64,000 nucleotides of DNA from an uncultured Chlamydiae bacterium (lineage in GTDB: Bacteria; Chlamydiota; Chlamydiia; Chlamydiales; SM23-39). The notes under the pieces are model-generated. The model did not search any database. It was not told where the DNA came from and saw only the letters and a list, made by a program, of their open reading frames with translations. Numbering within the stretch: the first letter of the stretch is position 1; the number at the start of each line of letters is the position of its first letter. Location of the stretch: NCBI GenBank assembly GCA_963828125.1, contig CAWHDP010000002.1, forward strand, positions 1,504,001 to 1,568,000, in the 5' to 3' direction. Positions 1-64,000 of the stretch are shown here, piece by piece. Both the position numbers and the translations under genes were made by a program.

Positions 1-637
1 GGGCGCATCGAATTTGTGAATCGGGGAAAAGTTGCATGCGGTTTATGCCAAATAAGAGAATGCCTCCATTACTCGGATATTTTTTACCGCTTCGAGATGT
101 CTCTACCCCTAAATTTTCAAGCGCTTGCGCTGTTGGCCGTTTCCCAACCCACTCAAAAACATTCTTCATGATTTCCATATCAAGCTGTCCTTGTGGATGA
201 GGAAGCTCATCATAAGAAACTTTCTTGGCCAAAAGACGCAGAGAATCGAGCATCTCAACATCAACCGCGCGATTTGTAGACCCGAATCGCACGTAGACAC
301 CTCGTTCAGGTCCTTCAGCTTTCAAATAATAAGGGCCTACGCTATGCGCTACTCGAATAACCAATAATTCTTTTCCGCGAATAGACTGGACCTCTATATC
401 AGGCGTCAGAAGGGGAAGGATGCTGTCGGTAATTGCATTAGCCAGCCGCTCTTCTTCAGAGAGGATATTCGGTAGGCCTACAATTTCTTTGGTCTTATCC
501 TTTATTCCAACGATAATCGTACCTCCAGCACTATTCGCAAAGGCAACAACCGTCTTCATAATTCCCCCTAAAGAACGGGTCGTCTCCTTGAACTCAATAG
601 TTTTGCCTTCGTTTTCGGCTAGTAGTTGCTCAATCAT
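1..637 (-). CDS. AlbA_2 (Schlafen-like) DNA-binding domain / ATP-binding protein, truncated by the window edge
   Basis: Manual translation from ATG at 637: MIEQLLAENEGKTIEFKETTRSLGGIMKTVVAFANSAGGTIIVGIKD..., with the E..EFKE and AFAN..GG.I..G motifs. The frame runs off position 1, so it is absent from the ORF track. Confidence 0.85.
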   Translation of the reverse strand, partial: MIEQLLAENEGKTIEFKETTRSLGGIMKTVVAFANSAGGTIIVGIKDKTKEIVGLPNILSEEERLANAITDSILPLLTPDIEVQSIRGKELLVIRVAHSVGPYYLKAEGPERGVYVRFGSTNRAVDVEMLDSLRLLAKKVSYDELPHPQGQLDMEIMKNVFEWVGKRPTAQALENLGVETSRSGKKYPSNGGILLFGINRMQLFPDSQIRCA

Positions 638-903
638 ATGGGATTTATGGTACCACAGCTATGCATTTTACTGTGCAGCGCTATGCATAAAAAAACTGCA
701 CAGCTTCCGCAAGCAGCTAACAACAAGCATGTTATGAGAAATGAATAACCTTGGGGTATTTCTAACCCAGCCGCGGCAAACAAAATAAGAGGAATATGAT
801 GCCACATCAAGATTTTAGTGGCTAGTCAAAGACAGGTGGCATTCGACGTAATCGCAGCTATTTGACCTTCCAGCACTTCTCAACAACAGCGCTCTTCCGA
901 GAC

Positions 904-1056
904 GGATCGCTTGAAAGCGGGCTCAACTCGAACTTGGTTGCTGTGAGCGGTGGGGCTGGTCAGTTTGCCATTTTTATCCGTGGGCATTGCTGGGTTCATG
1001 AAGAACGGTATTATCAAAAAATTATTGCATCTCAAGCAGCTTCCAAGACTTTTTGA
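904..1056 (+). pseudogene. IS66-like transposase remnant
   Basis: GSLESGLNSNLVAVSGGAGQFAIFIRGHCWVHEER resembles the SDDAGQF....HALCWxHAER segment of IS66-type transposases; the acidic residues are lost. Confidence 0.6.
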
Positions 1057-1146
1057 GAGATTACTTTTAGTGGATTTTCAGTAAAGTTTGCGTTATATTC
1101 ACAACCTTGTTACCATGCTCGCATAATTTTTGTTTTGAGGTTAATC

Positions 1147-2469
1147 ATGAGTGCAATAGGTAGGGTTCCTCCTTTTGAGTTTCAATTCCTAACATTGGGT
1201 GATCCCGCTGTCAGCCCAACACTTCGATCTTGGGCCGATAAAAAAAAGGGAGATCCAGAGTACAACTTTCGACTAGAGGCGGCTGAAAAAATCGGAGAAT
1301 GCTATGCTGACAAGTCTGTATTATTAGATCTTAGCAGATTAAACCTCACCGCGCTCCCGCCTGAAATAGGGGAGCTCCAAAATTTAACAGAGCTCAAATT
1401 GTGGAAAAACAAGCTCACCGCGCTCCCGCCTGAAATAGGGAAGCTCCGAAATCTAACAACTCTCGACCTCGAAGGAAACCAGCTCACCGCGCTCCCGCCT
1501 GAAATAGGGGAGCTCCAAAATTTAACAGAGCTCCAGCTGTCTCTAAACAAGTTCGCCACGTTCCCCCCTGAAATAGGGAAGTTGCGAAATCTACAAAATC
1601 TTCGCCTGAACTCGAACCAGCTCACCGTGCTCCCGCGTGAAATAGAGGAGCTCCGAAATCTAACAAATCTCGACCTGTGGGGAAATGAGCTCACCGTGCT
1701 CCCCCGTGAAATAGGGAAACTCCGCAATCTACAAAATCTTCTCCTGAACGCGAACCGGCTCACCGTGCTCCCGTCTGAAATAGAGGAGCTCCGAAATCTA
1801 ACAACTCTCCACCTCGCAGGAAACCAGCTCACCGCGCTCCCGCCTGAAATAGGGAAACTCCAAAATTTAACAGAGCTCACCCTGTTTCAAAACCAGCTCA
1901 CCGTGCTCCCCCGTGAAATAGGGGGACTCCGAAATCTAACAAATCTCCTCCTGCAAGAAAACCGCCTCACCGCACTCCCGTCTGAAATAGGGGAGCTCCG
2001 AAATCTAACAACTCTCCACCTCGAAGAAAACCAGCTCACCGCGCTCCCGCCTGAAATAGGGAAGCTCCAAAATTTAATGAGGCTCTTCCTGCAAGGAAAC
2101 CAACTCACCATGCTCCCGTCTGAAATAGGGGGACTCCGAAATCTAGGAGAGCTCGATCTGCAAGGAAACCAACTCACCATGCTCCCGTCTGAAATAGGGG
2201 GACTCCGAAATCTAGGAGAGCTCGATCTGCAAAGAAACCAACTCACCGTGCTCCCGTCTGAAATAGGGGGACTCCGAAATCTAAGAGAGCTCTTCCTGCA
2301 AGGAAACCAACTCACCGTGCTCCCGTCTGAAATAGGGGAGCTCCGAACAAAGTTATATCTGAAAGGAAACCCGGAGCTCCTCCTGTTGATTAAAAAGTGT
2401 CTCTCACTGGTAGATGGCTTTCAGGATATACGACAAGTGGTCAACGCCTTCGAATCCCAGAAGGACTGA
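1147..2469 (+). CDS. Leucine-rich repeat protein (14 full 23-aa repeats plus a partial one), putative secreted effector
   Basis: Repeat LTxLPxEIGxLxNLxxLxLxxNx; N-cap R.EAAEKI.EC....LDLS.L resembles YopM/SspH-type LRR caps. ATG at 1147. Confidence 0.9.
   Translation: MSAIGRVPPFEFQFLTLGDPAVSPTLRSWADKKKGDPEYNFRLEAAEKIGECYADKSVLLDLSRLNLTALPPEIGELQNLTELKLWKNKLTALPPEIGKLRNLTTLDLEGNQLTALPPEIGELQNLTELQLSLNKFATFPPEIGKLRNLQNLRLNSNQLTVLPREIEELRNLTNLDLWGNELTVLPREIGKLRNLQNLLLNANRLTVLPSEIEELRNLTTLHLAGNQLTALPPEIGKLQNLTELTLFQNQLTVLPREIGGLRNLTNLLLQENRLTALPSEIGELRNLTTLHLEENQLTALPPEIGKLQNLMRLFLQGNQLTMLPSEIGGLRNLGELDLQGNQLTMLPSEIGGLRNLGELDLQRNQLTVLPSEIGGLRNLRELFLQGNQLTVLPSEIGELRTKLYLKGNPELLLLIKKCLSLVDGFQDIRQVVNAFESQKD
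1345..2345 (+). repeat. 69-bp coding tandem repeat array
   Basis: CTCACCG(C/T)GCTCCCG..TGAAATAGGG recurs every 69 bp from 1345 to 2311. Confidence 0.95.
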
Positions 2470-2541
2470 AAATTCCAAGTCAGCAGCGTCTTTAGTTCCC
2501 GCGCATAGTCAGTTGGGAACTTCTCAATTTAAGGAAGCAGT

Positions 2542-2682
2542 ATGCAACTTTTTGAATGTCTCAAAAGCATCCCCGACCCACGTAAAAAGCGCGGGATTCG
2601 TCCGGTGGCGGCCTTGGCTACAGCTTCTAAGAAAATTGAAATTCTTGCACATCAATTTGGGGGTTTGTTATACCGAAAATGA
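2542..2682 (+). pseudogene. ISAs1-family transposase N-terminal remnant
   Basis: SD AAGGAAG followed by MQLFECLKSIPDPRKKRGIR, the typical IPDPR..RG.R start; similarity is lost after about 20 codons. Confidence 0.65.
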
Positions 2683-2702
2683 CCCAAGAAAGGGGGGGAT
2701 CT

Positions 2703-5000
2703 ATGAGTCTTGTAAGATGGGTCGCGTTGAGCGGGGCCTTCGCAGCTATGATCACAGGTGGAACCGTCATCGCCTCAAATAAAGGCGTGGTGCTGCTGGG
2801 CGGAGAAAACAATACGAATCGAAGCGGCCCTCCCATCGCTTACCTCTTCTCGGCGAATGGGCAGGCGTCCCTTTTGCCTCCTGCCGCTTTTCCCGATGGC
2901 GGATATATATATAGCGTTGCGATTACTGATAGTGGGGCTGGCCTCATCGGAGGGATGAATTTCGGCGGCGTCCAGCCTCCCATCGCCTATCTCCTCTCTC
3001 CGAGTGGAACTATAACATCGCTTTTAGATGCATCGGCGTTCCCAAACGGCGGATTCATCTATAGCGTGGCTATGGCGCAAACGGGCGAAGGGATCATCGG
3101 CGGACAGAATAGCGCCGGCCCCCCAATCGCCTCTTTCGTCTCCTCAAATGGAACGTTGACTCCCATCGTATTGGAGGGAGATTCTATGTATTCCTCATCT
3201 GCATTGATGAATAACGTTGCTATCGCGAGCAGCGGCATTGGAATCCTTGGAGGACAGAGCGACGTCTCTCCGACTCCTCCGCTCTCTTATTCAGTGGCTT
3301 CCGATGCGGTTGCATCGTTTTTGGGACCCCCTGAACCCGATTTCCCGAGCGGTGCAGGGATCCTCAGCGTCTCCATTGCCGAGAATGGCGCTGCCCTGCT
3401 AGGGGGAATTAATTATGGCAGCGGCCCTCCAATATTGTATCGGCTCTATCCAGATGGAACTTTTACCAATCTTTCCACTGCAACCGGCCTCCCTGCGTCA
3501 GGATATATTAACAGCGTTTCAATTGCAGAAAATGGGATGGGTCTCATCGGAGGAACGGGGCCTACTTACCCGATCGCCTGCTTTGTCGCGCCAGATGGAG
3601 CGCTCACCGTTCTTGGAAGTGGAATCTTTCCTGCCGGAAGCATTTACAGTGTTGCCATCAACAATAGCTGTGCGGGAATCATCGGCGGACAGAGTGGCGC
3701 CGGGGAACAACCCCCGATCGCCTATCTCGTAGCTCCAAACGGCGCTCTTACAACTCTTGGCGATGGGGTTTTCCCTCCCAGTGGGGTCATCAATAGCGTA
3801 GCAATCAGTGAAAGTGGGGTCGGATTGATCGGAGGACAGAACAATCCCAATGGGAGCGGCTCTGCCATTGCTTATCTGGTGGCTCCGAACGGAACCCTCA
3901 CATCTCTGAGCTCTAATGGCGCCTTTTCCAGCAGCTCAACGGTCTCTAGCGTCGCCCTCTCCGATGCCATCGCCCCCCAATCCTTCGGCCCCTACAGCAG
4001 CCTGGCCAACGCCCTTTTCGCCCTCACCCATACCCTCGAAGATCATTACACAGGACGGAAAACTTTCTTCAAAAACACAAATGGCGCGCAAATCGCCGAC
4101 CTCGATTTGCTCGCAGGCCGCCGGCTGATTCCCCCGAAAAAGTCACCTCCCCCAAAACCCTGCCCCATCTGGAGCGTTTGGGGAGGCCCTTTTGGCGCCT
4201 TGATTTACCAAGACGCAAAGAAGGCCATACCAGCCTTCAGCGATGAAATAGCGGGTGTAATTGCGGCTGCCGAGTACAATGGGATCAAAAACGTCGCAAT
4301 CGGCGGCGGTCTCGCCTACGCTTTCACGTTCGTCAATTACAAAGAGAGCGTCGGCCACGCCTCGATCAACCAAGAATATGCCCTCATCTACGCCAATTTC
4401 AATCGCCCCTATTTCTTTTTCAATGCGGCTCTCTGGGGCGGCCTCTATCAACTCAGCAATAAGCGGCATACCCTCGGCTTCATCACCTCCACTTCAAACC
4501 CTAAGGGTTGGCTCTTATCGCCCCACGTAGAGTTGAGTACGCCTTTTCTTGTCAAAGGAGACTGGTTTGGCGTCGATCCATTTGCCATGGTCGATTGGGC
4601 CAATAGCTGGCAAGATTCGTTCCGCGAAAAAGGGAGATCGGGACTCAACATCTCCCTCAATAGCCAATACTCCTCCCTCCTCCGCAGCGAAATAGGCGTC
4701 CGCTTCTATGAAACCCTCAAATATGGCTGGGGTTGTCTCAAAATCGAGGAAAAAGCAAGCTACGTCAATAAAGCGCCTTTCCACACAGATCCAGGAACAG
4801 CCGCTTTCATAGGCGCCTTTTCTTCATTTGGCGTTGAGACCTTTAGTAGCTCCGTCCAAAATTTGGGTTTAGCGCAAATCGCATTCCACTTCACCCCTTC
4901 CCATCCGAAGTATCCCTATGGCTCAATCGACTATCAGGGCGAGTTCGGCTCTTCCTTTCAATCGCACCTTCTCGTGTTAGAGCTCGGACAATCTTTTTAA
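2703..5000 (+). CDS. Autotransporter with ~50-aa repeat passenger and C-terminal beta-barrel
   Basis: Hydrophobic N-terminus; repeats SVAI...G.GLIGG...PIAYLV.P.G.LT.L; C-terminal ~290 aa of amphipathic strands ending in F (LELGQSF). Confidence 0.85.
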   Translation: MSLVRWVALSGAFAAMITGGTVIASNKGVVLLGGENNTNRSGPPIAYLFSANGQASLLPPAAFPDGGYIYSVAITDSGAGLIGGMNFGGVQPPIAYLLSPSGTITSLLDASAFPNGGFIYSVAMAQTGEGIIGGQNSAGPPIASFVSSNGTLTPIVLEGDSMYSSSALMNNVAIASSGIGILGGQSDVSPTPPLSYSVASDAVASFLGPPEPDFPSGAGILSVSIAENGAALLGGINYGSGPPILYRLYPDGTFTNLSTATGLPASGYINSVSIAENGMGLIGGTGPTYPIACFVAPDGALTVLGSGIFPAGSIYSVAINNSCAGIIGGQSGAGEQPPIAYLVAPNGALTTLGDGVFPPSGVINSVAISESGVGLIGGQNNPNGSGSAIAYLVAPNGTLTSLSSNGAFSSSSTVSSVALSDAIAPQSFGPYSSLANALFALTHTLEDHYTGRKTFFKNTNGAQIADLDLLAGRRLIPPKKSPPPKPCPIWSVWGGPFGALIYQDAKKAIPAFSDEIAGVIAAAEYNGIKNVAIGGGLAYAFTFVNYKESVGHASINQEYALIYANFNRPYFFFNAALWGGLYQLSNKRHTLGFITSTSNPKGWLLSPHVELSTPFLVKGDWFGVDPFAMVDWANSWQDSFREKGRSGLNISLNSQYSSLLRSEIGVRFYETLKYGWGCLKIEEKASYVNKAPFHTDPGTAAFIGAFSSFGVETFSSSVQNLGLAQIAFHFTPSHPKYPYGSIDYQGEFGSSFQSHLLVLELGQSF

Positions 5001-5013
5001 CTCGAATTTTAAA

Positions 5014-5061
5014 TATACTGCGGCCACCCCAAAAATGTGAATTTGGGGTGGCCGCAGTGTA
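5014..5061. repeat. Palindromic element family A, 48-bp short form
   Basis: TATACTGCGGCCACCCCAAA-AATGTGAA-TTTGGGGTGGCCGCAGTGTA. Confidence 0.9.
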
Positions 5062-5115
5062 GCCAAAGCCAAAAAGAGGCAAAAAAAAAGCCCGCCTGTT
5101 ACACTTGGCGCCTGT

Positions 5116-5586
5116 ATGGATGGAAAACCGAAAGAAGGTTCAGTGGAGTCGCTCGTCGATGCTTTGCGTCTCCTCCTGATGGGAAGGAAAGCCAGCACTC
5201 AAGAGGCGATCTGTTCCGCCTTGGAAAAATTGGGATACGAAATCAACCAAACTAAGGTCTCTAGATTGCTCCGCAAGATCGGCGCGATCAAGATCGAAAA
5301 CGAACACGGGCAAACAGTCTATTCGCTCCCTCGCGAACCCGCTCCCCCCTCAATGAATACTCAAATTAGAGATTTGATCGTCAATATAGTGGCCAATGAG
5401 GCTTTAGTCGTTATTTTCACAAGCCCCGGATCTGCCTCAATGGTCGCGCGGGTTCTCGATTACAACCAGATCACCACCGAAATTCTCGGAACCATTGCTG
5501 GAGACGACACGATCTTTGTCGCCCCCAAAACAATCAAAGATATCCGAAAATTAACGGAAGAAATCAAGGGCTTACTCCAAAAATAG
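5116..5586 (+). CDS. argR: Arginine repressor
   Basis: TQEAI...L...GYEINQTKVSRLL winged-HTH; GTIAGDDTIFV arginine-binding motif. Confidence 0.95.
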   Translation: MDGKPKEGSVESLVDALRLLLMGRKASTQEAICSALEKLGYEINQTKVSRLLRKIGAIKIENEHGQTVYSLPREPAPPSMNTQIRDLIVNIVANEALVVIFTSPGSASMVARVLDYNQITTEILGTIAGDDTIFVAPKTIKDIRKLTEEIKGLLQK

Positions 5587-7014
5587 CGTTTCCTCAACTG
5601 TAGACAGCAGCTTCTCCTTCTCTATCAGCCAAGCAGCGACTTTTTCAGCTTTGATCGCATGCAAAGCAAACTGCCTATTGACCTGATTAGACGAGGTGCC
5701 CCCTTGGCTATCCCTTGTATTGACAATCCTTCTCAAATCGAGCATGGCCGCCACATCTTCAGCAAAAAGGGGAGAAAAATCTTGCAGTTCTCGCAAAGAG
5801 AGTTCTTCCAGTTTCCGATCGCTATCCAAACAATATCGGACAACCTTCCCCACAATCGCGTGCGCCTCCCTAAATGGAACGCCTTTCAAAGAGAGATAAT
5901 CGGCAAGTTCAGTAGCATTTAAAAGCCCCTCCTGAGTGGCCTGGAGCATTTTATCCGGCCGGACATGAAGGGTTTCTATCACTCCCCGGTAAATGCAGAG
6001 CGATGATTCAAGAGTCTTTACAGTATCAAAAAGGGGCTCTTTGTCTTCTTGCATATCTTTATTGTAGGCAAGAGGAAGCCCCTTCAGCAGGGTCAAAGTG
6101 GAGAATAGAGAACCATACACTCTTCCTGTCTTCCCTCTGACAAGTTCGGGTACGTCGGGATTTTTCTTCTGCGGCATAATACTGCTCCCAGTACAATAAG
6201 CGTCGTCCAGTTCGATAAAAGCAAACTCTTGACTGCACCAGAGGATCATCTCTTCGCTCAGGCGAGAAAGATGAGCCATGATCAGCGCCCCATGCGCTAG
6301 AAACTCGACGCAAAAATCGCGGTCGCTCACTGCATCGATACTATTTTCATAAAGAGAGTCAAATTTGAGAAGATCGGCCACCAGCCCTCGATCGATCGGC
6401 AGCCCTGTCCCCGCCAACGCACAAGCTCCAAGGGGCAGTTGATTGATGCGAGGCCAGCTCCCGATCAAACGATCCATATCCCGCCCCAAGCTCGCCGCAT
6501 AAGCCAATAGATGGTGGGCAAAAAGGATCGGTTGGGCCCGCTGAAGATGGGTGTATCCAGGCATCATCACATCGATGTTCTCCTTGGCTTTTTGCACCAG
6601 CGCTTCGGATAAGCCTTGCAAGAGAGAGACGACCCTTACGACTTTAGCCCTTAAATAAAGATGGAGATCCAATGCGACCTGATCGTTCCGGCTTCTCGCC
6701 GTATGCACTTTCCCAGCCAAAGGGCCGATGAGCGCCTTCAGCTCCTGCTCTATCTTCATATGGATATCTTCATCTGCCGCTGCAAAGGAGACGGCCCCTT
6801 GAGAAAGACGGTCTCTGATTTCGATGAGCCCTTTTTTGATTTTTTGGGCCTCTTCAAGGGTCAAAATCCCAACAGCTCCCAGCATTTGCACATGGGCCAC
6901 CCCCCCCAGAATGTCCAGACTGGCCAGTTCGCAATCAAAAAAGATCGAAGCGGTAAACGCCTCGACCTGAGACTGTGTCGCTTTCGTGAATCTTCCGTCC
7001 CAGGCTTTAGCCAT
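5572..7014 (-). CDS. argH: Argininosuccinate lyase
   Basis: WDGRF, HTARSRNDQVA, GSSIMPQKKNPD. Confidence 0.97.
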   Translation of the reverse strand: MAKAWDGRFTKATQSQVEAFTASIFFDCELASLDILGGVAHVQMLGAVGILTLEEAQKIKKGLIEIRDRLSQGAVSFAAADEDIHMKIEQELKALIGPLAGKVHTARSRNDQVALDLHLYLRAKVVRVVSLLQGLSEALVQKAKENIDVMMPGYTHLQRAQPILFAHHLLAYAASLGRDMDRLIGSWPRINQLPLGACALAGTGLPIDRGLVADLLKFDSLYENSIDAVSDRDFCVEFLAHGALIMAHLSRLSEEMILWCSQEFAFIELDDAYCTGSSIMPQKKNPDVPELVRGKTGRVYGSLFSTLTLLKGLPLAYNKDMQEDKEPLFDTVKTLESSLCIYRGVIETLHVRPDKMLQATQEGLLNATELADYLSLKGVPFREAHAIVGKVVRYCLDSDRKLEELSLRELQDFSPLFAEDVAAMLDLRRIVNTRDSQGGTSSNQVNRQFALHAIKAEKVAAWLIEKEKLLSTVEETLFLE

Positions 7015-8221
7015 ACTGGGCTCCCGCAATCAACCTTAAAGCGTTTAATTTGATAAACCCTTTAGCGTCTGTCTGATCATACCCAAGGGTCTCCTCCATG
7101 CTCGCCATTTGCGGCTGATAGAGAGAATAAGGCGAACTACGCCCAGTCACAATCACATTTCCTTTATAGAGAGTAAGAAAAACCTTGCCAGCCACCCTCT
7201 TCTGACTCTGGTGAACCGCTGCCATGAGAAAATCCATTTCAGGACTAAACCAAAATCCATTGTAGATGATCTGCGCGATTTTGGGAGCGAGGGTCTCTTT
7301 CAGAAGAATCACCTCCCTATCCAGAGTCATCCCTTCCAAATCCAAATGGGCTTTGAGGAGAATCGTCCCGCCAGGAGTCTCATACGCTCCACGCGATTTC
7401 ATCCCAACAAATCGACTTTCCACAAGATCCACTCTCCCAATCCCATGCCTTCCTCCTACCTCATTGAGATATTTGAACAGTTCCACAGAACCTACGATCT
7501 TTGCCCCTGTTCCCATCTCTTCCACCGAAATCGGATTTCCCCCTTGAAACTCAATCGCGATTTTCATCGCTTCATCGGGGGTATTTTCTAGCGAAACCGT
7601 CTTGAGAAACATCTCCTCCGAAGGAGTGTACATCGGGTCTTCCAGTTTTCCTCCCTCAAAACTGGTGTGCATCAGATTCGCATCAATGCTGTACGGCTTT
7701 TCCAAAGTAGAGGTGACAGAAATGCCATGGGCGCTCGCGTATTTTAACAGATCGCCCCTTCCCGAAAATTGCGCTAAAAATTCCCGATCTTTCCAGGGGC
7801 TAATGATCTCTGCGTGAGGAAGGTGCGTCAAAAGGGTCAGCTCAAAGCGCACCTGATCATTTCCTTTCCCCGTCGCCCCGTGTGCAAAGGATGCGATCTT
7901 TTCCCGTTCCGCAAGCTCCACTAATTTCTTCGCAATCAAAGGCCTTGCCAAAGCGGTGCCTAACAGATATTTCCCCTCATAAACAGCATGCGCCTTCAGA
8001 GAAGGAAAAATAAAATCTTCCACAAATTCTTTTTGCAAATTGGCAATATGAACCTCCGACGCCCCTACGGCAAAAGCCTTCTTCTTCGCCGCCTCTAAAT
8101 CCTCCTCTTGCCCCACATCAGCAATGAAACAGACGACATCGTAACCTTTCGTTGTCAGCCACTTCAAAATGACCGACGTATCGAGCCCGCCGCTATAGGC
8201 TAAAATCACTTTCTTCTTCAT
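7007..8221 (-). CDS. argG: Argininosuccinate synthase
   Basis: [35 protein letters not shown]. Confidence 0.97.
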
Positions 8222-11200
8222 TTTTTCCCTCCCATAAGAGCCATGATTAACGCTTTTTGTACATGCAACCGATTTTCACTTTGTTGAAAAATGACCGATT
8301 GGGGTGAATCGGGCAACGTTTCGCTCACCTCTTTTCCCCTGACCATCGGCATACAATGCATGAATATAGCCTCCGGTTTTGCAAGCGCCATGAGCTCTTC
8401 ATTGACTTGAAAACCGGCAAAAAGCTCCTCGTTCGCACCGTTTTCAAACCCCATGCTGGTCCAAACATCTGTATACACTGCGTGAGCGTCTAGAACCGCT
8501 ATATGAGGCGAAGTGTGCTCAGTGATCGATCCCCCTCTTCTAAAAGCCCTCGCTAAAATTTCCGCTTTAGGACCCCGTCCAACGGGACAGCAATAGTGCA
8601 GATGGACGCCCATCATCGGCGCCATGAGGAGAAGACTGTGGAGAATATTGTTCCCGTCCCCGATATAAGTCACTTTAACCCCTTCAAGAGAGCCAAATGT
8701 TTCCTGCAAAGTGAGGAGATCGGCCAAAATCTGGCAAGGATGGTGATCATCCGAAAGGGCGTTGATGATAGGAATAGAGGATACTTTCCCCATGCGGCTT
8801 AAATCTTCGTCGCTATGAGTCCGGATCATAATCCCGTCGCAATACCCCGCAAGCACTCTGACCCAATCTTCAGGTTCCTCTTTCTTTCGATCGCCGCTTA
8901 CACTCTCTATCACCGTACCGCCCAATTCTTGCATCGCCACTGTGAAACTAAATCGGGTCCGCAAAGAGGGTTTCTCGAACAGCATGGCTAAGTGCTTTCC
9001 CTTGAGCGCCAGAGCCGTTTGACCCCCTTTCCTTAAATGTTTCAACTCGCTGGCCAGGTTGAGTAAAGATCGAATTTCGCTAGAGGTGAGCTCCTCTCCG
9101 GTAATGAGATGTTTAGTCGAATGGATCCATTGATTGAGAGATTGCACGCTATGCTCCGATCTGATTATGAATGCTTTTAATAAAGCTGTTGCAGCGCTTG
9201 CCGTCGTGGCATGGCAAATACGCCGTGTGATGGCAAGACGCCTTAACTCTGTCTCCCCTTTGCCGATTGCAATGATCAGTTCAATATCCTTTGCGTCCGG
9301 ATCGAAAGCCTGGCAAGGGATGCCGTGAGTCTGAAGGAACTCTAAAGTGGGAGAGGTTGCATATAAAGTCAGAGGCAGCGCTAAGAGATCGCGCGCCATC
9401 TCAATGCTTATACCACAGCCGAGAAGGGCCCCGCTACCCGGTTTGGGAAGCGGATACCCGGAAGCAATTTGCGCCTTTGCATAGCTTGTAGCAAAATCGC
9501 TATCTAGCCCCATCACCTCTCCTGTCGATTTCATTTCGGGACCCAAAATCGAGTCCACATTGTCAAATTTAGAAAACGGGAAAACAGCCTCCTTGACAGC
9601 AAAATAGGGGAGTACAGGAGGCTCAACATACCCTTGCTCTTTCAAAGAAGTTCCCAATAGACAACGGGTCGCTATTTTGACGAGATCGATCCCAGTCGCT
9701 TTTGAGGTGAAGGGGGCGGTTCGGGAGGCTCTAGGATTGACCTCCAAGACGTAAATCCCGTTGTTCTGAATGGCAAATTGAATATTGAGGAGCCCAACAA
9801 AATGGAGGCCCAAAGCGATCTGCTTCGTCTGTTCCAAAAGCTCTTTTTGCAAGGAGGCAGATAAACTAAAGGGAGGGAGAGAGCAGGCAGAGTCTCCCGA
9901 ATGGATGCCCGCCGGCTCAACATGCTCTAAAATCCCCGGAACATACACGTCGGATCCATCGGATATCGCATCGATATCGACCTCTGTCGCATCCATTAAA
10001 AACCGCTCTATCAGCACCGGCTTTTCAGCAGAGGCTGAAAAAGCCTCCAAAAGACAGCTTTCTAATTCGCCCTCCTGGTTGACAATAGCCATCGCTCGCC
10101 CCCCCAAAACAAAAGAGGGTCTGACAATCAGAGGATAGCCCATCTGCTTCCCAGCAGACAACCCCTCCTCTAATGAATGGACGATCAAGTTGTCCGGCTG
10201 TTTGAGGCCCAAAGTATTTAAAAATTGCTTGAAACTAGCCCGATCTTCTGTTTTTTCAATCCATTCGGACGTCATGCCAAGGAGCGGCACTCCAGCTTTT
10301 ACAAGAGGACCTGTCAAGTTTAAAGGAGTCTGCCCCCCATACTGTACAATCACGCCAAGAGGTTTTTCTATATCGACAATCGCCAAAATATCTTCCGCAG
10401 TCAGTGGAGAGCAGTAGAGCTTGTCTGCGCAATCGTAATCGGTCGAGACCGTTTCCGGATTGCAGTTGACGATGATCGTCTCATAGCCCTCTTCCTTCAA
10501 GGCTTGAATCGCATGCACGCAGCTATAATCAAATTCGATCCCCTGGCCAATTCGGGAAGGTCCGCTCCCTAAAATCATCATCTTAGGGAGATCTGTAGGA
10601 TAGGCCTCGCACTCCTCTTCATAGCTGGAGTAAAGATAAGCGATCGATGTGGCAAATTCAGCAGCGCAAGAATCGATCCGCTTAAACCCAGGGACAATCC
10701 CCCATTCTCCTCTTTTCGCTCTGATCTCCTCTTCGCTACAGCCAGAAAAAATACCGATTTGCACGTCGGAAAAACCCAATTTCTTCAAAGCGCGCAGATC
10801 TTCTTTATCCTCTATTTTTTTCTCCGCCTGGACAAGCTCCTCGATTTGGTGAAGAAACCAAGGATCGATCTGGGTCAAATCGTTGACTTGGGCCAAAGAC
10901 ATCCCCTCTCGAAAAGCATCAAAAATCGCCCAAAGCCTAAAGGGACCCGGAATGTCCAAAGACCGGTGTTTAGGAATCGATCCAACCTCCATGCTTCTCA
11001 TCCCTTTAAGAAGAGCCTCCTGAAACGTCCTTCCGATCGCCATCGCCTCCCCCACAGAGCGCATCTGAGTCCCCAATTTTTCCTCGCAACCTTTGAACTT
11101 CTCAAAATTAAAACGGGGTATTTTAACCACCACATAATCCAGGGTCGGCTCAAAAGAGGCCGGAATCTGATTCCCCGTTAATTCGCTCGAAAGCTCCGGC

Positions 11201-12198
11201 AAGGTGTAACCCACGGCCAGCTTCGCCGCGACTTTAGCAATCGGAAAACCGGTCGCTTTAGAGGCCAAAGCAGACGATCTGGAGACTCGGGGGTTCATTT
11301 CGATCACAACCATTCTCCCGTTTTTCGGATCTATTCCGAATTGCACATTCGACCCGCCCGTCTCTACGCCAATCGCTCGTAAAATCGAAAAAGAGGCGTC
11401 CCTCATAGTTTGATATTCTTTATCGGTCAATGTTTGGGCAGGAGCTACTGTGATCGAATCCCCCGTATGAATCCCTAAAGGATCGATATTTTCAATAGAG
11501 CAGACAATGATGCAGTTATCGCTTCGATCCCGCACAACCTCCATTTCGAATTCTTTCCAACCCACCAAAGCCTCATCAAGAAGAATTTCTTGGCCTCGCG
11601 GAGTTTGATGTAAAGCAGCTTTACATAAAGAAAAAAACTCCTCTTCCGTGTGGGCAATCCCGCTCCCGCTTCCCCCTAAAATAAAAGAGGGGCGTACAAT
11701 AATGGGCAGTCCCAAAGCTCCCAAAACCTCCTTCGCCTCTTCGATATTTTTAGCAGATCCCGACTTTGGTAAATCCAACCCTAGAGTCTGAATGGTTTGT
11801 CGAAACAAAGAGCGATCTTCGGCAAGCTCAATGGCCTCAGGCGTTACGCCAAGAAGTTCCACTCCTAGAGCCGCAAGACAGCCGCTTTTTGCCAGCTCGA
11901 GAGCCACATTGAGCGCCGTTTGCCCCCCCATAGTCGGCAAGATCGCGCAAGGTTTTTCTTTTTCAATGACTTTCATCACAAATTCTTTCGTAATCGGCTC
12001 AATGTAGACGACGTCCGCCACCGATAGATCGGTCATGATCGTCGCTGGATTTGAATTGATGAGAACGACCTTGTAGCCCTCTTCGCGCAGCGCAATACAA
12101 GCTTGGGTCCCCGCGTAATCGAATTCGCAAGCCTGCCCGATCACAATCGGACCCGATCCGATGAGAAGGATTTTTTGAATATCAGTTCGCTTTGGCAT
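8218..12198 (-). CDS. carB: Carbamoyl-phosphate synthase large subunit fused to C-terminal ornithine carbamoyltransferase (CarB-ArgF)
   Basis: Residues 1 to ~1025 are CarB (MPKRTDI..., GQACEFDY, two ATP-grasp halves with [10 protein letters not shown] and EVNPRASRT). The last ~300 aa are OTCase ([35 protein letters not shown]). Confidence 0.95.
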
Positions 12199-13282
12199 GT
12201 TCGTTTTCCATTAATCTGACAAATTGGTCGAATAAAACCTGTAATTCATGAGGTCCTGGACTTGCTTCCGGATGTCCCTGAAAGCTAAAGGCCGGTTTGT
12301 CCTTTCTCGCAATGCCAGCCACGCTTTTGTCAAAAAGAGAGCGGTGCGTCACCATCAAACAAGGAGGAACCGTTTTTTCATCGACCGCAAAACCGTGGTT
12401 TTGGCTGCTGATCCATACTTTGCCTGTAGCAATCTCCAAAATCGGATGATTAGCTCCATGATGGCCCTGTTCCATTTTCACCGTTTTTGCCCCGCTAGCG
12501 AGCGCCAGTAGCTGATGCCCTAAACAAATGCCAAATATAGGAATCAGGGACTCAAGGAGAATCCGGATCGTTTGAATCGCACCATAGCAAGCAGCCGGAT
12601 CGCCCGGACCGTTCGATAAAAATATCCCATCCGGCTTGAGCTTTAAGATAGCGTCGGCCGTCGCATTGGGAGGGACGACCGTTAGACGACAGCCCGAGGC
12701 GACGAGTTTTTGCAAAATAGCGTTTTTGATTCCAAAATCAAGGACAACAACGTGAAGAGAAGCATCTTGAACTCCCCATTCGGATAAGAAGTCGGAGGCG
12801 ACTTCCTGGGTCATGTTTTTCCCCTCTAAGCCAGAAAAACCCTTGGCTTGGCGCAAAGCGAAATCGACGTCGACTTTTCCTCCCATAATACAGGCATTTA
12901 AGCTCCCCTTCGTCCTTAAGATATGGGTCAATTTCCGAGTGTCAATCTCCGATAAAGCCACCACATTCTGGTTTTTAAGGAGACTTTGCAAATCGCCCGT
13001 CGCCCGCCAATTGCTAGGCCACTGAGCCAGCTTGCGCATGACGACCCCGCCCGCCCAAATTTGATCCGACTCCCTATCGTCCTCATTGACGCCAACATTC
13101 CCAATATGGGGATAAGTAAAACTGATGATCTGTCCCGCATAGGAAGGATCGGTTAAAATCTCTTGATACCCGGTCATTGCCGTATTGAAGACGAGCTCCC
13201 CGACAAAAACCCCCTCCGCCCCGACCGATTCCCCCCAAAGAAGAGTTCCGTCCTCAAGCGCTAATAATCCGTCCTTTTCCAT
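12182..13282 (-). CDS. carA: Carbamoyl-phosphate synthase small subunit
   Basis: [46 protein letters not shown]. Confidence 0.97.
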
Positions 13283-13289
13283 CTTTGGC

Positions 13290-13469
13290 TCAAATTCTCG
13301 GATAAGTAAAGCTAACCGCCGGCGGCGAGTAAAAAAAAGCGCTCAAGGGCTCTAACTGACCTACCGGACAGTGATTCAGCACCACCTCTCCTATAGTGAT
13401 TCCTCCGGCTCCTAATGATTCTATCCAAAAAAGCATCCCGTCAGGGGTTATCGATTTTTCGTTTTTCAT
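13290..13469 (-). CDS. 59-aa leader ORF, diverged paralogue of the CarA N-terminus
   Basis: SD AAGGAGAG; MKNEKSITPDGMLFWIESLGAGGITIGEVVLNHCPVGQLEPLSAFFYSPPAVSFTYPRI*; 23/50 gapless identity to CarA residues 11-60. Confidence 0.75.
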   Translation of the reverse strand: MKNEKSITPDGMLFWIESLGAGGITIGEVVLNHCPVGQLEPLSAFFYSPPAVSFTYPRI

Positions 13470-13495
13470 AAACTCTCCTTGTTGTTATGCGATTT

Positions 13496-13525
13496 ATTAT
13501 ACACGGAAATGAATATTTATTCAAC
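13496..13525 (-). promoter_or_regulatory. Sigma66/70 promoter of the car-arg operon overlapped by an ARG box
   Basis: Minus strand TTGAAT (13524-13519), 17 bp, TATAAT (13501-13496). ARG box AATGAATATTTATTCAAC at 13508-13525. Confidence 0.8.
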
Positions 13526-13592
13526 AAATAGATTCGATGTGAACGGCAAGCTCCTTGCTGTTAGCATGTTAAATATAAATATGGTGAGTTTT

Positions 13593-13623
13593 ATTGACTA
13601 AATATTCATTTTAAATATATAAT
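13593..13623 (+). promoter_or_regulatory. argCJBD promoter overlapped by an ARG box
   Basis: TTGACT (13594-13599), 18 bp, TATAAT (13618-13623). ARG box ATTGACTAAATATTCATT at 13593-13610. Confidence 0.75.
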
Positions 13624-13643
13624 GAACGGCAACAACAGAGGAA

Positions 13644-14696
13644 ATGATGATTAAAGTAGGGGTTGCGGGAGCCACTGGATATGTAGGGATTGAATTGATT
13701 CGGATTCTTGCCGGGCATCCCCGAGTTGAGCTTGTCTATGTCGCAACTCAATCCCACATAAATGAGGCGCTGAAGACGGTATACCCGCACCTTCAAAGGA
13801 TCGTCGACATGAACTGCTCTCCGTTGGATGCGGCTGAGATGGCAAACCAGTGCGACGTTGTTTTTACGGCTCTTCCCCATGGGATTGCATTAAGCCTTGC
13901 TGAGCCGATCCTCAAAGCGGGGAAAAAACTCATTGATCTTGGAGCCGATTTTCGGCTGAAAAACCGCGCGCTTTATGAACAGTGGTATGGGAAACCCTCG
14001 GCCTCTTCCGAACAGCTCGAATCTGCCGTCTATGGCCTTCCAGAAATTATATCGCCAAAGATCATCCAAGGATCTGATCTGATTGCAAATCCTGGGTGCT
14101 ACCCCACCTGCATCGCCCTCGGAGCCAGTCCTCCGATCTTTCATAAGATCGTAAAACTAGAGGGGATGATTTTCGATGCTAAATCGGGAGTTTCAGGCTC
14201 TGGGAAAAGCCTTTCTCTCAATTCCCATTTTTGTGAAGTCGCTGAAAATTTTAAAGCCTACGCAATAGCTGGAAGCCATCGCCACACTCCAGAAATCGAA
14301 CAAATTTTAAGCGAGCTCACAAAGACTCCTGTAACGGTCCAATTTACGCCCCATCTCATCCCGATGATCCGGGGACTTTTAGTGACCGGCTATTTCCAGC
14401 TTCAAAAAGAGATCTCTGCAGAGGCCGTTTGGCACATTTATTCACAGTACTATAAGAACAAACCCTTCGTCCGATTATGTCCGCTTGGGACGCTTCCTCA
14501 AACAGCCAATGTCAGAGGGTCTAATTACTGCGATATCGGCCTTGCGCTCGATCTCCGGACGAACACCTTGATTGTCGTCAGCGTGATTGACAATCTTGTC
14601 AAAGGGGCCGCAGGGCAAGCGGTCCAAAATATGAATATCTTGTTTGAACTGCCGGAAACGATGGGGCTCAATCAGCTATGTCCAACTTATCCATGA
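13644..14696 (+). CDS. argC: N-acetyl-gamma-glutamyl-phosphate reductase
   Basis: GATGYVG, IANPGCYPT, HRHTPEI, DNLVKGAAGQAVQN. Confidence 0.97.
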   Translation: MMIKVGVAGATGYVGIELIRILAGHPRVELVYVATQSHINEALKTVYPHLQRIVDMNCSPLDAAEMANQCDVVFTALPHGIALSLAEPILKAGKKLIDLGADFRLKNRALYEQWYGKPSASSEQLESAVYGLPEIISPKIIQGSDLIANPGCYPTCIALGASPPIFHKIVKLEGMIFDAKSGVSGSGKSLSLNSHFCEVAENFKAYAIAGSHRHTPEIEQILSELTKTPVTVQFTPHLIPMIRGLLVTGYFQLQKEISAEAVWHIYSQYYKNKPFVRLCPLGTLPQTANVRGSNYCDIGLALDLRTNTLIVVSVIDNLVKGAAGQAVQNMNILFELPETMGLNQLCPTYP

Positions 14697-15907
14697 AGAA
14701 AAAACATATTGAAGGAGGCATTTCAGCCCCTCTTGGCTTTATGGCCTCCGGGGTGCCCGCAGACTTAAGGGGAAAGGGGGACGTCAAAAAAGACGTCGCC
14801 CTCATTTTCAGCGAAGTCCCTGCCGTAGCTGCCGGCGTCTTTACGAAAAATTCTGTCAAAGCGGCGCCTATTTTGGTGACCCAAGAAGCGATCCAGCAAG
14901 GGCTCTTGCAAGCGATTGTCATCAATAGCCGCAATGCGAACGCCTGCACAGGCCGGCAAGGGATCACAGATGCAAAAGAGATGTGCAAGCTCGCAGCTGA
15001 CGCGTTGCAGATCGATCCGGGACAGGTGGCCGTCAGCAGCACCGGCGTCATTGGGGTTCCCCTCCCGATGACCCGGCTCGCTCCAGGGATTCTGGCCGCC
15101 GCCGCGCATCTGGATAAAAAGGGAAATTCCGATGCAGCGGTTGCGATCATGACTACCGATACCTATCCGAAAGAGCTCGCCCTTCAATTGGAATTGGGGG
15201 GAGCTAGAGTCACGATCGGAGGCGTGGCCAAAGGTTCCGGCATGGTACATCCCGATATGGCGACGATTCTAGGTTTTATCACGACCGACGCGAACATTTC
15301 TCTCAATGCGCTTAAAATGGCTCTAAAACAAGGGAGCGACGACTCCTTTAACATGATCAGCGTCGATGGAGATACGTCGACAAACGACATGGTTCTCGCC
15401 ATGGCCAATGGGCTGGCGGGCAATCCTCAAATCGAGATCGGAACCCCTATTTTTGAAGAATTTTGCGAGGCATTGAAATATGTCCTCATTTTTCTAGCCA
15501 AAGAGGTCGCCCGCGACGGAGAGGGGGCCACTAAGCTTCTAGAAGTGTGCGTACAAGGAGCGAGCTGCGTCGAAGAGGCGAGACTTGCGGCTAGATCCGT
15601 TTGCAGCTCTCTTCTCGTCAAGACAGCTATTTTTGGAAAAGACGCCAATTGGGGACGGATCCTTTGCGCTCTCGGTTATTCAGGAGCCTCTTTTGATCCA
15701 AATCAGGCAGATCTTTATATCGGCAACGTGCAAGTGATGGGGAAAGGGGCGCCCCTTCTTTTTGATGAGGCGGCAGCCTTAGACATCCTCTCCGAATCCC
15801 ACGTATTGGTGACGGCCCATCTCCATGCAGGCAACGCCTCGGCCACAAGTTGGGGATGCGATCTTTCCTACGATTATGTAAAGATCAATGGAGCCTATCG
15901 AACATGA
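14693..15907 (+). CDS. argJ: Glutamate N-acetyltransferase / ornithine acetyltransferase
   Basis: NANACTG, IMTTDT, KGSGMVHPDMATILGF, DGDTSTND, ARDGEGATK; ATGA overlap with argC. Confidence 0.97.
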   Translation: MKKKHIEGGISAPLGFMASGVPADLRGKGDVKKDVALIFSEVPAVAAGVFTKNSVKAAPILVTQEAIQQGLLQAIVINSRNANACTGRQGITDAKEMCKLAADALQIDPGQVAVSSTGVIGVPLPMTRLAPGILAAAAHLDKKGNSDAAVAIMTTDTYPKELALQLELGGARVTIGGVAKGSGMVHPDMATILGFITTDANISLNALKMALKQGSDDSFNMISVDGDTSTNDMVLAMANGLAGNPQIEIGTPIFEEFCEALKYVLIFLAKEVARDGEGATKLLEVCVQGASCVEEARLAARSVCSSLLVKTAIFGKDANWGRILCALGYSGASFDPNQADLYIGNVQVMGKGAPLLFDEAAALDILSESHVLVTAHLHAGNASATSWGCDLSYDYVKINGAYRT

Positions 15908-16695
15908 GACCGAAAATCGTTGTGATCAAATACGGGGGCGCTGCCATGCAAACTCCGGCCCTTATTCAAACAACGCTCCAAGACGTCGTCCGCCTCAAGA
16001 GGTTGGGAATACAGCCCGTTCTGGTTCATGGAGGCGGACCGGAAATATCAAAGATGTGTCAACAAATGGGGATCGTTCCCGCTTTTGTCAATGGGCTGCG
16101 GGTTACGGATAGAGAAACCCTTGAAATCGCGCAAATGGTGCTTGTCGGAAAAATCAATAAAGAACTTGTCTCCCTACTCAACCAAGAAGAAGGGAGGGCA
16201 GTCGGTCTCTCCGGACAAGACGCCAACTTGATCTTGGCCAAACAAGCGGATAAGAACCTTGGATTCGTAGGAGAAATTGAGCAGGTGAACCCCGAGATTC
16301 TCATCCTGCTCATTGAAGCGGGATTCATCCCCGTGATTGCCCCAATGGCAACGTCCAAAAGATCTCAAAGCTACAATATCAATGCCGATAGCGCGGCGAG
16401 CGAGATCGGAGCCGCTCTTCAAGCAGATTCTCTCATTCTGCTCACCGATGTAGAAGGAGTTTTGAAAGACCCTAAAGACCCCAGCACAAAGATCGATATA
16501 ATAAAAACCTCTGAATGGGGCGCCGTAGTCGAAAGCGGCAGCTTGAAAGGGGGAATGATCCCCAAAATAGAGGGGGCCTTAGCCGCGATTCAGAGAGGTG
16601 TGAATCAGGTGCATATTTTGGATGGAAGGGTTCCGAACGTCCTTCTCCTCCATTTTCAGGATCGGGAAACAAAAGGGACAAGCATCTATGTTTAA
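15904..16695 (+). CDS. argB: Acetylglutamate kinase
   Basis: VIKYGGAAM, VHGGGPEI, YNINAD, GGMIPK. Confidence 0.96.
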   Translation: MRPKIVVIKYGGAAMQTPALIQTTLQDVVRLKRLGIQPVLVHGGGPEISKMCQQMGIVPAFVNGLRVTDRETLEIAQMVLVGKINKELVSLLNQEEGRAVGLSGQDANLILAKQADKNLGFVGEIEQVNPEILILLIEAGFIPVIAPMATSKRSQSYNINADSAASEIGAALQADSLILLTDVEGVLKDPKDPSTKIDIIKTSEWGAVVESGSLKGGMIPKIEGALAAIQRGVNQVHILDGRVPNVLLLHFQDRETKGTSIYV

Positions 16696-17887
16696 ATCCA
16701 AAACCGAAGAAATTGTGGCGCTCGACAAAAAGTATCTCATGAACACGTACAACCGATATCCGATCGCGATCGTGAAGGGGGATGGAATGGAGGTTTATGA
16801 CGCCGATGGGAAAAAATATCTCGATTTTCTTGGAGGAATTGCCGTAAACGTTTTAGGTCACTGCCACCCCAAAGTAGTCGATGCGATTATTGCGCAAGTC
16901 AAAGAATTGATTCATACATCGAATCTCTACTACACAAAGCCCGCTGCGGAATTGGCCGAATTACTCTCTTTAAACGGAGGGTTGGATAAAATCTTTTTCT
17001 GCAATTCAGGAGCCGAGGCCAATGAAGGCGCCATCAAACTGAGCCGCAAATACCAATGGAGAAAAGGGCGCCGGGAAAAATATAAAATCATTACAGCAAC
17101 CCATTCTTTTCACGGACGGACCCTCGCAGCTCTTGCAGCGACCCATAAACCCGAAATTCAAGAGGGTTTCGGTCCATTGCCCGATGGATTTCAAGCGGTC
17201 CCTTGGAACGACACTCAAAAATTCCTCGAGAGTATCGATGAGACAACCGCAGCCGTTTTAATCGAACCCATTCAAGGAGAAGGAGGGATCCACTCTGCCA
17301 CACGAGACTTTTTAGAAAAAATTCGGGCCGCATGCGATCGGGTAGGAGCCCTTCTGATCTTTGATGAAATTCAATGCGGCATGGGCCGCTCGGGAACCCT
17401 CTTTGCTTATGAAAATTTTGCCGTTAAGCCTGACGTCATTACTTTGGCTAAAGGGATTGCCAGCGGACTTCCCCTGGGCGCTATTTGCGCAACGAATGGA
17501 GCCGCTGAAGCGTTTCATCCAGGAGATCACGGGACGACATTCGGCGCAAATCCGGTCGCCGCGGCGGCCGCTCTAGCCACTTTAAAAGTTCTCATTGAAG
17601 AGAACTACCTTCCAAAGGTGGCTAAAATGGGCGCTCTTCTCATGGAAAAACTCCACGAACTCCAAATAAAATATCCGCAAGCCATCGCCGAAGTTCGGGG
17701 GCTCGGACTCATGATCGGGATAGAGCTCAAAATAGATCCGAAAATAGTGCTGCAAAAATGCCACGCTAGAGGGCTCCTTGCCAATGTGACAGCAGGAAAC
17801 GTCCTCCGCCTTCTTCCCGCCTACACAATTACTGCAAAAGAGATCGGCCAGGCCGTTTCCATTATCGAAAGCGCTATTGTTGGATAA
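16688..17887 (+). CDS. argD: Acetylornithine aminotransferase
   Basis: FCNSGAEANE, SFHGRT, FDEIQCGMGR, LAKG; arg operon context. Confidence 0.93.
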   Translation: MFKSKTEEIVALDKKYLMNTYNRYPIAIVKGDGMEVYDADGKKYLDFLGGIAVNVLGHCHPKVVDAIIAQVKELIHTSNLYYTKPAAELAELLSLNGGLDKIFFCNSGAEANEGAIKLSRKYQWRKGRREKYKIITATHSFHGRTLAALAATHKPEIQEGFGPLPDGFQAVPWNDTQKFLESIDETTAAVLIEPIQGEGGIHSATRDFLEKIRAACDRVGALLIFDEIQCGMGRSGTLFAYENFAVKPDVITLAKGIASGLPLGAICATNGAAEAFHPGDHGTTFGANPVAAAAALATLKVLIEENYLPKVAKMGALLMEKLHELQIKYPQAIAEVRGLGLMIGIELKIDPKIVLQKCHARGLLANVTAGNVLRLLPAYTITAKEIGQAVSIIESAIVG

Positions 17888-17891
17888 CCCC

Positions 17892-18641
17892 TTAAGGAGC
17901 ATTCGGATACAGAACATAGATAATTTGCTGAACCTGTTCCGGGGCTACAATAATCGTCTGAAGCTGCAATCCCTGCGGTTGGTACTGAATTTGCAGTAAA
18001 CTATTGTTTACCGAAATGCTGAGGACGTTTTTGAGCAGCCCGTTTGTGATGGGCGGAGAAAAGGGGCCGTTTAGCGTCGTCTGAATCCAAACTTGGCTCA
18101 GCCCAGACTGGAATGTTTTTGAGCTAAGCGACGTCACCGCCGACACAATATCGACTGCCCGTTGTTTGGGATCCACTGAATAAAACGGGATCGTCCCACT
18201 CGGATAAGTCGAAGTAAAAGGGGCCGTTGAGGAGGGGAGATTATATTTTTGCGGAAAATAGAGAAATGCGATCACATCTTCGACTGGCAATACGAGATAC
18301 TGGGTGATCGTTTGGGACTGCGGAGGAAGATAGGAGATGATTAAAAGGGTGTTGTAGGGCGTCTCATTGATCGCTTGAATGTAAGGGATGATTCCATTGA
18401 TCAAATATCTATAAGAAGCGTAGGGCAAGGTCGCCAACTTGGTCTGCAGAGCCACTTCAGGGACTTGAATGCCGGAGGCGTGGACAAGCGTATTGAACGT
18501 ATTGTAAATTTCCGTCCCCCGATTCGCTGAGTCAATGGGAAATACAACCGGCTGGCCTGTCAGAGCCATCACGACAACAGCGCTTGAGGCGGCCGAAAAT
18601 AGAGGAATACGCAAAAGCAAAAGGAGCCAACGGCAAATCAT
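17892..18641 (-). CDS. Hypothetical exported protein with two similar ~105-aa domains
   Basis: Signal-peptide-like N-terminus and a visible internal duplication. Confidence 0.75.
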   Translation of the reverse strand: MICRWLLLLLRIPLFSAASSAVVVMALTGQPVVFPIDSANRGTEIYNTFNTLVHASGIQVPEVALQTKLATLPYASYRYLINGIIPYIQAINETPYNTLLIISYLPPQSQTITQYLVLPVEDVIAFLYFPQKYNLPSSTAPFTSTYPSGTIPFYSVDPKQRAVDIVSAVTSLSSKTFQSGLSQVWIQTTLNGPFSPPITNGLLKNVLSISVNNSLLQIQYQPQGLQLQTIIVAPEQVQQIIYVLYPNAP

Positions 18642-18656
18642 GACGGAGATGGTACA

Positions 18657-19487
18657 TTAAAAATTATTTATATTGCAATATCCAGCGAGGAACTCTGCCA
18701 CTTCTTGAAAGGGTTTGGTCCAAAGCCCCAATTCTTTCAGCAAAGCGATAAAAGCCCCGATCTCTTCTTCAAAAAGACGGAGAGCCTCCTCTCTGCCTAA
18801 AACAGCCGCAATGTTGACAGAGGTCGGATCTGCCGCAAAGTCCAGTAGATCGTCAGCGATTTGAAAGGCCATCCCCAAATGGAGAGCGCAAGCCTTAACT
18901 AAAGAAAGCTTTGCAGGATCCCCGCCGCCAAAGAGCCAACCAAAGACGAACGAAATCTCAAACAGGGTGACTGTTTTTTGATAGATGATTTTTTTGATCG
19001 TCTCAAGTTTCGAATCGGGCGGATAAAGGTCGAGAAACTGCCCATTTGTGGCTCCGTTGATCCCGGCGCAGCGGGTGGCCGCCTGAAGGCATAGTTTCAA
19101 GGATTCGGGGCTCTTGCCGCCGTTTTTCGCCACCCCCCCATATCCTTCTGCAATCAGCGCATAGCTGGCCAAAATCGCAACGCTTTCACCAAATTCTTTA
19201 TGGACCGAAGGGCAATTTCTCCTCAGGGCGTCGTTGTCCATGCAAGGGAGATCGTCTGCAATTAAAGAGGCAGTATGGAAAAATTCGACGGCCAGCGCAG
19301 CGGGCATTACATCCTCCCCGCAACCTAATGCATCGGCGATCAGGAGCACTAAAATCGGCCGGAGCCGTTTCCCTCCGTTCAATAAAGCGTATTCACAGGC
19401 GTCGCGGAGTCGATTTTTTTCTCCCATCTCTTCGATAAACGCCCTGAGACGATTCTCTATTTGGGTGCGGAAGATTTCGATTGCCAT
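18657..19487 (-). CDS. ispA: Geranyltranstransferase / polyprenyl synthetase
   Basis: GGKRLRP, DDLPCMD, FQIADD. Confidence 0.92.
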   Translation of the reverse strand: MAIEIFRTQIENRLRAFIEEMGEKNRLRDACEYALLNGGKRLRPILVLLIADALGCGEDVMPAALAVEFFHTASLIADDLPCMDNDALRRNCPSVHKEFGESVAILASYALIAEGYGGVAKNGGKSPESLKLCLQAATRCAGINGATNGQFLDLYPPDSKLETIKKIIYQKTVTLFEISFVFGWLFGGGDPAKLSLVKACALHLGMAFQIADDLLDFAADPTSVNIAAVLGREEALRLFEEEIGAFIALLKELGLWTKPFQEVAEFLAGYCNINNF

Positions 19488-20167
19488 AGCAGTTTCTCTA
19501 ATAAATTTTGTTTGATCGGATGGAGGCCCCTTGCATCTATCTGACTCCGAGGGGGAATCACCCCTTTTACATTCACCAGCGGGTAGCAAAATGACTCCCT
19601 GCCGATCAATGTGCCTGGATTGAGGACCGAGTTGCATCCGATTTGCACCTGATCGCCGATAATTGCCCCAAATTTTTTTAGACCTGTCTTGACCCCATGA
19701 ATCGATATTTCGCGCCGATCGAGCCGGAGATTCGCGCATTTAACGCCCGCCCCCAAATTGACCGCATGGCCTAATATCGAATTGCCGACATAGACGAAAT
19801 GGGCAACAACAGCCCCGTCGAATAGAACCGAATGTTTTAATTCAGCCGCGTGGCCGATGTGGCAATCGTCGCCCAAGATCACAGGCCCACGGAGATACGC
19901 CCCATGCCGAATAGAACATTTTTTGCCGATGATGCAAGGGCCACGGATCAGAACGCCCGGCTCGAGTACGGTTCCCTCGCCAATTGAAATGAATTCTCTC
20001 CGATCGAGATAAACTCCCTCTGGGATCTCAATTTCAATGAGGCCTTTGTCCTTTTTATTCAGATACTCCTCCAAATGAAGGAGCGCCGACCAGATAGGCT
20101 CCCCCTCTTTCCAGAGGGAACGGTGTTCAAAGCAGTCCAATGAAAAGAAGGGATCCAGATCCAACAT
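19457..20167 (-). CDS. glmU: GlmU-like hexapeptide-repeat acetyltransferase (chlamydial short form)
   Basis: Left-handed beta-helix repeats, HFVYVGNSILG, NLGAG, KFGAIIGD; overlaps ispA as in other chlamydiae. Confidence 0.8.
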   Translation of the reverse strand: MLDLDPFFSLDCFEHRSLWKEGEPIWSALLHLEEYLNKKDKGLIEIEIPEGVYLDRREFISIGEGTVLEPGVLIRGPCIIGKKCSIRHGAYLRGPVILGDDCHIGHAAELKHSVLFDGAVVAHFVYVGNSILGHAVNLGAGVKCANLRLDRREISIHGVKTGLKKFGAIIGDQVQIGCNSVLNPGTLIGRESFCYPLVNVKGVIPPRSQIDARGLHPIKQNLLEKLLWQSKSSAPK

Positions 20168-20199
20168 GCTCGCCAGTATAGCTTGAAACACCCACAACC

Positions 20200-20396
20200 G
20201 GATAGGAATATTTATATCTATATATAGAAAGATCCTCCTCTTCTGTCCTTGTGGAAATGTTGATGGGTCACGGGAATTCAATAGGAGAGAAAAACCGTTC
20301 ATAACCTGTCGGCAATTTGTTCAAAACAGGGGGGTTTTAAACACTCGCCCCACTTGTCGACAATCTGTGAACATCTTTTGAACAAGTTATGAACGT
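20200..20396. other. Candidate replication origin (AT-rich tract plus degenerate DnaA-box-like 9-mers)
   Basis: 9-mers at 20355, 20366, 20377 and 20388 (11-bp period), with more at 20250, 20307 and 20317; AT tract at 20207-20230. Confidence 0.45.
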
Positions 20397-20428
20397 AAAA
20401 GTTCAGTCCCCTTCGAGGACTGAACTGG
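20397..20428 (+). repeat. REP-like hairpin, family B
   Basis: AAAAGTTCAGTCCCCTTCGAGGACTGAACTGG; inverted near-copy at 25769-25799. Confidence 0.8.
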
Positions 20429-20547
20429 TGATGAAGGTCTGATGGATCAAAGTGCATAGCCAAAACAACAGAGCATGAGCATATCTTTAGATAGAACATA
20501 AAATCTTTATATGAAATCATGTCCACTTACTTTACAGGAGGTGGGCT

Positions 20548-20775
20548 ATGGGTAAATTTATAGGACTGAACGATCAAGAATGGGCTGTTGTAGAGCCATT
20601 CATACCCTATAAATGGGGGATTACTTTCAGAGGTAAGCAACCGCTGTTAAAAAAAAATCAGCGGATGGTTAAAACCAATTATTTCCCAAAAGGATGAAAT
20701 ATTGGGAAGGTTTTCTAGGGATGGGTATTTTGCTCTACTGGATACGAGAACTCATTAAATGGGGAGTTTGTGGAG
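20548..20775 (+). pseudogene. Internally deleted IS5-family transposase
   Basis: Near-identical to 53964-54061 joined to 54436-54479; followed by RMKYWEGFLGMGILLYWIREL, which resembles an IS5 C-terminus. Confidence 0.8.
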
Positions 20776-20904
20776 AAGGGACAAGAACAGTTGCTATGCT
20801 CATTTCTAAATAAGCGCCCCCCAAGGGACCTCTCCCCTTGAAAAGGGCGAACACTCCGGTTAAAAGATGTTTTAACTAGAAACAAACCAACCGGAGGTCC
20901 GCTT

Positions 20905-22005
20905 ATGAGGAACTATACAAACAAAACTGTTTATTTGGGAATGGACGTGCATAAAAAAACTTACGCCGTGACTGCAATTTGTGATGGTCAGGTCGTGAAG
21001 AAAGACACCTTAAAAGCAGACCCTGCCATTTTGGTAGCTTACTGCAAAAAATATTTTATTGGAGCCAAAATCGAGAGCGCTTATGAAGCTGGGTTTTGCG
21101 GCTTTTATTTACATCGATGTTTAAAAGCGCAGGGCATTACAAATATAGTGGTAGACGCAGCTGGAATGGAGGTTGCTGTCGGAGATCGAGTAAAAACAGA
21201 TAAACGAGACTCTCTGAAATTAGCCACTCATCTTTCAGTCGGAAGGTTGCGTGGAATACGCGTTCCTTCGGTCGAGCGCGAGGACTATAGGGCTGTAACA
21301 CGACTACGAGAAACCTTTACTCGGCAACGATCACGTTTTGCTTGCCAGTTAAAATCATTGCTTTTTCAACACGGCTTGATTCGCGCTGATGACAAGAAAA
21401 AAATCTCCGAAAAGTGGGCAAAAGTTCTCGAGACAATGCCACTATCTGCAGGGCTAAAATTTGCTATTGCAAATTATCTCGCCCAATGGCGCCAAATGAC
21501 CGCAAAAATCAAGGAAATAAATCGGGAACTGGCTGTTCAAGCACAGAAAGATGGGGCTATAGAGGCGATTTACAGGAGCGTTCCAGGAATAGGAGAGGTG
21601 TCCGCTCGAGTTTTGGCCAATGAGCTTGAAGACACTTTACAATTTAGCAATGAGAAAACACTCTTTAGCTATACGGGACTTACTCCGAGCGAATACTCAT
21701 CTGGCGAACACGTTCGCCAAGGCCATATTACTCGGCACGGGAAACCTATTTTGCGAAAAATATTGGTACAGACAGCTTGGAAAGCGATTGGCATAGACTC
21801 TTCTCTCGAAGAAATTTTTCTGAGGCTTTCAACCAGAATTGGAAAGAAAAGGGCGATTATAGGCATAGCAAGGCGATTGATTGGTCGCATCCACGCTTGT
21901 TTTAGAACGGGCGAATTGTATCGTATCCCATCAACTAAAAATGGAAAAGCAGAAGAGAAAAGCGTGGCTGTCCAAGAATCTCAGCTGGCTAACGTGACTC
22001 CGTAA
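20905..22005 (+). CDS. IS110-family transposase/recombinase
   Basis: GMDVHK, YEAGFCG, KTDKRDS (DEDD); SVPGIG, GLTPSEYSSG. Confidence 0.95.
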   Translation: MRNYTNKTVYLGMDVHKKTYAVTAICDGQVVKKDTLKADPAILVAYCKKYFIGAKIESAYEAGFCGFYLHRCLKAQGITNIVVDAAGMEVAVGDRVKTDKRDSLKLATHLSVGRLRGIRVPSVEREDYRAVTRLRETFTRQRSRFACQLKSLLFQHGLIRADDKKKISEKWAKVLETMPLSAGLKFAIANYLAQWRQMTAKIKEINRELAVQAQKDGAIEAIYRSVPGIGEVSARVLANELEDTLQFSNEKTLFSYTGLTPSEYSSGEHVRQGHITRHGKPILRKILVQTAWKAIGIDSSLEEIFLRLSTRIGKKRAIIGIARRLIGRIHACFRTGELYRIPSTKNGKAEEKSVAVQESQLANVTP

Positions 22006-22373
22006 ATTGCGAAGAGCAATTTACTCCGCTTTGCTCTCGAGGAAAAAAATGTAATTGAACTCTTGCCAACGAGAGACTAAAAAGTTAAACAAGGTAGTAC
22101 AGACAAAATAGTAAATTAAGGCAATGTCCGTAAAGCCGATTTGATGAAGTTTGGGGTGACCTTGTGCAATATCCTTGTGGCCATGCAAATGGACCACGCA
22201 GAACAGTTCAGGGCGCCCCGTTTTTTAATGTTCGAATAAACAACTTGGGCGCGCACTTACGGGTGTGACCTCGAATAGCAGGTTGGTCTTAAATTTTTTT
22301 TAAAGGCCGAAATAACGAACAGCATCAAACGGTCGAGTAGGACAAAACAACTGGAGAAGTCTTATGACTTGAC
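22006..22373 (+). ncRNA. Putative IS110 bridge/seek RNA region
   Basis: ~370-bp ORF-free region between the transposase stop and the right IR; boundaries are inferred from family knowledge only. Confidence 0.5.
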
Positions 22374-22427
22374 GAAATGACATAGCAGGCTATTACCAGC
22401 AAGATACGCGCTGCGCAAACCAGGGCC

Positions 22428-23372
22428 ATGGTGGCAGTCAATCGTGAGCTAATTGACGTCTATAGAGACATTGGCAAGACGATTCATGAACAACAGCAAA
22501 CGGCTGAATGGGGATCATCAGTAGTCGAGCAGTTAGCGAAGGATCTAAAAAAATCTTTTGTAGGCATGAGGGGTTTTTCTTCTCGTAACCTATGGAATAT
22601 GAGGGACTTCTATCTTTCCTATGCCGATAACCAAAAACTGCAGGCAATGACTGCAGAAATTAGCTGGACCCACAATGTGGTCGTATTTGAGAAGTGTAAA
22701 GACCCTTTGCAAAGAGAATTTTACATCAGGATGTCCAAAAGGAATGGTTGGACGTATCGGGTGCTAATGAATCAGATTAGCAATCGTCTGTATGAACGAA
22801 CATTGGCCAACCAAACGAATTTTGACAAAAATCTGCCAGAGACGATGCGCTCGGAAGCGAAGCTCGCCGTAAAGGACGAATATATTTTTGGATTCGTAGA
22901 CTTGGGAGATGAGTATGATGAGCGCGAGCTAGAAAAAGCTCTCATTGGCAATATTGAAGGTTTTTTAAGAGAAGCTGGTGGAGTTTATGCGTTCATGGGG
23001 TCTCAATATCGTTTAGAGGTTGGAAACAAGGAATTTCTGATCGACATTTTGCTATACCACAGGAAGCTCAAATCTCTCGTGGCAATCGAGCTAAAAGTGG
23101 GAGAGTTTGTCCCAGAATTCATGGGGAAAATGCAATTTTATCTCACTGTGCTTGATGACAAGGTAAGAATGAAAGATGAAAATCCCTCGATAGGGATCAT
23201 TCTATGCAAAGAGAAAGATCGAACGATTGTTGAGTATGCCTTGAAGGAGGCTAACAAGCCGATAGGAGTTGCAACGTACCAAATGTTCAGAGAGCTGCCG
23301 AAAGAGCTGAAAAACGAGTTGCCATCCCCTGAACAGATTGCGCTGTTGCTTGAGCACATAGCTATGAAATAG
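22428..23372 (+). CDS. YhcG/DUF1016 PD-(D/E)XK nuclease-like protein, original N-terminus clipped
   Basis: GFSSRNLWNMR.FY, ISWTHN, KDEY, IDILLYHR.L...VAIELK, GKMQFYL; homology extends upstream to 22386 (QAITSKIRAAQTRA). Confidence 0.88.
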   Translation: MVAVNRELIDVYRDIGKTIHEQQQTAEWGSSVVEQLAKDLKKSFVGMRGFSSRNLWNMRDFYLSYADNQKLQAMTAEISWTHNVVVFEKCKDPLQREFYIRMSKRNGWTYRVLMNQISNRLYERTLANQTNFDKNLPETMRSEAKLAVKDEYIFGFVDLGDEYDERELEKALIGNIEGFLREAGGVYAFMGSQYRLEVGNKEFLIDILLYHRKLKSLVAIELKVGEFVPEFMGKMQFYLTVLDDKVRMKDENPSIGIILCKEKDRTIVEYALKEANKPIGVATYQMFRELPKELKNELPSPEQIALLLEHIAMK

Positions 23373-23414
23373 AAAAAGTGCAGACAGTGTCTGCACAAAT
23401 TAACTGGTCTCACT

Positions 23415-24842
23415 ATGAGTAGATTAAAATTGAATGAAACATCCATTGTTGATTGCTTAACCACCGATTACGGTATCGCAGTTACTGCGCTTACGCTTCT
23501 TCCAATAGGTGCGGATATGCATGCGTCCGTATACAAAGCTGAGACGCGTGAGGGATCATCCTATTTCGTAAAGTTAAAACGTGGCCATCACTACGATATC
23601 AGTGTTACAATATTAGCGTTGTTGCAGGCGTCAGGAATTCAACGGATTATTCCACCGATCAAAACAATCCATGACGAGCTTACCCAGCGCATCGACGACT
23701 TTACACTTATCGTATATCCATTTATCGAGGGACAGAACGGGTTTTGCTATGATTTAACTGATGATCAATGGGTTACTCTGGGCATAGTGTTGAGGCAAGT
23801 GCATGGATTTAATGTACCGCCATCAATCAAAGATCGAATCAGAAAAGAAACCTATTCGCCCAAATGGCGAGAAGCTGTTCGATTGCTCGATGCTCATATT
23901 GATGGAAACATGACAGGTGATGGAACAGCTTTGGAGTTACAAGCGTTTATGAGGGCGCATAGGCCAGTCATTCATCGGCTGGTGGATCGTGCTGAGTCTT
24001 TAAGTCAAAAGGTCGAAGAACAATCGCCTGAATTCGTTCTGTGCCATTCGGATATTCACGGTGGCAACGTGTTGATCGATGAAAGCGGCTCCATCTTCAT
24101 AGTGGATTGGGACGACCCCATTATGGCTCCCAAAGAACGCGATCTCATGTTTATTGGCGGAGGGGTGGCGAATGTCTGGAATAATCCACATGAGGAAGTC
24201 TGTTTTTATAAAGGGTACGGAAAGACTGAGATCAATAGGCTGATTCTAGCCTATTACCGACATGAGCGAATCGTGGAAGATATTGCAGAATACGGCCAGG
24301 CATTGCTTTTGACAACGGCCGGAGGTAAAGACCGACTAGAGATATACAAACAATTTAGGGGGATGTTTGAACCAAATGGTGTGATAGACATAGCATTCAA
24401 AACTGACCTTCGAGGCCATCTGATCTCCTCCGAAAAAGAGAAAAAAGCAGCTCTTGATTTTAGACAAAAACACTTCTTCGATCAGCGTGGATTCAAAGAC
24501 CCTTATGCTTGGACTTTGGGTGAAAAAGATCATCTTCATTGGCTCTTATATGATGGAGATAAAGTGATTGGGTATGCCCATGTGCAAATATGGCCAGAGC
24601 ATAGAGCAGCCCTTCGTATCATAGTCATCGATGAGCAAAAGCGCGGAAGTGGCATGGGAAAATACTTGATGGATCATTGCGAGGGGGCAGTCAAAAAACA
24701 GGGAGTAGTACTTCTTCAAACGGAAGCCTCGCCAAATGCCTATCTCTTTTATAAAAGGCTTGGCTACACAGAAATGCCATTCAATAATCCAGACGGAGAA
24801 CCCACCCATCCGGATGATCGAGCAATGGGGAAATATTTATGA
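23415..24842 (+). CDS. APH(9)-like (spectinomycin) phosphotransferase fused to a GNAT acetyltransferase
   Basis: YFVKLK, YSPKWRE, LCHSDIHGGN, DWDDP..APKERDLMFIGGG, YYRHERIVEDI; C-terminal IVIDEQKRGSGMGKYLM...FYKRLGY. Confidence 0.88.
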   Translation: MSRLKLNETSIVDCLTTDYGIAVTALTLLPIGADMHASVYKAETREGSSYFVKLKRGHHYDISVTILALLQASGIQRIIPPIKTIHDELTQRIDDFTLIVYPFIEGQNGFCYDLTDDQWVTLGIVLRQVHGFNVPPSIKDRIRKETYSPKWREAVRLLDAHIDGNMTGDGTALELQAFMRAHRPVIHRLVDRAESLSQKVEEQSPEFVLCHSDIHGGNVLIDESGSIFIVDWDDPIMAPKERDLMFIGGGVANVWNNPHEEVCFYKGYGKTEINRLILAYYRHERIVEDIAEYGQALLLTTAGGKDRLEIYKQFRGMFEPNGVIDIAFKTDLRGHLISSEKEKKAALDFRQKHFFDQRGFKDPYAWTLGEKDHLHWLLYDGDKVIGYAHVQIWPEHRAALRIIVIDEQKRGSGMGKYLMDHCEGAVKKQGVVLLQTEASPNAYLFYKRLGYTEMPFNNPDGEPTHPDDRAMGKYL

Positions 24843-25495
24843 ATCCAATGAGCTCTCGGGCTAGAAAATTTGTTTCCTACTATAAACCTTACCTAAGACT
24901 TTTCACTGCAGATATGGCTTGTGCAGCCATTTCTTCCGTAGCCCTACTTGCCATCCCACTATGTGTCCGATACATTACGGCAAATTTGCTAGAGGTTGGG
25001 TCAGAAAATGCTCTCCATCAAATCTACATGATGGGAGGCCTCATGCTCGGTTTGATCGCTATTTTTGCAGCATGCCGCGCATTTATTGACTATCAAGGAC
25101 ATATCATGGGTGCCTTGATGGAAAGAGATATGCGGAGTGAACTATTTGAGCATTATCAAAGACTCTCTTTCAAATTTTATGATGAGCACAAAACAGGTCA
25201 GCTCATGACCAGGATTTCTCATGATACATTTGATCTTGCAGAACTCTATCATCATGGCCCAGAGGATGTTGTCATTTCTCTTTTGAACTTCATCGGTGCA
25301 TTTGTCATCTTAGTCAATATCAATGTCAAATTGGCCTTTATCGCCTTTCTTTTTGTCCCTGTCATGGGAGTTTATGGATTTTATACAGCCAAGAAGATGT
25401 ACGCTGCATTAAAGCAGAGCAGCGACAAAATCGGTGATATCAATGCGCAAGTAGAAGACTCCCTTGCGGGCATCAGAGGGCAGTGGTTTCGTTGA
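24839..25495 (+). pseudogene. Truncated ABC exporter (membrane domain only)
   Basis: LSFKFYD..KTGQLMTRI, ELYHHGPED, VEDSLAGIR, then an abrupt end with no NBD. Confidence 0.85.
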
Positions 25496-25570
25496 ATCGA
25501 TTTATCGCAATGCCCTAGTGATTGCACTCAATGACAGTCGGCTAGAAATTTCAAAGGAAGTTGGAATACA
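25479..25570 (+). pseudogene. GxxExxY-family protein fragment
   Basis: GSGFVESIYRNALVIALNDSRLEISKEVGI starts at the point where ABC homology stops. Confidence 0.65.
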
Positions 25571-25768
25571 GAAGAGCCTATCATCCTACTCATCATGCCA
25601 CGTGTGATCATGCAGATCCTGTTCCTTTTTGAGGACACAAGCCGCTGTGCGCGGCTAAAGGATTCCAATCATGCTCACTTTAGTAAGTAACTGAAGATAG
25701 GTTCATGCTACAGAAATAAATTTTTAATAGAAGAAAGTGATCCGTGTCCGATCCCGTCGTGCCCTTGC

Positions 25769-25799
25769 CCAGTTCAGGCCCCGAAGGGGACTGAACTTT
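25769..25799 (-). repeat. REP-like hairpin, family B (possible terminator for the asnB-like gene)
   Basis: Minus strand AAAGTTCAGTCCCCTTCGGGGCCTGAACTGG with a cUUCGg loop, 20 bp after the stop. Confidence 0.75.
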
Positions 25800-25819
25800 A
25801 CCCCTCCAGAATGAACATT

Positions 25820-27700
25820 TCAAATAAACGTTTTCCACCAAAGGGCTAAATTGAAAAGGTACCAGATTTGGGGCGCATGCCCTTGGTCGCAATACCGGAT
25901 GACTTCGTTTGGATCTAAAAAATCGGTCTGAGCGGAGAACGCTTTGAGTTCTTCGCGCATCCGGACTCCCAATTTGTCATTGAGCCATTCGTAGACGGGG
26001 ACGCCGAATCCCTGCTTAGGTCTATCGATGAGTTCATCGGGAATAATGCCGCGGACTGCTTTTTTCAAAATGTATTTGCTGATCCCGTTTTTGGTTTTCA
26101 TCGATTGGGGAATACTCATGGCCAGTTCAACAAATTTATGGTCAAGAAACGGGACGCGCCCTTCTAGAGAGACTCCCATGCTCATCTTGTCGACCCGCAT
26201 CAGCAGCAGCTCAGGCAGTCTCAAATTCAAGTCGGCATAACTCATCCAATTCAATGGCGATTTTTCCCACGCCTTCTCCTGAAAGCGTTGATAGGTGGGA
26301 CGAATGGCCTCCCAGGAGGTGAGCCCTTTGAGCTTTTCGCGGAGCCGCGGAGAGAGGAGCCGCTGTTTTTGGGCTTCGGTGAACGATTCGGCGCCACTCC
26401 AAAAAATCGGTTGATCGAGCGATCCGCGCCGGAGCCGCTCATAGTGCATCGATGTGTTTTTGCCAAGGGCGCGGATGCCGACAAGTCCAAGTCTTTTGAT
26501 AAAATTGGGGACCGGAAGGTTGTCCATATTCTGCAATGTGAGAGCTGTTTTCCAGCTCGGATAGCCCCAGAAGAGTTCGTCTGCCCCTTCGCCGACTTGG
26601 GCGACGACGATCCCGTTGTCGCGGGCGAGCTTCGAGACGTAATAGACGGGAACGCAGACGGGATCGGCGATCGGTTCATCTTGAAGGTGGATCATTTGGG
26701 GAAGAAAGTCAAGGAGATCGTCGACGTTCAGGAGCCGTTCATGATAAATGGCGCCCACCTCGCTGGCCATCCGCTTGGCAAAGTGGAGTTCGTTTTGATA
26801 GGAGCTGTGGTTCCCCTGATAGCCAATGCTGAAGGTTTTAACAATGTCCCCTTCGGAAAAAAGGGCTGCGTTCGTACTCGAATCGATGCCGCCGGAGAGA
26901 AACACTCCGACGGGAACGTCGCTTATTTTCCGCAGTTTAACCGACGTCCTCAGTTCAGCGAGAATCTTGGCTGCGACCTCTTCTTCAGAGGCGTCTTCGA
27001 GCGGCTGGGTGTGATCCCATACGTCCCAATATCGCTTTTCTTGGCAGGAGCCGTCTTCGCGGATCCGGAGCCAGGTGGCGGGGGGAAGTTTTTGAATGCC
27101 GTCGAAAAGGGTTTGCGGGGCTGGGGTCGTGAGAAAGGAGAGGTAGTGATAAAGGGCCTCTTCATGGACAGCCCGCTTTTGGTCGGGGTCTTTGAGCAAC
27201 GCTTTAATTTCGGAGGCAAAGGTGACCCGGCCGTTGTGGATGCTATAGTACAGCGGTTTCACGCCGATCCGGTCGCGGACGAGCCAGAGTTCCCGCTTTT
27301 TGCCGTCCCAGAGGGCGATCGCGAACATTCCACGAAAACGGTGGATGCAGTCGATCCCCCACTCCTCGAAAGCGTGGAGGATGACTTCGGTATCAGAATG
27401 GTCGGTTTTCCATCGATAGCGGGGAAGTTCTTTTCGGATATCGGCGTGGTTGTAGATCTCGCCGTTAAAAACGAGCTGGAGGCTCTCGTCATTGTTGGAC
27501 ATGGGTTGGTTCGCGGCGGCGGAGAGGTCTAGAATGGATAGGCGCCGAAAGCCAAGGCCGATTTTTCCATCGTCCGCAATCCAAATCCCTTCACCGTCGG
27601 GCCCCCGGTGCTTGATCGTATCGGTCATCGCCTGAATCAGGGGACGTCCGATCCGGTATCCGCTCTCTTTGAAAACCAGAACTCCTGTCAGTCCACACAT
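25820..27700 (-). CDS. asnB: Asparagine synthase (glutamine-hydrolysing) family amidotransferase
   Basis: MCGL, HRGPD, NGEIYN, LSGGIDS, GEGADELF, RVPFLD; polysaccharide-locus context. Confidence 0.93.
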   Translation of the reverse strand: MCGLTGVLVFKESGYRIGRPLIQAMTDTIKHRGPDGEGIWIADDGKIGLGFRRLSILDLSAAANQPMSNNDESLQLVFNGEIYNHADIRKELPRYRWKTDHSDTEVILHAFEEWGIDCIHRFRGMFAIALWDGKKRELWLVRDRIGVKPLYYSIHNGRVTFASEIKALLKDPDQKRAVHEEALYHYLSFLTTPAPQTLFDGIQKLPPATWLRIREDGSCQEKRYWDVWDHTQPLEDASEEEVAAKILAELRTSVKLRKISDVPVGVFLSGGIDSSTNAALFSEGDIVKTFSIGYQGNHSSYQNELHFAKRMASEVGAIYHERLLNVDDLLDFLPQMIHLQDEPIADPVCVPVYYVSKLARDNGIVVAQVGEGADELFWGYPSWKTALTLQNMDNLPVPNFIKRLGLVGIRALGKNTSMHYERLRRGSLDQPIFWSGAESFTEAQKQRLLSPRLREKLKGLTSWEAIRPTYQRFQEKAWEKSPLNWMSYADLNLRLPELLLMRVDKMSMGVSLEGRVPFLDHKFVELAMSIPQSMKTKNGISKYILKKAVRGIIPDELIDRPKQGFGVPVYEWLNDKLGVRMREELKAFSAQTDFLDPNEVIRYCDQGHAPQIWYLFNLALWWKTFI

Positions 27701-27804
27701 AATTTTCCTTAATGTAAAGCTGCTTTAAAATATGGGGCGACTTAGGATCGTCGATCCCCAGGGCTTTGGCGTGGATCCAAAGCCAAGTTATTGACCGCAG
27801 GTGC

Positions 27805-27972
27805 TATACTGCGGCCACCCCAAAAGTGTGAATTTGGGCAGCGTCAAAGCGGCCAACAAATCGACGATCCTAACGTGCCTAGTATTAAACCAATACAAGG
27901 CACGTTACGATCCTCGATTTTTGGCGCTTTCACGCTTGCCCAAATTCACACTTTTGGGGTGGTCGCAGTATA
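27805..27972. repeat. Palindromic element family A, 168-bp full-length form
   Basis: End-to-end imperfect palindrome TATACTGCGGCCACCCCAAAAGTGTGAATTTGGGCA...TGCCCAAATTCACACTTTTGGGGTGGTCGCAGTATA. Confidence 0.92.
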
Positions 27973-29983
27973 TACATCGCTCGACTTGAAAGGCGATCTC
28001 CATGGCTTGGGCCTGTTGCCAGAGGGGGATGGGCCAATGGCCTCCGTCTTGGATGGCTTTCGCAAAAGCGACGAGCTCCTGTTTTTGCCCTTTTTCGGCC
28101 ATCGCACTCTCTAATTTTGGATGGGAGAGCGATTTATAATCGTTCAATACCAGCACCTGTCCGTCGACAAAGATCTCCATCTGTTCTTTTGGATGCTCTT
28201 TTGAGCCGAGCGAGGTATAGGTGAGGGTGGCGATCGATCCGTCTTGAAAGGTCATTGTCGCTATGAAATTGTCGTTCGTGGGCGAGGGGATCGATTGGGC
28301 GTCGACCCGGATCACTTCGGCGCCGGTGAGATAGGTGAAGAGATCGTAGATATGACATGCCTCGCCGATGTTCCTCCCTCCCCCCTCCTCGCCGTGAACC
28401 CAGTGGTCTTGGGGAAGAAAACCGCCATTCATCCGGTAGTTTAAAATCATGGGGCCTCCCCGTTTTTCCACCACCTTATGGAGCGCCTCTCCGTATTTGG
28501 AAAACCGGCGATTGAATCCGGTTAATAAGAGGGGCGCGTCAGAAGTAGACGCATAAAAATTCAAGATTTCGGCCAGCTCTTTTTCATTGAGGGCGAGGGG
28601 CTTTTCGACGAGAACCTGTTTTCCGGCGCGGAGGGCCTCGAGGGCCATAGACGCGTGGAGGTGGTGTCTTGTGGCGATGAGGACGGCGTCGACGTCGGGG
28701 TCTTGGAGCACTTCTCTGTAGTCGGTCGCTGCATAATCGGCTTCAAATTGTTTGGCAGCAGATTTCGCATTGTGTCCGGAACGGCTCACTATGGCCCTCA
28801 AATGGTATTCTTTCAGCCCTTGGAGATTCGGAAGGTGCATTTCCCTTGCAAAACCGCCGGCGCCAATCACGGCGATCTGAATTTGGTGTTTTAAGAGCGG
28901 TTTGGCGTGCGGATTTCTAATGAGGGTCTTTATATCGCCAGTTTCTGGATAAGAGAGCAAAGACAAAAGGGGCTTCGGTTCTCTCTCTTGGAGAGCTTTA
29001 TAGGCGTCGGCGACCTGATCGATCGGAAAGACTGACTGGATGAATGGATCGATCTTCACTTTTTTCTCAGCGAGGAGGCGGAGATACTCTTCCATGTTCC
29101 GGTTTTCGGTCCATCGGACGTAGCCGATTGGGTAGTCGAACCCTTTCTCCTCATATCGGTCATCGTAGCGGCCAGGTCCATACGAAGTCGAGATCAAAAA
29201 ATCGATCTCTTTTTGAAAAAAATCGGACCGTTTCAAATGGAGACCCACGTCGCCGACGAGGACGACGCGTCCCTTTTTACGGCATAATTTAAAGGCGTTT
29301 GAGATCACCTCATTTGAGGGGGTCGCTGCGGTGATGATCACCCCATCGACTTCGGCGATTTGTCTGCTGACCGTCCCAAATTGTTCAGCGAGGGCAACCC
29401 GATTTGGATCGAGGTCGACGCCAAAGACTTTGCAGCCGTTTGCCTGGAGGATCTGGGCAGTGAGCTGACCCAAAAAACCGAGGCCGATCACGGCGAACGT
29501 CTCTCCAAGGGTCGGCTGCGCTCTCCGCACTCCTTGGAGGGCAATCGCGCCCAATGCGACCGTACTTGCCTCTTTAAAGCCTAGAGTATGCGGAATTTCT
29601 ACAATAAGGTTGTCAGGAACCTGGATGATTTCGGCGTGATGAGCAAACTGCGCGCCTGCGCAGGCGACCCTTACGTGAGTCCCGACGATAGTTCCAGCGG
29701 CCGAATAGCCGATCGGGGAGCCTGAACTCAATTTCCCTTGTACGATGCTCTTGGTTTTCGAGAACCCTTTAGCGGCGAGCATCCCAAGGACTTTTTTCAC
29801 TTTTTCCGGTTCGGCGAGCGCCCGTTTCCAAAGGGGTTTTCTGGCCTGTTTCATCCCTTCGATTTCTGTGCCGGTCGAAATACAAGAGTGAGAGACCCGA
29901 ACCAGTTTGTATCCTGGTTCCGCATTTGGCGCTGGAACGTCCTCTATCATGGGCGCCCCTTGTTTCATCAAGACTTGCTTCAT
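27905..29983 (-). CDS. Bi-domain oxidoreductase (zinc-type alcohol dehydrogenase plus Gfo/Idh/MocA)
   Basis: GYSAAG, SYGPGRYD..YE..G.DYP.GYVRWTENRN, IGAGGFA, VEKPL, GFNRRF, IGEACH. Confidence 0.9.
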   Translation of the reverse strand: MKQVLMKQGAPMIEDVPAPNAEPGYKLVRVSHSCISTGTEIEGMKQARKPLWKRALAEPEKVKKVLGMLAAKGFSKTKSIVQGKLSSGSPIGYSAAGTIVGTHVRVACAGAQFAHHAEIIQVPDNLIVEIPHTLGFKEASTVALGAIALQGVRRAQPTLGETFAVIGLGFLGQLTAQILQANGCKVFGVDLDPNRVALAEQFGTVSRQIAEVDGVIITAATPSNEVISNAFKLCRKKGRVVLVGDVGLHLKRSDFFQKEIDFLISTSYGPGRYDDRYEEKGFDYPIGYVRWTENRNMEEYLRLLAEKKVKIDPFIQSVFPIDQVADAYKALQEREPKPLLSLLSYPETGDIKTLIRNPHAKPLLKHQIQIAVIGAGGFAREMHLPNLQGLKEYHLRAIVSRSGHNAKSAAKQFEADYAATDYREVLQDPDVDAVLIATRHHLHASMALEALRAGKQVLVEKPLALNEKELAEILNFYASTSDAPLLLTGFNRRFSKYGEALHKVVEKRGGPMILNYRMNGGFLPQDHWVHGEEGGGRNIGEACHIYDLFTYLTGAEVIRVDAQSIPSPTNDNFIATMTFQDGSIATLTYTSLGSKEHPKEQMEIFVDGQVLVLNDYKSLSHPKLESAMAEKGQKQELVAFAKAIQDGGHWPIPLWQQAQAMEIAFQVERCIYCDHPKSVNLGKRESAKNRGS

Positions 29984-31188
29984 TCCCAAATTCCTCTTGT
30001 ATCGATGATCTGTTTTCCTTTTAAAAGAGATCGGTCTATGGCGGAGAACTTTCGGTGATTGACGAGTAGCACGACGAGGTCGGCCTTTTTCACCGCTTCA
30101 TTCAACTCTACCAACTGCACCTGCGGCACACAGAGCGATGCGGGGAGCGCCTCCAAATGGGGCTCTACGACGAGGAGGTCGCCCATTTGTTCTTGAGCCA
30201 TTTCTCTGACAATTTCGACAGCGGGGCTTTCGCGCACGTCATCGATATCGGCTTTGAACGAAAGTCCAAGACAGGCCACAATGGGATTGGTTATTCCTAC
30301 CAATTTTTCTCTCACTTTTGCTAATACATACTGCGGTTTGCTGTCGTTCACCTCTCGCGACGTTCGGATCAAACGGGAGAGATGCGGAGCCGAATCGACG
30401 ATGAACCATGGGTCGACCGCGATGCAGTGGCCTCCCACGCCGGGGCCCGGTTGCAGGATCTTCACTCGCGGGTGCCGGTTAGCCAGCCGGATCAGTTCCC
30501 ATACGTTGATTCCCAGATCATCGCAAATCAGCGACAGCTCATTGGCAAAGGCGATATTGACGTCGCGGAATGAATTTTCGGTCAGTTTGGTCATCTCGGC
30601 AGTTCTCGCATCGGTGATGAGGCACTCTCCCTGGACAAAGATTTGATAGAGCTCTTTGGCCCGTTCGCCAGAGAGGGGCGTCAGCCCCCCAATGATTCGA
30701 TCGTTTGCGACGATTTCCCGCAAAATATGGCCGGGGAGCACTCTCTCTGGGCAATAGGCGATTCGGAGATCGAGTTGAGGGAGCCATGCGGCCAGTTTTT
30801 CAGTGGTCCCAACGGGAGAGGTCGATTCGAGAATGACTAAATTTCCCCTCTCCAAAACGGGACTGATCGCTCTTGCCGCAGCTTCGATATAGGAGAGATC
30901 TGGCTTGTGATCTCCTTTAAACGGGGTTGGAACGGCGATGATGAACGCCTCTGCTTTTTCAGGCTTTACACTCGCCCTTAGCCTTCCGCTCATTACGGCC
31001 GAGTGAACCACCGCCTCCAAATCGGGCTCGACGATATGAATTTTGCCTTGATTGATTGTATCGACGGCCTTTTTATTGATATCGACTCCGACGACTTCGA
31101 TCCCATGGCCTGCCAAGATAGCAGCTGTTGGGAGTCCAATATAGCCGAGCCCTATCACCGACACTTTATTAAACGGATGTTTCATCAT
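29980..31188 (-). CDS. wecC: UDP-N-acetyl-D-mannosamine dehydrogenase
   Basis: GLGYIGLPTA, YCPERVLPG, KLTENSFRDVN, GVGGHCIAVDPWF. Confidence 0.94.
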   Translation of the reverse strand: MMKHPFNKVSVIGLGYIGLPTAAILAGHGIEVVGVDINKKAVDTINQGKIHIVEPDLEAVVHSAVMSGRLRASVKPEKAEAFIIAVPTPFKGDHKPDLSYIEAAARAISPVLERGNLVILESTSPVGTTEKLAAWLPQLDLRIAYCPERVLPGHILREIVANDRIIGGLTPLSGERAKELYQIFVQGECLITDARTAEMTKLTENSFRDVNIAFANELSLICDDLGINVWELIRLANRHPRVKILQPGPGVGGHCIAVDPWFIVDSAPHLSRLIRTSREVNDSKPQYVLAKVREKLVGITNPIVACLGLSFKADIDDVRESPAVEIVREMAQEQMGDLLVVEPHLEALPASLCVPQVQLVELNEAVKKADLVVLLVNHRKFSAIDRSLLKGKQIIDTRGIWE

Positions 31189-32287
31189 TCACAATCTCTT
31201 GCACGATCCTCAGCGCCGCATGGCCGTCGCCGTATGGGTTATGCGCTTGAGCCATTTTGAGATAGCAGGCTGGATCATCGAGTAATTTTTCCGTTTCCCG
31301 GACGATTTTCTCCTCATCCGTTCCGACGAGGATCACTGTCCCCGCCTCAACTGCTTCGGGCCGCTCTGTCACCTCGCGCGTCACCAAAACCGGCTTGCCG
31401 AGCGAAGGGGCCTCTTCCTGGACGCCTCCCGAATCGCTCAAGATAAGATAAGCGAGATCCATTAAAAAGACAAAATCTAAATAGTCGAGAGGCTCGATCA
31501 GATGGATGTTGTCGCGGGTTCCCAAGATCGAACGGACAGGTTCCTGCACATTCGGATTCAAATGTACTGGATAGACGATTTGGACGTCGTCCCGTTTCGA
31601 GAGTCTATGGAGAGATCGGCAAATCGCCGCAATCCCCTCACCGAAGTTTTCGCGCCTATGACCCGTGACGAGAATCAGCCGCCGTTTCGGATCGAGAAAA
31701 TCGAACCGGTTTGTTTTGAGCTCCGGTTTTTTCTTGAATTGATCCAAAGTATAAAAAAGGGCGTCGATCACCGTGTTTCCCGTGACAAAGATTGCCCCTT
31801 CCCGCACCCCCTCCTTCACCAAATTGGCCCGTGATCCATTCGTCGGAGCAAAGTGCGTCTCGGCAATCGAGGTGATCAATTTCCGGTTCATCTCTTCAGG
31901 CCAGGGCATTCTCAGATTGCCCGTCCGGAGCCCCGCCTCGACATGCCCTACCCGAATTTTTTCATAGAAAGCGGCCAAGGCCCCCGCAAAAGCGGTTGTC
32001 GTATCGCCCTGCACCAACAATAAGTCGGGTTTCACCTCGATCAACACCTTTTTTAAACCGGTGAGGACGGAGGTGGTGATTTCAGTTAGACTCTGGCCCG
32101 GCCTCATGATGTTCAGATCGTAATCGGCTTTGATCTGAAATAGACTCATAAAAGGGTCGAGCATTTGCCGATGTTGCCCAGTGACACAGACGAAGGATTC
32201 TATGCCTCGGACCTCCTTTAAGCGGCTCACGACGGGGGCCATTTTAATCGTTTCCGGCCTAGTTCCAAATACGGAGAGAATTCTCAT
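31169..32287 (-). CDS. wecB: UDP-GlcNAc 2-epimerase (non-hydrolysing)
   Basis: FGTRPE.IKMAP, GHVEAGLR, HRRENFG, DSGGVQEEAP. Confidence 0.96.
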   Translation of the reverse strand: MRILSVFGTRPETIKMAPVVSRLKEVRGIESFVCVTGQHRQMLDPFMSLFQIKADYDLNIMRPGQSLTEITTSVLTGLKKVLIEVKPDLLLVQGDTTTAFAGALAAFYEKIRVGHVEAGLRTGNLRMPWPEEMNRKLITSIAETHFAPTNGSRANLVKEGVREGAIFVTGNTVIDALFYTLDQFKKKPELKTNRFDFLDPKRRLILVTGHRRENFGEGIAAICRSLHRLSKRDDVQIVYPVHLNPNVQEPVRSILGTRDNIHLIEPLDYLDFVFLMDLAYLILSDSGGVQEEAPSLGKPVLVTREVTERPEAVEAGTVILVGTDEEKIVRETEKLLDDPACYLKMAQAHNPYGDGHAALRIVQEIVNDETSV

Positions 32288-32344
32288 GGCTCATAGGATA
32301 AAGGCCAAACGGATCCAAGTAAAGGGCTTTTCTTCCGATCGAGT

Positions 32345-32392
32345 TATACTGCGGCCACCCCAAATTCACACTTTTGGGGTGGCCGCAGTATA
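32345..32392. repeat. Palindromic element family A, 48-bp short form
   Basis: TATACTGCGGCCACCCCAAATTCACACTTTTGGGGTGGCCGCAGTATA. Confidence 0.92.
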
Positions 32393-32455
32393 TACCAACA
32401 TGGCTTCGCTATCGGGTTCAGGATCTGAGTGAGCGGATCGCGTCCTTTGCTGATC

Positions 32456-33382
32456 TCACTCTTTCTCGACGTCCCAAGTCTTTACTGCCGCCTGAAAAAG
32501 CCTGTCGTTCTGTTCATTGAGAAGGTGGATACGAGAGATCGGTCTCGCCATTCTCTGCAGCGGCTTATCACAAGTCCTGAAGTTAACTACAGGGTATGTA
32601 TACGGTATACCACGGTTCGACATTGTGGCTCCCCTGATAGTTATTGAGTGAAATGTTTTTCCATTATCTTTTTCATTAAGGAGAATAAATCCTTGAATAG
32701 TTTTGCCTAACAATGTCGAATACTCTGCTAGAACACCCCTCTTCTTGGGGCAACTTGTATAATCTGGCTCTACCCTGACGGTTGTGCAATTTTTAGAATT
32801 GGAAATTGAACGAATTTCTTTGCAGTCTGACTCAGGATGTGAGGGAGCGGTCTGCTTGGTCTTTGAAGTGGATGGGGGCTCCTCGCACCACGGCTTCGCC
32901 CACCACGGATTATTTTTTGCTGCCCCCGTTAACACATCTTGAATGATGTTATAAAAGTCTAAATTAAGGTGTTTGTCTTTAAGTTTGATAAGAGTGGCTC
33001 GTACATTTTTACGATGAACTCCCTCATTGAATGTAACTATAGGGACATAGGTCGATACTCCACCACCAGAAATTTTTTTCTGAATTCTGACCTTTATATA
33101 GGAGCGAGTCCCATCAGAAAAAAGAGGAATAGAACCCTCCGTCTGATTTAATCGATTGTAATAAATGGCTTGAATAGTTGGTTTCCCGTACACATGATTT
33201 GCCGTTAAGGCGATCTTTATTGCTTGGCGGGCCGCTTTCATCAATTCACCAGAGCTTTGTCCGTCTGCGGCAACGCCCGATCGCCTCTCCTCCTCGCCCA
33301 TAGCTATCGCTTTTGACGATAAGCTTTCGATGACTCCCATGCTACTGTCACGTGCTGATAAATGATTCATATCGATCCTCAA
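32456..33382 (-). CDS. Hypothetical basic protein
   Basis: 308-codon open frame in more AT-rich DNA; no recognised motif; start uncertain. Confidence 0.65.
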   Translation of the reverse strand: MRIDMNHLSARDSSMGVIESLSSKAIAMGEEERRSGVAADGQSSGELMKAARQAIKIALTANHVYGKPTIQAIYYNRLNQTEGSIPLFSDGTRSYIKVRIQKKISGGGVSTYVPIVTFNEGVHRKNVRATLIKLKDKHLNLDFYNIIQDVLTGAAKNNPWWAKPWCEEPPSTSKTKQTAPSHPESDCKEIRSISNSKNCTTVRVEPDYTSCPKKRGVLAEYSTLLGKTIQGFILLNEKDNGKTFHSITIRGATMSNRGIPYTYPVVNFRTCDKPLQRMARPISRIHLLNEQNDRLFQAAVKTWDVEKE

Positions 33383-33478
33383 TGAAATGACTGGCCCATA
33401 GCGATATAAATTCGAGGCTCATGCATCGCATTCCCGTTTATATCGGAGGGAGTTGCACCACCCCCTCTTCGGAAAAAT

Positions 33479-33742
33479 TTAGTGGCTGAAATGAACCGCT
33501 GCCCAGATCGCGGTCACCAGCCCAACCGTGACACACAACAAGGAACAACCAAAAGCTGCGCATGACATGCGTCTGGGCTCCGGCTGTGGCTGTACGTTGG
33601 CGGTTGGTAATAGATCCTCCTGACCCATCATTCCCGCACATCCGACGATGCAGCGACCTAATCGTTCAGAGATTGACGGCGCCGCATTTGGGGCAGGCGG
33701 AGGGGCATTTTGGATGGGTACGTAGCGTGCATTGGCTATCAT
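33479..33742 (-). CDS. Small Pro-rich protein with C-terminal hydrophobic anchor
   Basis: SD AAGGAA and AT-rich upstream region; C-terminal CSLLCVTVGLVTAIWAAVHF. Confidence 0.65.
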   Translation of the reverse strand: MIANARYVPIQNAPPPAPNAAPSISERLGRCIVGCAGMMGQEDLLPTANVQPQPEPRRMSCAAFGCSLLCVTVGLVTAIWAAVHFSH

Positions 33743-33871
33743 GACATTTTATTCCTTTGTTTGTTATAGTGTAAATTATATCGTTTACTATAAATTATGT
33801 TCAATTATTTTTATGTAAATTTTTAAAACCAGTTATACCGCCATTGGCCAATGGCGGTATATCCCTGACAT

Positions 33872-34627
33872 TCAAGACATTCCTCCATTCCGAACCCTAT
33901 AGTCTGCAAGGACCTCTTCCAGCCCCCCAAACTGTGTGACAGAGCCCTGCTCAAGCCAAAGGGCTTTATTGCACAATTCTTTAGCGATATGGGTATCGTG
34001 GGTTGAGAGGACAACCACTTCGGCTTGATGGACGAAGCGGCTCATTCGGGCCTTGGCTTTTTCGAGAAATTGGGCGTCGCCGACGCCGATGATCTCGTCG
34101 ATGAGCAAAATATCTGCAAAAACGTTGGTGGCGATCCCGAATCCGAGTCGGATTTTCATCCCTGCCGAATAGGATTTGACCGGCATCCCCATAAAATGGC
34201 CGAGTTCGGCGAATTCTTCGATTTCAGGGATGATTTTCCGGATTTCTGTTTTACAGAGGCCGAGGATGAGTCCTCGGAGCCAGATGTTTTCGTAGCCGTT
34301 GAGTTCGGGATCCATCCCCATCATGACGTCGAAGAGACAATTGATTTTTCCTTGCATTCGGACGATTCCCCGGGTCGGTTCATAGATTTGGGCGAGCACT
34401 TTCAAAAGGGTCGATTTTCCCGCTCCATTGGGGCCGATTAAGGCGACTCGATCCCCTCTTTCGAGCTTGAAGCTCACATTTTTTAGCGCCTCTACGAAGA
34501 TCCGGTTTTGATTGACGGCTAAGCGGCTGGCTGTCGCTAGGCGGAGAAGGCTCTTTTTCAACGAACGGGAGTCTCCGCCGTAGATGGGGTAGGAGAGGGA
34601 GACGTTTTGGAGTTCAACGGAGGCCAT
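33872..34627 (-). CDS. wzt: Polysaccharide ABC exporter ATP-binding subunit
   Basis: GPNGAGKST, YSAGM..RL, LLIDE..GVGD..F. Confidence 0.92.
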   Translation of the reverse strand: MASVELQNVSLSYPIYGGDSRSLKKSLLRLATASRLAVNQNRIFVEALKNVSFKLERGDRVALIGPNGAGKSTLLKVLAQIYEPTRGIVRMQGKINCLFDVMMGMDPELNGYENIWLRGLILGLCKTEIRKIIPEIEEFAELGHFMGMPVKSYSAGMKIRLGFGIATNVFADILLIDEIIGVGDAQFLEKAKARMSRFVHQAEVVVLSTHDTHIAKELCNKALWLEQGSVTQFGGLEEVLADYRVRNGGMS

Positions 34628-35409
34628 CAGTCGACCCAAAATACGATGCGAGGGCGTAGGGCGGAGAAGAGGGCGAGGGTAAGGGACGAGCCGATGAGGG
34701 CTAGGACTCCGCAGACGAGCCAGCTCGAAAGGGAGGGCGCGGCGCCGAGAAGGGGCGAACGGACGAGGTCGAGAAAATAGACGAACGGATTGAACCGCAG
34801 CCAGGCGGAGTGGGTATTGAGGAGTCGAGGCATCCAAGAAACGGGGGTGGTAAAGAAGGCGATTTGCATGCAGGCGGCGATCATTGGGATCATATCGCGA
34901 TAGCGGGTCGAGACCATTGCTGAGAGGAGACACACCCAGTACAAGTTGGCGAGGAGGAGAAGGAACCCGGGGATGGCTAAAAGGGAGGTTAGGCCAGGGT
35001 TTTTTTGGAAATAGAGGCAAACGAGGAGGTAGACGGCGGAGTTGTGGAGTAAACAGATCGATTGGCGGACGAGATGTTTGAAAATATAGAGGTTATACGG
35101 GAGGCGGCTTTGCTTAATGAACGGGCTGTTCGATTTAAAAATATCTCCGCTTTCAATGAGCGTGTTTGAGATGAATGTCCAAAAGAGATACCCAGCTGTG
35201 AAAAAGGGGACATATTCGTCAAGGCTCTCTTGAAAAAGCTGGCTGAAGACGAGGCTCATCATCGAAATAAAAAGGAGCATGCTGATGGTGAGCCACCAAG
35301 GTCCGAGAAGAGAGCGGCGATAGCGCTGCAAGAGCTCCATCCAGCCGAGATGGAGCCAAAGTCTATACTGGCGGAGCCCTTGGGTGAAATCATCGCAGGC
35401 TAAGCGCAT
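34627..35409 (-). CDS. wzm: Polysaccharide ABC exporter permease
   Basis: RYRRSLLGPWW, RYRD, FFTTPVSW, NPF; six TM segments. Confidence 0.92.
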   Translation of the reverse strand: MRLACDDFTQGLRQYRLWLHLGWMELLQRYRRSLLGPWWLTISMLLFISMMSLVFSQLFQESLDEYVPFFTAGYLFWTFISNTLIESGDIFKSNSPFIKQSRLPYNLYIFKHLVRQSICLLHNSAVYLLVCLYFQKNPGLTSLLAIPGFLLLLANLYWVCLLSAMVSTRYRDMIPMIAACMQIAFFTTPVSWMPRLLNTHSAWLRFNPFVYFLDLVRSPLLGAAPSLSSWLVCGVLALIGSSLTLALFSALRPRIVFWVD

Positions 35410-36539
35410 CCGAGCCACTCGATGAGTTGACGGGCGCGGGAAGACCAGTCGAGGGTGGCGGCGTAGTCGCGGCACATCGACGGGTTCGGAGATCGGAGAG
35501 CGTCGGAAATGGCGGAGCGGAACTCTTCTACGGAGCTGCAGAGGTGGGCGGGGGAGCCGATGTTTTCAAGCTCTTGCCAGCGGGTTGCGACGGTTGGAAG
35601 TCCTGAGGCCATGTATTCGTAGAGTTTGAGGGGGTTGACGTTGTGGATGAGGTCTGGATATTTGCGGACGTTGAAGGGGATAAGTCCCACATCTGCGTGC
35701 TGGAGATATTGGGGGATTTCAGAATAGGGCCTGGGGCCTAAGAGATGGATGTTTTTGTACTGTTCGAACCGGTTTTGTTTGGCAGGGCCGATCAGTACAA
35801 ACGAGATATGGGGCATTTGCTCAGCGAGGCTTTTCAGAGTCTGATCATCGAACCAATAGTCGATCGCTCCAACGTAGATGGCAATCGGTTTGGAGATGTT
35901 TTTCAGCTCGGCAGGCATTGGGGCGGACTTGGCAAAATGGGCGAGCGGCACCCCATTCGGGAGATGAACGGGGCAGACGCCCTGACTCCTCACCGAATCG
36001 ACGAGGGTCTTAGCGGTGCAGACGACGAGATCGACTTTTTTGATGAGCTCTTTTTCGAGATTGAGAAGCGCGGGGGTCGATTTTTTAAAGCCGGCGTTTT
36101 GGTCGGCGATCCGGAAGATTGTTTTACGGGCTTTGATTTCGTCGATCCAAAACGATTGGACGGCCGTGTCAAGATAGAGGATGTCGACTTCGTGAAACCC
36201 GTTCTGTCCGACCCTCTTCAAAGCAGAGGGGAACGTGAATCTGTGCCAATGGCGGAAGACCCATTCAGAGCGAAGCCAAGAGATGGGGTGGGGCGGAAGC
36301 AGAGTCAATGGGACATAGGCCCAGAGACGCCCCTCTTTAAGGCCTCCCGATCGATAGATCTCAAAGCGGCTTTGCAGCTCTTCGGCGCCTCCCAAAAAAT
36401 GGAGGGGGGAGATCGGATCGGAAAGATAGGCGATTTCGTAGCCGAGTTTAACAAACTCGCGCGCCAGATGGTGGCTGCCGACTTGAAAGACCGACGTCCA
36501 TGGATTAGAGCAAGCCATGAGAATTTTTTTCGAAGCCAT
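35400..36539 (-). CDS. GT-B glycosyltransferase (GT4-like)
   Basis: LPNGV, YVGAI..WFD, NPLKLYEYMASGLP.V. Confidence 0.88.
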   Translation of the reverse strand: MASKKILMACSNPWTSVFQVGSHHLAREFVKLGYEIAYLSDPISPLHFLGGAEELQSRFEIYRSGGLKEGRLWAYVPLTLLPPHPISWLRSEWVFRHWHRFTFPSALKRVGQNGFHEVDILYLDTAVQSFWIDEIKARKTIFRIADQNAGFKKSTPALLNLEKELIKKVDLVVCTAKTLVDSVRSQGVCPVHLPNGVPLAHFAKSAPMPAELKNISKPIAIYVGAIDYWFDDQTLKSLAEQMPHISFVLIGPAKQNRFEQYKNIHLLGPRPYSEIPQYLQHADVGLIPFNVRKYPDLIHNVNPLKLYEYMASGLPTVATRWQELENIGSPAHLCSSVEEFRSAISDALRSPNPSMCRDYAATLDWSSRARQLIEWLGCA

Positions 36540-36587
36540 GCCGAGAAGGATAGCACAATTGGCCGATTCATGGTATAAACTCTCACT

Positions 36588-37586
36588 ATGTTTGATCTTT
36601 GCATTGATGCACGCATGGCTTTTTCTTCCGGTATCGGAACTTACATCCGCGAGATCGTCCCCTATTTTCTCGGCTCCCCTTTCCGAACAGTGCTGCTTGT
36701 CGATCAACCAGGGAGCCCTTGGTGTAAAGAGTTCGATCAGATCGCCTTCAAAGCCCCGGTCTATTCCATCCGAGAGCAGCTTCTCTATCCGCTCAAAATC
36801 CCCTCCGTCGATCTTTTTTGGTCGCCTCATTACAATGTGCCTCTCCTCCCCATTCGGGCCGCAAAGCGGATTGTTACAATCCACGACGTATGCCATTTGG
36901 CGCTCGGATCGGGCCTTCAAAAATTCTATGCGAAATCGGTCATGGGTTTTGCTCTCCGGAGATCTGACAAAGCCATCACCGTCTCCCAGTTTTCCAAACG
37001 GGAGATTGAAAAATATCTGGGCTTGGGCCCGTTGGAGATGATCCCGATCGGCGTCAATGCGGCCCGCTTCTCTGCTCAATCTGGTTCCGATTGGGATCTA
37101 GTGCGGAAAAAATACCGTTTGCCAGATCGATTTGTCCTTTTTGTCGGCAATAACAAGCCCCATAAAAATTTAAAGAGGCTCGCCCGCGCTTTTACTCAAG
37201 TCAACATCCCCGGTCTAGAACTCGTCATGGCGGGCCAAGGGACTCCGACAGGGCCCGTCGAAGAGAGGGATCTCCCCGTCCTTTACAGGATGGCTGAGGC
37301 GTTTGTTTTCCCTTCTCTCTACGAGGGGTTTGGCTTGCCGCCTCTTGAGGCGATGGCCTCAGGGTGCCCGACCGCCGTTTCAAGAGCCGCCAGCATGCCC
37401 GAAGTGTGCGGCGACGGGAGCCTTTATTTTGATCCAACGAATGAGGAGGAAATGGCTAGGGCCATTCGGGAAGCGGTCGGGAACCTGCCGCTGGTTGAGC
37501 GAGGATTTGCGAGGGTGAAACAATTGAATTGGGAAAAAACGGCGGCGAGCCACATCCAGGTCTTTGAAGAGGTGTGCTGTGCGTAG
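36588..37586 (+). CDS. GT4 glycosyltransferase (mannosyltransferase-like)
   Basis: VTIHD, KPHKN, FPSLYEGFGLPPLEAMASG. Confidence 0.92.
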   Translation: MFDLCIDARMAFSSGIGTYIREIVPYFLGSPFRTVLLVDQPGSPWCKEFDQIAFKAPVYSIREQLLYPLKIPSVDLFWSPHYNVPLLPIRAAKRIVTIHDVCHLALGSGLQKFYAKSVMGFALRRSDKAITVSQFSKREIEKYLGLGPLEMIPIGVNAARFSAQSGSDWDLVRKKYRLPDRFVLFVGNNKPHKNLKRLARAFTQVNIPGLELVMAGQGTPTGPVEERDLPVLYRMAEAFVFPSLYEGFGLPPLEAMASGCPTAVSRAASMPEVCGDGSLYFDPTNEEEMARAIREAVGNLPLVERGFARVKQLNWEKTAASHIQVFEEVCCA

Positions 37587-38670
37587 CGCGATCGTCCACG
37601 ATTGGCTCCTCTCAGGAGCCGGCGGAGGGGAGAAGGTGCTCCAGGCGATCCACCGCCTTTTTCCCTCGCCGATTTATACGCTCGTACAAAATCAAGCGGA
37701 GTTGAAAGGGACCTATTTTCAAGATCTCCAGATTCACTCCTCTTTTATCCAAAATTTGTTTAGAGCGGAAAAAAAATATAAAAGCTACCTCCCCCTTTTT
37801 CCGCTCGCTATCGAGCATTTCGACTTAAGGCAATACGATGTGGTTCTCTCCTCTTCCCACTGCGCTGCGAAGGGGGTGATCACATCGCCCGATCAGATCC
37901 ATATCTGCTATTGCCATACCCCGATGCGCTACGCATGGGATCTCATGCACGATTATCTCCGAGAGACGAAATTAGATCAGGGCGTGAAAGGTTTTTTCGC
38001 CAAGCTGATTTTGCACTATCTCCGGGGCTGGGACGTCCATACAGCTCACCGGGTCGACCATTTCATCGCCAATTCGGACTATGTGGCAAGGCGGATCAAG
38101 AAATTCTATAGCAGAAGCTCAACGGTCATCTACCCGCCCGTCGATCTTACCCTCTTCCAAGAACAGCCGAACAAAGAGCCGTTTTATCTCACCGCATCGA
38201 GAATGGTCCCCTACAAACGGATCGATCTCATCGTCGAGGCGTTTTCCAAGATGCCCGATCAGAAACTCGTCGTGATCGGCGATGGCCCCGAATGGAAAAA
38301 AGTGAAGGCAAAAGCGGGGAAAAATATCGAGCTTCTCGGTTTTCAGCCCGATTTCGTGTTGAAAGAATTCATGCAAAGGGCGAAAGGATTCGTCTTTGCA
38401 GCTGTCGAAGATTTTGGCATTATTCCCGTCGAGGCAATGGCCTCTGGCACACCGGTGATCGCCTTTGGCAAAGGGGGCGTGTGCGAGACGGTAATCGATG
38501 GGAAGACGGGCCATTTTTACCCGGAGCAGACGCTCAACGCCCTCATCGAAGCGATCCGTTTTTTTGAGAAAAGAGAGTGGGATTCGGGGGAGTGCCGAAA
38601 AAGGGCTGAGATGTTTTCCTCCGAGAGGTTTAATCTCCAATTTGGGGATTTCATACGGAGTAAAATATGA
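37579..38670 (+). CDS. GT4 glycosyltransferase (WbaZ-like mannosyltransferase)
   Basis: AIVHDWL...GGGEKVL, YCHTPMRYAW, EDFGIIPVEAMASG. Confidence 0.92.
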   Translation: MRSAIVHDWLLSGAGGGEKVLQAIHRLFPSPIYTLVQNQAELKGTYFQDLQIHSSFIQNLFRAEKKYKSYLPLFPLAIEHFDLRQYDVVLSSSHCAAKGVITSPDQIHICYCHTPMRYAWDLMHDYLRETKLDQGVKGFFAKLILHYLRGWDVHTAHRVDHFIANSDYVARRIKKFYSRSSTVIYPPVDLTLFQEQPNKEPFYLTASRMVPYKRIDLIVEAFSKMPDQKLVVIGDGPEWKKVKAKAGKNIELLGFQPDFVLKEFMQRAKGFVFAAVEDFGIIPVEAMASGTPVIAFGKGGVCETVIDGKTGHFYPEQTLNALIEAIRFFEKREWDSGECRKRAEMFSSERFNLQFGDFIRSKI

Positions 38671-39692
38671 AGGCTATCGTCCTTGCAGGCGGAGGCGGAA
38701 CGAGGCTTTGGCCCCTTTCGAGGGACGATTTTCCGAAGCAGTTTTTGAGTTTCAACTCTGACGTCTCGCTTTTGCAAAAGACTGTGCAGCGGCTCAAACA
38801 GGCCTCTTTCATCGATCTCGTGGTTGTTTCGACGAATGAACTCCACAGGGCCCTTGTGCAAGAGCAACTGAGTAAAGTGGGGGCCGATTGTCCCATTCTT
38901 GTCGAACCGGTGAGAAGGAATACGGCCCCCGCCATTGCCCTCGCACTGAAAGTGTTAGAAACCGATTACGGCATAGAGAGCGGAGAGAAAGTGCTCGTCG
39001 TCCCCTCGGATCACCTCATCGAGCCCGCCGTGATTTTTCTCAACGCCCTTGAGCAGTTGGAACCGAAGAATCAGATCATCACCTTCGGCGTCCGCCCCAC
39101 CAAACCGGAAATTGGGTACGGGTATATCGAAATCGGCAAAAAATGCGGCCCCCTTACGTTTGAGGCAAAGCGCTTTATCGAAAAACCAGATCTGAAAAGA
39201 GCCGAAAAATATCTCGACAATCCCCATTTTTTTTGGAATTCGGGCATGTTCCTTTTTACCGTGGACACTTTTTGGCGGCAGCTCGGTCTCCACGCCCCTG
39301 AGCTAGCAGCGCTTTTTCAGAGGCCTTTGGGCGAAGCGGTTCAGAAGTTCGACAAGCTGCCCGACCTCTCGATCGACTATGCGGTGATGGAAAAATCAAA
39401 AGAGATCCTCGTCTGCCCGCTTGCTGTTTCCTGGTCGGATGTCGGTTGCTGGGACAGCGTCTATGATGTGATGGAGAAAGATCAGGATCAAAACGTGAAG
39501 ATCGGCCAAGTCCTCGCCATCAATACCACCAATAGCCTCATCATCGGCGGCAAACGGATCATCTCGACCATTGGCCTCGACGATCTCCTCATCGTCGAAA
39601 CTGACGATGCCGTACTCATCAGCAAAAAAGGGGAGTCGCAGAGAGTGAAGGCGCTCTTACAAGAGCTGAAAAATCGCTCCGTCAACAAATAA
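38667..39692 (+). CDS. manC: Mannose-1-phosphate guanylyltransferase
   Basis: LAGGGGTRLWPLSR..FPKQF, EPVRRNTAPA, WNSGMF, SIDYAVME. Confidence 0.93.
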   Translation: MKAIVLAGGGGTRLWPLSRDDFPKQFLSFNSDVSLLQKTVQRLKQASFIDLVVVSTNELHRALVQEQLSKVGADCPILVEPVRRNTAPAIALALKVLETDYGIESGEKVLVVPSDHLIEPAVIFLNALEQLEPKNQIITFGVRPTKPEIGYGYIEIGKKCGPLTFEAKRFIEKPDLKRAEKYLDNPHFFWNSGMFLFTVDTFWRQLGLHAPELAALFQRPLGEAVQKFDKLPDLSIDYAVMEKSKEILVCPLAVSWSDVGCWDSVYDVMEKDQDQNVKIGQVLAINTTNSLIIGGKRIISTIGLDDLLIVETDDAVLISKKGESQRVKALLQELKNRSVNK

Positions 39693-39750
39693 ATGTTGAC
39701 CTCATTTCTTTTTTGTTGAAAAATGCCCACTCCTCAAAAAAGGAGTCTTT

Positions 39751-40089
39751 ATGACGACACCCAGCTCTATTTCATTTGTTATAGCCCCTACAACTTTTGG
39801 TCAAGTATATCATTTTAGCATCACCGTTCGATCCCCTCATGATTCCGATATCGATGAAATGGTGAGAAACCTCGCTTCTAGGTTATCGGCGCCGCAGGCT
39901 CAGAGGTGGGAAGCGCAAGGGGCTTTTGCGAACGCTCATCTAGAGTTTGAGTTCGCAATTATGGGGTTGAACAATGACCAGGAAGAGCGCCAAACAACAG
40001 TCATAACCTTAAAGATTATAAATCCGAGCCTTGCGGGGGGTTTTATGTGGAGAAAAACGATGAGGTTCGTATCGATGCGCCTCCCGTAG
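39751..40089 (+). CDS. Hypothetical protein
   Basis: SD AAGGAG; 112 codons; 3' end overlaps glpD convergently by 47 bp. Confidence 0.5.
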   Translation: MTTPSSISFVIAPTTFGQVYHFSITVRSPHDSDIDEMVRNLASRLSAPQAQRWEAQGAFANAHLEFEFAIMGLNNDQEERQTTVITLKIINPSLAGGFMWRKTMRFVSMRLP

Positions 40090-41590
40090 AATAGTTTTTA
40101 GCCAGCTCTGTATATTGGGCCAGTTGCCTCTTTTCCCATTCTTCATCATAGCCCAGTTCCCGGGCCATGATGCGGGCGGCCTCAGGGGCGATTTCCAATG
40201 AGGCTTTCACGTTGAGGAATAAGCTCCTCGTCCGTCTCGCGAGAGCGTCTTCGAGGGTGCGGGCCATCTCTTGTTTCGCAGCCCAAGAGATATCGCCGAC
40301 CGAATAGGGGAGAGACGGGTGGAGCCGCCGGTGGGCGCCCGGATCGTCCTTGGCCGAGTCTGGCTTTCCGTAACCTTGCAGACGCAAGGTTTTTGTGCGG
40401 CAGGGGGAGTCTCCCAAACGGCCAACCAAAATGGCCCGATCGACCGCATCTTCCGCCATTTTTCTGTAGGTCGTCCACTTCCCGCCAGCTATTGTGATCA
40501 ATCCTGAATCGGCCACGACAATTCTATGATTGCGCGATAGAGCAGCTGTATTTTTACTCTCCCCTTTTTTGACAAGGGGCCTGAGTCCTGCAAAAACACT
40601 TAACACATCGTCTCGCCCAGGCGCACGGGTTAAATACCGTTTGGCGTGATTCAAAAGGAAATCGATCTCTTCTTGCAGCGGTTTTGGCTCCAAAACGATC
40701 TGTTTTACAGGCGTGTCGGTCGTCCCCATCAAAACATGGCCCAGCCACGGGATAAAAAAGAGAACTCGTCCATCGTCGGTTTTTGGAATCATGACGGCTG
40801 TATCCGACGGGAGAAAAGAGCGATCGAAAACGAGGTGGATCCCTTGACTAGGAGCGATGATCGGCCCTCTTTTTTCTCCATCGAGCCGTCTCACAGAATC
40901 GGAAAAAACGCCGGTCGCATTGATCACCGTTCTCGAGAAGATTTCCACCTCTTCGCCCGACTCTTCATCGCGGACGATGGCCCCTCTTAAACGCCCCTTT
41001 TCTTTAATGAATCGAATGACAGGCGTATAGTTGACGACAACAGCCCCCTCATCTACCGCTGTTTGCGCTAAAGCGATTGCAAGCCGCGCGTCGTCGAATT
41101 GTCCGTCGTAGTAGACCACCCCGCCCCTCAAGCGATCGGGTTTTAGCGTTGGGATGCGGCGCAGCGTCTCTTCTTGGGATAGGCGCTCCGATTTCTCGAT
41201 CCCCAGCCTGCCAGCAAGAAGATCATATACTTTCAAGCCAGCCCCATAGTAGAAACCCTCCCACCACCGGTAATTTGGAACCAAAAACGGGAGATGGCTG
41301 ACGAGATGAGGCGCATTTTGACAAAGGATTCCCCGCTCTTTGAGCGCCTCCATGACAAGGGATAAATTCCCCTGTTCCAGATACCGGACTCCTCCATGAA
41401 CAAGCTTCGTGCTGCGGCTCGAAGTCCCTTTTGCAAAATCGCTCTGTTCAACCAGGAGCGTCCGGAACCCCCTCGACGCCGCATCGAGCGCAATCCCTAA
41501 CCCCGTCGCCCCTCCGCCAATCACGAGTACATCCCAGATCACAGCCGATTTGAGCTCTGCGATCATTTCGGTCCGGTTCAATGTTCCCAT
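40043..41590 (-). CDS. glpD: FAD-dependent glycerol-3-phosphate dehydrogenase
   Basis: [46 protein letters not shown]. Confidence 0.95.
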
Positions 41591-43050
41591 CCCTTCGCCC
41601 GCTCTACGGCCCGATTCCACTGGACGATTTTTTGAGGATCCCCTTTTTTCGGTGAGAATTTTTTATCGAGTTCCCAAGTCTTCAACACATCCTCTGGTTT
41701 TTTCCACATCCCGACCGCAAGAGCCGCTAAAACAGCCGCCCCGAGAGCCGTTAACTCCTTATTTTTAGGACGCAGGACGGGGGCATGGATCAAATCGGCC
41801 TGCATCTGCATGAGCAGCTCGCTCGCCACCACCCCTCCGTCGACACAGAGCTTAGAGATCGGGATCTTGGCGTCCTTTTGCATAGCGGCCAAAATGGCTG
41901 CGGCTTGAAAAGCGATGCTCTCTAGAGCCGCCCTGGCGATATGAGCCCCATTCGTACCCCGCGAAATGCCGACGATCGTCCCTCTTGCTTCCGGATCCCA
42001 GTAAGGTGCGCCGAGACCCGTAAACGCAGGGACAAAATAGACCCCGCCCGTATTGGGAACAGAGCCTGCCAACGCATCGATCTCCGAACTTTTTTTAATG
42101 AGCCCCAAACCATCCCTCAGCCAAGAGATGACCGCCCCTGCAATAAAAATGCTCCCCTCTAGCGCATATTTGACGACCCCATCGATCGAATAGGCAATCG
42201 TTGTGAGGAGTTTTTTTTTAGAAAGAACCGGTTTTTCTCCGATATTCATCAAAAGAAAACACCCCGTTCCATAGGTTCCCTTCACAGATCCCGGCTCGAA
42301 GCACCCCTGCCCGATCAGCGCCGCCTGTTGATCCCCTGCGATCCCCCCGATCCGGATCGGCGAGCCGAAAAGACTCGCGTCGCTCTCCCCGTACACCTCT
42401 GAGCAGCTCTTTACCGCAGGTAAGATCGCCGCTGGGATTTTGAGTAGATCGAGCAACTCCGTATCCCACTCCCCTTTTTTGATGTTATAGAGAAGCGTTC
42501 GGCTCGCATTCGTCGCATCAGTGATGTGAAGCCGCCCCTTGGTCAGATTCCAAACCAGCCAAGTATCGACCGTCCCGAATGCGAGATCACCCCCCCTCGC
42601 CTTTTCCCTCGCCCCTTTCACATGATCGAGAATCCAACGGATTTTCGTTCCCGAAAAGTAAGGATCGAGAAGAAGACCTGTCTTGCTTCTAAAAATCGCC
42701 TCGTGATTTTTGAGCTTTTGGCACAGCGGAGCCGTCCGCCGATCCTGCCATACGATGGCCGGATAAATCGGAACCCCTGTTTTCCGATCCCAAACAAGGG
42801 TGGTCTCCCTCTGATTGGTGATGCCGATCACAGCGATATCGCCCGCTTGTAAAGAGGCCTTAGCCATCGCCCCCCGAGCGACACTCAATTGAGTCGACCA
42901 GATATCCATTGGATCGTGCTCGACATAGCCAGATTGGGGAAAATATTGGGGAAACTCTCTCTGATCGATCGCAATGACCTCGCCGTTTTGGTTTAAAACA
43001 AGAGCCTTGGAAGAGGTCGTCCCCTGATCGAAAGCGAGAATGTACTTCAT
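41578..43050 (-). CDS. glpK: Glycerol kinase
   Basis: [36 protein letters not shown]. Confidence 0.96.
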
Positions 43051-43102
43051 AGACTTCTTCTTATTGAAAGGAAAATCAAAAATCAAGTACGTAGAAAATA
43101 AG

Positions 43103-43834
43103 ATGACGATCTTTCTCGCAGAACTATTTGGAACCTTTCTTCTCCTCCTCCTGGGCAATGGAGTAGTCGCCAATGCCCTCCTCTCTCAATCCAAAGGGGA
43201 GAAAGGGGGATGGATCGTGATCACCGCCGGCTGGGGCTTTGCCGTTGCGATCGGAGTCTATGCGGTTGGTTGGGTCAGCGGCGGCCACCTCAATCCAGCC
43301 GTCACCCTGAGCCTTGCCCTCATCAAACTCACCCCCTGGCCCCTCGTCCCCCTCTATATCGGGGGCCAGATCATCGGCTCCATGCTCGGCGCCCTCTTCG
43401 TTTGGCTCTCTTATTATCCCCACTGGGCCGTCACCCAAGAGGCCGACATGAAACTTCTCTGCTTTTGCACGAAGCCTGCAATCCGGAAACTGAAGTGGAA
43501 TTTTCTCAATGAAATCATCGGCACAGCGGCTCTCCTCATCGGAGTACTCGCGATCTTCAATGCCCATAACGGGATCGGATCTGGAGTCGGCCCGTACGCT
43601 GTCGGTATCCTGATCTTTAGCATCGGACTTTCTTTAGGAGGCCCCACCGGATTTGCCATCAATCCCGCCCGCGACTTAGGGCCGAGACTCATGCACCAGT
43701 GGCTCCCTATCGCTGGCAAACGGGACTCCGATTGGAGCTACGCTTGGGTTCCCATCCTCGGCCCCCTCATCGGCGGCCCCCTCGGCGCTTTTCTCTATCA
43801 TTGGCTCATCAGCCCCTTGACGCCTCTTCTTTAG
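43103..43834 (+). CDS. glpF: Glycerol uptake facilitator (aquaglyceroporin)
   Basis: [10 protein letters not shown] and INPARD motifs. Confidence 0.95.
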
Positions 43835-44175
43835 GAGACGTCCTTCGTCAAAGCCCTTTGTGTGGCCCTACCGATATAATATTTGTCGATCTTCTCGAGC
43901 ATTTTCATCGTTGCTATAAAAACGACGCCCATCCCAATACCTGTCCCTATGACGGGTAAGGGGATTAGGGTGCTCAAAAGCAACCCTAAAGCCGTTGCGG
44001 CAATGGCGCCAATGATCATGGTCAACACTTTGAGAGTCCATTTAGCCGTTTTTTCGCCGCACGTTAACTGTTGACTGTCGTGGTTAAATTGCGCAACTTG
44101 TTTTAGTTGAGCTTGTGTTAATACGGTTGTTGATAAGTTGCTACTACTACTACTATTAGTAGTTGAAATGCTCAT
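43831..44175 (-). CDS. Inc-like protein (Ser/Thr-rich N-terminus, bilobed hydrophobic domain)
   Basis: MSISTTNSSSSSN...; ~40-aa hydrophobic hairpin VLTMIIGAIAATALGLLLSTLIPLPVIGTGIGMGVVFIA. Confidence 0.75.
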   Translation of the reverse strand: MSISTTNSSSSSNLSTTVLTQAQLKQVAQFNHDSQQLTCGEKTAKWTLKVLTMIIGAIAATALGLLLSTLIPLPVIGTGIGMGVVFIATMKMLEKIDKYYIGRATQRALTKDVS

Positions 44176-44202
44176 ATTGAACCCTCGTTTTTTTACAATG
44201 TG

Positions 44203-44231
44203 ATTATACATTATTATTTAATTTCTGTAAA
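44203..44231 (-). promoter_or_regulatory. Sigma66/70 promoter of the Inc-like gene
   Basis: Minus strand TTTACA, 17 bp, TATAAT. Confidence 0.55.
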
Positions 44232-44267
44232 TTGTTAATTTTAAAATTCTGCAATCTATGTTTTTTA

Positions 44268-44300
44268 ACTGTTTTGTTTACTAAAAGTAAACAAAACAGT
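44268..44300. promoter_or_regulatory. Perfect 15-bp inverted repeat, candidate operator
   Basis: ACTGTTTTGTTTACT-AAA-AGTAAACAAAACAGT. Confidence 0.55.
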
Positions 44301-44331
44301 ACAATAGGTGTAAAATAAAAGAAAAAAATAA

Positions 44332-45933
44332 ATGATTACATTTGCAGCAGGCTGGCGGAAAACGGGAATCGTCGAACAACTACGACAAACCGAAGTACCG
44401 AAAGCAGGCAGTACATCGCTTGCCGCTATCCCTATTATTGCCAGAACACATAAGGACAGGCCATTGGGCGGGGACTTTTCTGCGCTAACAGCAGCAGGGG
44501 AAGTCTGGCGGCGTTATCATATAGTCAAAGAGGCAGCTCTCCATGATGCCGCACAAACCGATCCCCGAATTCAAGAAATATCTGTCTTAATAAACAACAA
44601 TGACGCCATATCCTTAAATATCTTGATACAAGATCCAAAAATACAAAAACTTCCAACAAAATTGCTTTATCAGATTTTGATGAATGCCAAACCCAACTAC
44701 GATTGCTTGAGGCTGATTTTCAGGCTCCAAAACATTAGATTTCTTGACCCCTCGCAAATGGCTGACGCCCTATGTACGTTATTAGCACGGATCAATTTTT
44801 TACAGCTATCAAATCAGGCTCCGATAGTTGCATTATTTGCCGCATTGCCGCGAGCGCGCCAAATTGCGAAGTCAGAGTTACTTGATCTTTTGGAATGGAC
44901 TCGAGATACATCGCCAGGCATATCGCAAAAACTAGCTGTCTCTCTACTTTCTGCTTTGGATTCCAATAGAGCTCTTGCCGAGCCGATAACCGAAGAAATC
45001 AGATCTCTTGTATGGATTGACGAAGCGAGGGAAGTACAAAAACTCCAGCTATTCGGACCTATGAAAGACCTTTCGCAAAGCACATCGTATCAAGTCCCGG
45101 AATGCGCAATAATCCCCTTCAAATGCGCTTTTCTATATCCCGCACGTAGAGAGCGGCAATTAGGCTCTCGTGTTCTTTGTTTAACGGGCAGGGTTCGAGA
45201 ACTTGTCCAAGATGTTTCTGAAAATCGTCAACGATTTGTCCAGTTCGTAAAGTTAATATTTGCTCAAATGAGCGCAATAGATGCGGAAAATTATATCTCA
45301 ATAAAACATAAGCTCTCGATAGAGAACGTAATTCATAAAATTGCCGATATTAGCCGCAGAACGGTATTATTTGATTTTAAATGGAACCAACTCGATGGCA
45401 ATGTATATACACAATCTTTTGGTTCTATTGCGCTCGAATGTTATAAAACTGGAAATTGCAATGTACAAACATTAGTGTGTTATTCGTTAATTAAAGATAG
45501 GGGAAATCAACTTAAATATCCTCTTGAGGAGATAAAATGTATGAGATTAAAAGATCACGTTGCTCTTCTCGTTAAAGACCCCGAGGGATCTCTGATTATC
45601 GACCCCTGGTCTCGGGCCGTATACCCTTGGGATCTGGCCAGAGATTATCTATATGATTTTATTTGCGATACTCTCCTTCTTGGAGAAGGAGATTCAATTA
45701 TTCATGTTCCAGTTGTAGAAAAAATTCAAGAAAATCCAAACATTCATCCCTTTATTGAATTGTCAGAACAACAATGTTTGGAGCAACTAAAGGCCAAAAA
45801 TCCTTCATTTAATCTCTCCTTACAGGATTTAACCTCTGATAGAAATGATCTAGGCCTCTATGAAAAAATAAAACAGTACTATACCTCAACTCTTGACGAA
45901 ATCGCGAAAAACGTAACCGACGCACTTTCTTGA
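44332..45933 (+). CDS. Putative effector with Cys-His-Asp papain/transglutaminase-like domain
   Basis: TGNC(376), KDH(409)VALLV, IID(424)PWS; AT-rich gene. Confidence 0.7.
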   Translation: MITFAAGWRKTGIVEQLRQTEVPKAGSTSLAAIPIIARTHKDRPLGGDFSALTAAGEVWRRYHIVKEAALHDAAQTDPRIQEISVLINNNDAISLNILIQDPKIQKLPTKLLYQILMNAKPNYDCLRLIFRLQNIRFLDPSQMADALCTLLARINFLQLSNQAPIVALFAALPRARQIAKSELLDLLEWTRDTSPGISQKLAVSLLSALDSNRALAEPITEEIRSLVWIDEAREVQKLQLFGPMKDLSQSTSYQVPECAIIPFKCAFLYPARRERQLGSRVLCLTGRVRELVQDVSENRQRFVQFVKLIFAQMSAIDAENYISIKHKLSIENVIHKIADISRRTVLFDFKWNQLDGNVYTQSFGSIALECYKTGNCNVQTLVCYSLIKDRGNQLKYPLEEIKCMRLKDHVALLVKDPEGSLIIDPWSRAVYPWDLARDYLYDFICDTLLLGEGDSIIHVPVVEKIQENPNIHPFIELSEQQCLEQLKAKNPSFNLSLQDLTSDRNDLGLYEKIKQYYTSTLDEIAKNVTDALS

Positions 45934-45973
45934 TTTTTGATGAGAGAATATTCTCCTGGACATTGGCCATTTT

Positions 45974-47251
45974 TCATCGACTTCTCTTTCCCTTTTTGCT
46001 CACAAAGTAGCGACTGCTTAATAGAGCATCATTCTCATCAGTCTCCAAATAGCGGAGACGGAGGGAGGCGAAACAGAGGAGAGAGACGAACCAGGTTAGG
46101 TGGTGGTTGAGGTTATGGTTGCTGACGGCAAAGGAGAGGACATTGATCAGCCCAATCATCTGGACTTGTCCCAAGAAATGGGAGGTTTCGTCTTGAATAG
46201 AGCGTCTATATCCAAAACCTTTTTCGATGAATAAAAAAAACAGACTGCCGAGAAGGAGGAGCGTCCCCACGACCCCTAGTTCAAAGAGGAGTTGGAGATA
46301 GACGTTGTGAATGTTGGTGAGCGAGGCGAAGCCAACGCCCCAAAAAGGGTGCTCTTTGACTTGCTCGATGGCGTTTTGCCAAGTAAAGTATCTATCTCCA
46401 AGCGATCCTTCGTTTATTTTTTGTCGAAAGCCGGCAGACAGGATCATAAACATGTTGAGTTTGAAGAGGGCAAGGAGGGAGAACATGGCGGTGACAAATA
46501 GAGTAAGAGCTGTGAAGGCTTTGAGGAAATAACCCGATTTCCAGGCGAGGTAGATCATCGCAAATAGGAAGGAGAGATAGGCGGCGCGGGTTGTGGTGAG
46601 GAGGAAGGCCAAAAAGGTGGCTAAAAAGGCAAGGGTGAACGATTTTTTGGAAAAACGGAAGGTTGGGAGTTTTTTGTCGAGGAAGATGAGGGTGAGAAGG
46701 GCAAGGACAAAACTCGAGACAATGCCGTATTCATTCGGATAGGAGCCGGGAGAGAAGCGGAGGAGATTAAAACCAAATTGGGTGAGGATGGAAAAGCGGG
46801 CGATGAGTCCGATGGGGATGATTTTAAGATAGTAGCCAATATAAAAGAGATAGCCGATGGCAAGCGAGAGAAAAAAGAAGGTGAGATAGGTTTTCAGTAG
46901 GGCAAAGATCTCCGTTTTTTTTGTGAGGACGGATGCAGCTCCGAGAATAAAGAAAAATTGGCAGAAGAGGAGGAAGAGGCGAAAGAGGGTGTGCGGTTCG
47001 TTCGGGGCGCCGAAGTTTTCAACGAGAAAGGCTGAGATATAGCAATAAATAAAAAAAGGGAGGAGGAGGGCGCCGATTTTGGCAAGCCGCTCATTCATGC
47101 GGAGGAAAAAAAGGGGGAAAAAGGGGAGGAGAAAATAGTAGGCGCGAAAGGAGGAGGGGAAAAAATAGGGGGTCAAAATATTGCCGAGGGGGCCTAATGC
47201 GGCAAAGGAGAAGAGGAGACATTTCTTCACATTGAGGCGGAGGACGCTCAT
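45974..47251 (-). CDS. O-antigen ligase/polymerase-family membrane protein
   Basis: Multi-TM; LTTTRAA, R...W..A, PFWGVG, HNVYLQLLFELG. Confidence 0.85.
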   Translation of the reverse strand: MSVLRLNVKKCLLFSFAALGPLGNILTPYFFPSSFRAYYFLLPFFPLFFLRMNERLAKIGALLLPFFIYCYISAFLVENFGAPNEPHTLFRLFLLFCQFFFILGAASVLTKKTEIFALLKTYLTFFFLSLAIGYLFYIGYYLKIIPIGLIARFSILTQFGFNLLRFSPGSYPNEYGIVSSFVLALLTLIFLDKKLPTFRFSKKSFTLAFLATFLAFLLTTTRAAYLSFLFAMIYLAWKSGYFLKAFTALTLFVTAMFSLLALFKLNMFMILSAGFRQKINEGSLGDRYFTWQNAIEQVKEHPFWGVGFASLTNIHNVYLQLLFELGVVGTLLLLGSLFFLFIEKGFGYRRSIQDETSHFLGQVQMIGLINVLSFAVSNHNLNHHLTWFVSLLCFASLRLRYLETDENDALLSSRYFVSKKGKRSR

Positions 47252-49797
47252 TTTTTCAGATGTTTACTCAAAAAGGAGGAGAGCTTCATCATGTCGATCG
47301 GCTCTTTTCCAATGATTTTAGAGAGCGCCGCATCGGGGATGATCCTCCGTTTATTGATCGGGTCTTGGAGTTTGTGGGCTTTAATGTATTCCCAGATCTT
47401 TTTCGTCGCCTCCGGACGGCTCAATTCAGAGACGCCTACGATTTTGGCCAAATCAGCTGAAACTTTATAAGCTGGCTGCGGAACGGCTCTCTTTTTCTTC
47501 GGCTCTTTTTCCTCTTTGCCCCCTTTTTTCCCAAATTTCCCCCGTTTGCCCCTTTTGACGTAGGGCGTTTTCGGGTGATTTGCATCATATTTTTCCTCCA
47601 ACTGATCGAGCGTCGAGACGATCACGTCGCAATCGGGATAATTTGTGCAGGAGAAAAAAGTCTTTCCAAAGCGCGATTTACGGGCTGTGAGGCGCCCGTC
47701 GCAGCCGATCGCAGGGCATGCAGGGAGATTTTCGGCGGTATAGACCGTCTCCCCTTTCTTCGGAATATTGACGATCCCCTTGCATTCGGGATAGCGGGAA
47801 CAGCCGAGGAAGGCCCCATATTTGCCATGGCGCACTGTCATCGGGGATCCGCAGGTCGGGCAGGGTTGGTCCCAATTGAAGGCCTCATCGTAATCTTCTC
47901 TATTGAAAGTGAGCGCCTCGATCGGCGCGGTATAATCGCAGTCGGGATAATTGGAACAGCCGTAAAAATACTTGTTGCGCGACCAGATTTTTTGCAACTT
48001 ATGCTTGCATTTCGGGCAGTCGATCTCGGTGAGGAGTTTGGGGACGACCGCCTCTTTTTCAGCTTTCTCGACGAGCGGAATGAAATCCTTCCAGAAATCG
48101 CGGATCAGATCCTTCCAGTTTTTATTGTGCTCGGCGACTTGCTCCAGCTGATCTTCCATCTGCGCAGTGAATGTGACGTCCATGATCGGCGGGAAGTTTT
48201 GCTCTAGCATGGCGCAAATCACTTTTCCCAGTTCTGTCGGCTTCAATGCCTGACTCTCCTTGACGGTGTAATCGCGGCTCTGGATTTTGTTCATGATCGC
48301 CGCATAGGTAGAGGGGCGGCCGATTCCAAGCCGCTCTAATTCTTTGACGAGCGAGGCCTCTGTAAAACGGGGCGGCGGCTTAGTAAACGACTGAGTCGAA
48401 ATCACCTCATGCAGATGGAGCGGCATGTTGGGCTCCAGAGGGGGGAGAATTTTTGCTCTCTCATCTTCCTCTTCAGTTTGCCCCTTGTCGCTCTTCTCTT
48501 CGTAGGCGGCGAGATAACCATTGAATTTGATCACAGAACCCGTCGCTCGGAGCATCATCTCTTGATCGGTCGCAATATCGGCAGAGACGGTATCGTAGAT
48601 CGCTGGATTCATTTGGGAGGCGATGAACCTCCGCCAAATCAGCAAATAGAGTTTATACTCATCCACGCTCAGATAGGGCCGTATCCGCTCCGGATCATGG
48701 GCCACATTCGTCGGACGAATCCCTTCGTGAGCCTCTTGGGCTGTTTTTTTCGAGGCGTAAATTTTCGGCTGGTCGGGGAGATAGGCAGGGCCGAACCGGT
48801 CTGCAATGTATTTACGGGCGCTTCCAATCGCTTCCGGGGCGATATTGACCGAGTCGGTACGCATATAGGTGATGAGACCCTCGGTCCCATCGGGACCCAT
48901 GTCGATCCCTTCGTAGAGCCCTTGCGCAATATTCATAGTCCGCGCCACAGAAAAGCCGTAGTGGCGGCTCGCCTCTTGCTGGAGCGTTGAAGTAATGAAC
49001 GGGGGAACTGGGTTCCTCTTTTTCTCTTTTTTCTCGACGCTCGCAACGGTGTATTTCGCTTTTTTTAGCTTGTCGGTGATTTTTTTTGCCGTCTCTCCAT
49101 CGCCAATCAGGAAACACTCCTTGCTCCCCCTCTCCTTCTCGACTTTCAGCCCTTGGACGCTCAAAAGAGCGGCTGGAAACTTTCTTTCCCCTTTCGGCTC
49201 CAAAATCGCCCCGATATTCCAGTATTCGACAGGGACGAAAGCGTCGATCTCTTTTTCGCGGTCGACGACGAGTTTGAGAGCGACCGACTGCACCCGCCCA
49301 GCGGAAGAACCGTGGCTCCCCCGCTTCACTTTCCGAGTCAAAATCGGAGAAATTTTATATCCGACAATCCGATCCAGAAGGCGGCGCGCCTGCTGCGCAT
49401 TGACGAGATCCATGTCTATATCGCGGGGGTGGTCGAGAGATTCTTGGACTGCGGCTTTGGTGATCGACTGAAAGGCGGTCCGCTTCATTTTGGTCCCCTT
49501 AGGGAGAATGGAGGCGATATGCCATGCAATCGCCTCCCCCTCCCGATCAGGATCAGGTGAGAGATAGACAATATCGACCTTCTTCGCGGCCTCTTGCAGC
49601 TCTTTGATCACCTCTTTCTTGTCGGCTAGGGTCACATACTTCGGCTCGAAATCGTGTTCCACGTCGATCCCGAACTCTTTTTGGGGTAGATCGCGGATGT
49701 GACCGATCGAAGATGCAAAAATAAAGTTAGAGCCAAGAAATTTCTTGAGCGTCTTGATCTTCGCAGGGGATTCGACGATGACTAGGGCCTTGGCCAT
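47248..49797 (-). CDS. topA: DNA topoisomerase I with Zn ribbons and C-terminal SWIB domain
   Basis: IVESPAK, DPDREGE, GRVQS, LITYMRTD; three Cys ribbons; SRPEATKKIWEYIKAHKLQDP. Confidence 0.97.
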   Translation of the reverse strand: MAKALVIVESPAKIKTLKKFLGSNFIFASSIGHIRDLPQKEFGIDVEHDFEPKYVTLADKKEVIKELQEAAKKVDIVYLSPDPDREGEAIAWHIASILPKGTKMKRTAFQSITKAAVQESLDHPRDIDMDLVNAQQARRLLDRIVGYKISPILTRKVKRGSHGSSAGRVQSVALKLVVDREKEIDAFVPVEYWNIGAILEPKGERKFPAALLSVQGLKVEKERGSKECFLIGDGETAKKITDKLKKAKYTVASVEKKEKKRNPVPPFITSTLQQEASRHYGFSVARTMNIAQGLYEGIDMGPDGTEGLITYMRTDSVNIAPEAIGSARKYIADRFGPAYLPDQPKIYASKKTAQEAHEGIRPTNVAHDPERIRPYLSVDEYKLYLLIWRRFIASQMNPAIYDTVSADIATDQEMMLRATGSVIKFNGYLAAYEEKSDKGQTEEEDERAKILPPLEPNMPLHLHEVISTQSFTKPPPRFTEASLVKELERLGIGRPSTYAAIMNKIQSRDYTVKESQALKPTELGKVICAMLEQNFPPIMDVTFTAQMEDQLEQVAEHNKNWKDLIRDFWKDFIPLVEKAEKEAVVPKLLTEIDCPKCKHKLQKIWSRNKYFYGCSNYPDCDYTAPIEALTFNREDYDEAFNWDQPCPTCGSPMTVRHGKYGAFLGCSRYPECKGIVNIPKKGETVYTAENLPACPAIGCDGRLTARKSRFGKTFFSCTNYPDCDVIVSTLDQLEEKYDANHPKTPYVKRGKRGKFGKKGGKEEKEPKKKRAVPQPAYKVSADLAKIVGVSELSRPEATKKIWEYIKAHKLQDPINKRRIIPDAALSKIIGKEPIDMMKLSSFLSKHLKK

Positions 49798-49893
49798 GCT
49801 ATATAGTCCTTGAAACCGGACAGATAGTACCCGATTTGACAATTTCTAGAAAGTATTGAGAAGATTTCGGCCCTGGCTTCATAATGTCCTTGT

Positions 49894-50682
49894 ATGACAG
49901 ATCGGGATTTGCTTGCACTAGATAATGTCGGTTTCATCCCCGGTCCTGGGGAAATAGAGGGAGATTTTTTAGAGCGGGTAAAAAGGACTCGGGAGAGATT
50001 TGCGAAGGGAGGGGGGATTCCACAGGCCCATTGGGATTGGGTCAGGGAGTATCTCGATCAGATGTTTCATGTAAAGCCGCTTTACATTTGCGCATTTTAT
50101 TCGGACCGCCGTCTTGCCCCTTGGCAGGGGGCTGCCGCCTGGATTGAGGGGCGCGAGCTCCGATCGATCCAGCTTCGCGAGGGGCTGAAACGGGGAAGCT
50201 ACTTAGGGTTATATACGCGTGAAGAGATATTGGCCCATGAAGCGGTTCATGCAGTCCGCAGTGGATTTGACGAGAGCCGGTGCGAAGAATTTTTTGCTTA
50301 CATGACCTCTGAGAAGAGCTGGCGAAGGGTTCTTGGCCCAATTCTCCGGAGGCCGTGGGAAGCGTGGCCTTTTCTTGCAACAGCTGGCATGGGGATCTTT
50401 TGGCCGGCCGGTTATTTGGGTTCTGCCGTATGGGCGGCGATCGGATTTGGCCGATTGATCAGACAGCATTTGCGGTTGCGGAGAGCCGCAGCTCGCATTT
50501 TAGCGTTGACCCAAGATGCGCGGATAGCGAGGGCGATCTTATTTCGACTCACCGATGAGGAGATCAGGCAGTTTGCAAAAGGGGTCGATATTGGGCTGTT
50601 TGCGGAAACACAAACCTGTTTGCGCTGGAGAGTCATTCGAAATTATTTGAAAGGAGAAGCATGGCTAAAAAAATTATCGTAG
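49894..50682 (+). CDS. Conserved chlamydial hypothetical protein with HExxH motif
   Basis: EILAHEAVHAVR...EEFFAY; hydrophobic hairpin; divergent from topA. Confidence 0.8.
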   Translation: MTDRDLLALDNVGFIPGPGEIEGDFLERVKRTRERFAKGGGIPQAHWDWVREYLDQMFHVKPLYICAFYSDRRLAPWQGAAAWIEGRELRSIQLREGLKRGSYLGLYTREEILAHEAVHAVRSGFDESRCEEFFAYMTSEKSWRRVLGPILRRPWEAWPFLATAGMGIFWPAGYLGSAVWAAIGFGRLIRQHLRLRRAAARILALTQDARIARAILFRLTDEEIRQFAKGVDIGLFAETQTCLRWRVIRNYLKGEAWLKKLS

Positions 50683-51581
50683 AGGGTGGAGATGGTTTTA
50701 ACTATTGCGGGGAGCTCGAGGCGGGGAATATTTTATTTTTTCCGTCGATCCCCTTCTCCTTTCCTCAAGAAGAGATCGATTTTCTCCTCAAACAGAAACA
50801 AGGAGGCTCGGCCGCCCGCAAAAATATCGCCTATAAGCCTCAGATCGACCGGATTACGAATCACGACGCCTCCGACCCGATCGCCGCCAGAAGGCTCAAG
50901 GAGATTTTAAAAAATTATTCTCAGCGAGTGACCGAGTATTTATCCGGTCTTCTATTCCCCTATGCCAAAGATTGGAGACACGATTTTGCCAGTTTTAGAC
51001 CTTTTCAGGAGAAGGGGCGAAAACTGAGACTGAGGGCGCGGAACGATCTTCTCCATGTCGACGCTTTTCCGACCCGTCCCCTTCATGGATCGAGGATTTT
51101 CCGTTTTTTCACAAACATCAACCCGGTGGAAGAGCGGCATTGGGTCACCTCCGACGGTTTCGAGGAGCTCGCTAAGAGCTATGCATCAACTGTGGTCATT
51201 CCCCCCTCGACTGGCTACGGCCTCATCAACCGCCTTCAGAGGAAAATGAAGCTCCTCGCCAGCTCCGTCGGCCTCAAAATACCCCTCCGCTCCCCTTACG
51301 ATAGCTTTATGCTCAACATGCACAATTTCCTCAAAGAGAATGGGGAGTTTCAACGGCAGTGCCGTAAAGACCATTGGAAATTCCCTCCCGGGTCTTGCTG
51401 GGCTGTTTTTACCGATCAAGTCTCCCACGCTGCCCTTGCGGGCCAATACGCCCTTGAGCAGACCTTCATTGTGCCCCAGAAAGCGCTCCTTTTTCCAGAA
51501 AGATCGCCTGCCTCTGTCCTAGAGAGGATGTCGGGGCGCAATTTGATCGATCATCAATTTTTGACTGGACAATTTCCATGA
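50661..51581 (+). CDS. Kdo hydroxylase family dioxygenase (KdoO-like)
   Basis: LLHVDAFPTRP..G.RI.RFFTNINP, RSPYD.FML.MH, FPPGS.W.VFTDQVSHA...GQYALEQT. Confidence 0.85.
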   Translation: MAKKIIVEGGDGFNYCGELEAGNILFFPSIPFSFPQEEIDFLLKQKQGGSAARKNIAYKPQIDRITNHDASDPIAARRLKEILKNYSQRVTEYLSGLLFPYAKDWRHDFASFRPFQEKGRKLRLRARNDLLHVDAFPTRPLHGSRIFRFFTNINPVEERHWVTSDGFEELAKSYASTVVIPPSTGYGLINRLQRKMKLLASSVGLKIPLRSPYDSFMLNMHNFLKENGEFQRQCRKDHWKFPPGSCWAVFTDQVSHAALAGQYALEQTFIVPQKALLFPERSPASVLERMSGRNLIDHQFLTGQFP

Positions 51582-52780
51582 AAAAAATTTGGATTTCTCT
51601 CCTTCTCTTAGCGATAACCGGTGGAATTTTTGTTCAGTGGAAGAAGACCAAAATCTATCTCAAAGAAGAGACGATGCTCCGTCATTTAAAGAGGGAGCCT
51701 TTTTTAAATAAGCCGCCGGCGCCCTGGATGTTGGAGCAGATCGAGGACGATTTTCAGGGGATCGGGGAGATTTCAATGGCTGCGATCGACGCCGCTTTTG
51801 CGGAAGTGAAGCATCTGACCCCTTGGGTCGTTAGATACAGAATTATGGATAACGAATTATATCGTTATTTTGTTGAGGGGGAACCGATTACTTTGAAGGA
51901 TAATAGCACAGAAAAAGCGATCAAAACGTTGATGCAGAAAACCTGTTTTCCCGACATGGATTTTCTCATCTCTTATTTGGATCCGTTTCCCTTTCTTCCC
52001 TATCCATTAAACGCCCCCATTCTCGTTTCAGCGAAATTAAAAAATGTCCCAAACGGAATCCTCATTCCCGATTGGCGATCGATCGGTCATTGGTGGATGT
52101 CCGATATCAAAGCGGTGCTCAAAGCCCGGATCCCCTGGTCAATGAAAAAGCCATTTGCCATTTGGCGCGGCTCGTTCACCAAAGCGATCCGGGAAAAGCT
52201 GTGCCAACTCTCATTTGAGCATCCAGACCAGCTCGATGCGCGTCTCAATCAGTGTCCTGCAAATAAAGAACAATATAGGGGGGAAAGGTGTTCATGGGAT
52301 GATTTTTTGGCCTGCAAGTATCTCCCTTATGTCGATGGAGTGATGTGTGCAGCCCCGGCCCTACAGTGGCGGCTCCTCTCCGGTTCGCTTACCTTCAAAC
52401 CCGACTCAGAAGAGATCCAATGGTTCTACCGCGCCCTTGAACCCTACGTCCATTTCGTTCCGCTCAAAAGCGACCTATCCGATCTCATTGAACAGCTTAA
52501 GTGGGCTCAATCACACGATTCTCTCTGCCAAGAGATGGCAGACAAAGCCGCCCTTTTCGCTTATGACAATCTACTATATGGAGACGTGCTCCATTACACA
52601 TCTCTCGTCCTCAAACGATATGCAACTTCCCAACAAATCGATTCCGTCACTCTCAGACGAGAGATTGACGGCGATCCTCATTGGGTGAATATCCAATATA
52701 GATCCTCCATTCGGGATCAGGCCGAAAAGTGCAAGGATCAGAGTGTAAAGTTTTGCGCTGAATCAACCCCTCCTAATTAA
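51578..52780 (+). CDS. GT90 (CAP10/KDELC-like) glycosyltransferase
   Basis: FPDMDF, ILIPD, IPW..K...A.WRG, KYL..VDG, QWFY..LEPYVHFVP. Confidence 0.82.
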   Translation: MKKIWISLLLLAITGGIFVQWKKTKIYLKEETMLRHLKREPFLNKPPAPWMLEQIEDDFQGIGEISMAAIDAAFAEVKHLTPWVVRYRIMDNELYRYFVEGEPITLKDNSTEKAIKTLMQKTCFPDMDFLISYLDPFPFLPYPLNAPILVSAKLKNVPNGILIPDWRSIGHWWMSDIKAVLKARIPWSMKKPFAIWRGSFTKAIREKLCQLSFEHPDQLDARLNQCPANKEQYRGERCSWDDFLACKYLPYVDGVMCAAPALQWRLLSGSLTFKPDSEEIQWFYRALEPYVHFVPLKSDLSDLIEQLKWAQSHDSLCQEMADKAALFAYDNLLYGDVLHYTSLVLKRYATSQQIDSVTLRREIDGDPHWVNIQYRSSIRDQAEKCKDQSVKFCAESTPPN

Positions 52781-52830
52781 CAACAGGATCCAAATCCAAG
52801 TGATGGGCCAATGCTCAGTTTAAAAGAGCT

Positions 52831-52864
52831 TTTTCTCGCGTCTGTGTGAGAAATGCGGGCTAAT
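52831..52864. repeat. Repeat family C, 34 bp
   Basis: TTTTCTCGCGTCTGTGTGAGAAATGCGGGCTAAT; near-identical copy at 57532-57565. Confidence 0.85.
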
Positions 52865-53759
52865 TGTGAGTCGGATGGTAGCGGTTCCAGATATCTTCTG
52901 CATAGCCGTTTTCAGTATTTGGATCCATGCCAGGATCCCATGCCCACATGCAGGAGCTATATCCTTGGCTGGCGGCCCACTGGGCCATTTGATCATAATC
53001 GTAGGCGCCCGACGTTGGATCGATCCCTACGCTGATTTGAGCGGGTTCGAATCCGTAATTGGTTTTGGCCCAATTCGCCCATTGAGTGATCCAGTTTTCC
53101 TCATCGCTGAGACTGCTTGTATAAGACATAATGTAGAGTCGATCGATCGGGCAGGCGCCTCCGTAGCTTTCTTGCGCTGCTTGGAAAATCCTCTGTAAAG
53201 GAACCTCCCAACCGTACTGCCCCCCGAATCCCGCATTAGTGCAAATGCTCGTTTGAAAGCTGGGGTCTTGTTTTTTGTATTCGGCAATCAATTGGCCCAC
53301 TGCCTGTTCCTGATTCATCATGGCCTGGGAATTGGGGTCGTTGCTATCTTCTTCATAGTCAAAGTCGATCCCGTCGATCCCATATTCATGACAAAAGCTC
53401 GCCATACCGGCTGCAAATCCTTGGATGGCCGTTGGATTGGCCGTCCCATCTGGATTCATCAATTGATCCCACGTGTTATTGTAGACCGTCTGTCCGCCGG
53501 CGCCGCCTAAGGAGACTTTCACTGCGATCGGAGGGACATGGTTGTGGCATTCCTCAATGAAGGTTTTGAGCTGATTGACCTGGAGGGAATTGAGTCCATC
53601 GATTGTGTACTGCCCGTTGACGATATCGAGCTTCCCCTCAAAGAGATTGACGCAGTTGACCCCTTCCGGGATAGGATCTGTCCAGCTCCGGTAATCGAGA
53701 TACCAAGTGCCATTTTCAATTTTATAACCGCCATCACTTGAACCGACCGGGTCAGCCAT
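52860..53759 (-). CDS. GH18 glycoside hydrolase (chitinase/ENGase-like)
   Basis: VKVSLGGA, GIDGIDFDYEE (DxxDxDxE), IMSY, MWAW. Confidence 0.85.
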   Translation of the reverse strand: MADPVGSSDGGYKIENGTWYLDYRSWTDPIPEGVNCVNLFEGKLDIVNGQYTIDGLNSLQVNQLKTFIEECHNHVPPIAVKVSLGGAGGQTVYNNTWDQLMNPDGTANPTAIQGFAAGMASFCHEYGIDGIDFDYEEDSNDPNSQAMMNQEQAVGQLIAEYKKQDPSFQTSICTNAGFGGQYGWEVPLQRIFQAAQESYGGACPIDRLYIMSYTSSLSDEENWITQWANWAKTNYGFEPAQISVGIDPTSGAYDYDQMAQWAASQGYSSCMWAWDPGMDPNTENGYAEDIWNRYHPTHN

Positions 53760-53892
53760 TTCATTTCTCCATGTTATTATTAATCACTATTTTATTTCAT
53801 TTAACATAAAATGTAAAACATTTTTTTGTCCATGTAATAATTAACTTAACTATTCTGTGAACCATTAGAAATACTAAGTTGTTGAGTTAGAG

Positions 53893-54565
53893 GAGCATAT
53901 CTTTAGATAGAACATAAAATCTTTATATGACATCATGTCCACTTACTTTACAGGAGGTGGGCTATGGGTAAATTTATAGGACTGAACGATCAAGAATGGG
54001 CTGTTGTAGAGCCATTCATACCCTATAAATGGGGGATTACTTTCAGAGGTAAGCAACCGCTTCATCCAAGAAAAATTCTGAACACCCTGATTTGGATATT
54101 GACGACGGGGGCCCGCTGGTGTGATGTGCCAGTCGGTGATCAATGGGCTTCCAGAGCCTGCGCTCATAAATACTTGGGAGAGTGGAAAAAAACGGAATTT
54201 TAGAACGCATTCTTACTGCATTAGAGGGGGTTTGCGTCGAATGGAAAATGGTTGATTTAACTCGATTGGCGATCGATGGATTTTTCTCTCCCGGGAAAGG
54301 AGGTGGAGAAAAAGTAGACTATGGATACAAGGGGAAGGGAATGACTACTCATCTCCTTGTTGACGGTCTTGGGCAACCTCTTAAGGCTACGAGTACGGGG
54401 GCCTCTGGCGACGAACGCAAGGAAGTGATTCCGCTGTTAAAAAAAAATCAGCGGATGGTTAAAACCAATTATTTCCCAAGGGATAACGCCAATCGTAGAG
54501 GCCGATAAGGGGTATGATGCAGAGGAATTGCGGCTGCAAATTATTAAGTAACTGAAGATAGGTTC
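53893..54565 (+). mobile_element. Defective IS5-family element, 673 bp
   Basis: Imperfect IRs; AGAG flanks both sides; transposase in three frames (WILTTGARW.DVP; AIDG..., HLLVDGLGQPL; ADKGYDA) truncated at 54551. Confidence 0.88.
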
Positions 54566-54623
54566 AGAGGATCGGGTACGCGGGCTCGTTATCTGCTTCA
54601 GAGGTTGGCGCCCCATCATATTT

Positions 54624-54653
54624 TATACTGCGGCCACCCCAAAAGTGTGAATT
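54624..54653. repeat. Palindromic element family A, half copy
   Basis: TATACTGCGGCCACCCCAAAAGTGTGAATT, 17 bp upstream of the mutY ATG. Confidence 0.88.
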
Positions 54654-54670
54654 ATGTTATAACAAAAGGC

Positions 54671-55669
54671 ATGCGAAGCTTAAAAAGTTGGTTTTTGGAG
54701 AACCGGAGGGAATTCCCTTGGCGGGTCGATGTGACGCCGTACAAGGTGTGGATTTCCGAGGTGATGCTGCAACAGACGCGGGCGTCGGTTGTCATTCCCT
54801 ATTTTGTGCGGTGGATGGAGCGATTTCCCGATGTAGAGGCGTTAGCAGCGGCGAGCGTTGAGCGGGTGATCAAGGCATGGGAGGGACTTGGCTATTATAG
54901 CCGGGCGCGCAATCTCCATTCGGGGGCGCGGCAGGTTGTTGAGAGGTTTGGCGGGAAAATCCCGTCGACTTGGGGGGAGCTGGAGACGATTCGGGGGGTG
55001 GGGCCTTATACGATCGGTGCGATATTGAGTTTTGGGTTTAAGAAGAGAGCGGCGGCGGTCGATGGGAATGTGACGCGTGTGCTGGCCCGCTACTTTTTGA
55101 TCCAGGAGAATGTTTGCAAGCAGGCGGTGAAGAGGCGGATTGCTCGGGAAGCGGAGGCGATATTAGACGTCGATGAGCCGTGGATTACGGCTGAGGCTCT
55201 CATTGAGCTGGGGGCGACAGTTTGTACGCCGAGGCCGCGCTGTTCGGTATGCCCTTTGGAAAGGGAGTGCCGCGGAAAAGAGAGGGCCGAGTCGCTGCCG
55301 ATTAAAAATAGGGAAAAAGAGACGGTTTTATTGAAGCGGGCGGTGATCTGGCTGGAGGCGGGAGGGAAAGTATTGGTGAAAAAAGGGGAAAAGGGGAAAG
55401 TGATGGAGGATCTCTATGAATTTCCCTATTTTGAGATGGGATCGATGAGTGAAATTGGTTTGAGAGTTAGAGAGGCTTTTGGCGAGGCTGAATGGGTGGA
55501 AAGGCTCCCTTTAATCACCCATACATTCACCCGGTACAAGGCTGAATTGACCCCGTTTCGATTTCGGGCTTTAGCGCCTCGGGAGAAAAAAGGGTATCAG
55601 TGGGTGGATCGGGGCTCATTAGCGGAGCTCCCCTTTTCGTCGGGCCACCGGAGGATTTTATCCTTATGA
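54671..55669 (+). CDS. mutY: A/G-specific adenine glycosylase
   Basis: VWISEVMLQQT, WEGLGYYSRARNL, VDGNV.RV, Fe-S motif C.P.P.C..CPL...C. Confidence 0.96.
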   Translation: MRSLKSWFLENRREFPWRVDVTPYKVWISEVMLQQTRASVVIPYFVRWMERFPDVEALAAASVERVIKAWEGLGYYSRARNLHSGARQVVERFGGKIPSTWGELETIRGVGPYTIGAILSFGFKKRAAAVDGNVTRVLARYFLIQENVCKQAVKRRIAREAEAILDVDEPWITAEALIELGATVCTPRPRCSVCPLERECRGKERAESLPIKNREKETVLLKRAVIWLEAGGKVLVKKGEKGKVMEDLYEFPYFEMGSMSEIGLRVREAFGEAEWVERLPLITHTFTRYKAELTPFRFRALAPREKKGYQWVDRGSLAELPFSSGHRRILSL

Positions 55670-56775
55670 ACATTCTCCATTTAGAGGCCTCTCCGGGTTG
55701 GGGCGGGCAAGAGATGCGGATTCTCCGCGAGGCGGAGGGGATGCGGCAGCGGGGCCATACGGTGATCTTAGCTGTGATGAGGGGTGGCGGTTTAGTCGGG
55801 AAAGCCCGCGAGGCGGGATTCGTTGTCTACGAATTGAATTTCCATAAAAGGGGCTGGTTTCTCTCTCTCTTCCAACTCCTCCAGATCTTCCGGCGCCACC
55901 GGATCGATCTCGTTAACACTCATTCGTCTCTCGATAGCTGGATCGGCGGGATCGCCGCTCGCCTTGCTCGGAAAACGATTGTCCGGACGCGCCATCTCTC
56001 GACACCAATTAAAGGGGGATTAAATAGCCGGCTTCTCTATGGAAAGCTCTCCGATTTTGTCGTGACAACGTGCGCCTCGATTTTGCCGATGGTCATCGAG
56101 CAATCGGGTAAACCGGCTTGCCGATGCCGCTCGATTGCGACCGGGGTCGATCCTCGTCAAATTCAGGTTCAGGGCGACGAGATCACAGCTTTTCGGGAAG
56201 CTCTGGGCATGGCTCCTGAAGTCTTTCTCGTGGGGACGGCCTGTTTTATGCGCTCTTGGAAAGGGGTCGATGATCTCCTCAAAGCGGCGGATCTCCTTCG
56301 GGGCGTCCCGCAATTGAAATGGGTCGTCATTGGCGGCGGACATGCCGAACGGCATAAACGGCTTGCGGCTGAATTGAAATTGGAAGAGATCGTCACATTT
56401 ACCGGACATCTCGAGCGCCCTTTCCCCGCCCTTGCGGCCCTTGATCTCTTCACCCTCCTGAGTACGGCGCATGAGGGGGTATCTCAAGCGATTTTGCAGG
56501 CGGCCTACTTAGGTAAACCTCTCCTTTCGACTCGGATCGGAGGCCTCTCCGAGGTCTGTGTCGATCAAGTCACTGGCATTAACGTCTCTCCTTTTGCCCC
56601 GCAAGAGGTGGCTGAAGGGGTGCTCCGGCTCAAAGAAAATAAAGGCATGCGGGAGCAATTCGGAGAGAGCGCCCACCGGTTAGTGGCGGATCGATTTACT
56701 TTGAACCATACGCTGGATCAGATGGAAGAGGTATATCGACATCTCTCTTCCAAAAATGTGATTCGAACCGTATAA
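55666..56775 (+). CDS. GT4 glycosyltransferase
   Basis: GWGGQEMR, NTHSS.DSW, RTRH, EGVSQAILQA. Confidence 0.9.
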   Translation: MNILHLEASPGWGGQEMRILREAEGMRQRGHTVILAVMRGGGLVGKAREAGFVVYELNFHKRGWFLSLFQLLQIFRRHRIDLVNTHSSLDSWIGGIAARLARKTIVRTRHLSTPIKGGLNSRLLYGKLSDFVVTTCASILPMVIEQSGKPACRCRSIATGVDPRQIQVQGDEITAFREALGMAPEVFLVGTACFMRSWKGVDDLLKAADLLRGVPQLKWVVIGGGHAERHKRLAAELKLEEIVTFTGHLERPFPALAALDLFTLLSTAHEGVSQAILQAAYLGKPLLSTRIGGLSEVCVDQVTGINVSPFAPQEVAEGVLRLKENKGMREQFGESAHRLVADRFTLNHTLDQMEEVYRHLSSKNVIRTV

Positions 56776-56803
56776 TCCTAAATTTGCAACTTCAAAGGCA
56801 GTT

Positions 56804-57481
56804 ATGATGTCGGAAACGGCCCACTGGATCTTAAATTTATCTGAACGAAAAAAACAGATCGCGGTCGGAACGGCGTCGGTCATAGCGGGGGCGGCCCTCC
56901 TCATCGGTTATTTTCAGTCGGGGCCTAGCGCCCTCAGTTATGCGGCGGCAGAAGCTGCGTTTGACCGTTGGGATGCTTCGCCTGCAGACGATCTGCTCTA
57001 CAAAAGCATGCGGGAGACGATCCGCAGAGTGCCAGCTCTGCAGAGTAAATATGAGGCGGCGATCGCGCAGAAGCTGCTCAATACAGACAAGATCAATGAG
57101 GCCCTTGTCATGGCTAACCGCGCCTTGAACCGGGTTCAGGAGGAGGTCCCTTTCCACGCTACCTATGCCAAAACGAGCCTTCTTATTGAACAGGGGAGCT
57201 TTCAGCAGGCCCTTGAAAATGCGGTGGCCCTCAAAGAGCAGATGGGATCCTCTTTTCTCACTGAGCCTAAAGGGGGCTCGCTCCTTTATGTCCACAATTT
57301 GCTTCGGATCGCCTGTCTGCAGCAAGAGTTGAAGAACCGGCCTGGCGAAAGGTCTGCTTGGGAAGAGCTTTCCTGTTTTCTCCAAACGGAGACAAGACTG
57401 GCCCAGACGCTCCTAGAGAGTTTTTCTGAAAAACAGGTGAATCTCAACCAATATATCGCCGAGCGAAAAAAACTCCTCTAG
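56804..57481 (+). CDS. Hypothetical membrane-anchored helical protein
   Basis: 225 codons; N-terminal TM; helical composition. Confidence 0.75.
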   Translation: MMSETAHWILNLSERKKQIAVGTASVIAGAALLIGYFQSGPSALSYAAAEAAFDRWDASPADDLLYKSMRETIRRVPALQSKYEAAIAQKLLNTDKINEALVMANRALNRVQEEVPFHATYAKTSLLIEQGSFQQALENAVALKEQMGSSFLTEPKGGSLLYVHNLLRIACLQQELKNRPGERSAWEELSCFLQTETRLAQTLLESFSEKQVNLNQYIAERKKLL

Positions 57482-57531
57482 TTTATAGCTTCCTCGCGAT
57501 TTGCAAAATCTGGCGTAACATCTTGAGCGCC

Positions 57532-57565
57532 TTTTCTCGCGTCTGTGTGAAACATGCGGGCTAAT
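57532..57565. repeat. Repeat family C, second copy
   Basis: TTTTCTCGCGTCTGTGTGAAACATGCGGGCTAAT. Confidence 0.85.
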
Positions 57566-58025
57566 CGTGTTCGCTCTCGCCGTCGCTATGGTGATGTTTG
57601 TGCGGCTTATTTTCATTGATGATCTGGGCGTGCCGGACATAATAATGGTACGACGTCCCCGCGAGAAGGCCCAAGCAGCCAAATAAAACAAATGGGATGA
57701 ATAGGGCGACTACGATATTCACAATGCCCAGGATCATCTGCGTCATCTTCTCTTGCTGCGAGGCAAAACTATAATACTGCTTCAATGTCCTCTCAATGGG
57801 CGCTGGAAAAAAAATCCCGAGAATCATCCCAAGCGCAATAAAACTAATGGTCATCTTAGGGCCTGTGAAAAAATCATACATACTTGAAACAGAGCCGATT
57901 AAAATAGCCAGGACGCTAAATACCTCGGTTGCATATTTCCTCGCGAAATCCTCTACTTCTTGGACAGAGACGCCCTCTTTCATTTTATTCATGAACCTTT
58001 TTACCATAAGACTCTCCTCATCCAA
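57561..58025 (-). CDS. Hypothetical membrane protein with His-rich tail
   Basis: Four hydrophobic segments; HKHHHSDGESEHD tail; start uncertain. Confidence 0.75.
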   Translation of the reverse strand: MDEESLMVKRFMNKMKEGVSVQEVEDFARKYATEVFSVLAILIGSVSSMYDFFTGPKMTISFIALGMILGIFFPAPIERTLKQYYSFASQQEKMTQMILGIVNIVVALFIPFVLFGCLGLLAGTSYHYYVRHAQIINENKPHKHHHSDGESEHD

Positions 58026-58135
58026 ACAGGTATATAACCAGATTTAATACGATATTCTAATTATTTGCAATCATCGTTGAAGGTTCATTGATTTTTAAGG
58101 CCGATCGATCCATACTTCCCCTTTTGAAGGAATCT

Positions 58136-59320
58136 ATGGCTCGGCTCGGCATCACCCATTTCTATCCGGAGCGGATCGTTTGGATCGGCGCGGCCGTTTT
58201 AAGTCTGGGCGTTTTGTTGTGCATCCCCTTTTTGTGGAGCGCGAAGGTGGATCTCTCTCCGTTTGTATTCGTCCGGAAGAAGGAAAAGAAGAACGGCCCG
58301 TCCCCTTGCCAATTCTCCCTCGGGCTTAGCGGTCAGGGGCCCGGTTTGTCGATCCCCGATCTGAGAGACGAGATGACCTTCTCGTTCGATCCGCCAAGAC
58401 CGGATGGGGAGAGTCTTGGGAAACGGCTTTTAGTCCGGATGAAACAGAGCGCCGAATCGAAAAGGGTCGTTTTGCCTTGTAGGTTGGATCTTGAGTTTCA
58501 GGGGGATCTGCTGAAGTTTAGCAAGGAGAAATCCCTTTTCTGGGTCGACTTGGAGCTGACGGGAAATGGAGAGATTGAGGGGAAGGGGGCGATTGCGACT
58601 CTCGAGGGAGAGCGAATCGAGGCGGGGGGGTTCACGATATCTGGGGAGGAGTGTCCGATTCAAGGGGCGCAGGAATTTGCGGAGGGCTCCCCTTTCCGCT
58701 TACTGGCTGAGGCCCGCTGGTGGGGGCGCGATCAGTTTCGGGGGGACGCCGCATCGGGCGAGCGGATCGAGATTGGCGCAGATTTGATTGAGGTGCGCGA
58801 GGGCGATTGGCTCGTTTGGGAAAATGGGAAATGGGAGAAAAAAATTTCGTCCGAACGAGATAGCCCAATGGCCCGGATTCAATCGAGTTCGGCTAAGGCG
58901 ATTATTCTAGAGGGTTGGGAGTCAGATGGATATACGCGGATTGCGCTGAACTCTAGCATAGGCCCCCCTTTTAAGGTCAAGGGTGAAGATCTCTTCGGCT
59001 CACTCCGGGTTCGCTCCGAAAAGCAGATCAGTTGCACGCTCGAAAAACAGTGCATGGTCTTGAAAATGGGAGACTGGGTCTTGAAAATGGACGGTCGTTG
59101 GAAGATTTTGCGCAAAAAAGAGGAGAGAGACGCTTTTTTAAATGGGAAATTGTTCGGCGAATTGTTTATCCTAGAGCAAATTTCCCAACGGCAAGGACAG
59201 AAAATGATTCAAGGACGTCTTTTCAACCCCGGCAGAACTCAGGTGGTTTTGATTGAAATGGCAGCCCAATCGGGTCGAAAAATAGAACAAAAAGGGCAAC
59301 GCAAAGGAAAGTTGCAATGA
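58136..59320 (+). CDS. Chlamydial hypothetical protein heading the gsp operon
   Basis: N-terminal TM; ATGA overlap with gspD; start uncertain (58088 or 58136). Confidence 0.78.
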   Translation: MARLGITHFYPERIVWIGAAVLSLGVLLCIPFLWSAKVDLSPFVFVRKKEKKNGPSPCQFSLGLSGQGPGLSIPDLRDEMTFSFDPPRPDGESLGKRLLVRMKQSAESKRVVLPCRLDLEFQGDLLKFSKEKSLFWVDLELTGNGEIEGKGAIATLEGERIEAGGFTISGEECPIQGAQEFAEGSPFRLLAEARWWGRDQFRGDAASGERIEIGADLIEVREGDWLVWENGKWEKKISSERDSPMARIQSSSAKAIILEGWESDGYTRIALNSSIGPPFKVKGEDLFGSLRVRSEKQISCTLEKQCMVLKMGDWVLKMDGRWKILRKKEERDAFLNGKLFGELFILEQISQRQGQKMIQGRLFNPGRTQVVLIEMAAQSGRKIEQKGQRKGKLQ

Positions 59321-61629
59321 GGGGTTTTTTTTTCTTTGCCATTTGCTCTCTATCGACAGTAGGGCCTCTCAGCGCCGATATCGATGGCGCTATCGCTTTT
59401 AATGAATCGCTCAGCCAGCTCAAGGTCGAGCTGCAGCATACGTTCGAGCAGGTAGGACGTCTCGCAGAAGGAGACGCCGGCGACAAAGAATATCGGGAAT
59501 TACTCGAGAGCGTCCGCTCGACGAGGGAAAAAATACGGCTTCTGGAAGAGGGTTGGCGGAAGTCCTCCGTCGAAGAGATCGCGCAGAACGATGAGCCCTA
59601 TGCCATGTGGGATATGGGAGAGACGACCCTTTCCCAACTGATCATGGAATATGGGGCTACCGATTTTCTCTATGTGATTCCACAGGAATTGAGCGGGATG
59701 AAGATCAGTTTATTTACCGGAATTCCGCTGCCGCATGAATCATGGAGCGAAATGATCGACATGATCCTGGTTCAGAACGGGATCGGCGCCAAACGGCTCA
59801 ACCCCTTTGTAAAGCAGCTTTACATTTTAAAACTCGATCCGTCTGCCATTGAGGCTGTTGTCGCTAAAGAGTCTGATTTACAGCTCTTTGCAAGCCATGC
59901 GCGCCTCTTTTACGTCTTCTCGCCGCCTCCTGAGCAGCTTAAATCGATCCAATCGTTTTTCGAGCGGTTTTCCGATCCGAAGCAGACGCTGATTCAGGCG
60001 ATCGGCTCGAAGGTGGCGATTGTTTCGGCGCGGGAGACGGTCGAAAAACTGATCAATCTTTATCACGGAGTGTGGGAACAAAACCAGGGCAAGGTGGTCC
60101 GGATCGTCAGTTCGATCAAGATTTTGCCCCAAGAGGCGGAAAAGATTTTAAAGGCGGTCTTTGCTGACACCGGAACCAAAAATCGGCCGACTTACTATCC
60201 GACGGGGGCTGATGAATTATCGACGATGGTGCTCCCTCAGGGGTTGGTGTTGATTGGGGAAAACGAGACGGTAGAGCGGGCGCAAAAAATTTTAGCCGAT
60301 ATGGAGGCGCAGCTTGAAGATCCGGGAGAAAAGGTGATTTTTTGGTACACCTGCAAGCACTCCAATCCGGAAGATATTGCAGAGGTGTTGGAGCAGGTCT
60401 ACGATTCTCTCATTGGTTCGGGATTTGAAAAGAAGAGCGAGGGGGGAGCCGCGCCGCTCCAACAGATCCAGCCGCCGCAGACTTCTCCGAACGGAGCCAT
60501 CCCTTCGGGCAATCCGGAAAATCCGTTCCCCCTCCCTTATCTTTCTCCTGGGCCAGGCTATAATCCGGTTTTACCTGCGACAGCGCCGTTTGTTCAACCG
60601 GGGGTTTACGACAAAGAGCAGAGAACCTCATTCGGTCATTTTATTGTCGACAATAAGACCACTTCGATTTTGATGGTGGTTCGGCGCGAGGAGCTGGCAA
60701 AGATCAAGACGCTCCTCAAAAAACTCGATGTGCCGAAGAGGATGGTACAGCTTGATGTGTTGCTGGTAGAGAAAAAATTCAGGGACAATCGGGAGATTGG
60801 GTTCAGCCTTTTACAACTCGGGACGAATGCGAGCCACAGGAAAGAGACGTCGATCGATTACTCGGCTTCCGATGACCGTGGATTTTGCAATGGGTTGTTC
60901 AGCTTTATCTTCAGCAGGGATAAGAGCCACAAGTTTCCAGCGGCTGACATGAGATTCAATTTTTTGCTTGCTCAAGAAGACGTCCGGATCAAGGCGAACC
61001 CTTCCGTCTTGGCGATCAATCAAACTGAGGCGCAAATTTCGATCGTCGAGGAAATTTCGATCAATAATGGGGCCTTTCCATTCAATTCGCCGACGGGGAC
61101 GATTATCCAAGATTCCTATACGCGGGCGCAATATGGAATCACGATCATTTTGACGCCGACGATCCATCTTCCCGATGAGGAGGGGGGCCCCGGTTTCATC
61201 TCCATGGATACCGATTTGGAGTTCGATACGACGAAAATTCTCACCGCAGACAACCGCCCTCCAGTGACGCGGCGGAGCATCAAAAACCAGGTGCGGGTGG
61301 CCGATGGAGAGACGGTCATTCTTGGAGGGTTAAGACAGCAAATCGAGGAAGATACACGGGAAAAAATGCCCTTTCTCGGAGACCTTCCCGGCATCGGCAA
61401 GCTGTTCGGCACCGCAAGATCAAGAGACATCAGCACCGAGATGTTCATCTTCATCACTCCAAAAATCATTAAAGATCCGGTGGACGATCTCCGGTGCATC
61501 CGGCAGGAGGAGTATCAAAAACGGGCTGGCGATATTCCTGAATTTTTACAATGCATTGACGATGCAAAAGACCATGAGCGGAAAAAAATGTTCCGTCAAA
61601 GTTTAAAACTCCTTTTTGATATGTATTGA
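59317..61629 (+). CDS. gspD: Type II secretion secretin
   Basis: LDVPKRMVQLDVLLVE, VRVADGETVILGGL, PFLGDLPGIG.LF, IFITP.I. Confidence 0.93.
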   Translation: MRGFFFFAICSLSTVGPLSADIDGAIAFNESLSQLKVELQHTFEQVGRLAEGDAGDKEYRELLESVRSTREKIRLLEEGWRKSSVEEIAQNDEPYAMWDMGETTLSQLIMEYGATDFLYVIPQELSGMKISLFTGIPLPHESWSEMIDMILVQNGIGAKRLNPFVKQLYILKLDPSAIEAVVAKESDLQLFASHARLFYVFSPPPEQLKSIQSFFERFSDPKQTLIQAIGSKVAIVSARETVEKLINLYHGVWEQNQGKVVRIVSSIKILPQEAEKILKAVFADTGTKNRPTYYPTGADELSTMVLPQGLVLIGENETVERAQKILADMEAQLEDPGEKVIFWYTCKHSNPEDIAEVLEQVYDSLIGSGFEKKSEGGAAPLQQIQPPQTSPNGAIPSGNPENPFPLPYLSPGPGYNPVLPATAPFVQPGVYDKEQRTSFGHFIVDNKTTSILMVVRREELAKIKTLLKKLDVPKRMVQLDVLLVEKKFRDNREIGFSLLQLGTNASHRKETSIDYSASDDRGFCNGLFSFIFSRDKSHKFPAADMRFNFLLAQEDVRIKANPSVLAINQTEAQISIVEEISINNGAFPFNSPTGTIIQDSYTRAQYGITIILTPTIHLPDEEGGPGFISMDTDLEFDTTKILTADNRPPVTRRSIKNQVRVADGETVILGGLRQQIEEDTREKMPFLGDLPGIGKLFGTARSRDISTEMFIFITPKIIKDPVDDLRCIRQEEYQKRAGDIPEFLQCIDDAKDHERKKMFRQSLKLLFDMY

Positions 61630-61630
61630 A

Positions 61631-63184
61631 ATGGATAACAATCAGGCGCTTGCGGAAAAATTTGGCCTTACAGTTGCGAAAGAGATCGCCCATTTCTCCC
61701 TCGTTCGCGATCGGGTGGCGATCATCCCCTATCTGTTTGCTAAGCAGAAACGGCTTTTGCCTCTCGAACAAGACGAGCGAAGAGTCACTGTTGCGATTGC
61801 CGATCCGCTGGATATTGAATCGATCGAGGAACTCCGGCTGATTTTAAAAAAGGCGATCTATCCGATCTATTGCCCCATCGAGGCGATTGAAGCGGGGATT
61901 GAGCAGTGCTATCACCAAAAAGAGGATGAGACGAAGCGGATTTTTACCGATCTCGATACGGGAGCTGTGTCTGAAGAGAAGGAGAGCGCTGAAGGGTATG
62001 ATCTTTTAGAGCGGGCCGATCAAAACCCGGTCATCCGGATGGTCAACGCAATGTTGATCGAAGCGATTCAGCAGGGGGCCTCCGATATCCATTTTGAGCC
62101 GGCAGAAGAGGGCCTTGTCGTCCGCTATCGGATCGACGGGTGTCTGCAAAAACGGCACATGCCGCCTCGGGAATATCAAATCCAAATTCTGACGCGGATC
62201 AAGGTGATGTGCAAAATGGACATCGCTGAGCACCGGCTGCCCCAGGATGGCCGGATCAAGTTGCGCCACGGAGGGAGGGAGATCGATTTCAGGGTGAGCA
62301 CTTTGCCCATCGTCCATGGCGAGCGGATCGTTCTCCGGATCTTGGATAAAGGGAATGTGCTCCTTGGGTTAGATCGGATCGGAATGGATGAAAAAGTGTT
62401 AAAATCGTTCCGCAAACTCGTTCAGACGCCTGAGGGGATTGTGTTAGTGACAGGTCCGACGGGGAGCGGCAAGACGACAACGCTCTATAGCGCAATTGGA
62501 GAGATCAATGATAGCGAAACCAACATCATCACAGTGGAAGATCCGGTCGAATATAAACTAGCTGGCATCTCCCAGATGAATGTCAATCCGCGGATTGAAC
62601 TGACTTTTGCCAAAGGGCTCAGGCATATTTTACGGCAAGATCCCGATATCATTATGATTGGGGAAATCCGCGACCGGGAGACGGCTGAGATCGCCATTCA
62701 AGCCTCTTTGACGGGCCATTTAGTTCTGAGCACCCTTCACACCAATGACGCCCCCTCTGCGCTCACTCGCCTTGCCGACATGGGGATCGAGCCCTATCTC
62801 CTCGCCTCTTCGATTCTCGGCGTTTTAGCTCAGAGATTGGTTCGGCAAATTTGCTCTCATTGCAAGGTGGAATACGCCCCTTCGGAACAAGAGAGGGAAG
62901 AATTGGGATTGAGGCGAGCCGGTTTTTTGTACAAAGGGACGGGGTGCAGCTGCTGTTTTCAGACCGGCTACAAAGGGCGCCACCCGATTTACGAGCTGAT
63001 GCCAGTCAGCGGGAAAATCAAACTCCAGGTGTTGAAGAGCCAAGATGCGCAAGAGCTGAGGAAAGTGGCTTTGGCCGAGGGGATGAAATCGCTCTTTGAA
63101 CAGGGGCTCGAACTCATTGAAAAAGGGATCACGACAAGCGCCGAGCTATTGCGGGTGACGAGGATCGATCAAGGAGAGTTGTGA
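61631..63184 (+). CDS. gspE: Type II secretion ATPase
   Basis: ASDIHFEP, RLPQDGR, GPTGSGKTTT, LRQDPDIIMIGEIRD, Cys knuckle. Confidence 0.96.
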   Translation: MDNNQALAEKFGLTVAKEIAHFSLVRDRVAIIPYLFAKQKRLLPLEQDERRVTVAIADPLDIESIEELRLILKKAIYPIYCPIEAIEAGIEQCYHQKEDETKRIFTDLDTGAVSEEKESAEGYDLLERADQNPVIRMVNAMLIEAIQQGASDIHFEPAEEGLVVRYRIDGCLQKRHMPPREYQIQILTRIKVMCKMDIAEHRLPQDGRIKLRHGGREIDFRVSTLPIVHGERIVLRILDKGNVLLGLDRIGMDEKVLKSFRKLVQTPEGIVLVTGPTGSGKTTTLYSAIGEINDSETNIITVEDPVEYKLAGISQMNVNPRIELTFAKGLRHILRQDPDIIMIGEIRDRETAEIAIQASLTGHLVLSTLHTNDAPSALTRLADMGIEPYLLASSILGVLAQRLVRQICSHCKVEYAPSEQEREELGLRRAGFLYKGTGCSCCFQTGYKGRHPIYELMPVSGKIKLQVLKSQDAQELRKVALAEGMKSLFEQGLELIEKGITTSAELLRVTRIDQGEL

Positions 63185-64000
63185 TGCCGTTTTACGAGTA
63201 CAGCGCCGTCTCTGAAAAGGGGAAAAAATACAAAGCGACGATCGATGCGGAGAGTTTGCAAGAGGCCAAGCTGAAACTGATTCGGCGGCAAATTGCCGTC
63301 CTCCAGATCGGCGTGTTGAATGAAAAGCAGATGCGAGGCCATCTCTGCAAAAACGATGTGCTCAATTTGACCCGGGAAATTGGCCGCCTTTTATACGCAG
63401 GCCTCCCCCTCTTTGAGGCGCTCGCCGCTTTGGAGGAGAAATACCGAGGCCAAAAAGGGCACCGGATCCTCCTCAACCTCTGCGAGCAGGTTCGAAGCGG
63501 TTATTCTTTTTCAGAGGCGCTCGCGCGCCACCCCCAAACGTTCGATCTTCTCTATGTTTCGATGGTGGCCAACTCGGAAAAAACGGGCCGTCTCAATGAG
63601 GCGCTCGGAGAAATTGCCGAATTATTGAACCGGCAACAACAGGTGCGGAAACAAATCCTCTCCGCCCTTCTCTATCCGGCCCTTCTAAGCGGTTTTTGCC
63701 TCGTCGTCCTCTCTTCGCTCCTTTTTTATGTGATCCCTTCGTTGAAAGAGCTCTTCGATGGGAGAGATCTCCACCCGTTTACCCGTCTCGTATTCGCGAC
63801 GAGTCAATTCGCTTGCAATGCAAAGGGGATTTTAGCCGCTCTATTTGCCGCTATGACTTCGCTCACGATCGCCGCCTTTTTTTCTCCTCGATGGAAAAAA
63901 AAGTTGTTCTCAATGGTTCTGCAGCTCCCCTTTTTTAAAGGGCTGTTTGTCAAAGTGGCTCTGACCCGATTTTGCAGGGCCTGCGCCACCCTTTTAGAGG
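63184..64000 (+). CDS. gspF: Type II secretion platform protein, truncated by the window edge
   Basis: MPFYEYSAVSEKGKK...AGLPLFEAL...G.SFSEALA.HP.TF..LY..MV...EKTG.L...LLYP. Confidence 0.92.
   Translation, partial: MPFYEYSAVSEKGKKYKATIDAESLQEAKLKLIRRQIAVLQIGVLNEKQMRGHLCKNDVLNLTREIGRLLYAGLPLFEALAALEEKYRGQKGHRILLNLCEQVRSGYSFSEALARHPQTFDLLYVSMVANSEKTGRLNEALGEIAELLNRQQQVRKQILSALLYPALLSGFCLVVLSSLLFYVIPSLKELFDGRDLHPFTRLVFATSQFACNAKGILAALFAAMTSLTIAAFFSPRWKKKLFSMVLQLPFFKGLFVKVALTRFCRACATLLE

Follow-up and report, generated by a model that had tools for sequence, protein, structure and literature searches.

The window analysed here (the whole 64,000-nt stretch of DNA, from an uncultured Chlamydiae bacterium) contains a carB::argF fusion gene (8218..12198, minus strand), a 1326-aa open reading frame with 0 internal stops in which a full CarB, which is the carbamoyl-phosphate synthase (CPS) large subunit, and a full ornithine carbamoyltransferase (OTCase) share one frame. 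Pfam assigned the domains CPSase_L_D1/D2/D3, OTCace_N and OTCace, and the NCBIfam scores exceeded their cut-offs for CarB (PRK05294, residues 1-1021, 1447 bits, cut-off 599; TIGR01369, 1331 bits, cut-off 1027) as well as for OTCase (residues 1027-1323; TIGR00658, 314 bits, cut-off 281, or 319 when the domain was scored alone; PRK00779, 347 bits, cut-off 306). Together with the motif positions given below, these scores bear out a sequence-only reading of this DNA, in which CarB was seen to run directly into an OTCase. That reading had also noticed no separate argF in the window, and no second OTCase, aspartate carbamoyltransferase (ATCase) or CarB was found elsewhere in the 2.37-Mb, 95%-complete genome. 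The stop of the fusion gene overlaps argG (7007..8221, minus strand; ORF, NCBIfam) by 4 nt, followed by argH (5572..7029, minus strand; ORF, NCBIfam) and, convergent on it, argR (5116..5586, plus strand; Pfam, NCBIfam). On the other side lies carA (12182..13282, minus strand; NCBIfam and residue comparison), coding for a separate glutaminase subunit that keeps the equivalents of C269, H353 and E355. Palindromes resembling the ARG box, judged against what we take to be its consensus, precede the carA operon (13510..13523) and argC (13595..13608), and both are conserved in the related genomes G197 and G270. The divergent argC-argJ-argB-argD operon (13644..17887, plus strand; ORF, Pfam, NCBIfam) would supply ornithine.

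The fusion junction (WIHST, 15 nt, 9115..9129, minus strand) was located by comparison with G197 and G270, which have the same gene order and separate carB and argF genes overlapping by 7 nt. The matching stretch there measures 38 and 26 nt, respectively, and contains the carB stop together with the ribosome site and ATG of argF, suggesting that all three were taken out by a short deletion. Each of the six nearest ArgFs (75-85% identity) is 304-308 aa long and has a Met of its own; the operon recurs in genome G648, where it is apparently unfused, but many frameshifts kept this genome out of the counts. An assembly frameshift as the cause of the fusion was ruled out by junction-crossing contigs from three soil runs, which are separate samples of one study and not separate studies: 0 differences were seen along the whole stretch in an 18-kb contig from run X1 (which may be the source), and 0 differences and 0 gaps where X2 (9078-9347) and X3 (9046-9228) contigs bridged the junction. 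The stop that reads might have revealed at the junction, according to the sequence-only reading, was thus seen in none of the three runs. A marine run from another study (X4) yielded scattered identical carB pieces, none crossing the junction among the matches listed. The fusion is confirmed as a genuine single CPS-OTCase reading frame.

A continuous frame could still give mostly separate products, by restart at GTG 9147 or by cleavage of the linker, or be a recent, slightly harmful accident. The sequence scan showed an in-frame GTG (V1018; 9145..9147, minus strand) with GGAG 6 nt upstream, just ahead of the junction, as a possible internal start; in the predicted fold of the fusion (pTM 0.68) both parts fold and the linker is of low confidence, a single-sequence prediction having been unusable (pLDDT 36). 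The restriction of the fusion to one lineage, with the arginine operon present in 0 of 102 other genomes of the host's family, would also suit such readings. Against them, the GTG can be explained by chance, a comparable ribosome site being found at 9 of the ORF's 100 start-type codons; moreover, argF has lost its native start and ribosome site, neither half shows signs of decay, and the allele is identical in three samples. We therefore regard separate products or a harmful accident as very improbable.

The CarB synthetase part (residues 1-~910; 9469..12198, minus strand), delimited by Pfam and alignment to E. coli CarB, consists of two ATP-grasp halves and an oligomerisation domain; the two homologous halves and the family score place it in the CarB family. 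It is 57% identical to CarB of E. coli CarAB (PDB 1JDB, 1BXR, 1CE8), which gave the top fold matches. All of the 30 E. coli positions checked (129-848) were identical except Q784P and V787I. From the list that we take to comprise the catalytic and ATP-binding positions, R129, R169, E215, H243, Q285, E299, N301, R303 and R306 are kept in the first half, and R675, R715, E761, H788, Q829, E841, N843, R845 and R848 in the second. The fusion differs from E. coli in that its C-terminus is fused, equivalents of 410-424 and 479-485 are missing, and the MGS (allosteric) domain (residues ~911-1023; 9130..9468, minus strand) is about 25 residues shorter. The short MGS-like tail mentioned in the earlier reading had no Pfam MGS match at E<=0.001 but was modelled as a reduced, folded domain (pLDDT 82-96 over the core of the region aligned to E. 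coli CarB). Of the positions which we take to form the ornithine site, E783, D791, E892 and L907 are kept, as is T1042, with Y1040 replaced by H, and ornithine activation may still be possible. The equivalents of S948, K954, K993, N1015-T1017, D1025 and S1026 are lost and those of T974/T977 and T1042 retained, so that the nucleotide-effector site is largely gone from the otherwise folded domain. The accessible part of one paper lists S948, K993, T977 and T1042 as effector residues and describes T977 as crucial for UMP inhibition (PMC6245113). This agrees with the altered allostery proposed earlier: the CPS is likely insensitive to UMP and IMP, a prediction that is not firm because T977 is kept. 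The loss of the UMP/IMP site and the 410-424 deletion are common to the unfused kin of this CarB, which places the loss of the UMP/IMP-site residues before the fusion arose; most other CarB-OTCase fusions retain 410-424. Erosion of the MGS domain as a result of the fusion was thereby ruled out, and the proposed tie between the two did not hold.

The OTCase domain (residues 1029-1326; 8218..9114, minus strand; NCBIfam, motifs, structure matches) had its best PDB matches among anabolic OTCases (Bacillus-type 4NF2, Pyrococcus 1A1S; E~1e-73), with which it shares FxK-SxRT, HPxQ and DxxxSMG. On the minus strand, [10 protein letters not shown] runs from 9117, FEKPSLRT (8956-8979) starts at 8979, HPCQ (8731-8742) at 8742, SMGF, within and after DVWTSMG (8449-8469), at 8457, and HCMP (8347-8358) at 8358. 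The carbamoyl-phosphate motifs Fx(K)xSxRT and HPxQ are present with Lys third ([12 protein letters not shown]), and the ornithine loop DxxxSMG reads DVWTSMG, its D, S, M and G being invariant in 51/51 fused rows and SMG present in 119/120 short relatives. Compared with the solved anabolic OTCases, the fusion has SLRT for STRT, HCMP for HCLP (Leu to Met in the HxLP motif) and an 80s loop about 3 residues shorter. These are subfamily traits in Legionellales, Bdellovibrionota and the host clade, fused or not: SLRT occurs in 117/120 short relatives, and HCMP in 35/51 fused rows and the six closest unfused ArgFs. The suggestion that SLRT and HCMP hint at another substrate was therefore not upheld, and a new substrate on their account was ruled out. 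In the accessible part of PMC4581275, any residue is allowed at x in SxRT, DxxxSMG is the mark of OTCases, and HxLP-motif side chains are said to make no substrate contact. At columns 95% conserved in 33 close kin, the only real deviation was L291I (range among the kin, 0-6). ATCase models gave 136-142 bits (cut-offs 237/263), with the SMG loop in place of the RxQxER loop, and scores fell below cut-off for AOTCase (141, cut-off 288) and PTCase (218, cut-off 500); an AOTCase, SOTCase or PTCase identity is disfavoured because SMG is present and argJ in the cluster yields ornithine. Family score and biosynthetic context (argG, argH, argCJBD and argR adjoin) point to an anabolic OTCase whose substrate is most likely ornithine.

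In the 95%-complete genome, tblastn with same-genus queries detected no pyrB, pyrI, pyrC, pyrD, pyrE or pyrF, and no PyrF, HypF or CmcH-type family scored over cut-off; two glycosyltransferase genes that flank the pyr genes in G006 are adjacent in G000. Four full nucleotide transporters were found. No other consumer of carbamoyl phosphate (CP) was detected, one possibly having been missed at 95% completeness, and the best reading of the gene content is that the CPS half is dedicated to arginine. The host has a complete arginine pathway but lacks pyrimidine synthesis; in several genus mates the situation is the opposite. A search for Chlam_OMP6 had no match anywhere, controls included.

Contrary to the idea that the architecture is unique to this genome, a search returned 50 CarB-OTCase fusion clusters among 76 matches (44 full-length, 1258-1372 aa), from Legionella and Gammaproteobacteria where named. 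Public records from Legionella massiliensis, other Legionella, Tatlockia and Gammaproteobacteria are annotated as one half only. These share with the chlamydial fusion the architecture, size, sister operon, OTCase subfamily and eroded MGS; their hosts, in contrast, keep a second, housekeeping CarB (9/10 fused Legionellales-order genomes, with an ATCase-like match in 10/10), and argCJBD stood beside the fusion in 0 of 8 gammaproteobacterial loci inspected. GTDB and metagenome locus scans showed no fused or close relatives among the matches listed, which is uninformative for absence. In quick LG+G4 CarB trees, which included 27/50 of the fused rows and all 21 of the unfused, the fusion fell into an 8-row clade with seven unfused CarBs (SH-aLRT 100), P0070 being the nearest (87%); the sister of this clade comprised 26 fused rows (support 99), and an AU test rejected a single clade of all fusions (p 6e-116); the corresponding test on the OTCase tree (p 2e-81) was not counted, as it is confounded by short gammaproteobacterial rows inside the tested group's clade. 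One ancestral fusion in both clades, repeatedly split in the chlamydial relatives and kept here, would fit this sister relationship, and in Legionella the CarB part has evidently been split off or lost, stand-alone ArgFs and ArgFs joined to ArgH being nested there among those joined to CarB. It would, however, require at least three fissions, each rebuilding the same stop/start overlap, and the junction reads as an unfused CarB tail spliced to an unfused ArgF start, with 9 residues and no HPxKT motif, whereas 42/50 gammaproteobacterial fusions have a linker of 15 residues in which this motif recurs. Bacillaceae likewise place carB directly before a separate argF: the arginine-specific CPS of Bacillus (carA-carB-argF; loci L034, L036, L045), whose dedicated gene lies directly before argF and overlaps it as in the unfused kin, is not a fusion, has only about 43% identity and falls outside the clade. 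Bacillus has two specialised CPSs, according to the accessible text of PMC6245113. A CarB-tail profile found no remnant above threshold in the N-termini of ArgFs that stand alone or are joined to ArgH (best E 0.048). Single ancient fusion with several fissions is less parsimonious and in our view improbable; the chlamydial fusion most likely arose separately from that of Legionellales and Gammaproteobacteria.

We consider it probable that the gene encodes a bifunctional protein in which a short linker passively ties an arginine-dedicated CPS large subunit to an ordinary anabolic OTCase, and that it has its own origin. The host cluster would be a horizontally acquired, ArgR-controlled set of arginine genes in a chlamydia-like soil bacterium; a small deletion on the host lineage's terminal branch would have erased the overlapping carB stop and argF start, the sister operon of Legionellales and other Gammaproteobacteria having been fused separately and earlier. 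CarA would bind CarB and supply ammonia, and CP released at the second ATP-grasp site would be taken up by the tethered OTCase. As OTCase subunits share each active site, the OTCase would have to form trimers, which could bear up to three CarA-CarB units. The fusion would have formed and been tolerated at no cost, since nothing else draws on this CPS; fixed 1:1 stoichiometry and proximity, not a sealed tunnel, would account for any benefit.

An arginine-side analogue of CAD, as the sequence-only reading called it, is an apt description of the layout, CPS and transcarbamylase in one chain. In the accessible parts of PMC6245113, PMC6022934 and PMC4581275, eukaryotic CAD and fungal Ura2 join CPS II to ATCase, with an active or inactive DHO. 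Like the fusion, these have a pathway-dedicated CPS N-terminal to a carbamoyltransferase, trimeric in them and predicted to be so in the fusion; unlike them, the fusion is bacterial and independently evolved, its acceptor is OTCase, its glutaminase CarA is separate, and a ~9-residue linker takes the place of a DHO-like spacer, no DHO domain being found by Pfam. The likeness could extend to function if fusion had been favoured twice as a trimeric device handing CP directly to OTCase. Two origins from sister operons, and long retention, a constant linker and the recurring HPxKT motif in the gammaproteobacterial clade, would speak for this; that constant linker (15 residues, 42/50) hints at more than passive tethering in those fusions. 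Partial channelling of CP, a labile compound, occurs in Ura2/CAD and in thermophiles (accessible parts of PMC6245113, PMC6022934). Both self-association regions of E. coli CarB, named in the accessible part of PMC6245113, differ here, 410-424 being deleted and the MGS shortened, which would avert a clash between CPS dimer and OTCase trimer, but these changes also occur in unfused kin, and 410-424 is kept by most other fusions. In its own clade the fusion is the sole fused member found, against seven unfused CarBs and dozens of short ArgFs. The same OTCase is also joined to ArgH in 9 clusters or occurs as a short frame in 43/65 Legionellales-order genomes, and its N-terminus therefore seems to accept whatever gene adjoins upstream. 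The hosts appear mesophilic, and in the accessible text of PMC6245113 E. coli is described as not channelling CP. Selection for channelling is accordingly an unlikely explanation.

Fusion of a CPS to a transcarbamylase is textbook knowledge only for the eukaryotic pyrimidine enzyme. No description of a CarB-ArgF fusion was found in the literature searched, a body that excludes most subscription journals and supplements. The arginine-side version thus appears undescribed; it would have arisen twice, each time on a CPS no longer serving pyrimidines. The finding also corrects the annotation of fusions labelled as one half, in which argF or carB seemed to be missing. The near-identical unfused operons are a natural control for asking whether the fusion serves CP channelling or is a free by-product of gene adjacency. 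It is rather doubtful, though conceivable, that a CAD of the arginine side evolved convergently at least twice in bacteria, with a CPS freed from pyrimidine duty, nucleotide control and self-association mounted on a trimeric OTCase hub as a three-armed particle channelling CP; if so, what the fusion is worth could be measured directly on natural pairs, one fused and one unfused, of 70-87% identity, in a particle far simpler than CAD.

The fusion gene carB::argF is a single open frame of 1326 aa (window 8218–12198, minus strand), in which residues 1–1021 match CarB and residues 1027–1323 ornithine carbamoyltransferase (OTCase), both above the NCBIfam cut-off, as the sequence-only reading had proposed. 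Pfam recognised the carbamoyl-phosphate synthetase (CPS) and OTCace domains and gave no match to an MGS domain. Contigs of three soil runs, which belong to one study and one of which is possibly the source of the assembly, cross the junction with 0 differences. The gene lies in a full arginine cluster, with argR facing argH-argG-carB::argF-carA and argC-argJ-argB-argD divergent. Four palindromes resembling the ARG-box consensus were found in the window (0.77 expected), two of them in the inter-operon gap and both of these kept in G197 and G270, related genomes with the same operon. Besides the fusion, no second CarB and no other OTCase or ATCase was found in the window's genome. Between ARG box and carA lies an ORF of 59 aa (13290–13469, minus strand) preceded by a strong ribosome site; it had no NCBIfam match, and this stretch is missing from G197 and G270. 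The cluster is flanked by a 773-aa repeat-rich autotransporter-like ORF (2679–5000, plus strand) and a 249-aa ORF (17892–18641, minus strand), both without NCBIfam match, and 3 kb away lies an intact-looking IS110-type transposase (20905–22005, plus strand), recognised by sequence.

Compared with E. coli CarB, the CarB part retains the catalytic positions of both its halves, and the window's CarA retains its triad. PMC6245113 assigns S948, T977 and K993 of E. coli CarB to UMP/IMP and T1042 to ornithine. The fusion has lost the equivalents of S948 and K993 and retained those of T977 and T1042. Also lost are the equivalents of K954, N1015–T1017, D1025 and S1026, neighbouring positions of the nucleotide site. 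The enzyme would be insensitive to pyrimidine nucleotides, repressed by ArgR and perhaps activated by ornithine. Unfused kin CarBs show the same pattern, so the loss of effector residues is older than the fusion. Segment 410–424 of E. coli CarB, in the oligomerisation domain, is missing in the fusion and in protein clusters P0070, P0072 and P0073, and retained in most other fusions. In the OTCase half, SxRT, HPxQ and DxxxSMG are present as PMC4581275 defines these motifs. The variants SLRT and HCMP, flagged for a substrate check in the sequence-only reading, proved to be common among kin (SLRT in 117 of 120 short relatives, HCMP in all six closest ones), and the half differs from them at one conserved column, inside their own range. 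A structure predicted for residues 530–1326 on 54 sequences (mean pLDDT 87.5, pTM 0.68) has a folded, reduced MGS domain and a weak linker (pLDDT 60–69). Its matches in the PDB are E. coli CPS on the one hand and anabolic OTCases on the other, and no chain among those listed spans both halves.

A search with residues 940–1326 against proteins of 729–2321 aa gave 76 matches: 50 CarB+OTCase proteins (44 full length), 9 ArgH+OTCase proteins, 12 further proteins with an OTCase domain and 5 CarBs that are close but unfused, the names given being Legionella (L. massiliensis among them), Tatlockia, Legionellales and Gammaproteobacteria. The architecture is therefore not unique to the window. Of the 203 genomes scored in the order of Legionella resiliens, 65 have the window's OTCase type. 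In 14 it shares a frame with CarB (all checked, some of these frames being truncated or broken), in 8 the frame measures 735–802 aa (the five checked being ArgH fusions), and in 43 the frame is short. The ArgH-ArgF fusion of Legionella relatives (P0017, P0032, P0034, P0038, P0042, P0046, P0056, P0058, P0059 and locus L166:7663-9879) has about 740 aa, its ArgH match ending at about residue 420; gene order suggests that carA-carB was lost out of argG-argH-carA-carB::argF. Other long OTCase-bearing proteins (P0060–P0069, P0074), with Clp_N repeats (PF02861), ArgG or ArgR+ArgD, and including a eukaryotic ArgB-ArgC-OTCase, are candidates and possible artefacts. Many stand-alone Legionella ArgFs (loci L022, L025, L028, L141–L148, L153) have a conserved N-terminal extension of about 60 aa upstream of the OTCase match, with no match to the CarB tail.

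Within the window's phylum, close matches occur only in G197 and G270 among 399 other genomes, and the operon is present in 0 of 102 genomes of the window's family versus 3 of 129 of G197's family, a patchy spread that points to horizontal gain. Gene order in G197 and G270 is as in the window; their carB and argF are separate, with a 7-nt overlap (ATGTTAA) and the argF ribosome site inside the last carB codons, and between the common SLNQ and KHL codons there are 38 and 26 nt, respectively, versus 15 nt in the window. In a quick LG+G4 tree of CarB, built from 48 of the 71 rows (27 of 50 fused and every one of the 21 unfused), the window's fusion groups with P0070 (87%) and P0072 in an eight-row clade. 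The remaining seven members of this clade are unfused, and its sister group consists of the 26 other fusions. Constraining all fusions together was 196 log units worse (p-AU 6e-116). The OTCase half agrees, grouping with G197 and G270 at support 84, weaker than in the CarB tree, and each of its closest relatives (85, 81, 82, 78, 75 and 76%) is a separate protein that has its own Met. The simplest reading is two separate fusion origins; a single origin with several later fissions is unlikely. Legionella ArgFs that stand alone or are joined to ArgH nest among those joined to CarB, and the ArgF junction has therefore been repeatedly made and unmade.

The window's host is chlamydia-like, as judged by a TopA-SWI fusion above cut-off, a trait linked to chlamydiae, and by four full nucleotide transporters; one ArgF of the fusion's clade is labelled 'Verrucomicrobia bacterium'. 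In genus mates, G006 for example, pyrB-I-C-D-E-F is accompanied by a different CarAB (about 43%). No pyrB-I-C-D-E-F was found in the window's genome (95% complete), where the two glycosyltransferase genes flanking the pyr genes in G006 adjoin each other, and the PyrF, HypF and CmcH-type families gave nothing above cut-off there. A complete glutamate-to-arginine pathway is encoded (window 5116–17887 and G000:C2:1268452-1270459 of the same genome), and the pyrimidine cluster of genus mates is missing. Some family members, G090 (L169:2775-7706) among them, have a catabolic set instead, with an arginine-deiminase-like gene, a kinase-like gene and an ArcB-type OTCase. The window also encodes a 444-aa leucine-rich-repeat protein (1135–2469, plus strand) with, from its sequence, very regular 23-residue repeats, a type found in host-associated bacteria, a surface-polysaccharide cluster assigned likewise (25820–39692; asparagine-synthetase-like amidotransferase, WecB/WecC-like genes, ABC exporter and glycosyltransferases), and a gene resembling the Kdo hydroxylase KdoO (50661–51581, plus strand; 224 bits, below the cut-off of 300). 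G197 and G270 have one CarB each and no ATCase match, yet their carB and argF are unfused; dedication of CPS therefore allows fusion without forcing it. Among ten fused Legionellales-order genomes, which are kin and hence no independent tests, nine have a second CarB (the exception is a 1.2-Mb assembly) and all ten an ATCase-like match (27–34%).

Carbamoyl phosphate is labile; Ura2/CAD and thermophiles channel it in part, and E. coli gives no indication of doing so (PMC6245113, PMC6022934). The OTCase trimer shares active sites between subunits (PMC4581275). The fused enzyme could form an OTCase trimer bearing up to three CarA-CarB units, and it probably serves as a passive tether of CPS to OTCase. 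That the fusion is a true channel, as the CAD-like interpretation had thought possible, seems unlikely to us: two origins, long retention and a linker constant at 15 residues in 42 of 50 other fusions speak for a selected channel, but only one member of the window protein's own clade is fused, and its OTCase type fuses to ArgH just as well. No description of a CPS–OTCase fusion was found in the literature searched, and the portions available of PMC6245113, PMC6022934, PMC4581275, PMC7311316, PMC8242063 and bioRxiv 10.64898/2026.04.11.717937 mention CPS fusions with ATCase only; an earlier mention may exist, because supplements and most subscription journals lay outside that search. The observation is thus confirmed and the earlier interpretation upheld in part: the fusion in an arginine cluster is real and made of ordinary enzymes, and channeling by it is hypothetical; the CarB–OTCase fusion is recurrent and convergent, and apparently undescribed so far.

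Follow-up and report, generated by a model that had tools for sequence, protein, structure and literature searches.

A short ORF that heads the arginine-type carA operon of an uncultured Chlamydiae bacterium is, judged from its substitution pattern and its relatives, very probably a functional coding gene. It lies in the window, by which we mean the whole stretch of 64,000 nucleotides that was analysed, and it derives, with much divergence, from the beginning of the carA gene that it precedes. Nucleotide comparison traces it to a single old event of partial tandem duplication within a narrow clade, and the pattern of nonsynonymous change indicates that its peptide is under purifying selection in two segments. 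What is new here is that a leader cistron was born from the 5' end of carA itself; coupled leader cistrons as such are already known. The features concerned are listed in Table 1.

Table 1. Features of the arginine operon and of its leader in the window
Feature	Position	Strand	Description
argR	5116..5586	+	arginine repressor; near the operon
argH	5572..7029	-	
argG	7007..8221	-	4-nt overlap of its start with the carB-argF stop
carB-argF in-frame fusion	8218..12198	-	1326 aa; 17-nt overlap with the carA stop
carA	12182..13282	-	366 aa, carbamoyl-phosphate synthase glutamine amidotransferase subunit; Pfam PF00988 and PF00117
Leader-carA gap	13283..13289	-	7 nt, without effective SD; carA ATG at 13282
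Leader ORF P0001	13290..13469	-	ATG, 59 codons, then TGA; paralogue of CarA residues 1-60
Leader stop TGA	13292..13290	-	
Leader codons 52-59 (VSFTYPRI)	13293..13316	-	segment under strongest constraint
Leader codons 32-51	13317..13376	-	neutral in-frame spacer in place of the CarA loop
Leader codons 10-31	13377..13442	-	constrained; predicted strands 2 and 3
Leader SD AAGGAGAG	13480..13473	-	3 nt 5' of the leader ATG
Promoter TTGAAT-17-TATAAT	13496..13524	-	sigma-70-like, leader-carA operon; 10/12 consensus matches, consensus match only
ARG box 1	13508..13525	-	1 mismatch to the ARG-box consensus; overlaps the -35 hexamer of the leader/carA promoter
ARG box 2	13593..13610		2 mismatches to the ARG-box consensus; overlaps the divergent argC promoter
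argC promoter TTGACT-18-TATAAT	13594..13623	+	
argC	13644..14696	+	divergent from the leader promoter region; argC-argJ

The initial annotation, made from the sequence alone, had described a duplicated CarA N-terminus at the head of a carA/carB-argF/argG/argH operon, namely a 59-codon ORF with a strong SD, placed between an ARG-box promoter and carA and separated from the latter by 7 nt; the homology, the gene order and the coordinates were all borne out. The 16S rRNA tail of this genome carries the canonical anti-SD (found twice) and was used to calculate duplex energies. The 20 nt 5' of the leader ATG gave -8.8 kcal/mol, and among 965 ORF starts called crudely, 13% have an SD at least this strong. 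As had also been claimed, the carA ATG has no clear SD: the 20 nt upstream gave -3.0 kcal/mol, a value equalled or beaten by 59% of 2000 random 20-mers. The SD of carB is weak as well (-3.3 kcal/mol). SD use is weak throughout the genome (median -4.5 kcal/mol for ORF starts vs -3.6 kcal/mol for random 20-mers), and a poor SD at carA is thus nothing out of the ordinary; carA could initiate alone. No sigma-70-like site was found inside the leader ORF on the same strand and, since the promoter site lies upstream, the predicted mRNA begins with the leader ORF as its first cistron. ARG-box matches were as numerous in 4 of 100 shuffles of the window.

An independent DNA copy of this arrangement was found on a metagenome contig of 2253 bp (L121), which carries a divergent argC, ARG boxes, the SD, the leader, TGA, 8 nt, carA and the start of carB. 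Its leader has 55 codons and is identical to P0125, one of the leader peptides described below, and its CarA is 80% identical to that of the window. Both ARG boxes are kept in L121, with a core (TTGAATAAATATTCA) identical to that of the window; the SD region (CAAGGAGA) is also identical, and the leader regions share identical blocks of 12-14 nucleotides. The duplex energies in L121 were -8.5 kcal/mol for the leader and -3.0 kcal/mol for carA, and the gap is 8 nt, conservation of this short leader-carA distance having been proposed as a check. The distance from the leader ATG to the carA ATG is 187 nt in the window (frame +1) and 176 nt in L121 (frame +2); a programmed frameshift joining the leader to CarA was rejected because of this difference in frame relation. 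Read-through of the stop codon was also rejected, since the leader frame closes 12 codons further on without joining carA.

The derivation of the leader from carA rests on several comparisons. By BLASTP, leader residues 10-59 match CarA residues 11-60 without gaps, with 23/50 identities (47 bits, E 1e-12), exactly as first reported. The Pfam family PF00988 (CPSase_sm_chain) matches the leader with 20.5 bits (E 4.5e-4), under the gathering cut-off of 27 bits, and the leader covers positions 5-54 of the 126 in this profile; as far as the profile match indicates, it is a homologous fragment of PF00988 rather than a complete domain. L121 carries the motif GAGAAGAC both 5' of the leader ATG and again between leader and carA; one boundary of the duplicated piece is thereby located inside the SD, and the other follows codon 60. 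Synonymous sites between the leader and its own carA are saturated (pS 0.78), and the leader shares as few nucleotides with its own carA (81/150) as with the carA of L121 (82/150). The duplication is therefore old and has not been refreshed by conversion; gene conversion holding the leader close to carA was rejected, since any excess similarity to the own carA is absent. Within the window genome, a search with the leader peptide recovered its own ORF and the carA start, and nothing else. We also compared the first 100 residues of 1393 long ORFs with their own 450 upstream bases, and 9 ORFs, carA among them, gave a match; the others were repeat proteins and one divergent paralogue pair, the repeat-protein matches starting mostly from residue 47 onward or involving several repeats within a 2310-aa ORF. 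P0131, a protein of 300 aa whose source is unrelated and apparently rich in GC, contains the CarA N-terminal domain twice in frame, which may reflect a second duplication of the carA start or an assembly artefact.

Including that of the window, seven leader peptides of 55-59 aa were found (P0001, P0003, P0124, P0125, P0126, P0127 and P0133), all gathered by their similarity to the leader, so that decayed copies would escape (ascertainment bias). P0124-P0127 came from a profile-free search of 1.84 billion representatives and P0133 from a profile search; the exact window peptide is present on 8 contigs in public protein sets. One homologue is 78% identical and has been called as a protein of 68 aa from an upstream ATG, its extra residues spanning the conserved SD. 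Two of the seven leaders are annotated with the JGI small-subunit name. CarA proteins 73-86% identical to that of the window are present in the same collections, with the first 60 residues almost invariant, and CarA relatives at 69-71% identity bear the source labels 'Chlamydiae bacterium' and 'Verrucomicrobia bacterium', from which the lineage probably belongs to that superphylum. The contigs of P0133 and of an 81%-identical CarA (P0006) are both 8675 in size, which suggests that the two may be neighbours.

Within the order, the leader was not found elsewhere. A sample of 400 genomes contained 10 others with a carA match at E <= 1e-90 (closest 63-71% identical), and none of these 10 had a leader upstream of carA. 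Among 32 loci from 40 relatives there was no second leader-like match, and genomes of the same genus had only a different carA. A leader profile was run against the 102 other genomes of the window's family (f1) and against 129 genomes of a second family (f7). Everything it hit was the N-terminus of a carA, lying in f1 within frames open for 102-446 aa and in f7 within long open frames. Over the whole set of about 630 genomes of the order besides that of the window, no carA that was found had the leader upstream. The best profile match in f7 (G467) proved to be carA itself. On a contig of this genome (L152, G467:C4, positions 1450-2877), a 475-aa frame continues through carA to the first part of carB, the carA part departing from its relatives near residue 270, and this may be a broken gene or a misassembly. 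A first metagenome scan with two leaders as queries yielded no copy, and L122, one of the two loci from a second metagenome scan, was set aside as an unrelated high-GC carA. Given its confinement to a narrow clade, the leader is dispensable for arginine-type carA operons generally.

The operon itself (window 5572-15907) seems, from the identities of its carA, to have followed a path of its own within this genome, by lateral transfer or by differential loss. The arginine-type carA of the window is 40-43% identical to the carA of the same genus and 63-71% identical to that of family f7; among the matches listed, identity to proteobacterial carA is 48-59%. The window CarA matches the Escherichia coli CarA chains in the PDB with an E value of 1e-132. 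The carB-argF ORF encodes the CPSase large-chain domains followed, from residue 1029, by the OTCase domains. In two relatives (G335 and G131), carB and argF are adjacent but separate (matches to residues 1-1026 and about 1005/1024-1323), and in the other three genomes checked no match to the argF part was found at E <= 1e-30. The single frame of the window may be a recent fusion or a sequencing frameshift; the fusion, if real, would allow carbamoyl phosphate to be channelled straight to ornithine. The overlaps between carA and carB (12182-12198, 17 nt) and between carB-argF and argG (8218-8221, 4 nt) may reflect coupled translation of the whole operon. Just 5' of argR, a 773-aa ORF (2679-5000, plus strand) contains an autotransporter beta-domain (PF03797, E 5.5e-22).

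Selection on the leader was assessed by the Nei-Gojobori method between the window genome (G000) and L121, a single DNA pair with 38 synonymous sites. Neutral sites are saturated between the two (pS of 0.72-0.79 for carA and argC): pS and pN were 0.72 and 0.126 for the whole of carA, 0.82 and 0.029 for its codons 1-60, and 0.79 and 0.185 for 219 codons of argC. For the whole leader, pS was 0.535 and pN 0.296 (Fisher p 0.012), the latter value being higher than that of every 55-codon window of carA (maximum 0.212). The leader is mosaic in this respect. Codons 10-31 (pS 0.49, pN 0.161) and 52-59 (pS 0.353, pN 0.055) show a clear deficit of nonsynonymous change; codons 32-51 have pS 0.761 and pN 0.611, contain no stop, and account for the sole length difference to L121, an in-frame indel of 12 nt, in line with the earlier observation that the CarA loop had been rewritten without stop or frameshift. 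The synonymous divergence of the conserved blocks (0.49 and 0.35) is also lower than the baseline of 0.72-0.79, and by this measure some nucleotide-level constraint is present in them as well.

The alignment of the seven leaders, which extends from end to end, gives the same picture. Thirteen columns are invariant and 12 of these retain the CarA residue; of the 22 columns of residues 10-31, 8 are invariant and 10 near-invariant, residues 52-59 contribute 4 invariant and 2 near-invariant columns, and none of the 20 columns of residues 32-51 is invariant. There are also shared changes specific to the leaders, from Gly to Met/Ile at position 16 and from Val to Leu/Phe at position 19. Absence or frameshifting of the ORF in close relatives, with dN/dS near 1, had been set beforehand among the refuting outcomes; instead, six further leaders were found, with pN far below pS in two segments between the window and L121. 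The finer features singled out in the initial annotation fared unevenly. The single Arg codon of the 59 in the window leader is indeed a penultimate AGA in place of a CarA His, and across the seven leaders there are 1-2 Arg codons per leader; AGA is not a rare codon here, since it makes up 17% of the Arg codons in the window genome, and rare-codon pausing was rejected for the same reason. Of the PP and YP motifs noted before the Arg, YP is kept, within an FTYP that is invariant in 7/7 leaders, and PP is not kept in the relatives. The terminal YPRI is likewise conserved in part: YP in all seven, R in 6/7 with K in the seventh, and a last residue that varies (I, M, S or G). Six of the seven leaders end one residue past the basic residue, and P0126 is four codons longer.

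An AlphaFold2 model of the leader, built from a six-row alignment, was obtained with moderate confidence (mean pLDDT 67.9), with strands at residues 2-8, 11-19, 24-32 and 51-57 and pLDDT below 50 at residues 36-41. In this model, the constrained codons coincide with predicted strands and the free codons with the former CarA loop. Selection on strand-forming stretches around a freed loop makes a folded beta-sheet product the most likely outcome of translation. A Foldseek search of the PDB with the model gave no match at E <= 0.001, and a complex prediction of the leader with CarB residues 1-560, run without controls, had a score of 0.00. At the RNA level, the region folds no better than shuffled sequences (z 0.59; 140 of 200 shuffles fold as well), and Rfam returned no family match, the only row being a chance lncRNA (E 0.83). 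The single terminator-like hairpin on the leader strand (13328..13316) is weak, and the segment that contains it is not kept in L121. The minimum-energy fold contains an 11-pair helix between leader codons 41-44 and carA codons 8-10 that encloses the carA start (arms at about 13338-13349 and 13252-13262, minus strand); by eye, its leader arm is not conserved in L121.

We consider that the best explanation of these data as a whole, to which we give an even chance of being right, is a coupled first cistron that also encodes a selected beta-sheet peptide. The leader would be translated as the first cistron of an ArgR-controlled mRNA, at the 5' end of which it would hold the sole good ribosome-binding site, and ribosomes terminating on it would re-initiate at the SD-poor carA start 7-8 nt further on, on the principle also suggested by the overlaps of carA with carB and of carB-argF with argG. 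As in coupled cistrons, the upstream stop is a few nucleotides from the downstream start (7 nt in the window and 8 nt in L121) and, in both DNA copies, the ribosome-binding site is found on the upstream ORF and no effective one on the downstream gene. The geometry of the coupling leader that was originally proposed thus stands in both copies (SD contrast and gap of 7-8 nt), and the dependence of carA on it is what we infer from that geometry; we lean slightly towards the view that such coupling contributes to carA expression. The product would most likely fold as a small four-stranded beta-sheet protein, made in a fixed ratio to CarA, and may associate with the arginine-specific CPS/OTC enzyme. 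From the conserved segments and the predicted fold, its action in trans as a folded protein is plausible at somewhat less than an even chance. The leader is homologous to one piece of its parent and is under selection on that piece, as would be expected of a microProtein, and this pattern favours the micro-protein alternative of the initial annotation; we put forward only tentatively that it is a bacterial microProtein serving as an extra small subunit or assembly sensor of the arginine-specific CPS-OTC enzyme.

If the leader were purely a coupling device acting in cis, translation up to a stop beside the carA ATG would be what matters and the peptide a functionless by-product. The strong leader SD, the lack of an SD at carA and the gap of 7-8 nt kept in both DNA copies would be accounted for in this way, as would the 20 middle codons, neutral yet open and in frame, and the other junctions of the operon overlap too. 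Such a device nevertheless leaves unexplained why pN is only 0.16 in codons 10-31 and 0.055 in codons 52-59 while neutral sites are saturated, and why the CarA residue is retained in 12 of the 13 invariant columns, and we regard it as unlikely. It is highly improbable that the leader is a non-functional remnant of the tandem duplication that has not yet decayed. The duplication predates the split between the window and L121, at which neutral sites are saturated, and neutral sequence would by now be unrecognisable, whereas the start, the SD, the frame, the stop position and the two segments are kept in 7/7 copies; the points that would fit a remnant are the leader pN (0.296 vs a maximum of 0.212 in 55-codon windows of carA), the absence from most of the order and the Pfam score under the threshold.

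Two further readings place the function in regulation. An arrest peptide sensing arginine, in which high arginine would stall the ribosome at the leader stop and block the carA start, is improbable despite several features in its favour: the leader sits 5' of the gene for the CPS small subunit, a stalled ribosome would cover the carA start, and conservation peaks in FTYP[RK]x, whose basic penultimate residue is specific to the leaders and present in 7/7. However, this C-terminal motif was inherited from the FTYPH of CarA and is not newly evolved, the stop position is loose (four codons further in P0126) and the last residue varies, residues 10-31, which are also constrained, would have left the exit tunnel by the time of termination, AGA is frequent among the Arg codons, and the ArgR boxes already give arginine control. 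Neither feature of a classical attenuation leader of the trp, his or leu type was found, that is, a run of regulating codons or a terminator/antiterminator before the first gene, the latter judged from the mere 7-8 nt that separate the end of the leader from the start of carA, the unconserved hairpin and the folding z of 0.59. The amino-acid sensing suggested in the initial annotation thus found no support, there being no run of Arg codons, no rare codon and no conserved terminator or attenuator, and conservation follows the predicted beta-strands rather than being limited to a C-terminal stretch in the tunnel. We give very little credence to an RNA element in the 5' leader (attenuator, riboswitch or protein-binding site) in which the ORF would be incidental: the reduced synonymous divergence of the conserved blocks (0.49 and 0.35, under the saturated baseline) and the identical blocks of 12-14 nucleotides in the window and L121 are compatible with it, but the region shows neither a folding signal nor an Rfam match, its terminator-like hairpin is in an unconserved segment, and constraint is tighter at nonsynonymous than at synonymous sites, which implicates the peptide.

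Leader elements upstream of carA and coupled upstream ORFs have been described in other bacteria. In Pseudomonas aeruginosa, a leader peptide before carA is described as part of a pyrimidine control by attenuation (PMC4997734), and it resembles the window leader in being a small bacterial ORF between the promoter and carA. The earlier statement that no bacterial equivalent was known must therefore be qualified: a leader peptide before carA does exist, but it belongs to a pyrimidine attenuator and is not CarA-derived, and the window leader has no conserved terminator and derives from CarA. The carA motif RNA, a riboswitch candidate found 5' of carA in beta-proteobacteria (PMC8632094), is also a conserved element directly 5' of carA, replacing part of the promoter control of the E. 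coli type; it is described there as a non-coding hairpin, whereas the constraint on the window leader lies on the peptide and no Rfam match was obtained. The arginine genes of E. coli are reported to show no attenuation (PMC6245113). Translationally coupled upstream cistrons or uORFs acting by termination-reinitiation are known in bacteria (recent sets of examples: PMC13285730 and PMC8092293), and they share with the window leader a small ORF with its own RBS that ends at the weak-RBS start of the main gene on the same transcript; the window leader differs from them in being a diverged copy of the first 60 codons of the main gene, with selection at the peptide level. The open-access literature searched contained no leader derived from the N-terminus of its own downstream gene, nor any mention of this peptide family.

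Two eukaryotic systems offer further points of comparison. The uORF of fungal CPA1/arg-2 encodes the arginine attenuator peptide, of about 24-25 aa and not known to be related to the enzyme, which causes arginine-dependent stalling in eukaryotic scanning. By position, this upstream ORF before the gene for the arginine-specific CPS small subunit is the closest analogue of the window leader; the conservation of the window leader, however, is unlike that of a peptide acting in the tunnel. MicroProteins, a eukaryotic concept, are small single-domain derivatives of larger proteins that bind the partners of the parent. The window leader is alike in being a short paralogue of one structural piece that is kept by selection on that piece. 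It differs in being co-transcribed and probably coupled with its parent carA, with partner binding only inferred, and in having lost the loop that is the most conserved part in CarA.

The usual view of small ORFs in the 5' leaders of bacteria is that they are either regulators indifferent to the peptide or arrest peptides. The origin of the leader described here is datable, since it predates a split at which synonymous sites are saturated, and its mosaic selection, with two strand segments kept, the loop released and the frame maintained, provides a clean natural example of the birth of a leader cistron. ORFs automatically annotated as CarA fragments can thus be independent genes. It is possible that the leader shows a new micro-protein arising from the N-terminus of an enzyme, and if the microProtein reading is true, this would be a case of gene birth by partial duplication of a 5' end, in which a 5' leader was turned into a new protein.
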